A stretch of DNA of 64,000 nucleotides, taken from contig OZ024740.1 of NCBI GenBank assembly GCA_964016885.1, forward strand, positions 178,684,001 to 178,748,000. The letters run 5' to 3'. A program made the translations under genes and the position numbers. Each line of letters opens with the position of its first letter. Positions within the stretch are counted from its first letter, which is position 1. Below are positions 1-64,000 of this stretch, one piece after another. Below the pieces are notes generated by a model. That model saw only the letters and a list, made by a program, of their open reading frames with translations, ran no database searches and was not told the DNA's origin. Origin of the DNA: Eledone cirrhosa. Its lineage: Eukaryota.

Positions 1-3000
1 CCTTTCAGCAAATGTACTGGGGGGCAGCACTTCTCTCTCCACCCTCACCTTCCTTTCCAAGTGAAACTTGAAAAAGTTCATGAGGGATTGGCCGAAGAGA
101 AAAGTGTCTGTCTTCAGTCCTTTCTACCTCGTCCACCATACAACCTCTTTCGCTACTGCCACCAGACAGAGGAAAATTGCCTGACCTTCCTGGCCAAAAG
201 AAGGCGGTGGGTCGATCTTCACTATGGACTCGGCCGATAGCCGGATCCGTTCTACACGCGACAACAGCTCTTCAACATAACTCCACAAGTCAGTAATGCA
301 CGGACACTGGACGAGTGCGTGCAGAACGGTTTCGTCGCTCTGCGCGCATCTCGGGCAGGTCCGTCTGACAGCACTTCCGTGCCTGTAGAGATTATCTCGA
401 ACCGGCAGTGTCCCCCGGTAGCACTGCCAAGCGAGGGATTTTTGGAAATTATCCATCGTCCCCGGCTCGAAAGTCCTCCGGTACAGACTGGTTAGTTCGA
501 CTTCGTTGACTCCCAGAGCCTCTCCGAGTGCGTCGTCGCACTTGCCCATCACTAATCCTCTATAGAACTCGAGAGTGGAAGTTCCACTGACCGCATTGCC
601 CGCCTGGTAGAGGGCAGTAGTGCCTGGCAACATTCCAGATGCCAGTCACCCAGTCTCGGTCTCTTCTTGACCCAGGACTGCAACTCAGTCAAAGAAACGA
701 GCTGCGGAAAGGCCCGTCTGACAAACGGCGACCACACCTATTCACCGATTAGGCAGAATATCTGGAGATGCCGCAGCCTCAGCGCGTGCCTGCGCATCAT
801 TAGCCACGGCATGCCCAGCCCACCACGTAGAGGTTGCTGGCAGCAGATGGACCGCCTCACCAGCGGAACCTGACCCCTCCACAAGAATTTGAAGAGGAGC
901 CGCTCCAAGATGGCGAGGCGCGAACGTGGGCAAGGGACGACAGTCAGACGGTAGTAGATGACGGACGCGATGTACGTGTTCGCCACCTCCGCCCGACCTT
1001 TCAGTGACAGCTTCATCCCAGCCCATTTCTGGGTGAGACTGACTACCCTGCCCGTCACCTCGTCCCAATTCTTATCCACCTGTAGGTCTGGCCCGAACCA
1101 AACCCCTAGCAACTTTACCGGTCCGTCCGTCCAGCGCCTAACGACGCTGCTGGACGGCATGGACTTGCCTCTCCAGGTGCCGAGTTGCAAGCCTACTGAC
1201 TTTTCCGGGTTAAGTTTTGCTCCCGTCAACCATTCATATTCCTTCAATAAGTTGCCGACCACCTCGATTTCTGAGGTGTCCGACACCATCACGGTGATGT
1301 CGTCCGCATAAGCCGACACAGCCTTTCCGCGTCCCGATTCGAGTGGGATGCCCTGCAACAGCTCCAGCTTCCGCAGTAAAGGCTCGAGAGTCAATACGTA
1401 CAGAAGGGAGGAGAGAGGGCACCCTTGACGGACCGATCGGGAGACCTGAAACGGTTCCGAGAGGTGGCCATTAATTTTGACCATCGAGCAGGTGCCGCTG
1501 TGCATTGCAGCGATCCAGCTTCTGAAGACGGGACCGAAGCCAGCCGCCTTGAGGACAGCCTCCAGGTACCGATGGTCGACCCTATCGAATGCTTTCGATT
1601 GATCTAAATTGATCAGAGCCCCACCGAAGCGAGGTTTACACCCTACCCTCTCTATGATGTATCGCATTAGGTGGAGGTTGTCATGTATGGACCTGGTTGG
1701 GATTGCGCAAGTTGCGCCTCCCCAACCAAATCCCCGACGACAAGCGCCAACCTCTTCGCTAACACCTTGGCCAAAATCTTAAACTCTGTTTTGAGCAGAG
1801 TTATGGGCCTGAAATTGTCTAATGTGTCCCTCTTATTCTCGTCTTTCCTTATCAGCGTCACTAAGCCACGGCTCACAGAACTGGGAATACTCCCGTTTTG
1901 CTGCCAGTTGCAGTAGAGGGCTTCGAGGAGATTGGAGAACAAGTCTGACATATTTAGGGCAGACCATCCAAACCGGGTGACTTGCGCCTCATGCAGCCTA
2001 CAAGGGCATCCTGAGTCTCGGCTGAAGTAATTGGCCTTTCGCAGCGCCCAGTGACAGCCGTCGAGAGTTGCGGCAAGCCATCGAGGTAGGGACTGAAGTC
2101 CGCCACCATCTCTGAGCCGCCACTTCCCCGGAACAACCGAGCAAAATGTTGGCGAAAGGCCTCACACATCCTCTTGGAATCGCTCAGCTCGAGCCCGTCT
2201 CGGTCCGTCAAAGACCGAATCGTGGTTTTATTACCACGCTGCGCCTCTGCCACGCGGGCCCATCCAAAAGCTTTGGTTCCCTCGTTTCTCAGAGCACGCG
2301 CCTTAGCTCTGACAATGCAACCTTCGTGTTTCGCATTGAAGAAATGGTCTAATGCTATTCTCGCCGCTATCACACCAGTTGCAATGCCACTACGAATAGC
2401 CTCGTCTAACTTATCTATCAACTCCCCCTCCTTTCCATTTTTCTCTAACGCTATCGACATTACTCTAATCTCTCTTTTGAGAGCCCCCCTCCCATCATCT
2501 ATTGTTGACGACTCCCCCTGTCAACTTTTTCTTAACTAAATTGTTGACCTGGTCCCTGTAAGCCTTACGTGCCGGAAATGACATGTTTAGCTTCCAGTAA
2601 CCAGGTCCTAACCTACGCGTCTTATCTAGGTCGACCATACAGATCACAAACTTGTGATCTGAATAGGCGACTGTTTCAAAACCTGGAGAGCTTACACTAT
2701 TTCTGACTATTTTCCTAATGAATATCCTGTCTATATACGATCTAGATGACCCTATGCGGTTAGCTCAGGTCCACACTGGCGCATTAGGGAAATCTAGTCG
2801 GTACCTGTCAGACAGTTGGAACTGGCTAATCAGGTTCTTGAGGCTTTTGCACCCCCCGCTCCTATCGGATACTCCCACACAGTCCCAGCGTGCGTCTGAG
2901 ATGCCATTCCAGTCCCCCGCTAACAGTAAAGAGCGAGACGTGCCCAGAAAGGCTTCCGGGCGTCTAAAGAAGTCCGGCCGTCCTGCCCCAGTAGGAGCAT

Positions 3001-3334
3001 AGACCGCCACCAGTCTAAAGGCACCACCTTCGTTATTGTTCACGTCCAGGACCACCAACTTCCCGTCCGGGTCCTGGAAGATCGACCTTATCTCGTGATC
3101 CAAGCCTTTCCTAAACAGCACTGCCACACCGCCACCCATTCCCGGCCGGCTAACAGATGCAAAGATCTGATAGTCGTCGAAAATGGGGGCTACTGCGAGC
3201 GTGTCGGAAATCCTGGTCTCGCTGACGGCAATTACATCCATTTCTAGAGATCTGAGGTCATAGAGCAGGTGACGCTGTTTCCAGGACGATCCCAGGCCGC
3301 GAACATTTAAACATCCTACTCTTAATACGGCCAT
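1..3334 (-). pseudogene. ORF2 (AP endonuclease, reverse transcriptase, zinc finger), broken by frameshifts and stops
   Basis: Colinear ORF pieces 2765-3334, 1954-2460, 1667-1951, 738-1667, 552-737 and 124-633. Confidence 0.92.
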
Positions 3335-3366
3335 GTTGGCAGGTTAAAAAGAGAGAGAGGAAAGGT

Positions 3367-5334
3367 TTACTTACCTTCCGGGCTCTTGTGAAGGTCGGGT
3401 TGTTCGACCTCCACAGTTGGTGGGGTTTCTTTTGGGAACCCATTTAAAAGTCTTGAAGCTGGTTTTACGTTCGGGGTTCCCACGTCCCGAGGAAAGCTAC
3501 CCCGTATTTCTTTGTATAATTCGTTCGACATTCGCACCAGAACCAAATCTTCCGGCACGCGAAATGTGCTCGATTAAAAAATTTCCCCCTCCTTTTGTAT
3601 ATTTTCACTCCGTGCTACGAGGGCCATCAGTTCCTTGTCGGCCCTCCTGACGAGCACGAAGTTTTGTATGTTTTGCTGGTGTGATTTTATTTGTTTGCGT
3701 GGCTGTGGTGGTGATGGTTTTGGGGGTGTTGTTTCGGTTGTGTCTGTGTTTGTTGTGAGTGCGGTGTCTGTGGTTTCAGATGTCTATGTGTATATTTGTT
3801 CTTGCGTCTGTTTAGGTTGTTTGCGTTTGGGGTTTCTGGTGATGGTGATGGTGGTGTTGATGTTGGTGTTATTGGAGAGATGTTTGCGTGGGTGGTGTCT
3901 GCGTTTTTTATTGTGGGTGATTTTGTGCTTTGTTGAGGTTTTTTTTCTTTTTGTGTTTCCTTTTTTGTAATTTGGAGGATTTTGGTTTTACCTCATCTTC
4001 ACTACTGGTAGATGAGGGGTCTGTGTATGTAAGTGTGTCTGTATGTATGTTTTTGGTTTTATTGGTGTGTGTATTTTGGGGGACGAGGGGGTTATTTGAC
4101 AGCTTTCCTCGTTTCTCCCCTGAGTGGTCAATATTGGTGGTGGTCTTTCTATTGGTGTTGTTATTGGTGGTTTTGCCGTTGCTGGTGTTTGTTGTGGTCC
4201 TCGCCCCGGTGTCGGCATCAGTGGAGCCTTTCTACCCCTTGCCTCTTTCAGCAGTTGAGGGGAGAAGGCTCGCAAATGGGTGTTTTCCCCACAAACAAAA
4301 CACTGCGGCCTTTTGCCTTCGGTCATAATGTGAATGACCGTCCCATTCTGAAGGCGGATGTGGTCCGGGATTGTCTTCACATTCTCGGGCCTGATCTGGA
4401 GAAGGATCTCCAGGTAAACCCCGAATCAGGCCTCTCTGGCCGTTCTGGTCACTTCTATAGGGACGGTATCTGTCCCCTCCACAATCACACATCCCAGAAG
4501 CCACCACATGTCAAGTCCTGGTGGGATTCTGGGAATGCGGAGACGGACCGTTCTTTTTCCCATGTGGGAGGGGTATATTATGACCTTGCTGGTTTTGCAA
4601 GGAGTCATAGCGTGTTTCATAGCGAGGTCTTCTGACTTGAACAACACCGAAATGTTGCCGTACTGTCTGCCCCTCTCTATGTATTCGGTGTCTTCTCTGA
4701 TGCACCTCAGCGCGACTTCGACATCTTCTTGTGGGATTAAAGCTGCCCTTTTGGTTTGTGCTGAGATGCATCTATAATGCACCGTTCTGCGCTTCACTGC
4801 CTCATTAGCTTCTACCGGGACAGTTGAGTTGGCCCAGGTTTGCTCTTGCTTGATGAGCTGCCATGCCTGGGCCAACTTTTCATCTTTGTTTGAGAGGTCC
4901 ATGTTGATGCATGGCCTATTTTTTGCTGCTGCCGCAGTGAAACTGCTGTTCTTCTTGTTTTCGTTGGGGGTGTTGTTGTCGTTGTCGTTGTTATCATTGT
5001 TGTCTTTGTTGTCACCGTTGTTCTCGGTGCAGTTGGTATTGTTGCTGTTAGTGTTGTCGCTATTTGTTTTCATGTTAGTGGTGTTGATATTGTTTTTGCA
5101 TTTGTTATTTTTTATTTTGTTATCTGTATTTTCGTTGTCGCTGTTCCTGTCATTTTTTTCAAAATTAGTGTTCTTATTGGTATCATTGGTGTCTTTGTTT
5201 ACCTTGTTTGTAGTGGTGTTTGTGTTATCAATGTGTGTTAATTTCGCTGTAGTGCTCCTCTCAACTTCTACGTCGTTGTCGCACGACAGCAGACTTATCG
5301 CTGGGGGGGGGGGGGGGGGGGGGGGCTCAGCCAT
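3367..5334 (-). pseudogene. ORF1 (Asn/Thr-rich N-terminus, RRM-like region, degenerate zinc knuckle)
   Basis: Pieces 4426-5334, 3988-4380 (CFVCGENTH) and 3367-3558. The C-terminus DLHKSPxGK* is shared with the copy ending at 25452. Confidence 0.8.
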
Positions 5335-5547
5335 GTTTTTTTCTCCGTAAATTTTTTAACATGTAAAAAAAGTTCAAATATTTTGGCCAAAAGGCCCAAA
5401 TATTATACTTTCCCCTTCACAGGGCAAAGTCTAACGGCTTATATCCCTTACACAACAAGAAATATTTAACAACAAATAATTTTAACAAACAAATAAAGCG
5501 ACTTACTGGGAGCGAGCCAAAAAGACGTCCGAACGGACCATAATCAT

Positions 5548-5550
5548 AAT

Positions 5551-5600
<50 letters not shown>
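5548..5600. repeat. (AAT)n microsatellite between head-to-head Tx1 and Dong elements
   Basis: Read directly. Confidence 0.97.
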
Positions 5601-5601
<1 letters not shown>

Positions 5602-8028
5602 CCGCATGTTTGACAACAACCAGAAGATGTTGTTTGGACAGCTTGAAGGGAAAGAAAGAGGAAACGACTTGATCCCTGAGGCGGAACAAACTAAGACATT
5701 CCCGAGAGGAATATGGGAGCAGGGTGTTGAACATAATGATCAGGCAGTGTGGATTGAGACAGTACAAAAGGAGATTAGTGAACAGGCACACCAACAAACT
5801 GATTTGAGTATCACAGTTGAAACTCTTAAGGGGCAGGCCAGAAACCTAAACAACTGGAAATCAACAGGCCCAGATGGTGTGCAGGGGTATTGGATTAAAA
5901 ATATAACACCCCTCCACCCGAAACTGACAACCATGTTCAATGAAAGACCGAACCAAGGGTAATGATGTTACCAACTATAGACCTATCACATGTCTATGTC
6001 TGTCCGTAATGTGGAAACTGTTAACAAGCATTGTGTCTGAGGAAATCTATCATCACCTCCACATAAACAACTTGTTACCGGACGAACAGAAAGGATGCCG
6101 AAAGAAGTCCCGTGGAACAAAGGACCAGTTACTTATTGTTAAGATGGTAATGAGGAATTGCAAGAGGAGACACACTGGTCTTGCCATGGGATGGATAGAC
6201 TACAAAAAGGCATTCGACATGGTACCTCATTCTTGGATAACCAAAAGCCTACAGATCTTCAGGGTGGCAGATAACATCAGACAGTTGTTGGGCAAAAGTA
6301 TGAAGTCCTGTAAAACAGAGTTAACATCGGGCGGAGAATCCTTGGGAGGCGTGAGGATCAAGAGAGGTATCTTCCAGGGAGATAGTTTGTCCCCTCTGTT
6401 GTTTGTCATTGCCCTAATCCCCTGACCATTATACTGCGAAAAGTGAGAGCAGGGTACAAATTGGGAAAGGGAGAGCTTACGATCAATCACCTAATCTTCA
6501 TGGACGCACTTAAACTCTTCGGGAAGAGTGAGAGGGAGTTGGATGTGCTTGTTGACACTGTCCCTATTTTCAGCAATGATATATGTATGCAATTTGTTAT
6601 TAGTAAGTGTGGATTCCTTCTAATGAAGAGGGGTAAATTGAGCAGAAGCAACAGAATCCAGGTACCAACAGGTGAGATGATAAAGGAAATTGATGCTGAA
6701 GAGGGATACACATATCTAGGTGTTCTGGAAGCTGATGACATCAAGAACAAAAATAAATGAAGGAATTGATAAGATCTGAATACATTCGGAGAGTAAGGAG
6801 CGTACTACAGTCACATCTGAACAGTAGGAATGCCATAAGTGCAGTAAATTCCCGAGCTGTGTCTATTATTAGGTACAGTGCGGGAATTCTGAGATGGAAT
6901 GTTGCTGAACAAAAAGAAATGGATAGGAAGACTAGGAAGCTAGTGACTTTCTACAACATGATCCACAAAAGAAGTGATGTCGATAGACTCTACTTAAGGA
7001 GATCTGAAGGTGGAAGAGGTCTTATCAGCATAGAGGACTTATCAGCATAGAGAAAAACAACCTACACAAATACGTGACTAATACTAGGGAGCCAATGCTC
7101 AGAATTGTACAGAAGGAGAGGACAATAGACCAGGGGATGCCCAAGGAAGAAATAACAAGAAGAAGAAAGAGCAACCTTCATGAAAAATCCCTTCATAGTG
7201 CCTTCTTTGAGAAAACTGAATTTAGAGATCCACAGACATGGAACTGGTTGAAAAGAGGAGACCTTAAAAAGGCTACAGAAGGAATGCTAATGGCTGTGCA
7301 AGAGCAGGCCCTCAAAACGAAGTGGCTGAAACACCATATTTACAAGGAGGAGGTTAGCCCACTGTGTAGGATCTGTGGAGAGAGAGGATACTGTGGCTCA
7401 CATTGTATCCGAGTGTAAACACCTAGCCCAGACTCACTATAAAGGCTGGAGCCATGATGTGATGAGCAGGGTGATCCACTGGCACCTATGCAAAGTAAAC
7501 AATTTACCACATTCTGAGAAGTGGTATGAGCATAAGCCAGAGTCGGTGATGGAAAACGATCAGGTGAAGGTGCTGTGGGATTTTAGAATACAGACGGACA
7601 AGAAACTTGAACACAATAGACCTGACCTGGTGGTTTTGGACAAGGGAAAAAGATCGTGCCTGATTGTGGATGTGGCCTGCCCATTTGACACGAGAGTGCA
7701 AGAGAAGGAGAGAGAAAATTAACCGATACCAGGACTTAAAAATGGGAGGTAAATAGGATTTGGAACTGCCATTAGGTCAAAGTGGTCTCGATTGTCATAG
7801 GCGCACTAGGTACTATCTCAAAGAGTTTCCAAGGATGGTTAAAGAAAATTGGTCCCGCCCCGCATTTTGGAACACTTCAAAAGGCATGCTTGCTGGGAAC
7901 AGCAAGAACCCTCCGATACGTCCTGAATATCTGAGGCTGCAGGTAGTGGCTTGATATTCATTTCAACAAACCTTCCAGTTAAATAACATCAATGACTGAG
8001 ACTCAAAGAACAATAATAATAATAATAA
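5601..8028 (+). mobile_element. R4/Dong-type RLE non-LTR retrotransposon, 5'-truncated, degraded
   Basis: RT motifs [29 protein letters not shown](D/A)LK. CCHC CRICGE..HIVSEC and RPD..D nuclease. Ends in an (AAT)n tail. Confidence 0.9.
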
Positions 8029-9125
8029 CCTTCCTAGAACTCAATGAGGCGGTGGCCTGACTCAATTTGAACTTCCTTACAAGACCACCATCATTGGACT
8101 GGCCAAATATCTTGAAACAACTAACGACTGTATTCTGAAACTTGTTGAAAAGCATGAGAGAAGTAAGAAGATTCATTCCGTCTTGAAGAAGAGCTAAAAA
8201 TATGCTACTGATCTCATGCGTGATACCCAGGCTGGACAGACTAAAGAAACTGTTGCAACTGATGCTGCTAGGCACATAAAATCCCTGACAAAAGCAAAAG
8301 GGCAAGGACAATTAGGAGCAGAAACCTCTGCATGGCAGATATGTGGCCCGTAGCAAACAAGCTGATGTTGACCAAAAGCACACCCATCAGTGGCTACGTA
8401 GTTCAGAGCTAAAGCCGGAGAGTGAAGGCTTCATCTTGGCTGCCCAATATCAAAGCTTATTGACTCGTAATTACCAGACCAATGTGATGAGAAGCGGAAT
8501 AAACCCAAAGTGCCGATTCTGCAATGCTGAGGTTGTAATAGTGGATCACTTAGTCTCTCGATGTAAAGTTTTAGCATCAGTAGAATACAAATATAGACAT
8601 GACAGAGTTGGCCAATATCTGGGTAATATGTCAGCATTACAAAATCAAAGCTGAAGACAAGTGGTACAATCATCACCCTGAGGCTGTAACTGAAGGCGAA
8701 AAAGTAACAATTCTCTGGGACTTTCCTGTACATACTGACAGGACCATAAAAGCAAATAGACCTGACATCATTGTAAAAGATCAACATAACAAGGTCTGTT
8801 TAGTGATAGAGATGAGCATCCCATGTGATCACAATATCGCGGCAAAAGAATTTGACAAGCTACGAAAATATAAAGATCTGCTTATTGAAATTGAGAATAT
8901 GTGGCACCTCAAGGCCGTTACAATACCAGTGATTGTGGGAGGACTGGGAATGATCAAGAAAGGAACAGAACAATGTTTCGGATGATTCCTGGGTTACCCT
9001 CTCTGCACGAGGTGCAAAAAATTGTTTTGACTGTTACTGCACACGTCTTGAGAAGAGCACTATCTCTGTAAGATTGATATCCCTTCTTGTATTTACATAT
9101 GCATATGCACATGTGTATATACTGT

Positions 9126-9158
<33 letters not shown>

Positions 9159-9298
9159 TTTTAATTATAATCAATGTGCTGTATTAACTAGCTTACCAAT
9201 GCACACTGTGAATTTATTTGCCCTAGGTGTCAGGAAAGCACTCGGCATATATCTCAGAAACAATAATGAAAGAAAGTAAAAATGGTAATAATAATAAT
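8029..9298 (+). mobile_element. 3' part of a second R4/Dong-type family
   Basis: CRFC..HLVSRC knuckle, ILWDFPVHTDRTIKANRPDIIV..K..KY nuclease. Starts in the AAT tail of the previous copy and ends gtaataataataat. Confidence 0.85.
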
Positions 9299-9704
9299 TT
9301 CTCGTATTAAATTTATTGATTTTTTAAATAATAATAATAATATTGAGGATTGTGGGGTTGATGATAAGATTATTATAATTTTTTTTAAAATTTGGTATAT
9401 ATATACATATCAAGAATTAATTGGGGCGTATATTATTCTCAAGTGTATTGAGTACAGGCATAATTCCTCAAACACTGACAGCTAAATTACACTGTACTGT
9501 CATCGTAGGAATTTTCGTTACTTCTACCGATACTTCGTTAATATCTCAAAAGAAAGAAAAAAATAGAAGATACTTAGATACACATACATAGATACACATG
9601 ATTATATGCATGCACACATACATAAATATATGCATAAATGAACGAGTATCTCTCTACATAAATTTCAGAAATCGATTTCTCTTTATAAAGACACGCGTAT
9701 AATT

Positions 9705-9787
9705 ATGTATGTATGTATGTATGTATGTATGTATGTATGTATGTATGTATGTATGTATGTATGTATGTATGTATGTATGTATGTATG
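9705..9787. repeat. (TATG)n microsatellite
   Basis: Read directly. Confidence 0.97.
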
Positions 9788-11509
9788 TTTTTATGTATGT
9801 ATATATGAAAGTATGTATGCATGTATGTTTAAATATATGTATGTACATGTGTATTTATTAATTCGGTTGATTTCTTCTGGCGTTACTTCAAATTTAATAT
9901 TAAGCTAGTGGACCAGTGCCTCCAATAACGACGGTGATATTGCTGAACACATTTACGTTTGGGTGTCCAGCATTGGTACACCATATATTCCAAGATTTCA
10001 GGATATATGAACAATCGATCGTACAAACTTGGAAATTTGCGTTCTGATAATATAAATGTTATCCACTATATTTACAACGTAGATTCAATTAAATCTGGTC
10101 AAGTGATCACTAACATTTTTTTTTGTTATTGGAACATCGAACATATTCTTATTGTTTATCAACAGTTCATCTATGATCAAACAGAATTAAATGAATGAAG
10201 AAAAAACAGTCCATGCGTATTCAAACCCATTCAAGGCCTATTGACGAGTAATATCCTTGCTCCTTTTTAGAAGGTAGGGTAAGATTGTTCAGGACATTAG
10301 ACTGTACCGGCAAGTACCGGCCACACAAAAAAAGAAAAGAAGACATCTTCACTATATTGTCAAGTATGGTCTTATTCTACTACTGACAAGTTTTATTTGT
10401 TGTATTTTTTGCAGCTGTCTTTTTGACCTTTTATAGAATTTTCTGCAGCAGACGTAGCATATTGCATTCTTATCATAAGTTCTGATATTTTGTTAACGTT
10501 ATCTCAGTTCCTTTGGGCGTTTGAATTTAATTCATCTAATTCAGGAGAAGAAAAAGATATATACTAAGTCCTGAATCAAATTCTGAATATTGTTTTGTAG
10601 CCAGCAAGTTTGATATAGGCATGACATATTACTCAGCACCATTATGTTATGATCTTAGAGAATGTATCTTATATAGTAGCTATTTTATTACATTACATTA
10701 TTATTTTTTGTTGTTGCATAGCTTGATCTTTATGAATTATATATTTGACAGCAATGGCTTTCATGTGATATAGTTTTCTGCGTGTACAATTGCAGTTCAA
10801 AATCTTTAGCAATATTTTTATTCCAATACAGGCAATCCTTTAGATGAATAGTTGATGGTTACTACGACACAGTTGTTGTATAACTCCAAACATTTCGGAC
10901 GTATATCTACGTTTGTCTGACTGTCGTAACTACATTGCTGATATCTAAATCCGGTGCTACGTTGTCAATTTGTCCCATTCATTATTCAACACTCTAAGAT
11001 GTGTTAATTCAGACATATTCGACAGGTTATCTGGCTACCGTAATAACATTGCACAAGTGTGTATCAGGTACTACATTGTGCATTTGTCTGGTTCAGTCTT
11101 AATATAGTAGGGGGCATTATTAGCGATTATCATCTGCTACTTTTGTAATGGCTAACTTGTTGATAACATCAATGATCTGATAAATGCGATTCACTATATG
11201 TTGAATTCATTACCTAATGAAAATCGTGTACTTCCAAATATTATTCCTGTGAGAAATGCGTTGAAAGGAAAAGTGTGTTATAAATACACGAACACACACA
11301 CACAAACACACACACGCATACACACACCTATCTGTTTCCGTGTGGTCATGCCTGTGTTTATGCACCCAACGGCTTGAAAAACGTTTAGTTGTACCCTGAA
11401 ATGATGTAACTTAGCGGGTGGGCATATTGAGAACAGTAAAAACCATTTCATAAATACATCTCCACTGTATGATGCTTTAGCATGGTCTCACTCGAATGAT
11501 GACAGAACA

Positions 11510-11945
11510 TTCATTTCATTCATTCAGCTCTACCACTCTCTGTGCAGCATAGGCCAATAACGACCCTCCACTAACGTATATGTTATTGGCTACTCTCGCC
11601 AATTCAGTTGACTTCCACTTTTCTTAATTCAACCCCAGTGTTACGTCTACAGCTGCAGCGAGGTCGGCCTTTTTCCCGCTGATCCTGCGGGTTCGAGGTC
11701 AGGGCTTGGCGTGTGGTGTTGGATGCTGGTTTCCTGAGATTTCGTCCAATCCAGCTCCACCTAACTTTGCAGAATCTGTTTTGCTACTGGTTCCTGTCCC
11801 GCTCGCTCCCACAGAACTTTGTTTTTCATTTCCCCCGGCCATTTCATGTTGTAGTTGTGCCTCAGATAGGTTTGAAGAATGTCTGGATCTTCTGCTACGT
11901 CTACGTTATTGTCTTCCAAGTTTCATATCTATATAGCAGTACCGC
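11510..11945 (-). mobile_element. RTE-clade LINE 3' fragment
   Basis: Minus translation WSWIGRNLRKPASNTTRQALTSNPQDQREKGRP resembles the RTE C-terminus. Short (TGAA)n tail. Confidence 0.75.
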
Positions 11946-12008
11946 CTTATATATATATACTAGAGTAAAGCATGCCCAGAGAATTATTTGATAATATATA
12001 TACATCAT

Positions 12009-12071
12009 GCAGGGCGGTGCCCCAGCATGGCCTCAGCCGGATGGCTGAAACAGGTAAAAGAGTAAAAGAGT
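12009..12071 (+). mobile_element. Short retroposon/SINE 3' fragment with atcat target duplication
   Basis: Absent from the opposite arm of the inverted repeat. gtaaaagagtaaaagag tail. Second copy at 39061-39121 (-). Confidence 0.8.
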
Positions 12072-12329
12072 ATCATCTCTACTCGCAATCAGCATAATTA
12101 ACCCCACAAAAAAAATCAATTAGACCAGGCTATAAGAATTAAAGGCATCTATGAAGAAACAGTAAATAGATACACCATCGCGGCGTCTTCGCGTGCAACC
12201 GCTATAGAACATCTACCCAACGTTTCGATAGCACGTGGAAATTAATTAAATACACGGTCAACCATACATAATAAGGTAAAAATTAATGTTAGAAATGCTT
12301 GTATACATACCAGGATTAAATCACTAAAT

Positions 12330-12404
12330 CCCGACCCATGGGTTTCGCTCTCTTTTGAGATACCTTATTTAAGGTTCATACTCGGGTTTAGAGCTCTTCA
12401 GGGG
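12330..12404 (-). ncRNA. Type I hammerhead ribozyme (intact core)
   Basis: CCC-CUGAAGA-GCUCU...AGAGC-GAAA-CCCAUGG-GUC^GGG. Stem III ACCCAUGGGU is palindromic. Confidence 0.85.
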
Positions 12405-13070
12405 GTAAATTCGCTAGACATATTATTTTCCGAAGTGGTCCCCGCCAAACACTAATTCAAAATGGTTGAGAACTGTGACGTGGCAGTGGTCAAGTCAGGA
12501 AGGGTGTGATTGGTTGCTTACGGCGATTGGGTTGGTTGCTAGAAAGCGCAGCCCAATATCGCCCAAATTTTTATCTCAACCTTATGGGAGATTATTAAAT
12601 ATAAATATTTACACATACACCAATTAAACAGTTACAGGTATATATGTGTTTTTGCAACCTTTGTCGGGATTTAGTGATTTAATCCTGGTATGTATATAAG
12701 CATTTCTAACATTAATTTTTACCTAATTATGTATGGTTGACCGTGTATTTAATTAATTTCCACATGCTGTCGAAACGTTGGGTAGATGCTCTATAGCGGT
12801 TGCACGCGAAGACGCCGCGGTGGTGTATCTATTTACTGTTTCTTCATAGATGCCTTTAATTCTTATAGCCTGGTCTAATTAATTTTTTGTGTGGTTAATT
12901 GTGCTGATTAGGAGTAGAGATGATGTATATATATTATCAAATAGTTCTCTGGACATCCTTTACTCTAGTATTTCGCTCTGATTAATTTATTAATTCTCCA
13001 TTGAGCCACAACGTGAAAAGTTGCAAAACCACATATATACCTGTAACTGTTTAATTGGTGTATATGTAAA

Positions 13071-13102
<32 letters not shown>

Positions 13103-13384
13103 CATAAACATTTACATATGTATGTAAGATCTCGTAAATCCCTAGGGAGTCTTAGAGGCACTATATATATAACGCGTCTCTAGGGCACTATATAACCTGG
13201 CGGAACCCATCTCACCTCCGGGCCTGAATACAGTAGATTTCTTCCAGGTAAGGATAGAGGGTGGTAAAAAGGAAGTAAGAAAGAGATATAACAGAAGGAT
13301 CGATTCCGGTACTATATTGGTAATTCTTTTATCGACCTTTATTGAATGAAAGTACACCTCACGTGAGCAGGGAATCCTTCTCGT

Positions 13385-13700
13385 ATGAGCGATAACAGAC
13401 TTCCTAATCAGTTATTTGGGGGACAGTTTCCGACAGACAGGTCAGTTGGAAGACAGCTGTTGCACTTTAAAGAAGAACTCAAAGATAATCTGAAACGATG
13501 GGACATTTCCTTCTCTTTGTGGGAGAAGAAAGGATCAGAACACAAGAGCGGGTGCCAGTGTTACTTCTCCATTCAAAGATTTGAGCGGGGCAGACTTGAA
13601 CCTTGTAACCAAATATCAAGACGTGCTGACAGCATGCTGCTCCTCAAAATGACAACCATACTTGCCACTGTGGTTTTATCGCACGGAGCAAAGTCGACTT
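13385..13700 (+). mobile_element. RTE/BovB-like LINE 3' fragment
   Basis: MSDNRLPNQLFGGQF..RSVGRQLLHFKEELKDNLK resembles the RTE RLPKQLFYGEL motif. Confidence 0.7.
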
Positions 13701-13768
13701 TGCATTCCACTCGAGGAAGCATGTGTCCACAGACTCTCGGGAGAATGAGTCTGTGACATGCTCCATCT

Positions 13769-13963
13769 ATCATGTTTAATATAGATATTACTTCTACAGG
13801 ACCAGAACTATTTCATTCAAAAGGAATCATCAGGAAAGTCCTAATGATTCCATTTGAATGATACAGCTTTAGTTCTGTAGAAGTCATTTATATATTAAAC
13901 ATGATCTTTACACTACTAATGTATTGAGTACCTTACTGTTGTTACCTCCGATTGAACTCGCAA
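13769..13963. mobile_element. Fold-back element family C, copy 1, with head-to-head hammerhead-like cores
   Basis: Imperfect palindrome 13769-13905. CUGAUGA-UUCCUUUUGAAU-GAAA..GUC on minus at 13800-13833. Homologous to 48080-48272. Confidence 0.7.
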
Positions 13964-13972
13964 CTCACACAC

Positions 13973-13981
<9 letters not shown>

Positions 13982-14053
<72 letters not shown>

Positions 14054-14178
14054 ATATATATATATATGTATATATATATAATTCATTCATTCCATGAGTA
14101 CCTTACTATGGTTACCTACGATTGAATCGCAACACACACACACTCACGCACACTCACACACACACGCACACGCACACG

Positions 14179-14258
<80 letters not shown>

Positions 14259-14319
14259 ATTCATTCATTCCATGGACTGAGTGCTCTACCACTACGGATA
14301 TTACCTTCCAGTGTTCCAC

Positions 14320-14407
<88 letters not shown>
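13982..14407. repeat. Compound (TA)n/(CA)n microsatellites
   Basis: Read directly. Confidence 0.95.
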
Positions 14408-14410
<3 letters not shown>

Positions 14411-16207
14411 CAATACAATGGGTAAGCAAATGGAAAGCAAATATAATAACCATGCTGTATGTTCTGATAGGAAAACCATCATTGATGTGTAGAAATATAG
14501 ATATTTTATGCACGCTATTCCCAGAAATGTGGGTTGTGTCATGGCTGCATTTGATGTGAATAATTTATCGGCGTTGTGTCTTCTGTACTGTTGCATACAC
14601 ATGTAAGCACTTCGATAATTAGATTGTTGATAAACGAGAGGAAGTACAATATCCTGTGTATATAAGAGATGCACATGGGGCAAGAACGAATGAGGAAATG
14701 ATTGATGATGGGCTTAGGATTCCTTCTAATCCCATACAATACTTTGATAGCCTTGTTATTTTCGGGAAGCGCTTATTTCCTCTGTTCATTCTTTGAAATG
14801 CAACAGCGCATTAATACATGGCTATTTGACTGCTAGTCAATTCTTTAGTATTGTTGTGGTGCAAACTTCCTCACATAAACTACATATAATTAACTGAACA
14901 ATGCACATTTAAAATAGATTGTCATTTGACATTTTGCTGCTCTTATCAATAGGAAATAACAATATGGTTTTGTTTTTGCTGCGCTGTTTTACTCACTTTG
15001 GAAATTGCTAATCAAATCCCGTTTCACTTGTTCAAAGCTATCAGTTTTCATCTTTAATTATATTTCATGAGATGATAACATTTTAGATTAAATATTGACT
15101 CATTCTCCATTTGATTGTATAGATTAATATTACACCGGATTACCATTCGATGAGATCAAAAGAAAATTCACTCAGCACATGCATTCTTTTAAGTCCCCCA
15201 ACAGAACCCTATCCCACTGTCCTCTTTTATTTGGCGGCGGCAAGGCAAGTAAAATGACCTGTCGTATCATTCGCAACTGATTTCCACTTCTGTGCATGCC
15301 TTCTTTACTCTGTCCTACATCACAATTTCTGGTCTGTTATGTTTGCATTTTATTGGTGTTATGACTGGAGCATGTCTCCAATACTCTTTCATATTATGTA
15401 TGCATATGCCCTTCATACCGCTGTAACTTTTTATATGTTTATTCTTATATCCTTTCTATGGATTGGATTGTATAGTCTTTTGGTCACTACATCAGGCCTC
15501 ATATGTAGATAGTATGGTATTGATATCTATGCGCAACTGCTTATTATGTGGGTGAAATCTCCCACGTTTATTCCGCAGTGTCTGCATCTGTTGTTACATG
15601 TATGTATTTTGGCTGCATCCTTATCTCTTTTGTATCAGGTATTTTGTTCTTATTTCCTATTTTTCGTTAGTAAAAGCATATCCTTTAAAGTGAGAGACAA
15701 TAAACCGGTTGGTTGTCGAAGACAGACATTTGCTGCAGATGCTCATTTACATATAGCAGATAGAAAACATCGGCTGTATGCAAATGTGTATTTCCAACAG
15801 ATATTTTCTATATGCTATATGCATATGAGCATCTCCAGCAAATATCTGTCTTGGACAACCAACCGGTATATTGGAGATAGGGATGCAGGAAAAAGACATA
15901 GATGTAACAACAGATACAGACACTGCGGAATAATCATGGGAGGAGTTCGGAGCATTTGTTTGGAATTGAATTGGATGAAAATAAAGTGAAATCCAAAGAT
16001 AGAATAGAAGATGCTGTAGAAAAGTTCGGCATATGATTTTAATGGCGATAATGTGAAATGAAATGCAGAAAATCTGTCAGTATCAATGAAAGCGAGTTAA
16101 ATTTAAATATGCATATAAGTTACCATATAACCGATAGTGATAATACAGGACTACCATTAGGCTCCCCGTAATGAAGACAAGTAAAAGGTCATTCCATATC
16201 TACGTTC

Positions 16208-16238
<31 letters not shown>

Positions 16239-16547
16239 TAGCATAACTATATCATATTTGTCACATGAGCAGAGACGGTATTTAAATTCATTGATTTACG
16301 TGGTTATGGTTTACATAATTGATCATATTATCTTGAAAATGTAGAAAGTATTTTAGGTATCCAAATATGCTAAGAGAGAGTATTGCGGTATATTCTCATC
16401 GTTTGGGTCTTAAGGCAAACGTTTTGTTAGTTCAGTCTGACTTTAAAATTATTTAGGCTTATGTGTTATTTACATCGTTCCTATTTTCAAATGAAAGATT
16501 CACATTGTATTCTGAGGAGTTTAAGGCATTTAGCATCTGATTGACAA

Positions 16548-19057
16548 GGGTGCGGCGAAATTTGCCCTTGACCAATTCTTCAATGCAAAGCACGAAGGCT
16601 GCGTTGTCAGAGCTAGGATGCGTGCTCTCAGACACGAGGGGACGAAAGCCGTTCAATGGGCCCGAGTGGCGGAGGCGCGTCGTGGAAGCAAAGCCACGAT
16701 CCGGTCTTTGGTGGACCACGACGGGCGCATGCTACTCGATCCCGGGCAAATGTGTGAAGCTTTTCAGCGACACTTCGCTCAGCTCTTCGGGGACAGCGGC
16801 GGGCCCTATTGAGGGATGGACTTTAGTGCCTACCTCGACGCACTGCCGCGGCTCTAGGCCACTGAGGCGGAGTGTTGCGAAAAGCCGATAACAGCAGCTG
16901 AAGTACGGGAGGCAATGACTGGCTGCACAAGGGGTAAATCGCCTGGTTTGGATGGTCTGCCCTATGAACTTTACGTACAGATGCCAGACTTGTTCGGAGG
17001 CCTCTTGGCGGACGTCTACTGCAACTGGCAACAGAACGGGAGAATTCCCAGCTCTGTGAGCCGAGGAGCGGTGGCGCTGCTGAGAAAGGATCCTAACAAG
17101 GAGGATAACATAGATAATTTCAGGCCCATAACTCTGCTAAACACAGAGTTCAAGATTTTGGCCAAGGTGCTAGCAAAGAGGTTGGCGCTTGTCGTTGGTG
17201 GTCTGGTGGGAGAAGCGCAGACATGCGCTATTCCAGACAGATCCATCCACGACAACCTCCACCTCATGCGATACATCGTAGAGAGGGTAGCTAGGGAACC
17301 TGGCACGGGTGGGTCCTTGATCAATTTAGATCAGTCGAAAGCTTTCGATAGGGTCGACCATCGTTACCTAGCGGCAGTCCTGAAGGCGGCTGTATTTGGG
17401 CCCGTCTTCAGAGGCTGGATCGCTGCCATGCACGGCGACATCTGCTCTGTGGTTAGAGTGAACGTCACCTTTCGGAACCGTTCAACATCATGCGCTCGGT
17501 CCGCCCTCTCGCCCCTCTTGTACGTATTGACTCTCGAGCCATTACTGCACAAACTGGAGACGTTCAGGGGCGTCCCGCGCGAACTAGGATGCGGAAGATC
17601 CGTGTCAGCATATGCGGACGATGTCACCGTAGTGGTGTCGAACGCCAAACACATCGAGGCGATAGGCACTACACTGAGAGAATGCGAAGCGGTGACAGGA
17701 GCAATGATCAACCAGGCAAAAGTCAGTGGGCCTGCAGCTCGGCACCTGGAGAGGCAGGTCCATGCCGTCCAACAGCGTCGTCGGGCGCTGGACGGACGGA
17801 CCGGGTAAATTGCTAGGGTTCAGGTTCGGTCCGCACCTCCAGACGGACAAAAACTGGGACGAGGTGACGAGCAGGGTGGCTTCTCTCACCCAGAAATGGG
17901 CGCAGAGGAAGTTATCCCTGAAAGGTCGAGCGGAGGTGGCTAACGCATACATAGCGTCCGTCATCTACTACCGCCTGACCGTCGTACCTTGTCCTAAGCC
18001 CCGCCTGACTGCGCTGGAGCATTTGCTCTTTCGCTTTTTGTGGAAGGGACGCGCTCCGATGGTCAGGCGGTCTATCTACTGTCAACACCCGCTACGTGGA
18101 GGGCTGGGCATGCCGTGGCTGATGATGCGCAGACACGCGCTCAGGCTACGACATCTCCACCTCTTCCTCGACGGTGATCAGGTGAGGTCGCCGTTTGCTA
18201 GACACGTATTTCCCCAGCTCGTTTCCTTGACGGAGCTGCAGTCCTGGGTCAAGCGTAGACCGAGAGGGAGCGCCTGGAGACTGGAATGTCTTCAGGCGCT
18301 CACAGCCCTCGACCAATCGGGCAATGTGATCGGTGGAAACTCCACCTCGGCGTTCTATAGAGGATTAGTGGAGGGGTAGAGCGACGACGTACTTGGGGAA
18401 ACTCTAGGCGTCGACGAAAATCAACTAGCCAATCTCTTCGGAAGAACATTCGGGCCGGGGCCTATGTACAACTTCCAGAAATCTCTTGCCTGGCAGTGCT
18501 ACCGAGGAGCCTTGCCAGTTCGGGATAAACTCTACAGGCATGGAGGTGCCGTCAGCCGAGCATGTCCGAGATGCGCGCAGGGCGACGAAACCGTCCTGCA
18601 CGCACTCGTCCAGTGTTCGAAAATTGCTGACTTGTGGGTTTATGTCGAACACCTGCTGTCGCGTGTAGGACGGATCCAGCTATCATCTGAGTCCATCGTG
18701 AGGATTGCCCCCGCCCCCTTCCTTTAGCCGGGAAGGGCAGGAAGTTTTTATCTGTCTGGTGGCCATGGCGAAAGAGATAGTATGGTGGACACGTTTGAAA
18801 GGGCTGAAGACGAGCACTTACCTTTTCGGTGATGCCCTGATTGACTCTTTCAAATTTCATTTGAAAAGGAAAATCAGAGTAGAGAGGGAAGTGCTCTCTT
18901 CCCAGAATTTTGTTGAAAGATGGATGAGAGAAGCAAGAATGGCCCGAGTCAATGGGCCTACTCTGAGTATGTATCTGTAAATTAAAGGTAGAAAACTGGG
19001 AGAGGGCACTTGCCTTGGTGGTCAGGGTCACTGTGGCCTTTTACTGGGCTTTCTCCA
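16548..19057 (+). mobile_element. L1/Tx1-type LINE copy 2 (subfamily B), truncated at both ends
   Basis: KSPGLDGLPYE, FRPITLLN, DQSKAFDRV, YADD, CPRC..HALVQC. Stop at 18980, then a short UTR. Confidence 0.92.
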
Positions 19058-22000
19058 TAAACTGGAAAGTTTGTTGAAATGAATATCAAGCCACTACCTG
19101 CAGCCTCAGATATTCAGGACGTATCGGAGTGTTCTTCCTGTTCTCAGCAAGCATGCCTTTTGAAGCGTTCCAAAAAGCGGGGCGGGGCCAATTTTCTTTA
19201 ACCATCCCTGGAAACCTTTTGAGATAGTACCTAGAGCGCCTATGACAATCGGGACCACTTTGACTTCATAGCAGTTCCAAATCCTTTTTAAGTCCCACTT
19301 TAAGTCCTGGTATCGATTAATTTTCTCCCTTCCCTTCTCTTGCACTCTCGTGTCGAATGGGCAGGCCACATCCACAATCAGGCACGATATTTTTTCCTTG
19401 TCTAGGTCAGGTCTATTGTGTTCCAGTTTCTTGTCCGTCTGTATCCTTAAATCCCACAGCACCTTCACCTGATCGTTTTCTATCACCGTCTCTGGCTTAT
19501 GCTCATACCACATCTCAGAATGTGGTAAATTGTTTACTTTGCATAGTTGCCAGTGGATCACCCTGCCCATCACATCATGTCTCCAGCCTTTATAGTGAGT
19601 CTGAGCTAGATGTTTACATTCGGATACAATGTGAGCCACAGTCTCCTCTCTCTCTCCACAGATCCTGCATAGTGGGCTAACCTCCTCCTTGTAAATATGG
19701 TGTTTCAACCTCTTCGTTTTGAGGGCCTGCTCTTGCGCAGCCATTAGCATTCTTTCTGTAGCCTTTTTAAGGTCTCCTCTTTTCAACCAGTTCCATGTCT
19801 GTGGATCTCTGAATTCAGTTTTCTCAAAGAAGGTACCATGAAGGGATTTTTCATGAAGGTTGCTCTTTCTCCTTGTTATTTCCTCGTTGGACATCCCCTG
19901 GACTATTGTCCTCTCCTTCAGTACAATTCTGAGCATTGGCTCCTTACTATCAGTCAGATATTTGTGTAGGTTGTTTTTCTCCATCTGAACACAGTCCTCT
20001 ATTCTGATAAGACCTCTTCCACCTTCAGATCTCCTTCTTCAGTGTCAATTTCCTTTATCATCTCACCTATTGGTACCTGGATTCCGTTGCTTCTCCTCAA
20101 TTTACCCCTCTTCATCACAAAGACTCCACACTTACTAATACCAAATTGCTTACATATATCATTGCTGAAAATACGAACAGTGTCAACAAGCACATCCAAC
20201 ACCTCCTCACTCTTCCCGAAGAGCTTAAGATCGTCCATGAAGAGGTGATTGATGGTAAGCTCTCCCTTTCCCAACTTGTATGCTGCTCTCACTTTTCGCA
20301 GTATAATGGTCAGGGGCATCAGGACAAGCACAAACAACAGAAGGGACAGACTATCTCCCTGGAAGATACCTGTCTTGATCTTCACGCCTCCCAAGGATTC
20401 TCCAGCTGATGTTAACTCTGTTTACCAGGTCTTCACAACTTGCTCAACAACTGTCTGATGTTATCTGCCACCTTGAAGATCTCTAGGCTTTTGGTGATCC
20501 AAGAATGAGGCTCCATGTCAAATGCCTTTTTTTAGTCTATCCATCCCATGGCAAGACCAGTGTGTCTCCTCTTGCAATTCCGCATTACCATCTTATCAAT
20601 AAGTAACTGGTCCACGGGACTTCTTTCGGCATCCTTTCTGTTCGTTCGGTAACAAGTTGTTTGTGCGGAAGTGATGGTAGATTTCCTCAGACACAAAGCT
20701 TGTCACCAGTTTCCACATTACGGACAGACATATGATAGGTCTATAGTTGGTAACATCATTACCCTTGATTCGGTCTTTCATTACCAGAACTGTGGTACCT
20801 TTTGTCCACCACTCTGGTACCTCACCTGACATCAAGCAGTCATTGAATATGGTTGTCAGTTTCAGGTGGAGGGGTGTTATATTTTTAATCCAATACCCCT
20901 GCACACCATCTGGGCCTGGTGATTTCCAGTTGTTTAGTTTTTTGGCCTGCATCTTAAAAGTTTCAACTGTGATACTCAAATCAGTTTGTTGGTGTGCCTG
21001 TTCACTAATCTCCTTTTGTACTGTCTCAATCCACACTGCCTGGTCATTATGTTTAACATCCTGCTCCCATATTCCTCTCCAGAATGTCTTAGTTTGTTCC
21101 GCCTCAGGGATCAAGTCGTTGCCTCTTTCTTTCCCTTAAAGCTGTCCAAACAACCTCATCTGGTTGTTGTCAAACATGCGATTCTCTCTACACTGACAGA
21201 CTCTGCTCTCGTATCGCCTAATATTTGCACTCGTTGCTACAATGCGTTGCTTCAGTTCCTCTATGATAATATTTAGCTTTTTCCTCCTACTTTTGTACTT
21301 TATTTCCAGTCTATTTTTAGTGTTTATGTTTTTTAATGTCCCATTCAGTAGGGACTCAAGCTTTCCAATGTCATTTCTCATTTCCCTGATTTGACCATTC
21401 CGTCGTTTCTTGTTTGTTGTTTCCTCTCGCTTTTATGCCAAGTAATTTCCTCGCCGCATTTTCTGTTGCTTTGGAGATATTGTTGCACTGGTGAAGGCTC
21501 CTCGCCTCAAGGTATGGGATGACTTTGTTTACCTTAGCTGTTGTCTCTTTTAACTTTTTCCTGTCTATAAATCTTAGGTTCATAGGTTTCCCACTATCAT
21601 TGTTCAATTCATCTACCACTTAGTTTAGGATATCAACCAAATCTTCTCCTATCCCATCAGTATTCATTTCCTCAATGGCCGTATCTTTGTTCCAGGTATT
21701 ATTTATTTCAGCATTCAGATCATTGTCTGCTTCGGGTGGTTCCTCCGTTCTCTCAACCTCTTCACCTTCATTTCTCACTGGCTAGTTTGCCTGGCATACT
21801 CCACGCTCCATTTCCAACCTAATCTCTCTGCTCAGTTCCTCCAGTTCCAGCTCGCTTATCCACCCATTAGTTCTTATTACCCGAGCCTGCCCGGCCAATT
21901 TTTGTTCATCTAATTTAAATAGACCAATCTCGTTCCAGATGTTATGCTTCCGTTTCCTATAGCCTTTTTCTTTGGGGTTACTCTTCAGGTAACATTGCAA

Positions 22001-22205
22001 AACAGTTCTATTCAATTCTTTCGTCCAGTTGGTTCTTGTCCCTTTTCTTCTTCTTCTTCCTCCAACACCAACAATATTTGGATGACAGCCAGGTCTCTGC
22101 TGCTGGGCCAGTAGCACATGCTGGGTGAGAGTCGGTCACATAACGTTCCAGTCTCCTCTTCACCGTTATTCGAACTGTTTAGGTTCGACTTTTAAACGCT
22201 CATAT
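19058..22205 (-). mobile_element. R4/Dong-type retrotransposon, near full length, same family as 5601-8028
   Basis: N-terminal NWTKELNRTVLQCYLKS, RT FMDDLK, CRICGEREETVAHIVSEC, RPD nuclease. About 0.3 kb internal deletion near 20035. The extreme 3' end is missing. Confidence 0.92.
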
Positions 22206-22582
22206 CGAGGATTGGTGAATGTATGGTTACATAACCACCGGTAATTTCATCACCCCCAGTGATTTGATCACCCCCGGTGATTTTAGCGTGGAACCATCAC
22301 GCTGTAGACGAACATAAATAAATACACAAATAAATAGATCAAAACTTTAAAAAAATAAACATAAGTTTCATTGTAATGTTTGAATGTCTGACTTATATTT
22401 TTTTATTTTTGTTTTTCTTTTCTTTACGTTTTTCGTTTTTCAAGGCCAGTAGCATCGGTTACTAGTGTTGTTGTTGCTGCTGTGCTGTTTTGATTTTATC
22501 TACGTGGGAAGTAGGGATTGTTGCGTTCAAAACTTTTGAAATTTGTTTCGACTTGTTGCTTATCATTATTATTATTATATTA

Positions 22583-22670
22583 TACGGGGTCGATAAAACA
22601 AAGCACCAGCAATGCACTGGGCAATCGCTGGCCCTGCGCCAAAAAACTAGAAACAATTATTATTATTATT
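22583..22670 (+). mobile_element. SINE family 1, 3' fragment in (ATT)n
   Basis: acggggtcgataaaa...ctagaaacaattattatt matches the other copies. Confidence 0.8.
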
Positions 22671-23270
22671 TTATAGTTTAGATTTGACATCGTTTAAACT
22701 AAACATTTTGAGAGAGTTTAGAGGTACAACAGCAATAATTTTTTTTGTGTTGTTGTTGCTATTAGCTGTTTGACCGGGTCACCAAATCAGTCTATTTATA
22801 ACTTTTGATACTTTCCTCGCTTCTATTCATGTTTTGTGGGACTACTACCATGCCTCTCTCTTAACAGGAGGTAGTGATAGAATAGTGGTGGTAGCGATGA
22901 TGCAGTGGTGGTGATGTGATAGTAGTACTATAGTGATGGTTTTGATGTAGCCGTTGGTTTGTTTGGCTAGATTTTTTGTGGTAGTGGTGATGGTGGTGGT
23001 GGCGGTGGTGGTGTTGGTGGTGAAATTATTTGGCTGTTTGTAGCCATTTTCTTTTTTGACTATTACATTTCTGATCCAAAATTAAATATTAAATATTGGA
23101 GCCCTATGCCATAATGTGATGCTTTGTCACTTCCTGAGAGTTAAAACTGGTATCTTATGTTCCATTTGTAATAAGAATTATTCTCTCACAATGGTTTTAA
23201 ATACGTAAAAAATCAATAACTTACGGGAGCGATTCCATAACACTCTATCCACCATTATTATTATTATTAT

Positions 23271-23475
23271 TGGGGCGGTGGATTGGCAGTATCAGTAGAG
23301 GGTTGGACGTCAAGCTTTGCCACAACGCATAGAGTTACGGCCCTTTCCATTCTGAGTTCAAATCCCGCCGAGGTTAACTTTGCCTTTCAACATTTCGGGG
23401 TCGATAAAATAATGTACTGTGTAATTGCTGGTCTGTGCCAAAACTAGAAACAATTATTATTATTATTATTATTAT
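23271..23475 (+). mobile_element. tRNA-derived SINE family 1, full length, (ATT)n on both sides
   Basis: A-box-like TGGCAGTATCAG, B-box GAGTTCAAATCC, body ttaactttgcctttc..ggggtcgataaaat, ATT tail. Confidence 0.88.
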
Positions 23476-23695
23476 TTTTATGGACGTACATGTGTGAAGA
23501 CAGTACACATCTGCGGGGGAAAAGGTTCGTAACTTTAAGCTGTTTTAAAGTGTGATTTTTTGTATTTTCTTGTTGTTAACGAAATATAAGGTACACATCT
23601 TGGTTTCAAGAGTGAGATACCTCTCAATATTCGGGCTTTAAACCCGAATATTCAGATTTATTTTTAAAAAATCGCTTCCCCACCAAAAAAAAAAA

Positions 23696-25452
23696 ATGGA
23701 TATTTTCGACCTTGAAACGGTAAACAACGTTCAGTTCAAAAGTTTAAAAGAAGCCACTGTAGATTTCACCAAGACTACAACGGCTACAGTCATGCCTGTC
23801 GTCCACTCTACTGAAGGTGAAGGCAAAACTCAAAAGCTACCATCACAACCTTCTGTGTTAGCAGCAGTATCATCTGAAAGCGACATCAACACCACTACCA
23901 CCGCCGCCACCGTCACCCCCGCCGCCACCACCACCACAACAACAACAACTCAGAGCAATAACGACAATAACACCGACAGCTTCAATGTAAACACGGATGG
24001 CGGTGGCAAGAGCAACAACAAACAAAACAACAACAACACCAATAACAACAGCAAGAATGACAATACGAACAACAAGAGCATCAGAAGAACCTATTTGCTG
24101 CAGCAGCAGCAAAAACAAAGCGCTTATTGGATTTTGATATTAGCGATAAAGACGAATAGTTGGCCCAGGCATGGAGGATAATTAAACGGGAGAAGTCCTG
24201 GGCAAACCTGACCATCCCGGACGGGGCAATAGCGGCCATGCAAAGGAGGGCGGTGTACTTTCGATGCATTTCGGTGCAGACACGAAAAGTGAAACTTGCC
24301 TGACAAACAGAGGTCGAGGCTGCTTTGGAGTACATCGGAAGTAACATAGAGTATAAATCAAGAGGCAAACAATTCGGTACCATCTCGGTACTGTTCAAAA
24401 CCGAGGCCCTTGCTATTAAGCTCTCGGTGACCTCCTGCAGAACGGAACGCATTATCATGCATCCGTCCTACATGGGTAAAAGGACAGTAAATGTCCGCAT
24501 TCCCACCATCCCACCATCTCCTCAGCGTAAAAATACAGGGGGTTGCAAACCTCCTTTGTTGCCAACGCCAGTGTCAGCACGGAAAGCTGCACCACCACCA
24601 CCAAAAACAACACCAACAAAGACACGGAGACCAACATCAAAAACAGCCGGATCACCACCAACACCAAAACCAATCCAAGGGGAAAACGAGGAAAGCTCTC
24701 CCACTCCCCCTACCCCCCCCCCCCAATTATACACTTAGACAAAACAATAAACGCACACACAGACACAGAGACACTCACAGCCACAGACCCTTTGTCTTCC
24801 CTTCCAGCAGCAAAGATGAAGGAAAACCCCAAAACGCAAAAAAACAGAGAAAACTCGCAAAAAAAAAAAAGCCACAACAAAACACAAAATCATACACAAC
24901 AAAAAATACAGACACCACTAACGCAAACACTTCCCCAATAACATCAGCACCAACAGCAACATCGACACCGCCCCACAATCCCCGAAACGCAAACAATCTA
25001 AACAAACACAAGTACAAATAAACACACAAATACCTGAAATTGCAGACACCACACCTACAACAAACACAGACATACCCGAAACAACACCACCAAAACCATC
25101 ACCACCACAGTCACCAAAACGAAAACAAATAAAACCACACCAACAAAATGTTAAAAACTTCGTGCTTGTCAGAAGGGCCAACGATAAACTGATTGCTCTC
25201 TTAGCACGAAGCGAGGACATTCAAGCAGAGGGGGAGATATTTAAAATGAGCACATTTTGTGTGCGAGAAAATTTGCTTCTGGTCCGAATGTCACTCAATT
25301 CCTTCAAAGAAATTCGAGAGAGCTTTCCTCCAGACGTGGGAACCCCGAATGTGAAACCCACATCGAGACTTTTAAAGGGGTTCCCAAAAGAAACCCCACC
25401 AACCATGGAGGTCGAACCACCCGACCTTCACAAGAGCCCGGTAGGTAAGTAA
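23696..25452 (+). pseudogene. Tx1 ORF1, frameshifted, zinc-knuckle segment deleted
   Basis: HPSYMGKRTVNVRIP and the C-terminal GFPKETPPT..DLHKSPVGK match copy 1. Confidence 0.8.
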
Positions 25453-25481
25453 ACCTTCCCTCTCTCTCTTAGCTTACCAAC

Positions 25482-28400
25482 ATGGCCATATTAAGTGTAG
25501 GAAGTTTAAATGTTCGTGGCCTGGGGGTCACCCTGGAAGGAAGGTCGCCTGCTCAACGACCTCAGGTCGTTGGAAATGGATGTGATTGCCGTCAGCGAGA
25601 CCAGAATTTCCGACACGCGCGCACTAGCCCCCAATTTCGCCGACTATCAGATCTTCGCATCTGTTAGCGGGCCGGGAATGGGGGGTGGTGTGGCAGTGCT
25701 GTGTAGGAAAGGACTGGATCTCGAGGTAAGGTCGATCTTCCGGGACCCGGACGGTAAGTTGGTGGTCTTGGATGTGAGCAGTAGCGAAGGTGGTGCCTTT
25801 AGAGTACTGACCGTCTACGCCCCTACAGGGGCCGGACGACCGGACTTCTTTAGGCGCCTGGAGACCTTTCTGGGTACGTCTCGCCCTTTACTGTTAGCGG
25901 GGGACTGGAATGGCATCTTATACGCACGCTGGGATTGTGTGGGAGTAGCCTATATAAGCGGGGGGTGCAAAAGCCTCAAGCACCTACTCAGCCAGTTCCA
26001 ACTGTCTGACAAGTATCGACTAGATTTTCCCAATGTGCCAGTATGGACATGGACCAACCGAATGGGGTCATCTAGATCGTATATAGATAGGATCTTCATT
26101 AGAAAAATAGATAGAAATAGTGTAGGCTGCCCACGTTTTAAAACGGTCGCCTATTCAGATCACAAATTTGTGATCTGTACGGTCGACCTAGATAAAACGC
26201 GTAGATTAGGACTGGGTTACTGGAAGCTGAACATGTCATTTCCGGCTCGTATGGCTTACAGGGACCGAGTCAACAATTTAGATAAGCAAAAGTTGACAGG
26301 GGGGATCATCAACAACAGATGGTGGGGGGCTCTCAAAAGAGAGATTAGAGTAATGTCGATAGAGTTTAGCAAAGAACTAGCGTTAGAGAAAAACAGAAAG
26401 GAGGGGGAGCTGGTAGATAAGTTAGACGAGGCTATTTGTAGTGGCATTGCAACTGATGTGCTAGCGGCGAGAATTGCATTAGACCAATTCTTCAATGCGA
26501 AACACGAAGGTTGCATTGTCAGAGCTAAGGCGCGTGCGCTGAGAAACGAGGGAATCAAAGCTGTTCGATGGGTCCGCGTGGCGGAGGCGCAGCGTGGTAA
26601 TAAAACCACAATTCAGTCTTTGGCGGACCGAGACGGACACGAGATAAGCGATTCCAAGCGGATGTGTGAAGCCTTACGCCAGCACTTTGCTCGGTTGTTC
26701 GGGGAGAGTGGCGAGTCAGAGAGAGTAACGGACTTCAGTCCCCACCTTGACGGCTTGCCGCGCATCTCGACGGTCGACGCTGAGCTCTGCGAAAGGCCGA
26801 TTACTTCAGTCGAAATTCAGGATGCCCTTGTTGGCTGCATGAGGCGCAAGTCACTCGGTCTGGATGGCCTGCCCTACGAGCTTTACGTAAATATGCCAGA
26901 CGTGTACTCCGATCTCCTCGAAGCACTCTACTGCAACTGGCAGCAGAATGGTAATATTCCCAGTTCTGTGAGCAGGGAGTGGTGACGCTGATAAGGAAAG
27001 ACGAGAACAAGAGGGATACATTAGACAACTTCAGGCCCATAACTCTGCTCAACACAGAGTTTAAGATTTTGGCCAAGGTGTTAGCAAAGAGATTGGCGCT
27101 TGTCGTCGGGGATTTGGTTGGGGAGGCGCAAGCTTGCGCAATACCAGCCAGGTCCATACACGACAATCTCCACCTAATGCGATACATCATAGAGAGGGTA
27201 TTGTGTAAACCTGGCTTCGGTGGGGCACTGAACAATTTAGACCAATCGAATGCATTCGATAGGGTCGACCATCGGTATCTGGAGTTTGTCCTCAGAGCAG
27301 CTGGCTTCGGCCTTGTCTTCAGAAGCTGGATCGCTGCAATGCACAGCGGCACACGCTCGGTGGTCAAGGTTAATGGCCACCTCTCGGAACCATTTCGGCT
27401 CTCCCGGTCTGTCCGTCAAGGGTGCCCTCTCTCTTCCCTTCTGTACGTATTGACTCTAGAGCCTTTACTGCGGAAGTTGGAGCTGGTGGAGGACATCCTG
27501 CTCGAACCGGGACGTGGAAGGGTGGTGTTGGCTTATGCGGACGACATCACCGTGATGGTGTCGTACACCTCAGAGATCGAGGTGGTCGGCACCTTATTGA
27601 AGGAATATGAAAGGTTGACAAGAGACAAACTTAACCCGGAAAGTCGGTGGGCTTGCTGCTCGTAACCGGGAGAGGCAGGCCCATGTCGTCCAACAGCGTC
27701 GTGGGGCGTGGGCGGACGGACTGGTAAAGTTGCTCGGGGTTTGGTTCGGACCAGACCTCCAGGTGGAAAAGAATTGGGACGAGGTAACGAGCAGAGTAGC
27801 CAGTCTCACCCAAAAATGGGCTGGGAGGAAGCTATCACTGAAAGGTCGCACGGAGGAGGCGAACTCGTACATCGCGTCCGTCATCTACTACCGCCTGACC
27901 GTCGATCCTTGCCCCCGGCCGCGCCTCGCCAAGTTGGAACGGCTCCTCTTCAAATTCTTGTGTAGGGGGTAAGTTCCGTTGGTGAGGCGGGCCATCTGCT
28001 GTCAGCACCCTCTACGCGGAGGGCTGGGCATGCCGTGGCTAATGATGCGCAGAAATGCGTTGAGGCTGCGACATCTCCAGATAATCTGCCACAACAATGA
28101 ACAGGTGTGGTCGCCGTTTATCAGACGGACCTCTCCGCAGCTCATTTCTTTGACTGAGCTGCAGTCCTGGGTCAAGAAGAGACCGAGACTGGGTGACTGG
28201 CACCTGGAATGTTGCCAGGCATTCACTGCCCTCTACCAAGTGGGCAATGTGATCAGTGGAACATCCACTCTCGAGTTCTATAGAGTATTAGTGGTGGGAA
28301 GTGCGATGACGCACTCGGAGATGTTTTGGGCCTCGACGCAGTCGAATTGACCAGCCTGTACCGGAGGACTTTCGAGCCGGGGACGATGGATAATTTCCAG

Positions 28401-28897
28401 AAATCCCTCACTAGGCAGTGGTACCAGGGGGCGCTGCCGGTTCGGGATAAACTCTACAGGCACGGAAGTGCTGTCAGACGGACCTGCCTAGGATGCGCAC
28501 AGAACGACGAAACCGTTCTGCACGCACTTGTCCAATGTCTGTGCATTACTGACTTATGGAGTTATGTCGAACAACTACTGTCGCGTGTGGAACGAATCCG
28601 GCTATCGGCCGAGTCCATAGTGAAGATCGACCCGCCGCCTTCCTTAGGTCAGGAAGAGCAGGAAATTTTCCTCTGTCTGGTGGCAGTTGCGAAAGAGGTG
28701 GACCAGGTTAAAAGGACTGAAGACAGACACTTCTCTTCGGCCAATCCCTCATCAACTTCTTCAAGTTTCACCTGGAAAGGAAGGTGAGGGTGGAGAGAGA
28801 AGTGCTGCCCCCCCCCCCCAGTACATTTGCTAAAAGGTGGATGAATGTTGCGAGAATGGTTCGTGTGAATTGGCCTACTCTGACCATGCGCCTATAG
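25482..28897 (+). pseudogene. Tx1 ORF2 (APE-RT-zinc finger), frameshifted
   Basis: SLNVRGL, AGDWN, YIDRIF, YSDH, QGCPLS, YADD. Confidence 0.92.
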
Positions 28898-29190
28898 GCT
28901 AGCTAACTTGAGGAGAGGGGTGCTCTCCCTGGGTGCCCTAGAAGCGCAGGGAGTTTCAGGATTGGTGGGTACCCAAGTCACCCCAGAGTCGTCCACCCCC
29001 TATCGGGGAATTTGTTTTGATATGTTTATGCACAGTTTATTTTATATACTTATATCTTCATTGTTAAATTAGTCTAGCCATTGTGCACATTTACTCGACC
29101 ATATTGTAAACCCCCACTGTCCATGTCTTTGTATTGTCCCCTACATGTCGGCCCTTGTGGCTAATAAATGAAATCATTATTACTATTATT

Positions 29191-29561
29191 TGTGGAGAAA
29201 GCCCAATAAAAGGATACAGTGACCCTGACCACCAGGGCAAGTGCCCTCTCCCAGTTTTTCACCTTTAATTTACAGACACACACTCAGAGTAGGCCCAATC
29301 ACCGAGGCCATTCTGCTTCTCTCACCCATCTTTCAACAAAATGCTGGGAAGAGAGCACTTCTCTCTCTACCCTGATTTTCCTTTTCAAATGAAATTGGAA
29401 TTTGACATTGTTATTTTTTGTTACATCCTCTGATTTTGTTTTTTACACGCAGAAATGCCCATTTGTACCGTCCTGTATTGTCCTGTACTGTCCTTAATGT
29501 CTACTTTATGTAAACCCTTGTGGTTAATAAAGAAAGCATTGTTATTATTATTATTATTATT
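29191..29561. mobile_element. Short Tx1 insertion: inverted segment plus sense 3' end and ATT tail
   Basis: 29193-29396 is the reverse complement of about 18855-19057. 29470-29535 resembles the Tx1 3' end (cccttgtggttaataaa), followed by (ATT)n. Confidence 0.75.
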
Positions 29562-29711
29562 GAAGGTGAAGTCACGCTTCTTATCGCCTCCAGTTTTTTC
29601 AACAGGTTACCTCGTTTTCAACCGTTCTATGCAGGTTTAGCTGGCCTCCTCCAAGGTATATCTCGTTGGAAGTGTCTTGGGTAATTTAATGATAGGGACC
29701 CCAGTCCTATC

Positions 29712-29856
29712 ATCTCATTTCTACAGCTGAGTAAACTAGAGCAACATGAAATAAAGTGTCTTGCTCAAGGAATCAACACATCATCCGGTCCGAGAATTGA
29801 ACTCATAACCTTTCAATTGCAAGCCCAATTCTCTAACCACTAAGCCATTCGCCTTC
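29712..29856 (-). mobile_element. tRNA-derived SINE family 2, 5' part
   Basis: Minus strand: A-box TGGCTTAGTGG, B-box GAGTTCAATTC, tccttgagcaagacactt core. Confidence 0.8.
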
Positions 29857-30480
29857 GCTAACTATATGCTTACAGGCTATAAAACAAATAAATATATATA
29901 ACCAGATGTGTACAAGTTAAAAATAATAAGATACGACAAATGGGATTAGAACTCAATACATACAGAGACAGAATTAAAATTTGAAACAATAGCAGTTTCG
30001 TCGTAGTTTTAGCAGTTCTCGGGATCAACCGCATTTTAAGAAACCCCAATATTAAATACTATTTAATATGATCTTGCGATCGATGTCAATCCGAATTTTC
30101 TTTCGGAAATAATGTTTTAACACGTAATCTAAGAAAAGTATAATATAGATGAAGGAACGCCTAAATAAACATAGCTCACGATCTAAGTTAAATTGACAGC
30201 AAGCTGTCGTATTGGGAGAGAACTGGGAAAAAATTCAACAAATGAATCATAACTTGCTGAAGTTTTGTTTGATTTCACTCTATATAATTTTATAAGTTTT
30301 TCCGTGTTTTATAAGTTTTTCCGTTTTCAATGCTTTTTTCTTTGAATTGTTTTTATATTTTTATTTCATTCATTCTTTCATTCCAACATTATTTATTTAT
30401 TTATTTATTCATTTATTTATTTATAAGGTCTCTTAGCCCATTCATATTTCCTTTACAATGTACGTGCATACATGGGAAGA

Positions 30481-30560
<80 letters not shown>

Positions 30561-30626
30561 ATTATTTATCACGCACGTATCTTGTATAATATAAATGCGT
30601 GTGTATGTATATGCATATATATATAT

Positions 30627-30708
<82 letters not shown>

Positions 30709-31199
30709 GTATTATCTATGCGCGTGTGTGTGTGCCTGTACGCATCTATGTGTGTGCGTGTTTGGGTATGTGTTTGTTTATATGCGCATGCACACATATA
30801 TAGGTGTAAGTGTCATTGGTACTTTTACAAAGGATAGTAAATCGAACAAATCAATGTTTAGTAAATCAAATACGAGACAGCTAGAAACATTAGTTTTATT
30901 TATTTTGGGTCTGTATGTCTTTTTTAAATTTCTTCATAACAACAGACGTTTCTAATTTCACCAAAATAGATTTGTTTCTGATATAAGCACAGGGGTGTAC
31001 ATTCTTTAGTCGATTTTATCACCAACAGTACTTAACTAGTAGTTGATTTCCTCAGAGCCAGAAGTATGAAACAAAAATCTATCTTCTTTGATTTGAATAT
31101 ATACTCTTCAGAGACGCACATAATTACAGCAAAGCCTTATTTTGTTTCGATGGCCTAATTGCACAACCATTACAATAATATTCTCTAAAATAGACCCGA

Positions 31200-31545
31200 A
31201 ATCCAGACATCTTTGAAAAGTTACCATTATGTGGTTTAAGTCTGAGAAGAGTACTAAAGAGCAGTCAGGATAAAGAGGTGGTAGACACTTATCTTAGTGC
31301 CAATGAGATGTCTCAGTCTGACCAGACCCGTCCCCCCAACCTAAAGAATGTTATGCTGGCATTTTTGGCACTTAGTTCGATTTCGGAGTCCAATGAAATA
31401 TCTCTGGATAGAGCACTACGAAGGTAAACAAATGTATCAAAAAGCTTCAATCTCTGACCCTGAATAAAGATGTTGCGGTTGGCGTAGTATTGCCCAGGAG
31501 ATGGTGGTTTATACATGAACTTGGTCTGGCAAGTAGGGTACAAAA
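31200..31545 (-). mobile_element. RTE/BovB-like LINE fragment (post-RT region)
   Basis: TKFMYKP..LKLFDTFVYLRSALSRDISLDSEIE resembles FxYLGSxLS..DxEI. Confidence 0.7.
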
Positions 31546-31667
31546 ACTAGAGCTGTCAAAGGCCGGATAAACACCACAGAGTCAACAGCCATCCATGCCA
31601 ACGACCCTCATACACACACGCACACACACACACACACACACAATAGGTATATATGCGTATGCGTGTT

Positions 31668-31750
31668 CAAGTACGACAATGACAGAAACACAAACGGATT
31701 TATCAAGGTGTATAAAATGTGGGCGATCTACTTCTCTTTCTCTGTCTCTC

Positions 31751-31786
<36 letters not shown>

Positions 31787-31830
31787 TGTATGTATGTATG
31801 TATGTATGTATGTATGCATGTATGTATGTA

Positions 31831-31882
<52 letters not shown>

Positions 31883-31924
31883 CATGCATACATACATACA
31901 TACATACATACATACATACATACA

Positions 31925-31961
<37 letters not shown>

Positions 31962-32731
31962 AATGTGGGCGATCTCTTCTTTCTCTGTCTCTCTATGTAT
32001 GTATGTATGTATGTATGTATGTATGTATGTATGTATGTATGTATGTATGTCAGCTCACCAGTTGGTGCTACTGGTAACATGTAACCCAGTACAACCTGTC
32101 TCATGGTCGGGTCGTTGGCGACTAAACTGGCTATCCTACCAAGGTTTCTTGGTGAGGAAGGTGACTTTGGACATCCTGCAGGACTAAAAACAAAACCTGT
32201 CAAAGGGCAAAGGAGCTCTTAAGAGTCAATGGCCATCCCAAATCACCGGGAGAGATGACCCCTTAGCCTTTGTTAAGGCAGAATTCTAGGAGAAGGAAAA
32301 CTCTGATATAACGCCTGCAACCCTGATGGTATCCAATGATGTTGACTTGCTCTTCTTTTTGGTAAATATCATCTTGGTTAAGAGAGTGGGACTGGCTTTG
32401 TGCAGTGCCTTTGCTCACTATAAAAGCTTCACGGCACAGGCATTGCTTTATATCTGGAGATCTCTCTGCACTTGTCGTCACATGGTACCATAGGCCCAGC
32501 ACTATGTGTCAATAATTGTCACAAGTGTAGTGTTTGTACCAGGGTTTTCAATTCGCTGGCTGGACTAAAATGTCACACTCGTTCAGCGCATCGGTAGGGG
32601 TTCTCCTACATGGATATAAAGTAGTGGGCGTACTCGAAAACGAGTTGGCAGCCACCATGTATGTATGTATGTATGTATGTATGTATGTATGTATGTATGT
32701 ATGCATGTATGTATGTATGTATGTATGCATG

Positions 32732-32795
<64 letters not shown>

Positions 32796-32843
32796 TACAT
32801 ACATACATACATACATACATACATACATACATACATACATACA

Positions 32844-32875
<32 letters not shown>

Positions 32876-32960
32876 GAGAGAGACAGAGAAAGAGAAGGAG
32901 ATCGCCCACATTTTATACACCTTGATAAATCCGTTTGTGTTTCTGTCATTGTCGTACTTG
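31668..32960. repeat. Inverted repeat whose arms include compound microsatellites
   Basis: Unique 31668-31752 is the reverse complement of 32873-32960. The (TATG)n-(TA)n-(CATA)n blocks are mirrored inward. Confidence 0.85.
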
Positions 32961-34262
32961 TGATAGATCCTCGTAATTCTTCTGTTACAACTAAGCTTCT
33001 CTGTGTGCAGAACCATTTTCTTTTATTTATTTGTCGATATCTTTGCTATGTAGAATATCCTTTAACATTCGTATTTATGTTGACATTTTTATACTCGACA
33101 TAACGTTGTATATATCGAAACATTCTGTCCAATTCTCTTTGTTTGATGACGGTTTTATAACTTCGATGTATGTAGCTGATCTAACCCAACTCAGGGAGTT
33201 TTTTGTTGTTGTATTACTGCTTTACAGACATTCAACATATAAAGAGTTTGACTCTGGTAACATAATTCTTTCCTTTATTTAGAAAATGTTTATGGGTGGC
33301 AGAATTGAAATTCAAAGAAAAAATGTTTTTTATTGTTGAAAGCTGAATACTTATTTTATTTTACTTATGTAACTAGTTTCGTCTTTATTTTTGCTGTCTC
33401 TCTATCATTTGTACATAAACTATATTTTATCATCAGTTTGGGAAATGACCATTGTATTTGTGAGATCCATCCCAGAAATAAGTTATGATAACTTTACATA
33501 TTCCTCTAAAAATCAAAAAATTCAAAACAAAAATAATGCCACCTGAGACCTTTGGATCATTCCTAGAAACTTTCGTGCTTGATACATAATTTATGTACAC
33601 ATTCAACGCTCTACCTAACAACACTGACTCATACCATTACAAACAACCACACTACTTTAAAATATTTAGCCAAAATACATTACGACGTAAAAAAATACCC
33701 TCATGCACAATCCAGTCTACCAACGATAACAGAAAAAGCTTTCGGCTCTCAGCCATGCTGCCGACACATGGACAAAATACTAAGCAACTCCTTATGCTGC
33801 AACAGAAAATGTTGCCAAGCAAACTACCTCTCTGATCATCATGCCTATGAGGTATACAAGAACATATAATTTTAGTAACAAAGTAGCACGTGGGCCAGGA
33901 CCTATATTAATCCCTTTTAACCTATACTTACATGGCCTCATACTTCCCAAATACATTTGTAAGTACTAAAACAAGGATAGGAGCATGCACAGACAGGCCC
34001 ACGCATACATTCACAAACATTCACACATTAATACTCATTCACATCTACATATCGTCCTAACAAGGATAAAAGCATACACACACAGGCATGCATGCACCTT
34101 CACAAATATTCACACACATATTAAGACTCATCTACACACACATATCCTCCTATCAATTTCTACATATAAAGGTGCAAACGTACGTCAATCCCCTAAAATT
34201 CCAACTCCAACATACAGAGATTTATTGCTAACCAAATACGTTATCTCCTCTCTTATCAACAG

Positions 34263-34370
34263 CTGTAGAAACCAATCAAATATAATCAACCAGTACAGTC
34301 AAGAAGAAAAGCATTCAAGAGGAAGCGTTTACGTGGTCAGTCTACATGCTAAAGATAGTGATCCTTTTCG
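34263..34370 (+). CDS. Candidate host coding exon (108 bp), product unknown
   Basis: gctaac branch point, pyrimidine tract, cag acceptor, open frame CRNQSN..KDSDPF, gtaagt donor. Confidence 0.4.
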
Positions 34371-35754
34371 GTAAGTATAAGAAAGCGAGAGAGAAGGGGA
34401 TAATATGAAGTTGAAACAGAACATTTTAAAGCAACGAAAAAAGCAAAGCCAGTCTAATGGGATAAATAGCCGGCGGAAATCTGATACTTGAAATATCAGC
34501 TAAATTACCGCCAAATCAGATCATACTGCATGAAGGAAACAATCGACAATGTAGTTTACAACATTAACAAAATACAGGATGAAAACTACTGCAAACACTT
34601 TGATCATAGGTCTATTTGATTCGGGTTTAACTATTATTAAACACAAAACAAAACTCACAAACCTACATAAATGAAAACAATGCTAATGTAATACAAAGCA
34701 TGTAGAATACTCATATGCAAAGGACTATAAAGAAAGAAACAGATACAAAAACATATTTAGAGCAGAGAGAGCGACAAGAAATATAAACAACATTAGCGTT
34801 CAAACAAACATTAATTGATCATAGATATCGACAATCCAATCAGAGCCGAACAATCTGGCCAAAAGCTAACCACAATGAACAACAAAAAATACACATAACA
34901 CGTATACTTTTCATCACAACAGGGGTCATGTACATCATTCTCGTATAAAATCGACGACAAAACAAAATTAATAAAAAATAAAAATGAAAGATCACTTAGA
35001 TTTATAGAAGCGTCACTCTTTGATGCTGTCACGTGATACAAACCTCACAAAATCAATTGAACAACAGAGCCACAAATAAAAGTGACACGTCTGAAACATC
35101 CCGGAATATTACTACGACATTGTTATAAATTTAGGTACATAAAAGAAAAAAAAGAACAAAAAAAAAAACATACGCACACACAAAGCAGTACATGAATTCA
35201 CGTGCTTACAGGTCTCGTAAGGAACGTACCATCTCAATGCTGTTACAACACTCACTACTTTCAGCTGTGTGTTTGTATATTCTCGGGAAGGAATGGACAC
35301 ATAAAATCTCTATTGAAATCGTGGCAGATTCTCTCTCATCGTTCACGATCGCGACTACCGGCTGTAAATATATATGAACTGACGCCACATGTTTTATGAG
35401 TAGATTGGAATTTAAAGAGTAGTCTCTCTTTTACATTGGACTCGGTGACAGTCTTTCGCGATAACCTCACTATACATGGGCCGTTAGTAAGGTGGGGAGT
35501 TCATCTCAGAGCACGGAGGGCCGGAACAATGCTGCAAGAGAGATTCCCTAACAATTCAACTAATTCAACGGCTTGTACACACAGTATCAACAGTAATATT
35601 AACCTTTATTAGCACAAGTTTGAAACAGAAATGAGTAACAGGCGGTCATATACGCTAGCCTCTATATATTTTCCATCTCATTTTTGTTGATATTCCTAAC
35701 CAATGATCTCATTTATAACAATGTATGTATATGTGTGTGTATGTACACACACAC

Positions 35755-35793
<39 letters not shown>

Positions 35794-36338
35794 CAGACAC
35801 AAACACACACACACATACACACACACACACACTCACATACGCGCATATATATATATATATATTTCTTTTCAAAATGAACTCGAAACTTTCCAGCTTTCAA
35901 GTGAAATGCTAATCTATCATATTCCTAATACAGAATTATAAATTTTTTGTTCAACTTGCCGTCGTCATAAAAGTTTATCAGTGATGAAAAATTGATTCCT
36001 GATTACAAATTCTTATCAACTAAAATGCCATTCTTTTTTAGTCTGTATCCGATTACATTATAGACGTCTAACTTGTAAAAAGAGGAAATATAAACTAAAA
36101 TACATTTTACCGTCGGATCCTCGCTTCTGGCTGGTTTACTTTTACTTATATAGCCGGACTGTGTTAATATATTCATGATGGTTTTATGTACATCTTAAAT
36201 ACATACATAAATCTAAGTCCAATAGTGTTTCTAAGGGCATGTTACACATACATACACACACACTCTCTCACACATACACACACACACACACACGCACAGA
36301 CACACATATACACATACACGCATAGACACACACACAAA

Positions 36339-36376
<38 letters not shown>

Positions 36377-37227
36377 ATTTATGCACAGCTCAGCTATGTT
36401 AGAAAATCTGAAGAAAGTGTGATGTGAGAATAATTTAAATTAATTATCTTCACTGTAGAAACAAATGGAGAAACATTCTGTAACTGCTTTCGTACACAAG
36501 AAACTTTAAGAGATTCTCTTAAACTCTTTCAAATGTAGTGAATCTCTATATCAAATATACATTCACACAAACATATTTTTTATTTATTCTACTATCTATT
36601 TATCTATTTGTTTATGTAACCTCATTTCCAACTAGATTGAACATATCTATGATCAAATAAATACCAACAGTGTCCACCCTGATTTTAACATATCAGTGAT
36701 TACATTGTCTAATGAGGCATAGTTTATTTTAATTAAAATGGTAAGTTTAATTAGTTCAATCAACAACATAAGGTCCAGTATGATGGCTTGCTGTTTTATT
36801 GCAGGTGCGAATGATGTGAATATGATAATTTTGTGTTCGTGGGATTGGAATAGGATTTAAGATTCTCAGCAGGTTTCTTCAAACAAACAGGAAATGATTT
36901 TACTGTGTTAAATGTGTACATATGCGAGATAAGTAACTGTTAATGACATTATGCCTCTGAATGTGTGTACGTCCGCCTATGTTTGTAATCAATTATAAGA
37001 TTTTCCAAACTATCAATCTCATCAACAGACTGTAAATTACAATATTTACAGCTACACTACTTTTGATTAGTTTAGTGTGAAATATGTATTAGGTGTATTG
37101 TTTAATCTTTGATATTGCTATAAGTTCAGCATAGCTTACTTTCACATTTCGAGGCTAATAAAAGAAACACCAGATCAATAGTGAGTTTGATACATTTTCT
37201 ATGTCCCTTTCTTTATCTTTCCTTCAG

Positions 37228-37307
37228 ACCAGGAGAGGACATAGGCTCGGCCAGGTTTCAAATACCTATGTATGTCCCAAGTGCGCCACTACGACTCTAT
37301 TAAGAGG
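37228..37307 (+). CDS. Candidate host exon (80 bp)
   Basis: Strong acceptor ccctttctttatctttccttcag and possible donor ag|gtacga. In phase with the 34263 exon it reads RPGEDIGSARFQIPMYVPSAPLRLY*. Confidence 0.3.
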
Positions 37308-37494
37308 TACGAATTCATACATATGTATATTCTAGTGTCAACATGGAATCTGTTGATTCTAACCTGATATTAGTAATGTTTTTAACGCCCTTTATGTTTA
37401 GAAATAAAGTACGTGATAACAATTGAATATCGATCAATTCAAATTTACGTATTGGCGTACACACATATACATATATATGTACGTCAATACGTAA

Positions 37495-37573
<79 letters not shown>

Positions 37574-37821
37574 TGTATGTGTGTGTGTACCAGGATTGAG
37601 CAACAAAACTCCTATGAAACACCTTCACTTTGTTCATATTATATACACTCTGCTCTGCATCAAATGCTTACCTTGGCACTCTCACCAGTTTTCTTCGGAC
37701 TTACTGAACCTTCTGCCCCCCCCCCCATATATATATATATATCTATCTATCTAAGGCGGGTAAAATTCCCGAGATCCATGGACGAGTTCTCTCCAGCGGT
37801 CTCTGTCCCTCATTATCGCTG

Positions 37822-37985
<164 letters not shown>

Positions 37986-38703
37986 CCACTATGCTACGTC
38001 GTGTACCTCGTTTAGAAATCCTTGTGTTTCTCATAATAGTAGAAAGATGGAGTTAAGTCATTTCTGCATAAAGTTACGCATCATCTGAGTTCGGATTCAG
38101 CTGTGGTGAGCTTTTTCTCTCATCCACCCAGGGTAGCGATATGCATACCAAATCAAATAAATACATCGATATAAGTCAACAATACCTCTTTGTTAGAAAT
38201 ATGTGCCACTGTGTTCTGGTCAGAAGTATATTATTACTAATATTACTGAATATTATACACGACCTTTCTATGTTACTTTTACACATTCCTGACACATATT
38301 CTATATATTTCAGTAACTGTTCTTTGGAAGTTCAGAATAAAATCAAATTAGAGATATATGCAATGGAAATATATAAGTTAAATAATAAAAAAAAGAGAGG
38401 AAAATAAAACAAATTTAAAAAATAGAGTAAAAATGAATATTTTACGAATGAGGAGAGGAACCAATCTCAACCAAGCACACTATATATGAAATAGAAATTA
38501 ATAAAAAAAGAAAGTACTGAAAATTCCAATTCGAGAATTTTCCTGGAAGGCATATTCAAATGTTGGTGGATATTTTTTAGGTAACTATTTATATTTAGGA
38601 TGCACGACATACACACAAGACATACATTAATACATCCATGCATACATACATCACATACATACACACACACATATATTTATATATATATGTATATATACAT
38701 ATA

Positions 38704-38742
<39 letters not shown>

Positions 38743-38829
38743 TAATATATATGATAAATATTATTATCTATCACAATGCATTAACGTAGATAGTGTTGTG
38801 CAGATATTTATTCACGCATTCTTGGTATA

Positions 38830-39016
38830 TAATTGTTTCTACTTTTAGGCACAAGGCCAGCAATTAAATCAGTGTATTACTGGTACTTTATTTTATCGAC
38901 CCCGTAAGGATGAAAGGCAAAGTTAACCTCGGCGGGATTTGAACTCAGTCCGTAATGGGACCTAACTATGCTGGAAAGCATGGCGTCCGACCCTCTACCG
39001 ATACTGCCAATCCACC
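38830..39016 (-). mobile_element. SINE family 1
   Basis: Reverse complement of the 23271-23455 consensus. Confidence 0.88.
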
Positions 39017-39060
39017 GAATATGTATAAGACGTATGAGATAATCTATGTATATATTTGCA

Positions 39061-39121
39061 TATTTTACTCTTTTACCTGTTCCAGCCATCCAGCTGAGGC
39101 CATGCTGGGGCACCGCTCTTG
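39061..39121 (-). mobile_element. Short retroposon 3' fragment (as 12009-12071)
   Basis: gcggtgccccagcatggcctcagc..aacaggtaaaagagtaaaa on minus. Confidence 0.8.
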
Positions 39122-39243
39122 ATATACATGTAAATGTATTGTAAAGGGGATACACACACATATATATATATACACATAGACATATATATATATACATACA
39201 CACTCACACACATATATATATATATACTCGTATATATACACAC

Positions 39244-39276
<33 letters not shown>

Positions 39277-40077
39277 CACACACACACATATATATATATA
39301 CATACATACATACATATTAGTATAGCGATGTTGTGAAAAATGATGGCATTGAATATGATATTATAATAGATTTATAATATAGAAACTTGTATTTATTTTA
39401 AATATAGACATTTGCATATTGTAAATAACGGGAGCCACGAAGCATAGCCTCGGGAAGAACAAATTTATCGCAGGACCTTATATTTCCGTGTTATTACCAG
39501 TCAACAAAGAACATTTCTTCAGTTATATGTAGTTTATTTTTCTTAAATTACCAAGCATTCAACAGAAAACCATGCTATCGAAAGGTGATTTCTAGAAACA
39601 AGTTCGAATTTAAATATAATTTCTAACGATCATAATAGCTCCTAAAACATTAATAACGTATATAGATCCTTCCAAAAAACGAAATAGATAAATACAAAAT
39701 ACCATTTATTATAAGAGAGATATTTCAGCATATTTTCTACGAGTGAATGTCGATTTGCAACAGAGATAGTCTCACACACACGCATATGCACTCGTCGAGT
39801 TATTTACTTAGAATCGTTAACACTGTCAATGTGGTTGCTCTCAGAATTATGATGCAAATGGCAAACTACATCTCACTGTTTATCAAACCTTTAAATAATG
39901 AATAATCATCTTAATAACAGTCGTCTACCTCATCATCATCGTCATTACCATTATATTTCTCATCAACATTAATCATGGTTCATATGATTCTGGTAAATAT
40001 TTTCTCGGATTTTCGGACCACAAATTTTGGGCCACTCTTCTACGTAGATACATTGCATGTTATTATATATACACAAA

Positions 40078-40178
<101 letters not shown>

Positions 40179-40200
40179 TTATATACATATATATATGTAT

Positions 40201-40236
<36 letters not shown>

Positions 40237-40376
40237 AATGTAATCTGATTTTTTCGAATATTAATAATAACATTCGATTCGTTTGCAATTTTGCAAACAA
40301 GCTTCAATTTTATAGCCATTTCAGTAGAATGAACACTATACTCTTGCTCTTGTTTTGGTATGCGAACAGAACAGAA

Positions 40377-40420
40377 CTGCAGACAATAATGCTTCTGGGT
40401 ATCACCCTTCATCAGTACAG
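40377..40420 (-). ncRNA. Hammerhead ribozyme, mutated copy (GAAG)
   Basis: CUGUA-CUGAUGA-AGGGUGAUACCCA-GAAG-CAUUAUU-GUC-UGCAG. Confidence 0.65.
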
Positions 40421-40813
40421 CTCACTGTTCACCTGCCAAAATATCAGAGCTAGTTAAAATATATGCTATTTTCAAAAATACACAGTGACTGATCGGCCTG
40501 ATTTGCATATTAGAAAACTGGCTGATCAGTCAGATCTCCATATTAGCAGATCCATTGATCAGCCAGATTTGCATATCAGCAGACTGGCCAGTCAGGTTCC
40601 TGTATACGAGCGATAAATGGCCGGCTTTGCCAAATCAAATGAAAAAGAAAATTTCGCTCTACATGGCTGAATTCAATAAATGTAATCTGAGTTTTTCGAA
40701 TATTAATAATAACATTCGATTCATTTGCAATTTTGCAAACAAACCTCAATTTTATAGCCATGTCAGTAGAATGAGCACCTCATTCTTGCTCTTGTGTTGG
40801 CATGCGAACAGAA

Positions 40814-40857
40814 CTGCAGACACTAATGTTTCCGGGTATCACCCTTCATCAGTACAG
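40814..40857 (-). ncRNA. Type I hammerhead ribozyme
   Basis: CUGUA-CUGAUGA-A-GGGU-GAU-ACCC-G-GAAA-CAUUAGU-GUC^UGCAG. Stems I, II and III all pair. Confidence 0.82.
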
Positions 40858-41095
40858 ATCACTGTACACCAGCCAAAGAGCTAGTGAACATCAGAGCTAG
40901 TGAAAATATATGCTATGTTCGCATGCCAACACAAGAGCAAGAATGAAGTGTTCATTCTACTGACATGGCTATAAAATTGAGGTTTGTTTGCAAAATTGCA
41001 AATGAATCCAATTTTATTATTAATATTCGAAAAACTCTGATTATATTTATTGAATTCAGTCATGTAGAGCGAAATTTTCTTATATATATATATAA

Positions 41096-41213
<118 letters not shown>

Positions 41214-41420
41214 GTATATATATGTATATATATATATATATATAAATATATATATGTATATATAAATATATATATGTATATATATATAGATAAATCTACC
41301 AAAAGTTTACGGTAGTGTCCAATCCGTATGAAGAACTCAATGTAATCCGGATATCATGGAAAGAAGAGATGCATTCAAAAATCACTTTCGGTGAAAGATA
41401 AACGGAATACAGAGTCAAGA

Positions 41421-41886
<466 letters not shown>

Positions 41887-41912
41887 TATATTTATATATA
41901 CATATATATATT

Positions 41913-41943
<31 letters not shown>

Positions 41944-41959
41944 TTATATATATATTTAT

Positions 41960-42354
41960 ACATACATACTTACATTTAAGTAAGTGCCATACTAAGAGTG
42001 AGAAATGAAATTTCGTTTTCATTTTTTTCAACTTATCGTTTTCGGTATGCCTGACCGATTTAACTCACTCAATATGCATATTTGGCTGCTCAGCCGTTAA
42101 TTTTCATAAGGAAAGTATAAACTTTCGAACGTTCAACTATCTGGCAGATGGGTATACGGTGCTGATGATAGCTAATAAGCTTGAAACTAGTACATCGTTC
42201 CTGTGTCAGTGTTGAACAAAAAGGTCGCGTGGTTGCCTTAACACCGTATGGCATAAATTCAGGCTGTTCAGTTTGTTTACAAACGAACAAAGCGGCGTTA
42301 TAATAAGCGTCCGCTAAACTGATGCGTGCATATATGTATGTGTACCTGTGTGTA

Positions 42355-42394
<40 letters not shown>

Positions 42395-42510
42395 TGCTAC
42401 TGTACGTCTGTATACATATATGTATGTACGTATACATACATACTTACATTTAAGTAAGTGCCATACTAAGAGTGAGAAATGAAATTTCGTTTTCATTTTT
42501 TTCAACTTAT
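41960..42510 (+). mobile_element. Non-coding hammerhead element family H (474 bp period, about 75 bp terminal direct repeat)
   Basis: 41960-42036 repeats at 42434-42510. (TA)n on both sides, central hammerhead. Confidence 0.85.
42156..42198 (+). ncRNA. Type I hammerhead ribozyme (minimal, palindromic stem III)
   Basis: ACGGUG-CUGAUGA-U-AGCU-AAUA-AGCU-U-GAAA-CUA-GUA^CAUCGU. Confidence 0.85.
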
Positions 42511-42528
42511 ATATATATATATATATAT

Positions 42529-43570
42529 AGATAAGTTTAGACTTTAAGATCCAAATATGTTTCGAGTTAAATAAGTGTAGGAATATCATGTCCCGCTCTC
42601 CTCAGTAAACATCCAGAGACAAATTGATATGCTTCACTTCTAAATAATTTAAAAGACTGCGTGGCGCACATGGCTTTACAGTATCTAACTAGTCTCATAA
42701 CCGTACTGCTAGAAATAACAGTCGTATATATGAGGCGGCTTTGCAGCTCAAACTAGGAGCAGATTAAAATTAATAAGGTAATGAATTCTTTTACAATGGA
42801 ATCAGCTCGAATGAGGAAAAATATCCCCTGAGCAGTGTATAAATTAATATGTATGTGATGAAACACAGATACCAACACATCTGTATATATATTGCGAAAT
42901 ACAGTTCGTCTCCGTTGATTTATTATTTTAAATCGATATGGACAAACTGTAGTATAATAATTAGTATACTTCAATCTGGCTAAATTTTTCTTTCGCGATA
43001 TATATACAGATGTGTTGGTATCTGTGTTTCATCACATACATATTAATTTATACACTGCTCAGGGGATATTTTTCCTCATTCGAGCTGATTCCATTGTAAA
43101 AGAATTCATTACCTTATTAATTTTAATCTGTTCCTAGTTTGAGTTGCAAAGCCGCCTCATATACACGACTGTTATTTCTAGCAGTACGGTTATGAGACTA
43201 GTTAGATACTGTAAAGCCATGTGCGCCACGCAGTCTTTTAAATTATTTAGAAGTGAAGCATATCAATTTGTCTCTGGATGTTTACTGAGGAAAGCGGGAC
43301 ATGATATTCCTACACTTATTTAACTCGAAACATATTTGGATCTTAAAGTCTAAACTTATCTACGGAACAGGTTTGATTTTGAAATTTAAATGTGTCTAAA
43401 CATCACGGCCTTTTGCCAATACAGTTCGTCTCCGTTGATTTATTATTTTAAATCGATATGGACAAACTGTAGTATAATAATTAGTATACTTCAATCTGGC
43501 TAAATTTTTCTTTCGCAATATATATACAGATGTGTTGGTATCTGTGTTTCATCACATACATAATAATTTA
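42529..43570. mobile_element. Non-coding element family I (520 bp period plus 370 bp inverted arm) with hammerhead-like cores
   Basis: 42529-42897 is the reverse complement of about 42992-43342. 42898-43050 repeats at 43418-43570. CUGAGGA-GAG...CUC-GAAA at 42560-42605 (-), with a copy at 43285-43330 (+). Stems I and III are imperfect. Confidence 0.8.
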
Positions 43571-44155
43571 TATATATATATATATATATAAATATACACG
43601 GGTGTGTATGATTGTGTATAGAAGATTATATTAATAAAAGGAATTCCAACTTTGTCTGATTTACTCGTTTTATTTACAATCCTTTAAAATTTATAATGGT
43701 ATTAGAATGAAATAGTATGGTAGAATATTCAATGTTAAGTGTTAATTGAACAAGTACCTTTATGCTTTCGCAATCTTCAGTTTCATATTGTGTGGTGACA
43801 GTCAAGTTTGCAAATTTCAACTGTAATGAGATGGGTCAATTTTGTGCCTTATATACAGTGAAAAGTGGCTCCAGATGCTAAATCTTGCAAACTGTATTTC
43901 GACCAATCGTTGTGTAGTTTCACTGGATTACTAAAGCTGATTGGTTTAGGCGTCACGGTTGGTTGAGCATGTCTAACGACTACTAATTTACCCTATCCAA
44001 AGCATCAATTGTTTTGTTATTTTTAGAAATGATGAAAATACCATTTTCTAGTAATCATCACCATCAACATCACTTTTATTATTATTATTATTGTTGTTGT
44101 TGTTGTTGTTGTTAGTGGTCGTAGTTAGAGTCATAGTAGGATTAATACCCCATTA

Positions 44156-44810
44156 TTATTGTTTATTTAGCTTGGATTTGAATTTATCAATAAAATTCTT
44201 TTCTTTCATTTTCCTCTTGATTTCACTTGGGCTGTGTAATTTGTAGAATGGAAATAATATAAATATTCCCTGACCACATGTTGCTAGATGCTTACTTAGG
44301 GGTATCTGACGGACATTTGGGTCTCTGATTTGCTGTCGGTGAACCCGTGCACGTTCCGATAGTGCATTTCCAGTTTGACCGACATATAGTTCTTCACAAT
44401 TCGGGCATTCAATGCAGTAAATTAGATTTCTGCTTTTGCAGTTCATATTTGCATTTGGGAATATTTTTCCAGTTTTTGTTTTCATATATTGACCGGCGTG
44501 TATGGATTGACATGTGCCACATCGACTCTCATTACATTTATATACAGTGAATGATTGGTCTTTGTTGTTAAGGTAAAACTTTGCTTTTGTTAGTAATTGC
44601 TTCAAATTTTTCGGCTGTCTTTTACTAAGAGTCAAAGATCGATCTGTGATTAAGCCTTTTAATTCATTACTTTGAGCAATGATCGGTAGGTTTGCTTTGG
44701 CAGTGTTGAAGATATTCTGGTGACATGGGTTGTGTGTCATTATAAATGGTATGACCAGTTCTTGGTTTCTTCCTCCTTGGGTTGTCCTAAGTTGTTGTAT
44801 AGGTATTTTC
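44156..44810 (-). pseudogene. Penelope linker plus GIY-YIG endonuclease domain (frame open)
   Basis: 220 aa ORF with LIY..C..C...YVGQT, catalytic R and E, and a terminal LN motif. Confidence 0.9.
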
Positions 44811-45074
44811 TTCTTCAATGGAAATAATTACATCCAAATTAGAGGCACAGCGATGGGAACGAAGTTTGCTCCCGTTTACGCGAACTCTGTAATGGGATAC
44901 TTAGAACAACAACTCTACCAAGAAATAGAGGAAAAATATAGCACTGACTTTAGAAAGTACATTGAAAAATCTTGGAAGAGATACCTTGACGACTGTTTCA
45001 TCATCTGGACAGAATTTCTAGATACTCTAGATGAGTTCAATATCCTCCTGAATAACCTACACCCATCCCTCCAA

Positions 45075-45640
45075 TGGCCCGCTGTATGCCATTTTCTATA
45101 AGTAGAGATGGGTATTTTTGTTTGAGAAAAGATTCTCTTAGTTCTGTTAGGCGTTTGTACCTGGTATTGGTATCTTCTACAATGGTACAAATTCTTCTGG
45201 TTAGGCAGTATGGGATGTTGCGTTTTGTATGAGGTGGATGGCACGACTTAAAATTCAGATATTGATGGGTGTCTGTGTGTTTATAATATATATCCGTAGT
45301 AATGGTGGTGTCGTTTTTGATTATCATTATATCTAGGAATGGTAATTTGGTACTACTCATCTCTTTTGTGAATTGGAGAGATGGGTGTAGGTTATTCAGG
45401 AGGATATTGAACTCATCTAGAGTATCTAGAGATTCTGTCCAAATGATGAAACAGTCGTCAAGGTATCTCTTCCAAGATTTTTCAATGTACTTTCTAAAGT
45501 CAGTGCTATATTTTTCCTCTATTTCTTGGTAGAGTTGTTGTTCTAAGTATCCCATTACAGAGTTCGCGTAAACGGGAGCAAACTTCGTTCCCATCGCTGT
45601 GCCTCTAATTTGGATGTAATTATTTCCATTGAAGAAGAAA
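45075..45640 (-). pseudogene. Penelope reverse transcriptase, C-terminal half and thumb
   Basis: FFFNGNNYIQIRGTAMG, RYLDD, SCHPPHTK, KYP motifs. Confidence 0.9.
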
Positions 45641-46256
45641 ATACCTATACAACAACTTAGGACAACCCAAGGAGGAAGAAACCAAGAACTGGTCATACCA
45701 TTTATAATGACACACAGAATATCTTCAACACTGCCAAAGCAAACCTACCGATCATTGCTCAAAGTAATGAATTAAAAGGCTTAATCACTGATCGATCTTT
45801 GTCTCTTAGTAAAAGACAGCCGAAAAATTTGAAGCAATTACTAACAAAAGCAAAGTTGGATCTTAACAACAAAGACCAATCATTCACTGTATATAAATGC
45901 AATGATAGTCGAGGTGACACATTGTCAATCCATACACGCCGGTCAATATATGAAAACAAAAACTGGAAAAATATTCCCAAATGCAAATATGAACTGCAAA
46001 AGCAGAAATCTAATTTACTGCATTAAATGCCCGAATTATGAAGAACTAAATGTCGGTCAAACTGGAAATGCACTATCGGAACGTGCACGGATACACCGAC
46101 AGCAAATCAGAAACCCAAATTCCGTCAGATATCCCTACGTAACCATCTAGCAAGAGGAAAATGAAAGAAAAGAATGTTATTGATAGATTCAAGCCCAAGC
46201 TAAATGAACAATAATAATGGGGTATTAATCCTACTATGACTATGACTACGACCACT

Positions 46257-46330
<74 letters not shown>

Positions 46331-46334
46331 AAAC

Positions 46335-46527
46335 AATAATAATTGTTTCTACTTTTGGCACAAGGCCAGCAAATAACCCAGTGTATTACTGGTACTTTAT
46401 TTTATCGACCCCGTAAGGATGAAAGGCAAAGTTAACCTCGGCGGGATTTGAACTCAGAATGGCAAGGGCCGTAACTCGATGCGTCAAAGCATGGTGTCCG
46501 ACCCTCTACCGATACTGCCAATTCACC
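46335..46527 (-). mobile_element. SINE family 1 inserted in the (AAC/AAT)n tract of one Penelope arm
   Basis: Absent from the left arm (44075-44115). Confidence 0.9.
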
Positions 46528-46844
46528 AACAACAACAATAATAATAATAATAAATTTGATGTTGATGGTGATGATTACTAGAAAATGGTATTTTCATCAT
46601 TTCTAAAAATAGCAAAACAATTGATGCTTTGGATTGGGTCAATTAGTAGTCGTTAGACATGCTCAACCAACCGTGACGCCTAAACCAATCAGCTTTAATA
46701 ATCCAGTGAAACTACACATCGATTGGTCGAAATACAGTTTGCAAGATTTAGCAGTCTGGAGCCACTTTTCACTGTATATAAGGCACAAAATTGACCCATC
46801 TCATTACAGTTGAAATTTGCAAACTTGACTGTCACCACACAATA

Positions 46845-46883
46845 TGAACCTGAAGATTGCGAAAGCATAAAAGTACTTGTTCA
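46845..46883 (+). ncRNA. Penelope pLTR hammerhead, G12>A degenerate
   Basis: UGAAC-CUGAAGA-U-UGC-GAAA-GCA-U-aAAA-GUA-CUU^GUUCA. More decayed mirror copy at about 43747-43785. Confidence 0.65.
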
Positions 46884-46995
46884 ATTAACACTTAACATTG
46901 AATATTCTACCATACTATTTCATTCTAATACCATTATAAATTTTAAAGGATTGTAAATAAAACGAGTAAATCAGACAACGTTGGAATTACTTTTA

Positions 46996-47076
<81 letters not shown>

Positions 47077-47080
<4 letters not shown>

Positions 47081-48062
47081 TAAAACATGTCTATAGAATC
47101 ACCAGATAAAATATATACCGTTTCCTCTCCCAATTAGCATAATTAACCATATACAAAATCAATTAGACAAAACTATATGAATAAAGGCTCCTATGAAGAA
47201 ATCTCCGACTAATAACCGAAAATAGCTTAGTCTAATTGATTTTTTATATGGTTAATTATGCTAATTGGGAGAGGAAACGGTATGTATTTTATCTGGTGAT
47301 TCTATAGACATGTTTTATGATATATAGCTCTGATTATTTAATTTATTAATTCTTCATTGAGCCACAAAGTGACCCGTTGCAAAACACATATATATTTATG
47401 ATTTATATATATATATGTAAACCTATATATGTAATAATCTCCCGTTAGGTTGAGATACAATTGTGGCTGTATTGGGCTGCGCTTTCTAGCAAAAAGCCTA
47501 CCAGCCGTAAGCAACTAATCACATCCTTTCTAACTTGACCGCTGCCACGTCACGGTTCTTAGCCATTTTTTAATGTATTCTTGGCGCGATCACTTTGGAA
47601 AATTAATTGTCTAAATTTGAGCTAACTTCCTGAAGAATCCGAAGCTCTAGATATCCAACGTTATCGGATGTCTTAAAATGCGGATGAAACCATGGTAGAG
47701 GTAATTAAATATGTACACTTTTCTTCTAGTTTATTTTACACCTAATTCTGTTTAGTTGACTGTATATCTGGTCGATTCATACATGCTGTCGAAATATTCG
47801 ATAAATAATCCGTCGTAACCGCCGCGAAGGGGATTTCTTCATAGGAGCCTTTATTCTTATAGCTTGGTCTAATTGATTTTTTATATGGTTAATTATGCTA
47901 ATTGGGAGAGGAAACGGTATATATTTTATCTGGTGATTCTATAGACATGTTTTATGATATATAGCTCTGATTATTTAATTTATTAATTCTTCATTGAGCC
48001 ACAAAGTGACCCGTTGCAAAACATATATATTTATGATTTTATATATATATGTATGTAAACAT
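47077..48062 (+). mobile_element. Non-coding hammerhead element family A, copy 2 (637 bp period plus inverted arm)
   Basis: 47223-47425 repeats at 47860-48060. 47077-47203 is the reverse complement of about 47832-47960. Shares gggctgcgctttctagc, ctgccacgtcac and cattgagccaca with 11958-13080. Confidence 0.87.
47626..47701 (+). ncRNA. Type I hammerhead ribozyme (intact core)
   Basis: CUUC-CUGAAGA-AUCCG...CGGAU-GAAA-CCAUG-GUA^GAGG. Stem III ACCAUGGU is palindromic. Confidence 0.85.
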
Positions 48063-48079
48063 ATATATATATAAGTTTA

Positions 48080-48265
48080 TTCCGGGTTCAATCGAGCGTA
48101 ACCACAGTAAGTAAGGTACTCAATTCATAGCAGAGTATAAATATTTAATATAGAAATGGCCTCTACAGGACTAGAACTGTTTCATTCGGCAGAAATCATC
48201 AGGAAGCTGACTGATGATTTCTCTCGAATGAAACAATTATAGTCCTGTAGAAGCCATTTCTATAT

Positions 48266-48272
<7 letters not shown>
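48080..48272. mobile_element. Fold-back element family C, copy 2, two head-to-head hammerhead-like cores
   Basis: Palindrome 48141-48272. CUGAUGA-U-UUC-NNNN-GAA-U-GAAA..GUC at 48211-48244 (+) and 48169-48202 (-). Confidence 0.75.
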
Positions 48273-48349
<77 letters not shown>

Positions 48350-48436
48350 GAAGTTCTATTTAAATTGTTGGGATACAACAAGCAAATATTTTTATAACTG
48401 ATATAAAGCACTCAACAAATAATTGGAGTAAAAACG

Positions 48437-48767
48437 ATATTAACAAATGGAAACTATATTTATAAAACCATATTTATTTCATTATACATATTTCAAGGAC
48501 ACGAAGTTAAATTACGGTGTGCTTTCATCAGATAAAATATAATATAGAGCAGTTTTATAAATAAATATTGACATACCCTTAAAGAATGCAACCATTACGG
48601 GAGCTTCCAACAGTAATGGTTGCATTCTTTAAGGGTATGTCAATATTTATTTATAAAACTGCTCTATATTATATTTTATCTGATGAAAGCACACCATAAT
48701 TTAACTTGGTGTCCTTGAAATATGTATAATGAAATAAATATGGTTTTATAAATATAGTTTCCATTTG

Positions 48768-48774
<7 letters not shown>
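48437..48774. mobile_element. Fold-back element family J (162 bp arms, 14 bp loop) with a hammerhead-like core in each arm
   Basis: Near-perfect palindrome. CUGAUGA-AAG..CACCA..UGGUG..CUU-GAAA-UAU-GUA at 48680-48726. Confidence 0.8.
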
Positions 48775-48807
<33 letters not shown>

Positions 48808-50055
48808 GTCATAATAATAAATGTGAAGACAAAAATCCAAAGAGCGCTCGATAAGGATAAATATATATATCAAATATATAAGAACACTAGAGTAAATATT
48901 TATTAAAATAACAGATTAAGGTTTAAGCAGCGATTCTTTGCTTAAACTTTAATCTGTTATATTAATATAAATATATATATACATACATATATATATATAT
49001 GTGTGGGTGTGTGTGTGTGGGGCGGGGTATGTGTATTTGCAAGTAAATTATCGAGAGGATTGAAAATCGTAGAAAATACAAAAATCTTAAATGCAGAATG
49101 TAATTTCAAGTCGGTTACTATAAATTGGATAAAATAAAATAAAACTTAGAAAATCGGATAAAATAACCGTATAGACGGGAAAAAAATGCCCAGTAACCGT
49201 TCCAGACGATCGAACGTTACACTTCTCAAATTTCAGTTGGCGGTGTCTAGTGGCGGTAGAGATACGTATTTATTTTGATTTTCTTCTAGTTAATAAAAGT
49301 GATATTGTGTGATTTTGAGAGGTTTTCAAGGAAACTTAAAAACTTTATTTATTCGATATCCAAATTAAATATTATTGTAGTTGTGTGTGGGGCCCGTTGT
49401 CCTTTCCTGGCAACCATTATTTTTAGACGCAGTCCGCTAAATAATACTACACATGTAAGTGTGTGTGTGTGTATGTGTGTGTGTGTGATCATTTGTACAC
49501 AAGCTAAGAGATGATATCAGGGTGTTTGTATGTGATTGATTCAGAATGTCAGTGCGAATAACTGTATACGGCTATCAGCACGTGGGATCCCATTTGCTCA
49601 CTATACTGAGAGATGGGGCGGGCGAGAGAAATGGAGGCGATGACAGTGGGTGTTCGGCTCTTCCATGTTCGGACCATTTCCTTGAGGTTGTTTCCATTAA
49701 GCAGTTAATGAGTCTATTTATGCATAGACATAGGTACTGTTGTCACTGTGTTATACCTCTATTAAAGATAAATATTTTTCATTACCTTTTAAAAATATCT
49801 CATTGAACTAGTTGTACGAAATGTATTTAGCTAAAAGTACTTAATTGTGAATTTCATCTGTTAATTTACATCAGAATTAAGTAGCACACTCTTGCATGCT
49901 TTCAATCATTACTAAGCCATATAATTTGAAAAAAAGCAAAAGCTCTAGAAACAGAAATCGAACAATCGTAATGACTTATGTGTCACAATTTTGCTGGAAA
50001 CTTAAAAAATACGTACGTCGTCAGTTGAAGTATTTTTAATTATTTTCCAAGATTA

Positions 50056-50232
50056 TGCAGTATTGGTAGAGGGTCGGACGCCATCTTTCGAGCATAGTTA
50101 CGTCCCTTTACGGTCTGAGTTCAAATCCTGCCGAGGTTAACTTTGCCTTTCATCCTTACGGGGTCGATGAAATAAAGTACCAGTAATACACTGGGTAATT
50201 GCTGGCCTTGTGCCAAAAGTAGAAACAATTAT
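50056..50232 (+). mobile_element. SINE family 1
   Basis: B-box gagttcaaatcc and the shared body. Confidence 0.88.
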
Positions 50233-50486
50233 AATTTGATTCATTAGAGGTTTGGTTATAAAACATTTAGAATATTAAATTACATTTGTGATTATATAAA
50301 TATTTTCTGCATAATATTTATCTTACTAGTGTTAGGATTAAAAAGTCTTCAATTTTAGCTTTTTTGTTTAATGTAGGTAAATATATGTACACAATAATGT
50401 TTTTATATATATATATATATATTACAGTATCTATCTGTCTACCTCTCTACATCTATGTCTTTATCCATTTCCGATACTTGTCCATG

Positions 50487-50558
<72 letters not shown>

Positions 50559-50970
50559 TCTCTCTCTCAACACACACACACAAATACACACGCGCACACA
50601 CAAAATTACACACATACACAAACGCACGCACACACACACATACACATACAAGCGCACACAGACAAGCATACACAAAAACGTACAGGTAGAATTATTCGCG
50701 TACATAGAGACATTCTTTCCCTCTCTGTAGATACCTGTTTTACCAATTTCTGTCAATATATACATACTTCTGTAACAGAATATGTGTATACTGTATATAT
50801 ATATATATAAAGTTTGTTTTAAAGTCTGTATCTATATATATATATAAATATATATGTGTGTGTGCGTGTGTCTGTGTGTGTCTGTGTGAGTGTATATAGC
50901 GTATATGTTCTGTAACATAGAATTATGCATATATTGACAGAAATCGGTAAAACAGGTATATACATATATG

Positions 50971-51136
<166 letters not shown>

Positions 51137-51931
51137 AGAGAGTGATTGTGTGTGCGTGTGTGTGTGTTTATCTGCGTCTAACAAGCTTTGGAATTGTGCA
51201 GTGTCCGTTGGAAGCAACTTTGCGGAAAAATTTAGTTTCTTCACCTGGGAATATATCAATGTGTAAATGCGTATAAATATTTTTATGGAAAAATATCTAT
51301 AGAAATGCAATTCTATATAAATTCTTATGAAAGACCTATCACTGAAAAAGTATAGCTGTTCATACTTTCGCCATAGCTTTGATTGGCAGTTAGAACTTTT
51401 AGTTATGAGGAAAATGTATGTATTTTTTCTGAAATAGTATTTTTATATATGATTGAAAATAGCATACTAAAAAAAGAAACAATGAACATATGTTCGTGGA
51501 TGTATGGCGTGTGGAGGATTCTTGAACATCATGTTTGTGTTAAAATAAAATGTTTATGAATATTTCATTACTATTTTTTGTTGGGGTGATTGAATTAAGT
51601 AATAAGAGAGGTTTGCTGTTGTTATGCATGTTTTAAAGTTTATTGTGTGTTGTAGGTTAAAGTAGAGAAACAATTGTTGATCAAAGTAAATTAGTTATTT
51701 TAAAGCAAGGCGAAAATAAAGTTAGCAGGTACAGTAAAAGAGGGAGAGTGTGAGAAAGAATGAAATTTAAAAAAACAAAGGGAAGTGTTTTAACTGACAG
51801 AATGGGCACATATTGCGATGAATGTGTTTGGACTGTTATGGAATAAATAATATATGCATATATACACATGATTGCACTAACAGAAGAAAAACAGGAAAAC
51901 ATAATGGTCTGTTTTCTCTGTTAAATTTCTA

Positions 51932-51990
51932 GCTGCCCGATGAGGTCATAGCTGTTGAATAATGGTTATCACCAAAATATGTATTGCAGC
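51932..51990 (+). ncRNA. Degenerate hammerhead, family L
   Basis: GCUGC-CcGAUGA-GGU...ACC-aAAA-UAUGU-AUU-GCAGC. Stems intact, two core substitutions. Confidence 0.6.
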
Positions 51991-52272
51991 GAAGTTAATT
52001 TTAACGAAGTTAATTTTAACCAGTTGACTTTCACGTCTTGTTTTTAAATTACTTCGGAATAAAAATATCCACCTGCGCACTTCGTTTAGTGCTCTAAGCT
52101 GCATAATGAAGTGTCGGTAGTCAACCGAAACACGGCCACTGACTTGCAATTAAATAATATGCGTGCACTCAGTACATCGAGATGAAGTTTCACTACTGCA
52201 ATCTTATTGATTTGTTGAGTGAGAGTGACATAGCTGGAGGTTGATGAAATAACATCAGTGACTTTCGTAAAT

Positions 52273-52343
<71 letters not shown>

Positions 52344-52832
52344 ATATACATGCACACACACACACACATATATATATATATTGACCCGCCTAAAATCGGG
52401 GGTTTTCCCTTGCCGGAATTAATACGTGATAGCTATAGATACGATAAGCAGCATGTAGCAGCAACATATATTTTATCACTCCGGTCCTAGGCAGAACGAA
52501 AAACCTTTTGATAAACTGAATCCTCCGTTCGATCACCAATACCATGAGCCATTCACGTAAGTCTGATATTTGATTTCGGATTCAAAGAAACATTTTAAAC
52601 GATTGATCGTTTGATTTGTCCAGGTGTACTTTCAACCTGATTAGTTCTATCGTTACTTTGGTATATATTGTGTGTTAGATTCGCCTACCACAATGTTCGA
52701 TTTGTCAAGCTATTTAAACGTATGTTATTACTCTAAGGCCATATCTTATCGAGTGATTTGCTAACTCATCATTTCATATAAGTAGGCCGAATTTACTTGC
52801 AAAACGCCAGAGATTCGATTTTACTGATTTCC

Positions 52833-52935
<103 letters not shown>

Positions 52936-52938
52936 CAA

Positions 52939-53048
<110 letters not shown>

Positions 53049-53168
53049 GTGTGTATATAGTTCTTTGAGTAAACAATGCCACATTTCGGATCTGGGCATA
53101 TCAACGAATTAACAAGTAAACTCTATTGTTCCATCACTGTTTTCCTGCTTTTTTCTGTTCAACCACTA

Positions 53169-53222
53169 GCTGCCCCTGATGAGCTTATAGCTGTTGAATA
53201 GTGGTTATCACTGAAATATGAA
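53169..53222 (+). ncRNA. Degenerate hammerhead, family L
   Basis: CUGAUGA..UAGCUGUU..GGUUAUCACU-GAAA-UAUG, homologous to 51932-51990. Confidence 0.55.
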
Positions 53223-53781
53223 TAAACAAAGTTAATTTTAACCTGTTGACTAGCACTTCTTGTTTATGTATATATATATATATATATATATATACAGTGT
53301 ATCTATACAAAAACACAGCCAGTGCCCTTGCAATTAACTAATATGCGTGCACTCAGAACATCGAGTTAGTCCACGCTCGCGCCCATACAAAATCTATATA
53401 CATAACTTTGTGCAAAACAAAAATCTATAAATAACATGTAAATATATGCATAATTTAGAATTTAACTTATTTTCATTGCCTATCGAGGCATCTAATGCTG
53501 CATCGCTTGACACGTGAGCGGGTTAAACGTTTGGCTATGTTATACCTAGAGTTTTTAGAAGACTTTCTGCATGATGCTAGAAGTATTAACACCCCGAAGC
53601 ATTCGCCAGACTTTCTGTCCAATTTTTCCATCTTCATGTACTTTACATGATGGGAATATTATTATATATTATGATGGACTATTAATGTAATAATCTGCAT
53701 CGAGACGAATACATTTCTAAATATATATTTTACATTGCCTCTTAAGTCAACCCAGATTTAAACACACATTTACTCACTCCC

Positions 53782-53864
<83 letters not shown>

Positions 53865-53867
<3 letters not shown>

Positions 53868-55156
53868 GGTGGTGCATATTTCCTGTTACAAAGTTTTAAA
53901 TCAATTTAAAAATACATTACGTTGCTAATTTAACTAATATATTTGTATCAAATCCATGCACTATAACCATATTAACTATTTTTCAGAACATTACTCCATT
54001 AACAATTTGCAATATCCATAGAATTGAAAAGAAAGTTCATAATAGAGAAACATGAAAAAGGCCTGACTCCACCCAAGATGGGGAAAATTCTTAAGATCAA
54101 TAGAATGTTGATCAAAAGGACAATCGATAGATTTAAAGAAACTTCCTCGACTAAAGACAGACCTCAATCTGGACGCCCTCGCACCTCAAGAACACCAAAA
54201 CTCGTTAAAAGTGTGAGGGAAAAAATAAGGCGTAATCCAAGAAGGTCCATGAGAAAAATGGCAGAAGATGCAGAAACATCGCCGAGAACTATGTGGAGGA
54301 TATGACGAGCTGATCTGGGGATGTCACCCTATAAGTTCCAAAAGAGGCAACTTCTTTCTGCAGCCACAATTGAAAAGAGGCTCTCCAGAAGTAAAATGTT
54401 ATTGAACCGTATCAAGGATGGCACGCTGCAAAACATCATCTTTACAAATGAGAAGTTATTCACTGTGCAGCAGTCTCACAATCATCAAAATGATCGAGTA
54501 CTTGCAAAAAGTCTCAAATTAATTCCTTCAAGTGTAGGAAAAGTGTCCAGAACACAGAAACCAGCATCAATGATGGTTTGGGAAGCCATTTCTGAAAGAG
54601 AGAAGTCTCCTCTGATTTTTGTGCCTCAAGAAGTTAAAATTAACAAACTTTACATAAAAGATATTTTGGAAGGAGCACTAATGCCATGGTGCACATCTGT
54701 TTATGGCGATGACATTTGGACTCTCCAACAAGATGGAGCGACGAGCCACACTGCTCGCGTAACACAACAGTGGTGTAGAGACCATTGTCCTGCATGGATC
54801 AGTAAGGAAGAGTGTCCTCCCACATCACCAGACTTCAACCCTCTCTATTTTTCTTTAGGGTCAATTCTTGAGAGTGAAGCCTGCTCTACTCCTAGCCAAA
54901 ATATTGAAACTCTAACATCAAAACTGAATAAAGTATGGGAGAAAATACCCATGGAAACTGTTCGTGCAGCCATCGAAGACTTTCCAAGAAGTCTTCGAGC
55001 AGTAGTGAGAGCTAGAGTAAAGCATTTCGAATAAATTTGTGTGCAGTTGTTTAATTGTATATTACTTACTATTTGTTGAAGTTAGATCTTGAAATAAATG
55101 TTTTTTTCAAGAACTATTTGCATTTTATTTTGTAACAGTTTTTATGCTCCACCCTG
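53865..55156 (+). mobile_element. Tc1/mariner superfamily DD37D (maT) transposon, full length, inactive
   Basis: TIRs CAGGGTGGtGCATA..CTGTTACAAA / TTTGTAACAG..TATGCtCCACCCTG, inserted in (TA)n. 37 residues lie between QQD and the SPDFNPL[Y] position. Confidence 0.93.
54024..55034 (+). pseudogene. Transposase (HTH, GRPR, DDD domain) with an internal stop and mutated catalytic residues
   Basis: Stop at 54303-54305. FTNEK (D>N) and NPLY (D>Y). Confidence 0.9.
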
Positions 55157-55358
55157 TATATATATAAATAAATAAATAAATAAATATATATATATATATA
55201 TATACGCACACACGAGTCGAGTATATGTATACATTCGCACATACATTCTTCTATCTATGTGCACACTTCTAAATTCATAAGTTTAGCACCTCCGGTATAA
55301 GAAATAAGTTCACAAAGATAATCCTATTTATATATACACGCACACACACACACACACG

Positions 55359-55437
<79 letters not shown>

Positions 55438-55989
55438 TCCCCAATTATATAAATGAATATATGTAGCTTGTATTATCTAGAGAACTAAATATTTTCGTTT
55501 ACACACGCATATTTATAAGTGTATGTGTTTTTGTGTATGTAAAAGTGTGATAGAAAACATCCTTTTAGAAACAGTGTTAGAAAAAAGATCGAATAAATAT
55601 ACACGCCATATTTTTGCTTTGTTAACAAGCCTTGCTAATATTTGTACATTCACCGTTCGTTTTGAATACCTTTCCAAAATTCCTCTTAAATAGCATTTCT
55701 ACATTTTGTCGAAGATTTTTGGTAACGTTTCTATTTATTTCTTCTCATTTCTATTTTTGTGTGTATTTCTTTCTTGCTTTCTGCGTGTGTTGTATGTGTT
55801 ATTGTAGATGTCATTGTGTTTTAGTTGTTGATATTCTAATTTTTACATTTTCACTACATCAATGACGCAACGTATGACCGAATCCACATTTATATGTTAG
55901 AAGTCTGGTTAAAGAAATATTCGAGTGTTCCAGAGAAAACACTTGGAAGCGTTAAGCAACGTAATGTTCGTTTCTATAGATATATTCAG

Positions 55990-56117
<128 letters not shown>

Positions 56118-56212
56118 TTTTGAGTATATGTTGGTTGTATACCAACACCTCAGTATGCAGGCTGGAGCACTCGACGAAGTGCGCAGGTTGGTTTGGTTAC
56201 TCCGGAGTAATG

Positions 56213-56645
56213 TAAAATAAAGTAAAATAAAAAGTCAAATGTTTAAAATTTAGCTTCGTTTATTACTGCTATATATATTTCGGTGACAGCCATCTTTGGC
56301 TGTGACCTCTTCAGGCAGTGCGAATTAGTGTGGTATAGACAAGTACATATGTTGTTGAGGTGTATAATTTTGTCAATACTCTGATATGCCCAGTTCCTGG
56401 TTGGGTTGTTATTTCACTGAGGAACTGGAAGCATATGATTCCAGTTCCTCAGTGAAATAACAACCCAACCAGGAAATGGGCATATCAGAGTATTGACAAA
56501 ATTATACACCTCAACAACATATGTACTTGTCTATACCACTGCCTGGAGAGGTCACAGCCAAAGATGGCTGTCACCGAAATATATAAAGCAGTAATAAACG
56601 AAGCTAAATTTTAAACATTTGACTTTTTATTTTACTTTATTTTAT
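56213..56645. mobile_element. Fold-back element family L (about 210 bp arms, 8 bp loop)
   Basis: Palindrome centred at about 56434. Left homology extends to about 56170 and matches 52040-52085 in reverse. Confidence 0.88.
56265..56319 (-). ncRNA. Type I hammerhead ribozyme (canonical core)
   Basis: ACUGC-CUGAAGA-GGU-C-ACAGCCA-AAGA-UGGCUGU-C-ACC-GAAA-UAUAU-AUA^GCAGU. The mirror copy at 56538-56592 is mutated (CUGGAGA). Confidence 0.88.
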
Positions 56646-56784
56646 ATATATATATAGAGAGAGAGAGAAAAAAAGAGTGCTCTATGTAGGTAACAGGATT
56701 TTTCATTCTGAGGATTGAAAGCAAAATCTTTTGCTTTTAAGAAACCACTGGTAAATGGAATAATTGCCTTATGTTTTTATTACA

Positions 56785-56820
<36 letters not shown>

Positions 56821-56824
<4 letters not shown>

Positions 56825-56916
56825 CTTTGCCCATCATTCTTACGGGGTCGATAAAATAAAGTACCAGTAATGCACTGGGTAATTGCTGGCCTTGTGCTGA
56901 AAGTAGAAACAATTAT
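56821..56916 (+). mobile_element. SINE family 1, 3' half
   Basis: ttaactttgcc..ggggtcgataaaataaagtaccagt..agaaacaatt. Confidence 0.82.
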
Positions 56917-57037
56917 ATATATATATAGAGAGAGAGAGAGAGAAAGAGAGAGACACAGACATACAGAGAAAGAGAGAGAGACTTATATACATACATATAT
57001 GTATGTGAATATATATGTGTGTGAGTGTGTGTGTATT

Positions 57038-57070
<33 letters not shown>

Positions 57071-57438
57071 CTGTGTCTGTGTCTGTTTGTGTGCATGTGC
57101 GTGTGTGTGTGTCTGTGTCTGTTTGTGCGCGTGTGTGTGTGTGTAATTAGAAAAAATTCAAGAGGTAGAGATATAATCTCTTTTTGATATATTCAACATA
57201 TTCAAGAGGAGCCAACGGTAAAATCTCACAGATTTTCAAAAGCCATTAATGCAGCTGAAGCTTTTTTTATCCGTTCTATTACCATGGTACATCGATAGCA
57301 CACACAAATATAGAAAGATAAAATATACAAACGCATACACACACACATACACACACATTATCACACATACACACACACACACATGCTCACATACACACAC
57401 TCTCACACACACACATATATATAGAGATATGATATATA

Positions 57439-57496
<58 letters not shown>

Positions 57497-57620
57497 AAAA
57501 TTAAGATAAATTAAATGAATTTAATCTAAATCAAAATTATGGGTGTCATGCTAGAAAGACATGCGCCATATCACCCGGAAAATAAGCTCTAAGATTCTAA
57601 TGAGTAGGTCCGAGCATTTT

Positions 57621-58327
57621 ATAATAACTGGAAATTGATTAACATATATATAAACATGAATAATCACAGGAGATAATTTTTACAAGTGTGTAATCACACA
57701 TAGCCGATAGGTAACTAAATAAAGTTGACTAGAACTTCGAAAATAGATACCTTATAATATGATTAATCTTCCCTGTATACATTCCATTAAAGAAATATAT
57801 TTCACCAATTAATCAGATGGTAAACCACGGAAGTGGAGATTTGGATTTTCAACAAGGAAGAAATTTTCAACAGCAGTCGAGTCCTTTCAACTTTATGTTT
57901 GTTGAAGGACTCCTTTCAACTTTATGTTTGTTGAAAGGACTCGACTGCTGTTTCTAGTTGTCGATAACCCTATTCATGCCACTGGGACGAAGCTACTGTG
58001 ATGTGTGTATTTATAGTAAATACTACACGTGGTAATAGCCAGTTGCAGATTTGAACTTGAAGTGTAAGCGCGGATAGCTGGAAATTTCTTCTTTGTTGAA
58101 AATCCAAATCTCTACTTCCGTGGTTTACCATCTGATTAATTGGTGAAATATATTTCTTTAATGTAATATATACAAGGAAGATTAATCATATTATAAGGTA
58201 TCTATTTTCGAAGTTCTAGTCAACTTTATTTAGTTACCTATCGGCTATGTGTGATTACACACTTGTAAAAATTATCTCCTGTGATTATTCATGTTTATAT
58301 ATATGTTAATCAATTTCTAGTTATAAT
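57621..58327. repeat. Inverted repeat (245 bp arms) with a nested hairpin and duplication at 57869-57952
   Basis: 57621-57866 is the reverse complement of 58082-58327. Confidence 0.9.
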
Positions 58328-58404
58328 TATATATATATAAATATATATAATAGTAGAACACTGGAGGGTGATATCCGTAGTAGTAGTTCATGGGACGAGT
58401 TTGG

Positions 58405-58553
58405 TAGAAGTAGTTCCACAACAGTAAGTTCACCATAGCGAGAGACAAATGATTCGCCTTATGCGAATCATCAGCTGAGCTAAGCTGATGATCCGCATAA
58501 GGTGAAACATTTGTTCGCGGTATGGTGAACTAACTGTTGTGGAACTACTTCTA
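58405..58553. mobile_element. Fold-back element family N with head-to-head hammerhead-like cores
   Basis: Palindrome next to (TA)n. CUGAUGA-U-CC-GCAUAA-GG-U-GAAA-CAUUU-GUU at 58485-58515. Confidence 0.72.
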
Positions 58554-58703
58554 TATATATATGTATAATATATATATATATATATAATACATATATATAT
58601 AATATATATGTATAATACATATATAATATATATATATGTATATACATACATAATATATATATATGTATATACATACATATTACAATATATGTATATATAT
58701 ACG

Positions 58704-58802
<99 letters not shown>

Positions 58803-60292
58803 TTAAGGATACTATTTATGGTTATGTATACACTAAAACCTTTTATAGTCATATATATTTTAAACCCTAAACAATGAAAGACAGTAATTTATTACTACCT
58901 TATTACCAGTAAGATAAATAGCTCAATGTAATAACATCAGTTGTTCTACAGAGCAGTTATATAGAAATTACATCAATCAAAGTTCTGTTCAAATCATTTA
59001 CTCGCTTACAATCGTTTCTTCCAAACCGAGGTTTGGAGTCTTCGGAGCAATTTTTCAATGATTGTTTACATACTTGACCTCCTTTTCAACACAAGAGACA
59101 TACAGAAACATATGTATATATTGATGCACAGTGGGTTGTCATCCATTATAATATTTAAGTATGGCAGTTTACATTTAAAGATTAAAGTCATATCAAAAGA
59201 AAATTACAACAAAATTAAAGTTATAATACAACATTGGCAGGTTATGAAGATGATGCAGGAGGATAGTTAGAAGTAGTTAGTTACACGTGGGGCATGCGCG
59301 TGTGTCCTATTTATATAAGATTATAGTGCGGTAAGGTGTTATATGGAATATAAGCACTTTAAGCGGGCAATCAAGAGTATTATGGGGGTTGTATAGTATT
59401 TTATATGTATGATATAGAAGCTTGTGTGCAGATATATATATATATATATTCAGTTGCACTAACATGGTTCATAGTAGGGGTGCAAATGAATGCATATACA
59501 ATGTTTTTATCAATAATATTTATGAATATTAAACATAAACGTCTCTCCCTCTGAATATCTCAATCCAAGGTCTTGTCACGGCTTACTCAGAATCCAGTGA
59601 GAATGCAATACAGGTGTTTTAGGATTTCTGTCCGTTATCTTTCTGTCCATATTTTTCCCTCGGTTCTGACACACGTTTCAAAATATTTACTGGACGGGCC
59701 TGGCGTACATCATATATGTACTTCTCGAGATTATCTAGAACCGGCAATGCTCACCACTGATTTGTTGAAGTTTTTCATAGCCTGCAAGATAGCCAGGATA
59801 GCCTATTCAATTTATCTTTGTCGATGTCACGAGTCTTATGTTAAAAACATCGAAGCCCTTACCCATGACTAATCTAGTCGTTCATAGAATGGAAGGATTG
59901 ATATACCACCTCCTGCATTAGTCGACGGATAGAGAATGGTGAATGCCTGCAAACATTCCCAGTAATAATGATAATAGAGCAAAAAAAAATAAAAAAATAA
60001 AATTTTTTAATTCAGAAACACGCCAAACTAAATATCGATTTTATCCTGTGTAATTAATGAAAATAAATGTTTAAGATAAAATCGATTTTATATGTTTGTT
60101 TAAAGTTGATGTTCTTTTTATTGCAGTTAATGTTGTTCTTATTGCTGTTACTATTTTTGTTTTCATTCTTATTGTTCATGCTCCATCCTTATTATGTATC
60201 ATTTTGTTTTCTTTCTTTCTTTCTTTTTCTTTCTTAATTATCCCAAGCAAATGATAATGACAAATGTTTCTCGGTTTACCGAAGTGAGACCA

Positions 60293-60318
60293 AAACAACA
60301 ACAACAACGACAACAACA

Positions 60319-60382
<64 letters not shown>
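60293..60382. repeat. (AAC)n/(AAT)n microsatellite
   Basis: Read directly. Confidence 0.95.
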
Positions 60383-60384
<2 letters not shown>

Positions 60385-63300
60385 CTGATGATAGTTATGA
60401 TGGTGATGATTACAATGATGATACTAATGATAATGACGAGGAGGAAGAGGAGGAGACAGAGTAAAGGGATTAAACAAATATAACAAATTAACCTCTTGAC
60501 ATAAAATCTTAAATGAAACACTAGCGACAAGTTGGCTGGGATATGCGCCGACAGTGCAGAAAAAGCTAATTGCTGCATTGTTGTTCCGCAATGCAAGCAT
60601 TTTAGTGATCAATCCAATCACCTTGATAGCCTTTATCACGTATAGATTTACACAAACAAGAATTAAAATGTTCACTCGTATTTTTGTTGTTTATTTCTAA
60701 TCATATTGATTTTCATCTTAAGCATAAGACCGCGCGAATTTTATTTTATTTTGTAAGGAAAAAGCAGTAGCATTAACTGAAGTATTTATTTATATAATAT
60801 GGCAATTGGTGAACAACAGCGTTGTTTGTTATGTGTCGGCAGTGGACCAGTCACTGGTTCAAAATATTAACAATTCGTTAACATCATTGCTGTGTATCAG
60901 AGTTTTGGAGATATCCAAATCGGTGTAGAGGTTCGGATGGTGATATGGCCTGTTATATGATTTGGCGTAGATGAGTTTGGAATGTTAGTAGAAAATTGCA
61001 AGCTAAATAATTTTCTTAGATAGGTCAGAGCAAAGAAGTGTCAAATAATATGTGCGTCACTTTAGCAAGATATAAATAGATATTATTTTATGGGGACGGA
61101 TGGGGCGCATGAATAAATAAAATGATCACATTGTAGAGCTAGTTTAGGGTGTCAAATACCTAAGCCGTTGCCTCTGTATACAATATATATCTAAATATAG
61201 AATTGAACTCAGCAGTACAAGCTAAAGAAGTAAGTCTGAATTTTATACAGTACTACCATTTCTGAGAGCAATTAGTTGTTCGATCCTGTATGTTCTATTT
61301 GAAGAAATATAGATAGACTGAACAACTTGAGAGTTATGCGTTGTAACTAAAAATCCACATTATCGAAGTTGATAATATATGAACTGTCGACCTTTCCATC
61401 ATTCTAGACAGCATCAATTGAAGTAAAATTCTCTTAAGACACATTAGTTACTAAAGCGAAAAGGTTAGAAAAAATAAGCAAGGAAATAATTAAAAAGAAA
61501 GCAAAGAAGGCAAGTGATAATATGAAACAAAATTAATTGATTAGTAATTTTTGTATTAAAGAAATAAAAAGATACTGGGAGAGTTTTGAGATAATGAAAC
61601 CCCAAGACAATGTAATGAATTTTCAATGACAATAAAACACGTGTATAATTTATTCTTATAACAGGCATTTTGTGTATAATGTTGTCGTTTCGTTGGTTCA
61701 TTACCATTCCAATGGTGAGACTGAAAAGAGAGTTTCAGTGCAATTCGGGCAATAAATATTATTAGGTAATTTTGTTCGGATTTATAAATGTTTCTGTTTC
61801 TTTTCGTTGCCGATGTATAAATGTATATGCTGATATATATTAGCGAAATATACACACAAACATCTTTCTGATATAGTGCTTTTCTTGTTGATACAGTTGT
61901 ATAGGTCAGCCCTGATTGAGCTGAACTATGATCAAAGTGTTTCTAGCTCTCACCATCCAATTCCTTTTTTAAAATATAGTGCATCTAAGATTGCGCAATC
62001 GAATGATTTAAGACGAAAGAATAGCATTTGAGAGAGATTTGGTTGATAATACTATCCCATCTATCAACATGTGGAGACTCCCACACCGCTTCATTTATCT
62101 AGGTTATTGTTCTTGCTTTTGTTTATCCCAAAGTCGGATCGGATTATGGGTATTTATCAAAAGGATTCCTGTGTTAATGAGGCTGTGGTGAATTGGCTGC
62201 AATATTAGGTTGAACAATCACGTGTAGGCTTCCTCATACTTTCGGTCACGTTATCATTACAAGTACATCTGGTGTCAAAATCACCTTTTCTACTCTAACT
62301 GTTGCTGTAAAATGTGGCAGGTCCGGTCTAAAATATAAATAATTAACTTTCCAGTAAGTATTACGCGATTAGTTTAAACAGTAGAATAGCAAGTTACACT
62401 ATCCAAAAACACAAAAGAAACCGTCATATTAGCTATACATTTATTTTGGTTGAATATCAGTGAACAGGTAGGGTGTGATTTTTTCAGAGGGATTTAGCTG
62501 TTCTTTCTAACAAGTTGTACATGCGTGTACAGTCTGTCTCGTTTGTCTATTTAGTCGATCATATTTAATATTTAACAATCCTCTACCATTGAATGCTCAT
62601 TAATGCGGGTTGTTCTACACAATATCATAACAAAGAATAAAATAAAACAGATTCAGCTGGATTGATCATATTGAGCAGTCCAACCAAAATTGCCCTAAAC
62701 TTACAGAGATTGAATTGCTGTTTTGTCAGAATAAATCAATAATTTTGTAACACATTAACAAACTTAACATGATCAAATCCAGGATTTACATTATCGTTTA
62801 CATTATATATATTTATTTTTCCTTTTAATTAACTATATTGTAGCAATGTCAGATTTTATCTTTAGTTTTATTAATGACCAGCAGAAATATAAACAGCAAA
62901 TCGATATTTTAAACATATCGATTTCGGAAGCAAGTTTCCAATTTTTTATCACGTGTTTTACAAGAAATAATCTCTTGTTATACAATATTTAATCTCTTTT
63001 CCCAAACACACCAGCAACAATTATAGAATGTTAATATCATTTAGAAATATAAAAGCCTCGGACATATGCCACATAGTATTTGACCTGGATCTTATCCTTC
63101 TGAGATCAAATGACGCCAGAACTAATAATATAAAACCAAAAGGAAACTACACTGATGCCTGTGTTTTTATTGGCAGCCTGACAATAAATGTTTCAACACA
63201 ATTTTCCACTAAGAAATTTGCAAAACAAATAAAAAGACGATATATATATATTAAAAAAATGTAGGCATAACTAAAAGAGCAAGCAACACATAATGAGGAA

Positions 63301-63482
63301 ATTAAATGATGCCGATGGGTCGCGAATCCTCTTCCCGCCATGACTCGGAATCTGGCAAGCGAGCCGCACCTCATTCGCCTTCATCACAAGGATGAAGCCG
63401 TTGACCACTTGAAAGATTGTTACCAAGATGACAAAGGAGTCTCATCTACCCCAGATTTGAAATCCGACTGATCTTACTAGGC

Positions 63483-63592
63483 AGAAGAAGAAGAAGAAGA
63501 AGAAGAAGAAGAAGAAGAAGAAGAAGAAGAAGAAGAAGAAGAGAAGAAGAAGAAGAAGAAGAAGAAGAAGAAGAAGAAGAAGAAGAAGAAGA
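63483..63592. repeat. (GAA)n microsatellite
   Basis: Read directly. Confidence 0.97.
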
Positions 63593-64000
63593 AATTGATC
63601 GACAAGATCCCAGACCTCATTCACTTACCGATTGCGGTGGAGGGCCACAAATCGGACCAAGAAACAATGACGAAGTAGAAGAGAGAATTATTTGAAATTT
63701 TACTTCTAGTTATAAGATACCAATAGTAAATATAGCACTTGAAACTTGCGTAATAGCGATATTTTATTTTCTAGCATAAAAAACGTAAACGGCATTTCAA
63801 ATAATCTTCATAAGATCATGTCTACATACTTTTGCATCTGTATGCGTGTGTTCGTATATATATATATATATATATAAATACCAGGAGTACTTTTGTGATA
63901 TAAATTATCAGTTCAGAAAATTAAAAAGAAACAGGGGTAATTGTAAAGAACTATTACCGATGACTAAAACTGCTGATGGTGGATGTCATCGGTGATATTT

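Follow-up and report, generated by a model that had tools for sequence, protein, structure and literature searches.

Positions 11958–13082 of the window, that is, of the whole stretch of 64,000 nucleotides of Eledone cirrhosa DNA analysed here (GenBank assembly GCA_964016885.1, contig OZ024740.1, positions 178,684,001 to 178,748,000, forward strand), hold two arms of one non-coding unit of about 680–688 nt. Self-comparison of 11900–13150 places the arms head to head within a (TA)n tract (Table 1). The unit, here called family A, is numbered from c1, the first base after the predicted cut of its hammerhead ribozyme, and the reference is a natural 2.5-unit array found elsewhere in the genome, L031, which has a period of 687–688 nt. 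Each arm ends at one of the two 3′-end sites of the family, arm 1 at the first and arm 2 at the second (the "tail"), and both ends adjoin (TA)n, a tract that would mask any target-site duplication.

Table 1. Features of the inverted family A insertion and of the sister family copy in the window
Feature	Position	Strand	Description
Shorter TA run, left side	11949–11960		
Arm 1, 5′-truncated unit	11958–12662	−	c361 to c688/c1 to ~c302
Later 63-nt insertion of an unrelated repeat	12009–12071	−	in arm 1; missing from arm 2
Type I hammerhead	12328–12406	−	stem I ACCCC/GGGAT; CUGAAGA at 12401; stem II GCUC/GAGC with long loop
Inversion junction, head to head (5′–5′)	12662–12666	.	plus arm from GTC (c686); first post-cut base is 12666
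Arm 2	12663–13082	+	c686 to c425, passing 13015/13016, the point where arm 1 begins
(TA)n target tract, right side	13075–13101	.	
Sister family A2 copy	47081–48073	+	69–76% identical; tandem/inverted anatomy as in family A; hammerhead at 47630; GUA cut 47697/47698

The plus arm opens with GTCGGGATTTAG at 12663. Over 264 nt it is 95% identical to the minus arm, read downward from 12335 to 12072, and a second matching stretch lies at 12008–11957 (94%). The 63-nt insertion in the minus arm, which was missing from the preliminary description of the locus, is flanked on both sides by a duplicated ATGAT and is 95% like window positions 39063–39119; both sequences are fragments of a very abundant short repeat. 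That description had also held that the far end of the plus arm re-enters the sequence with which the minus arm starts, which is borne out by a 94% match of 13016–13082 to 12662–12596, and its unit length of about 680 nt agrees with the non-redundant parts of the arms (327 nt + 353 nt = 680 nt); the period of the natural tandem is 687–688 nt. Elsewhere, the window carries another inverted repeat around a short palindromic centre (57616–58332, 254 nt, 96%) and several broken LINE copies with APE endonuclease, RT and zf-RVT domains, which lie in opposite orientations and are 79–95% alike (143–3753, 16858–21180 and 25066–28787).

The family A unit and its hammerhead

Family A is represented by 4,084 first-look candidate copies in its own genome of 3.0 Gb. 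Related copies also occur in two contig runs, a type of record that shows neither starts nor circles, and the repeat inserted into arm 1 has the highest depth in them. Tandem loci like L031 and L059, each with about 2.5 units and the former with two full hammerhead cores, are a small minority. In L031, the full units differ from each other by just 0.6% and have 7 rare variants in common, so that the array may be a later local DNA duplication; reading it as a rolling-circle product was rejected. The unit has no coding capacity, its longest stop-free stretch in six frames being 92 codons and its longest ATG-initiated ORF 86 amino acids. No RT or GIY-YIG ORF was found in it, and tblastn matches in loci L001–L228 are scattered remnants unattached to the arms. 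The 3′ ends cluster at c295–310 (142/258) and c413–428 (77/258), and a TA repeat directly follows 193 of these 219 ends. In a 3′-anchored sample of 93 arms, 34 join an inverted arm, 38 a TA repeat and 21 other DNA. With one hammerhead per unit, tandem units and no ORF, family A is, by sequence-level criteria, a non-LTR retrozyme, and it appears to behave like a non-autonomous Penelope-like element (PLE) of this kind.

The window hammerhead has a palindromic stem III, ACCCAUGGGU, an intact CTGAAGA/GAAA/GTC core in the minus arm, and a predicted GUC cut at 12333/12332. An Rfam scan of the whole window returned microsatellite noise and no hammerhead; scanned alone, the region gives a weak HH9 match at 12315–12416 on the minus strand (19.5 bits, E 0.076, below the gathering score). 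The minimum free energy fold of the monomer is not a hammerhead and is uninformative (z −0.74). The stem III palindrome cofolds as a dimer at −19.2 kcal/mol against −1.1 kcal/mol as a monomer hairpin, a preference like that of the dimeric type I hammerheads of PLEs and retrozymes, as far as the consulted portions of the source papers describe them (PMC4209133; PMC7229834).

Stems I–III covary across the subfamilies and across families A, A2 and A3. Stem I pairs GTCCC/ATCCC with GGGAT in family A, ACTTC with GAGGT in A2 and ATCTC with GAGAT in the third family; stem II occurs as GCTC/GAGC, GTTC/GAAC, ATCC/GGAT and GTCC/GGAC; and helix III, a short stem, is in most cases a palindrome (ACCCATGGGT, ACCCTAGGGT, ACCATGGT). 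Of 141 distinct post-cut contexts, 81 keep both CTGAnGA and GAAA, and the others are truncated or mutated. In sequence terms, the hammerhead is genuine, and its self-cleavage is predicted.

One family A subfamily (L072, L108, L109 and L133) has a remodelled ribozyme next to an unchanged post-cut sequence, with GTTCG/CGAAC in stem II, a ACCATGGTA triplet and, in several copies, an altered GAAA. Other, unrelated families of type I hammerheads with a palindromic helix III lie near PLE remnants at L254, L338:8827, L343:7485 and L354:6638.

Distribution of 5′ ends around the predicted cut

The preliminary description had proposed to map the 5′ breakpoints of genomic copies relative to the NUH site, and in family A the mapped ends do pile up at c1. 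The exact 23-mer that starts at c1 occurs 160 times in the genome, and the 100 occurrences listed yield 96 arms (98 under another merging). Nine of the 96, eight by alignment and L092 by eye, begin exactly at c1, where about 0.3 are expected from the background upstream of the cut (0.0031 ends per nt, from 79 over the 25,399 nt at risk; binomial p ~3e-11, rising to 0.002 if the background is taken to be ten times higher); one further arm is ambiguous by 2 nt of microhomology. Three of the nine starts are inversion junctions, five adjoin a TA repeat and one, L092, which carries a short local duplication, is classed as other. At L078 and L110, both arms begin at c1. Genome-wide, five A/T bases stand directly before c1, in place of the ribozyme, in 9 of the 160 exact post-cut 23-mers, three of which are new, and 15 distinct copies in all start on the exact base that follows the NUH triplet. 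Short fold-back palindromes centred on c1, as if a cDNA end had snapped back, are seen at L110:1481–1500 and L078:1484–1501.

A second sample was anchored at c267–293 and is thus blind to the 5′ end (395 occurrences, of which 100 listed sites gave 93 arms); a 33-nt mid-unit anchor found only 8 sites and was excluded as a sample. Ten of the 45 arms that reach c10 end within c1–10 (ratio 10.8, p 1.2e-7), so that the random breakpoint distribution, which the preliminary description had named as speaking against its reading, is not seen in family A. Per 100 nt at risk, ends occur at 0.08–0.38 in c34–266, 1.15 in c11–33 (14/59) and 2.34 in c1–10; upstream of the cut, the rate is 0.92 in c679–688 (3/35, two of them ambiguous by microhomology) and 0.11 in c590–678. 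About 24 of the 59 runs reaching c33 end in c1–33, against about 4 expected. Positions with at least three ends are c1 (3, all distinct from those of the first sample), c4 (4), c17 (4) and c24 (8, the largest single peak), and outside c1–24 no position has more than 2. The peaks at c4, c17 and c24 are confounded because their A/T starts can anneal to the TA repeat, which does not apply to c1, a GGG. A fixed template end followed by trimming would be expected to leave such a pattern, with surplus ends just inside c1 and an abrupt drop beyond it. Among arms longer than one unit, 2 of the 5 at risk end in c1–33 on a second passage, a number too small to show a further peak.

The cut-start copies belong to several subfamily haplotypes and have different flanks, and some are joined to inverted arms with other start points; the diversity of haplotypes and flanks therefore indicates recurrent events. 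Their distances have a median of 7.5% against 7.1%, a comparison diluted by read-through copies with mutated upstream bases. A weaker cluster of 18 5′ ends at c543–589, 100–146 nt upstream of the cut (p 0.008, uncorrected), lies just downstream of CCAAT and CACGTCA motifs and could be a transcription start of uncleaved RNA.

The copy in the window itself is less exact. Like L210, its arm 2 starts at c686 and retains GTC, 3 nt upstream of the true cleaved end. The GTC does not continue the family sequence of the minus arm, so it is most simply a read-through of the site by 3 nt, the alternative being a gain of filler or microhomology. Hence the preliminary description had the predicted cut right, but the plus arm that it started there begins 3 nt before the scissile bond, and its proposal that reverse transcription stopped at a cleaved 5′ end suits the c1 starts of family A rather than this copy. 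Moreover, 87 of the 96 arms (about 90%) extend upstream past c1.

In the sister family A2 (4,655 candidates), which has a GUA/GUC hammerhead cut mostly after GUA and two 3′-end sites as in family A, the c1 excess is not replicated. None of the first 100 post-cut sites is a cut-start, the six without the upstream 5-mer being five point mutants and one copy truncated about 9 nt upstream, and the genome-wide A/T count is 3/386, about background, compared with 9/160 in family A (Fisher p 0.001).

The excess at the predicted cut in family A likely records self-cleavage in living cells. Ends would also gather at c1 if the reverse transcriptase stalled at the folded ribozyme, or if c1 were a transcription start or a splice acceptor. 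Such a reading is consistent with the spread of ends over c1–33, a stretch that includes the 3′ strand of helix I, with the promoters and the intron near the hammerhead in PLE pLTRs (PMC4209133, on D. virilis, in the part consulted), and with the c543–589 cluster, which shows that other template features leave footprints. We nevertheless regard it as unlikely, since 15 copies start on the precise base after the triplet and A2, with the same fold, has no excess; a structural block should halt the enzyme as it meets the 3′ foot of the helix, not after the helix has been crossed, and the bases upstream of c1 are GTC, not the AG of an acceptor.

Uncleaved tandem transcripts as the only templates, as for the Anolis element PAc, would leave random 5′ ends shaped by TA microhomology, with a match to the cut by chance. 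The GTC of the window arm, the extent of read-through, the peaks at c24, c17 and c4 and the behaviour of A2 all fit this idea, but it is very unlikely, and for family A largely refuted, by the nine of 96 ends at c1, a GGG without TA microhomology, at the p values given above, and by the sharp drop in ends just upstream. We give the least credence to one or a few master loci that already start at c1, or to tandem duplication at the DNA level, in which neither the ends nor the repeats would come from RNA processing. The near-identical units of L031 and the (TA)n upstream of many cut-start copies are compatible with it; on the other side, the cut-start copies differ in haplotype and flanks, several being joined to inverted arms that start elsewhere, and most in-phase repeats are about 4% apart, resembling the inverted arms of one event.

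Templates that pass the cut

Repeats within one insertion differ by a median of 4.4% (51 direct pairs) or 4.0% (71 inverted pairs), against 6.5% to other copies; between the two arms in the window the difference is 4.2%, less than for 98% of other copies. At diagnostic sites, agreement within an insertion is 335/356 (94%) for direct and 485/521 (93%) for inverted repeats (38 in-phase direct and 71 inverted pairs), compared with 59% at random. Both arms therefore derive from a single variant in a single event, and the 5′ and 3′ units are re-homogenised per subfamily. Cycling as a monomer, through a circle or an end-to-end jump, would yield this concordance directly, whereas inheritance of a linear tandem would need an extra homogenising step, which favours a circle without proving it.

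Because arms routinely cross the unit junction, the templates must be multimeric, circular or end-joined. To this extent, the ends at the cut and the crossed junction in family A agree with the ribozyme-processed template of the preliminary description, multimeric or perhaps circular. The circularly permuted arrangement that it reported is observed, but the point from 680 to 1 is the ordinary tandem junction of the family, routinely crossed by copies; the closure of the two arms was for this reason rejected as evidence of a circle.

Among the possible forms of the read-through templates, ligated circles are the most likely, although the preference for them is tentative; uncleaved tandem transcripts are somewhat less probable, and end-to-end template jumps are rather unlikely. 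In the portions of the literature consulted, a circular intermediate has been proposed for PLEs (PMC4209133), and circular RNA has been demonstrated for other retrozymes (PMC7229834). It is conceivable, if speculative, that the genome preserves both RNA forms of a retrozyme/PLE cycle as fossils: copies stopped at the cut would derive from self-cleaved linear monomers, and allele-matched copies continuing round the unit from ligated circles on which a PLE reverse transcriptase worked in rolling-circle mode, the linear-to-circular balance of the templates being set by the strength of the ribozyme. Family A has GUC and a helix III of 4 bp; A2, which lacks the stops, has mostly GUA and a helix III of 3 bp. 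If true, the genome would thereby supply direct evidence of the circular intermediate that has been proposed, though not demonstrated, to underlie the tandem structure of PLEs.

Probable mobilization by a Penelope-like element, and related systems

From the observed anatomy, end distributions, ribozyme covariation and allele concordance we infer cleavage, a PLE partner and a possible circle. The account as a whole, in which the hammerhead unit is moved into (TA)n in trans by a PLE reverse transcriptase–endonuclease, with cleaved RNA among the templates, is in our judgement probable. Tandem or partial-tandem copies would be transcribed, and hammerheads paired through the palindromic helix III would cut at GUC to give unit-length RNA starting at c1. 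The PLE protein would nick both strands of a TA tract and prime internally at about c305 or c425; cDNA would then extend toward the RNA 5′ end, and the two cDNAs would join head to head or, by microhomology, to the target. Where the template is a cleaved linear RNA, the cDNA would halt at c1 or lose a few bases (the excess amounts to about a third of runs reaching c33), and on other templates it would cross c1 and continue round the unit.

PLEs are abundant in the genome, with 10,596 GIY-YIG candidates. The window itself carries one of autonomous type at 42528–47078, as nested head-to-head inverted fragments with an RT, a C-terminal GIY-YIG domain, TA ends and a CX4CX2C linker, which we take to be as in Neptune; a CTGAAGA core-like motif lies near 46850. 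A survey of 50 GIY-YIG loci (30 + 20 of the 10,596 candidates) and of the window PLE turned up no autonomous PLE whose pLTR matches the unit. The matches to the family sequence in L267, L346 and L355 look like separate insertions, with a TA repeat between the two in L346 (by eye).

Judging from the consulted portions of the respective papers, family A resembles the metazoan non-LTR retrozymes (Cervera & de la Pena, 2020, PMC7229834; Li et al., 2026, 10.64898/2026.07.22.740005) in that its tandem unit is non-coding and low in GC and carries a single type I hammerhead, and in that PLEs abound in the same genome. Its unit length falls within the range of 51–972 bp reported by Li et al. (2026), who already make the case for an origin of units of this sort from PLE pLTRs, and is about 688 nt compared with 170–400 nt for the retrozyme RNAs tested in 2020 (PMC7229834). 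It differs in occurring mostly as dispersed partial or inverted insertions, with at most about 2.5 units among the loci seen, and any circular RNA of it is hypothetical. Insertion breakpoints or PLE-type tails are not mapped in the consulted text of either study.

The marks of PLE insertion, according to the sections consulted, are partial tandems, an inverted 5′-truncated copy, an optional tail and a microsatellite bias (PMC8557442; PMC3846280). Family A shares with the insertions of endonuclease-bearing (EN+) PLEs (Craig et al., 2021, PMC8557442; Arkhipova et al., 2013, PMC3846280) the partial tandems, the head-to-head inverted arm, two 3′ ends, (TA)n targets, junction palindromes, microhomology and a hammerhead with a short palindromic helix III. 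It departs from them in having no ORF, no sequence-sharing autonomous element in the loci surveyed above, and 3′ ends about 117 nt apart, which exceeds the published PLE tail of 30–40 bp. The Poseidon element PAc of Anolis was shown to prime at two internal sites and on each of the target strands (Frangieh et al., 2024, PMC11167929), and family A is similar in its AT-rich target and in its presumed two-strand priming and two internal initiation sites downstream of the hammerhead. Hammerhead cleavage of PAc is dispensable in vitro, and the consulted text reports no RNA-seq reads starting at the cut (PMC11167929); in family A, by contrast, genomic 5′ ends are enriched there.

For the HDV-like ribozyme of R2, the 5′ boundary of the insertion reportedly coincides with the ribozyme cut, which is said to have been read as in vivo cleavage. 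The insertion boundary of Perere-3 twister variants likewise equals the ribozyme cut and has been interpreted in the same way (PMC8501958, part consulted). Both are autonomous LINEs with other ribozyme classes in a 5′-terminal position (PMC8501958 for Perere-3), whereas in family A the hammerhead is internal to a cycling unit and is passed by most cDNAs. The open-access literature searched showed no study in which the 5′ ends of PLEs or retrozymes were mapped to a hammerhead cut; closed journals or supplements may hold one.

The element is thus of a known kind, and what appears to be new is genomic evidence that the ribozyme cuts the template. The role of the hammerhead in endonuclease-bearing PLEs has been described as unclear (PMC8557442, part consulted), and the surplus of insertion ends at the cut, exact to the nucleotide, argues for cleaved RNA as a real germ-line template. 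PLE-type tails and inversions on a retrozyme-like unit offer mechanistic evidence for mobilization by PLE enzymes, beyond co-occurrence and homology. Finally, sister families in one genome, with and without the excess, make the question of circle versus multimer testable.
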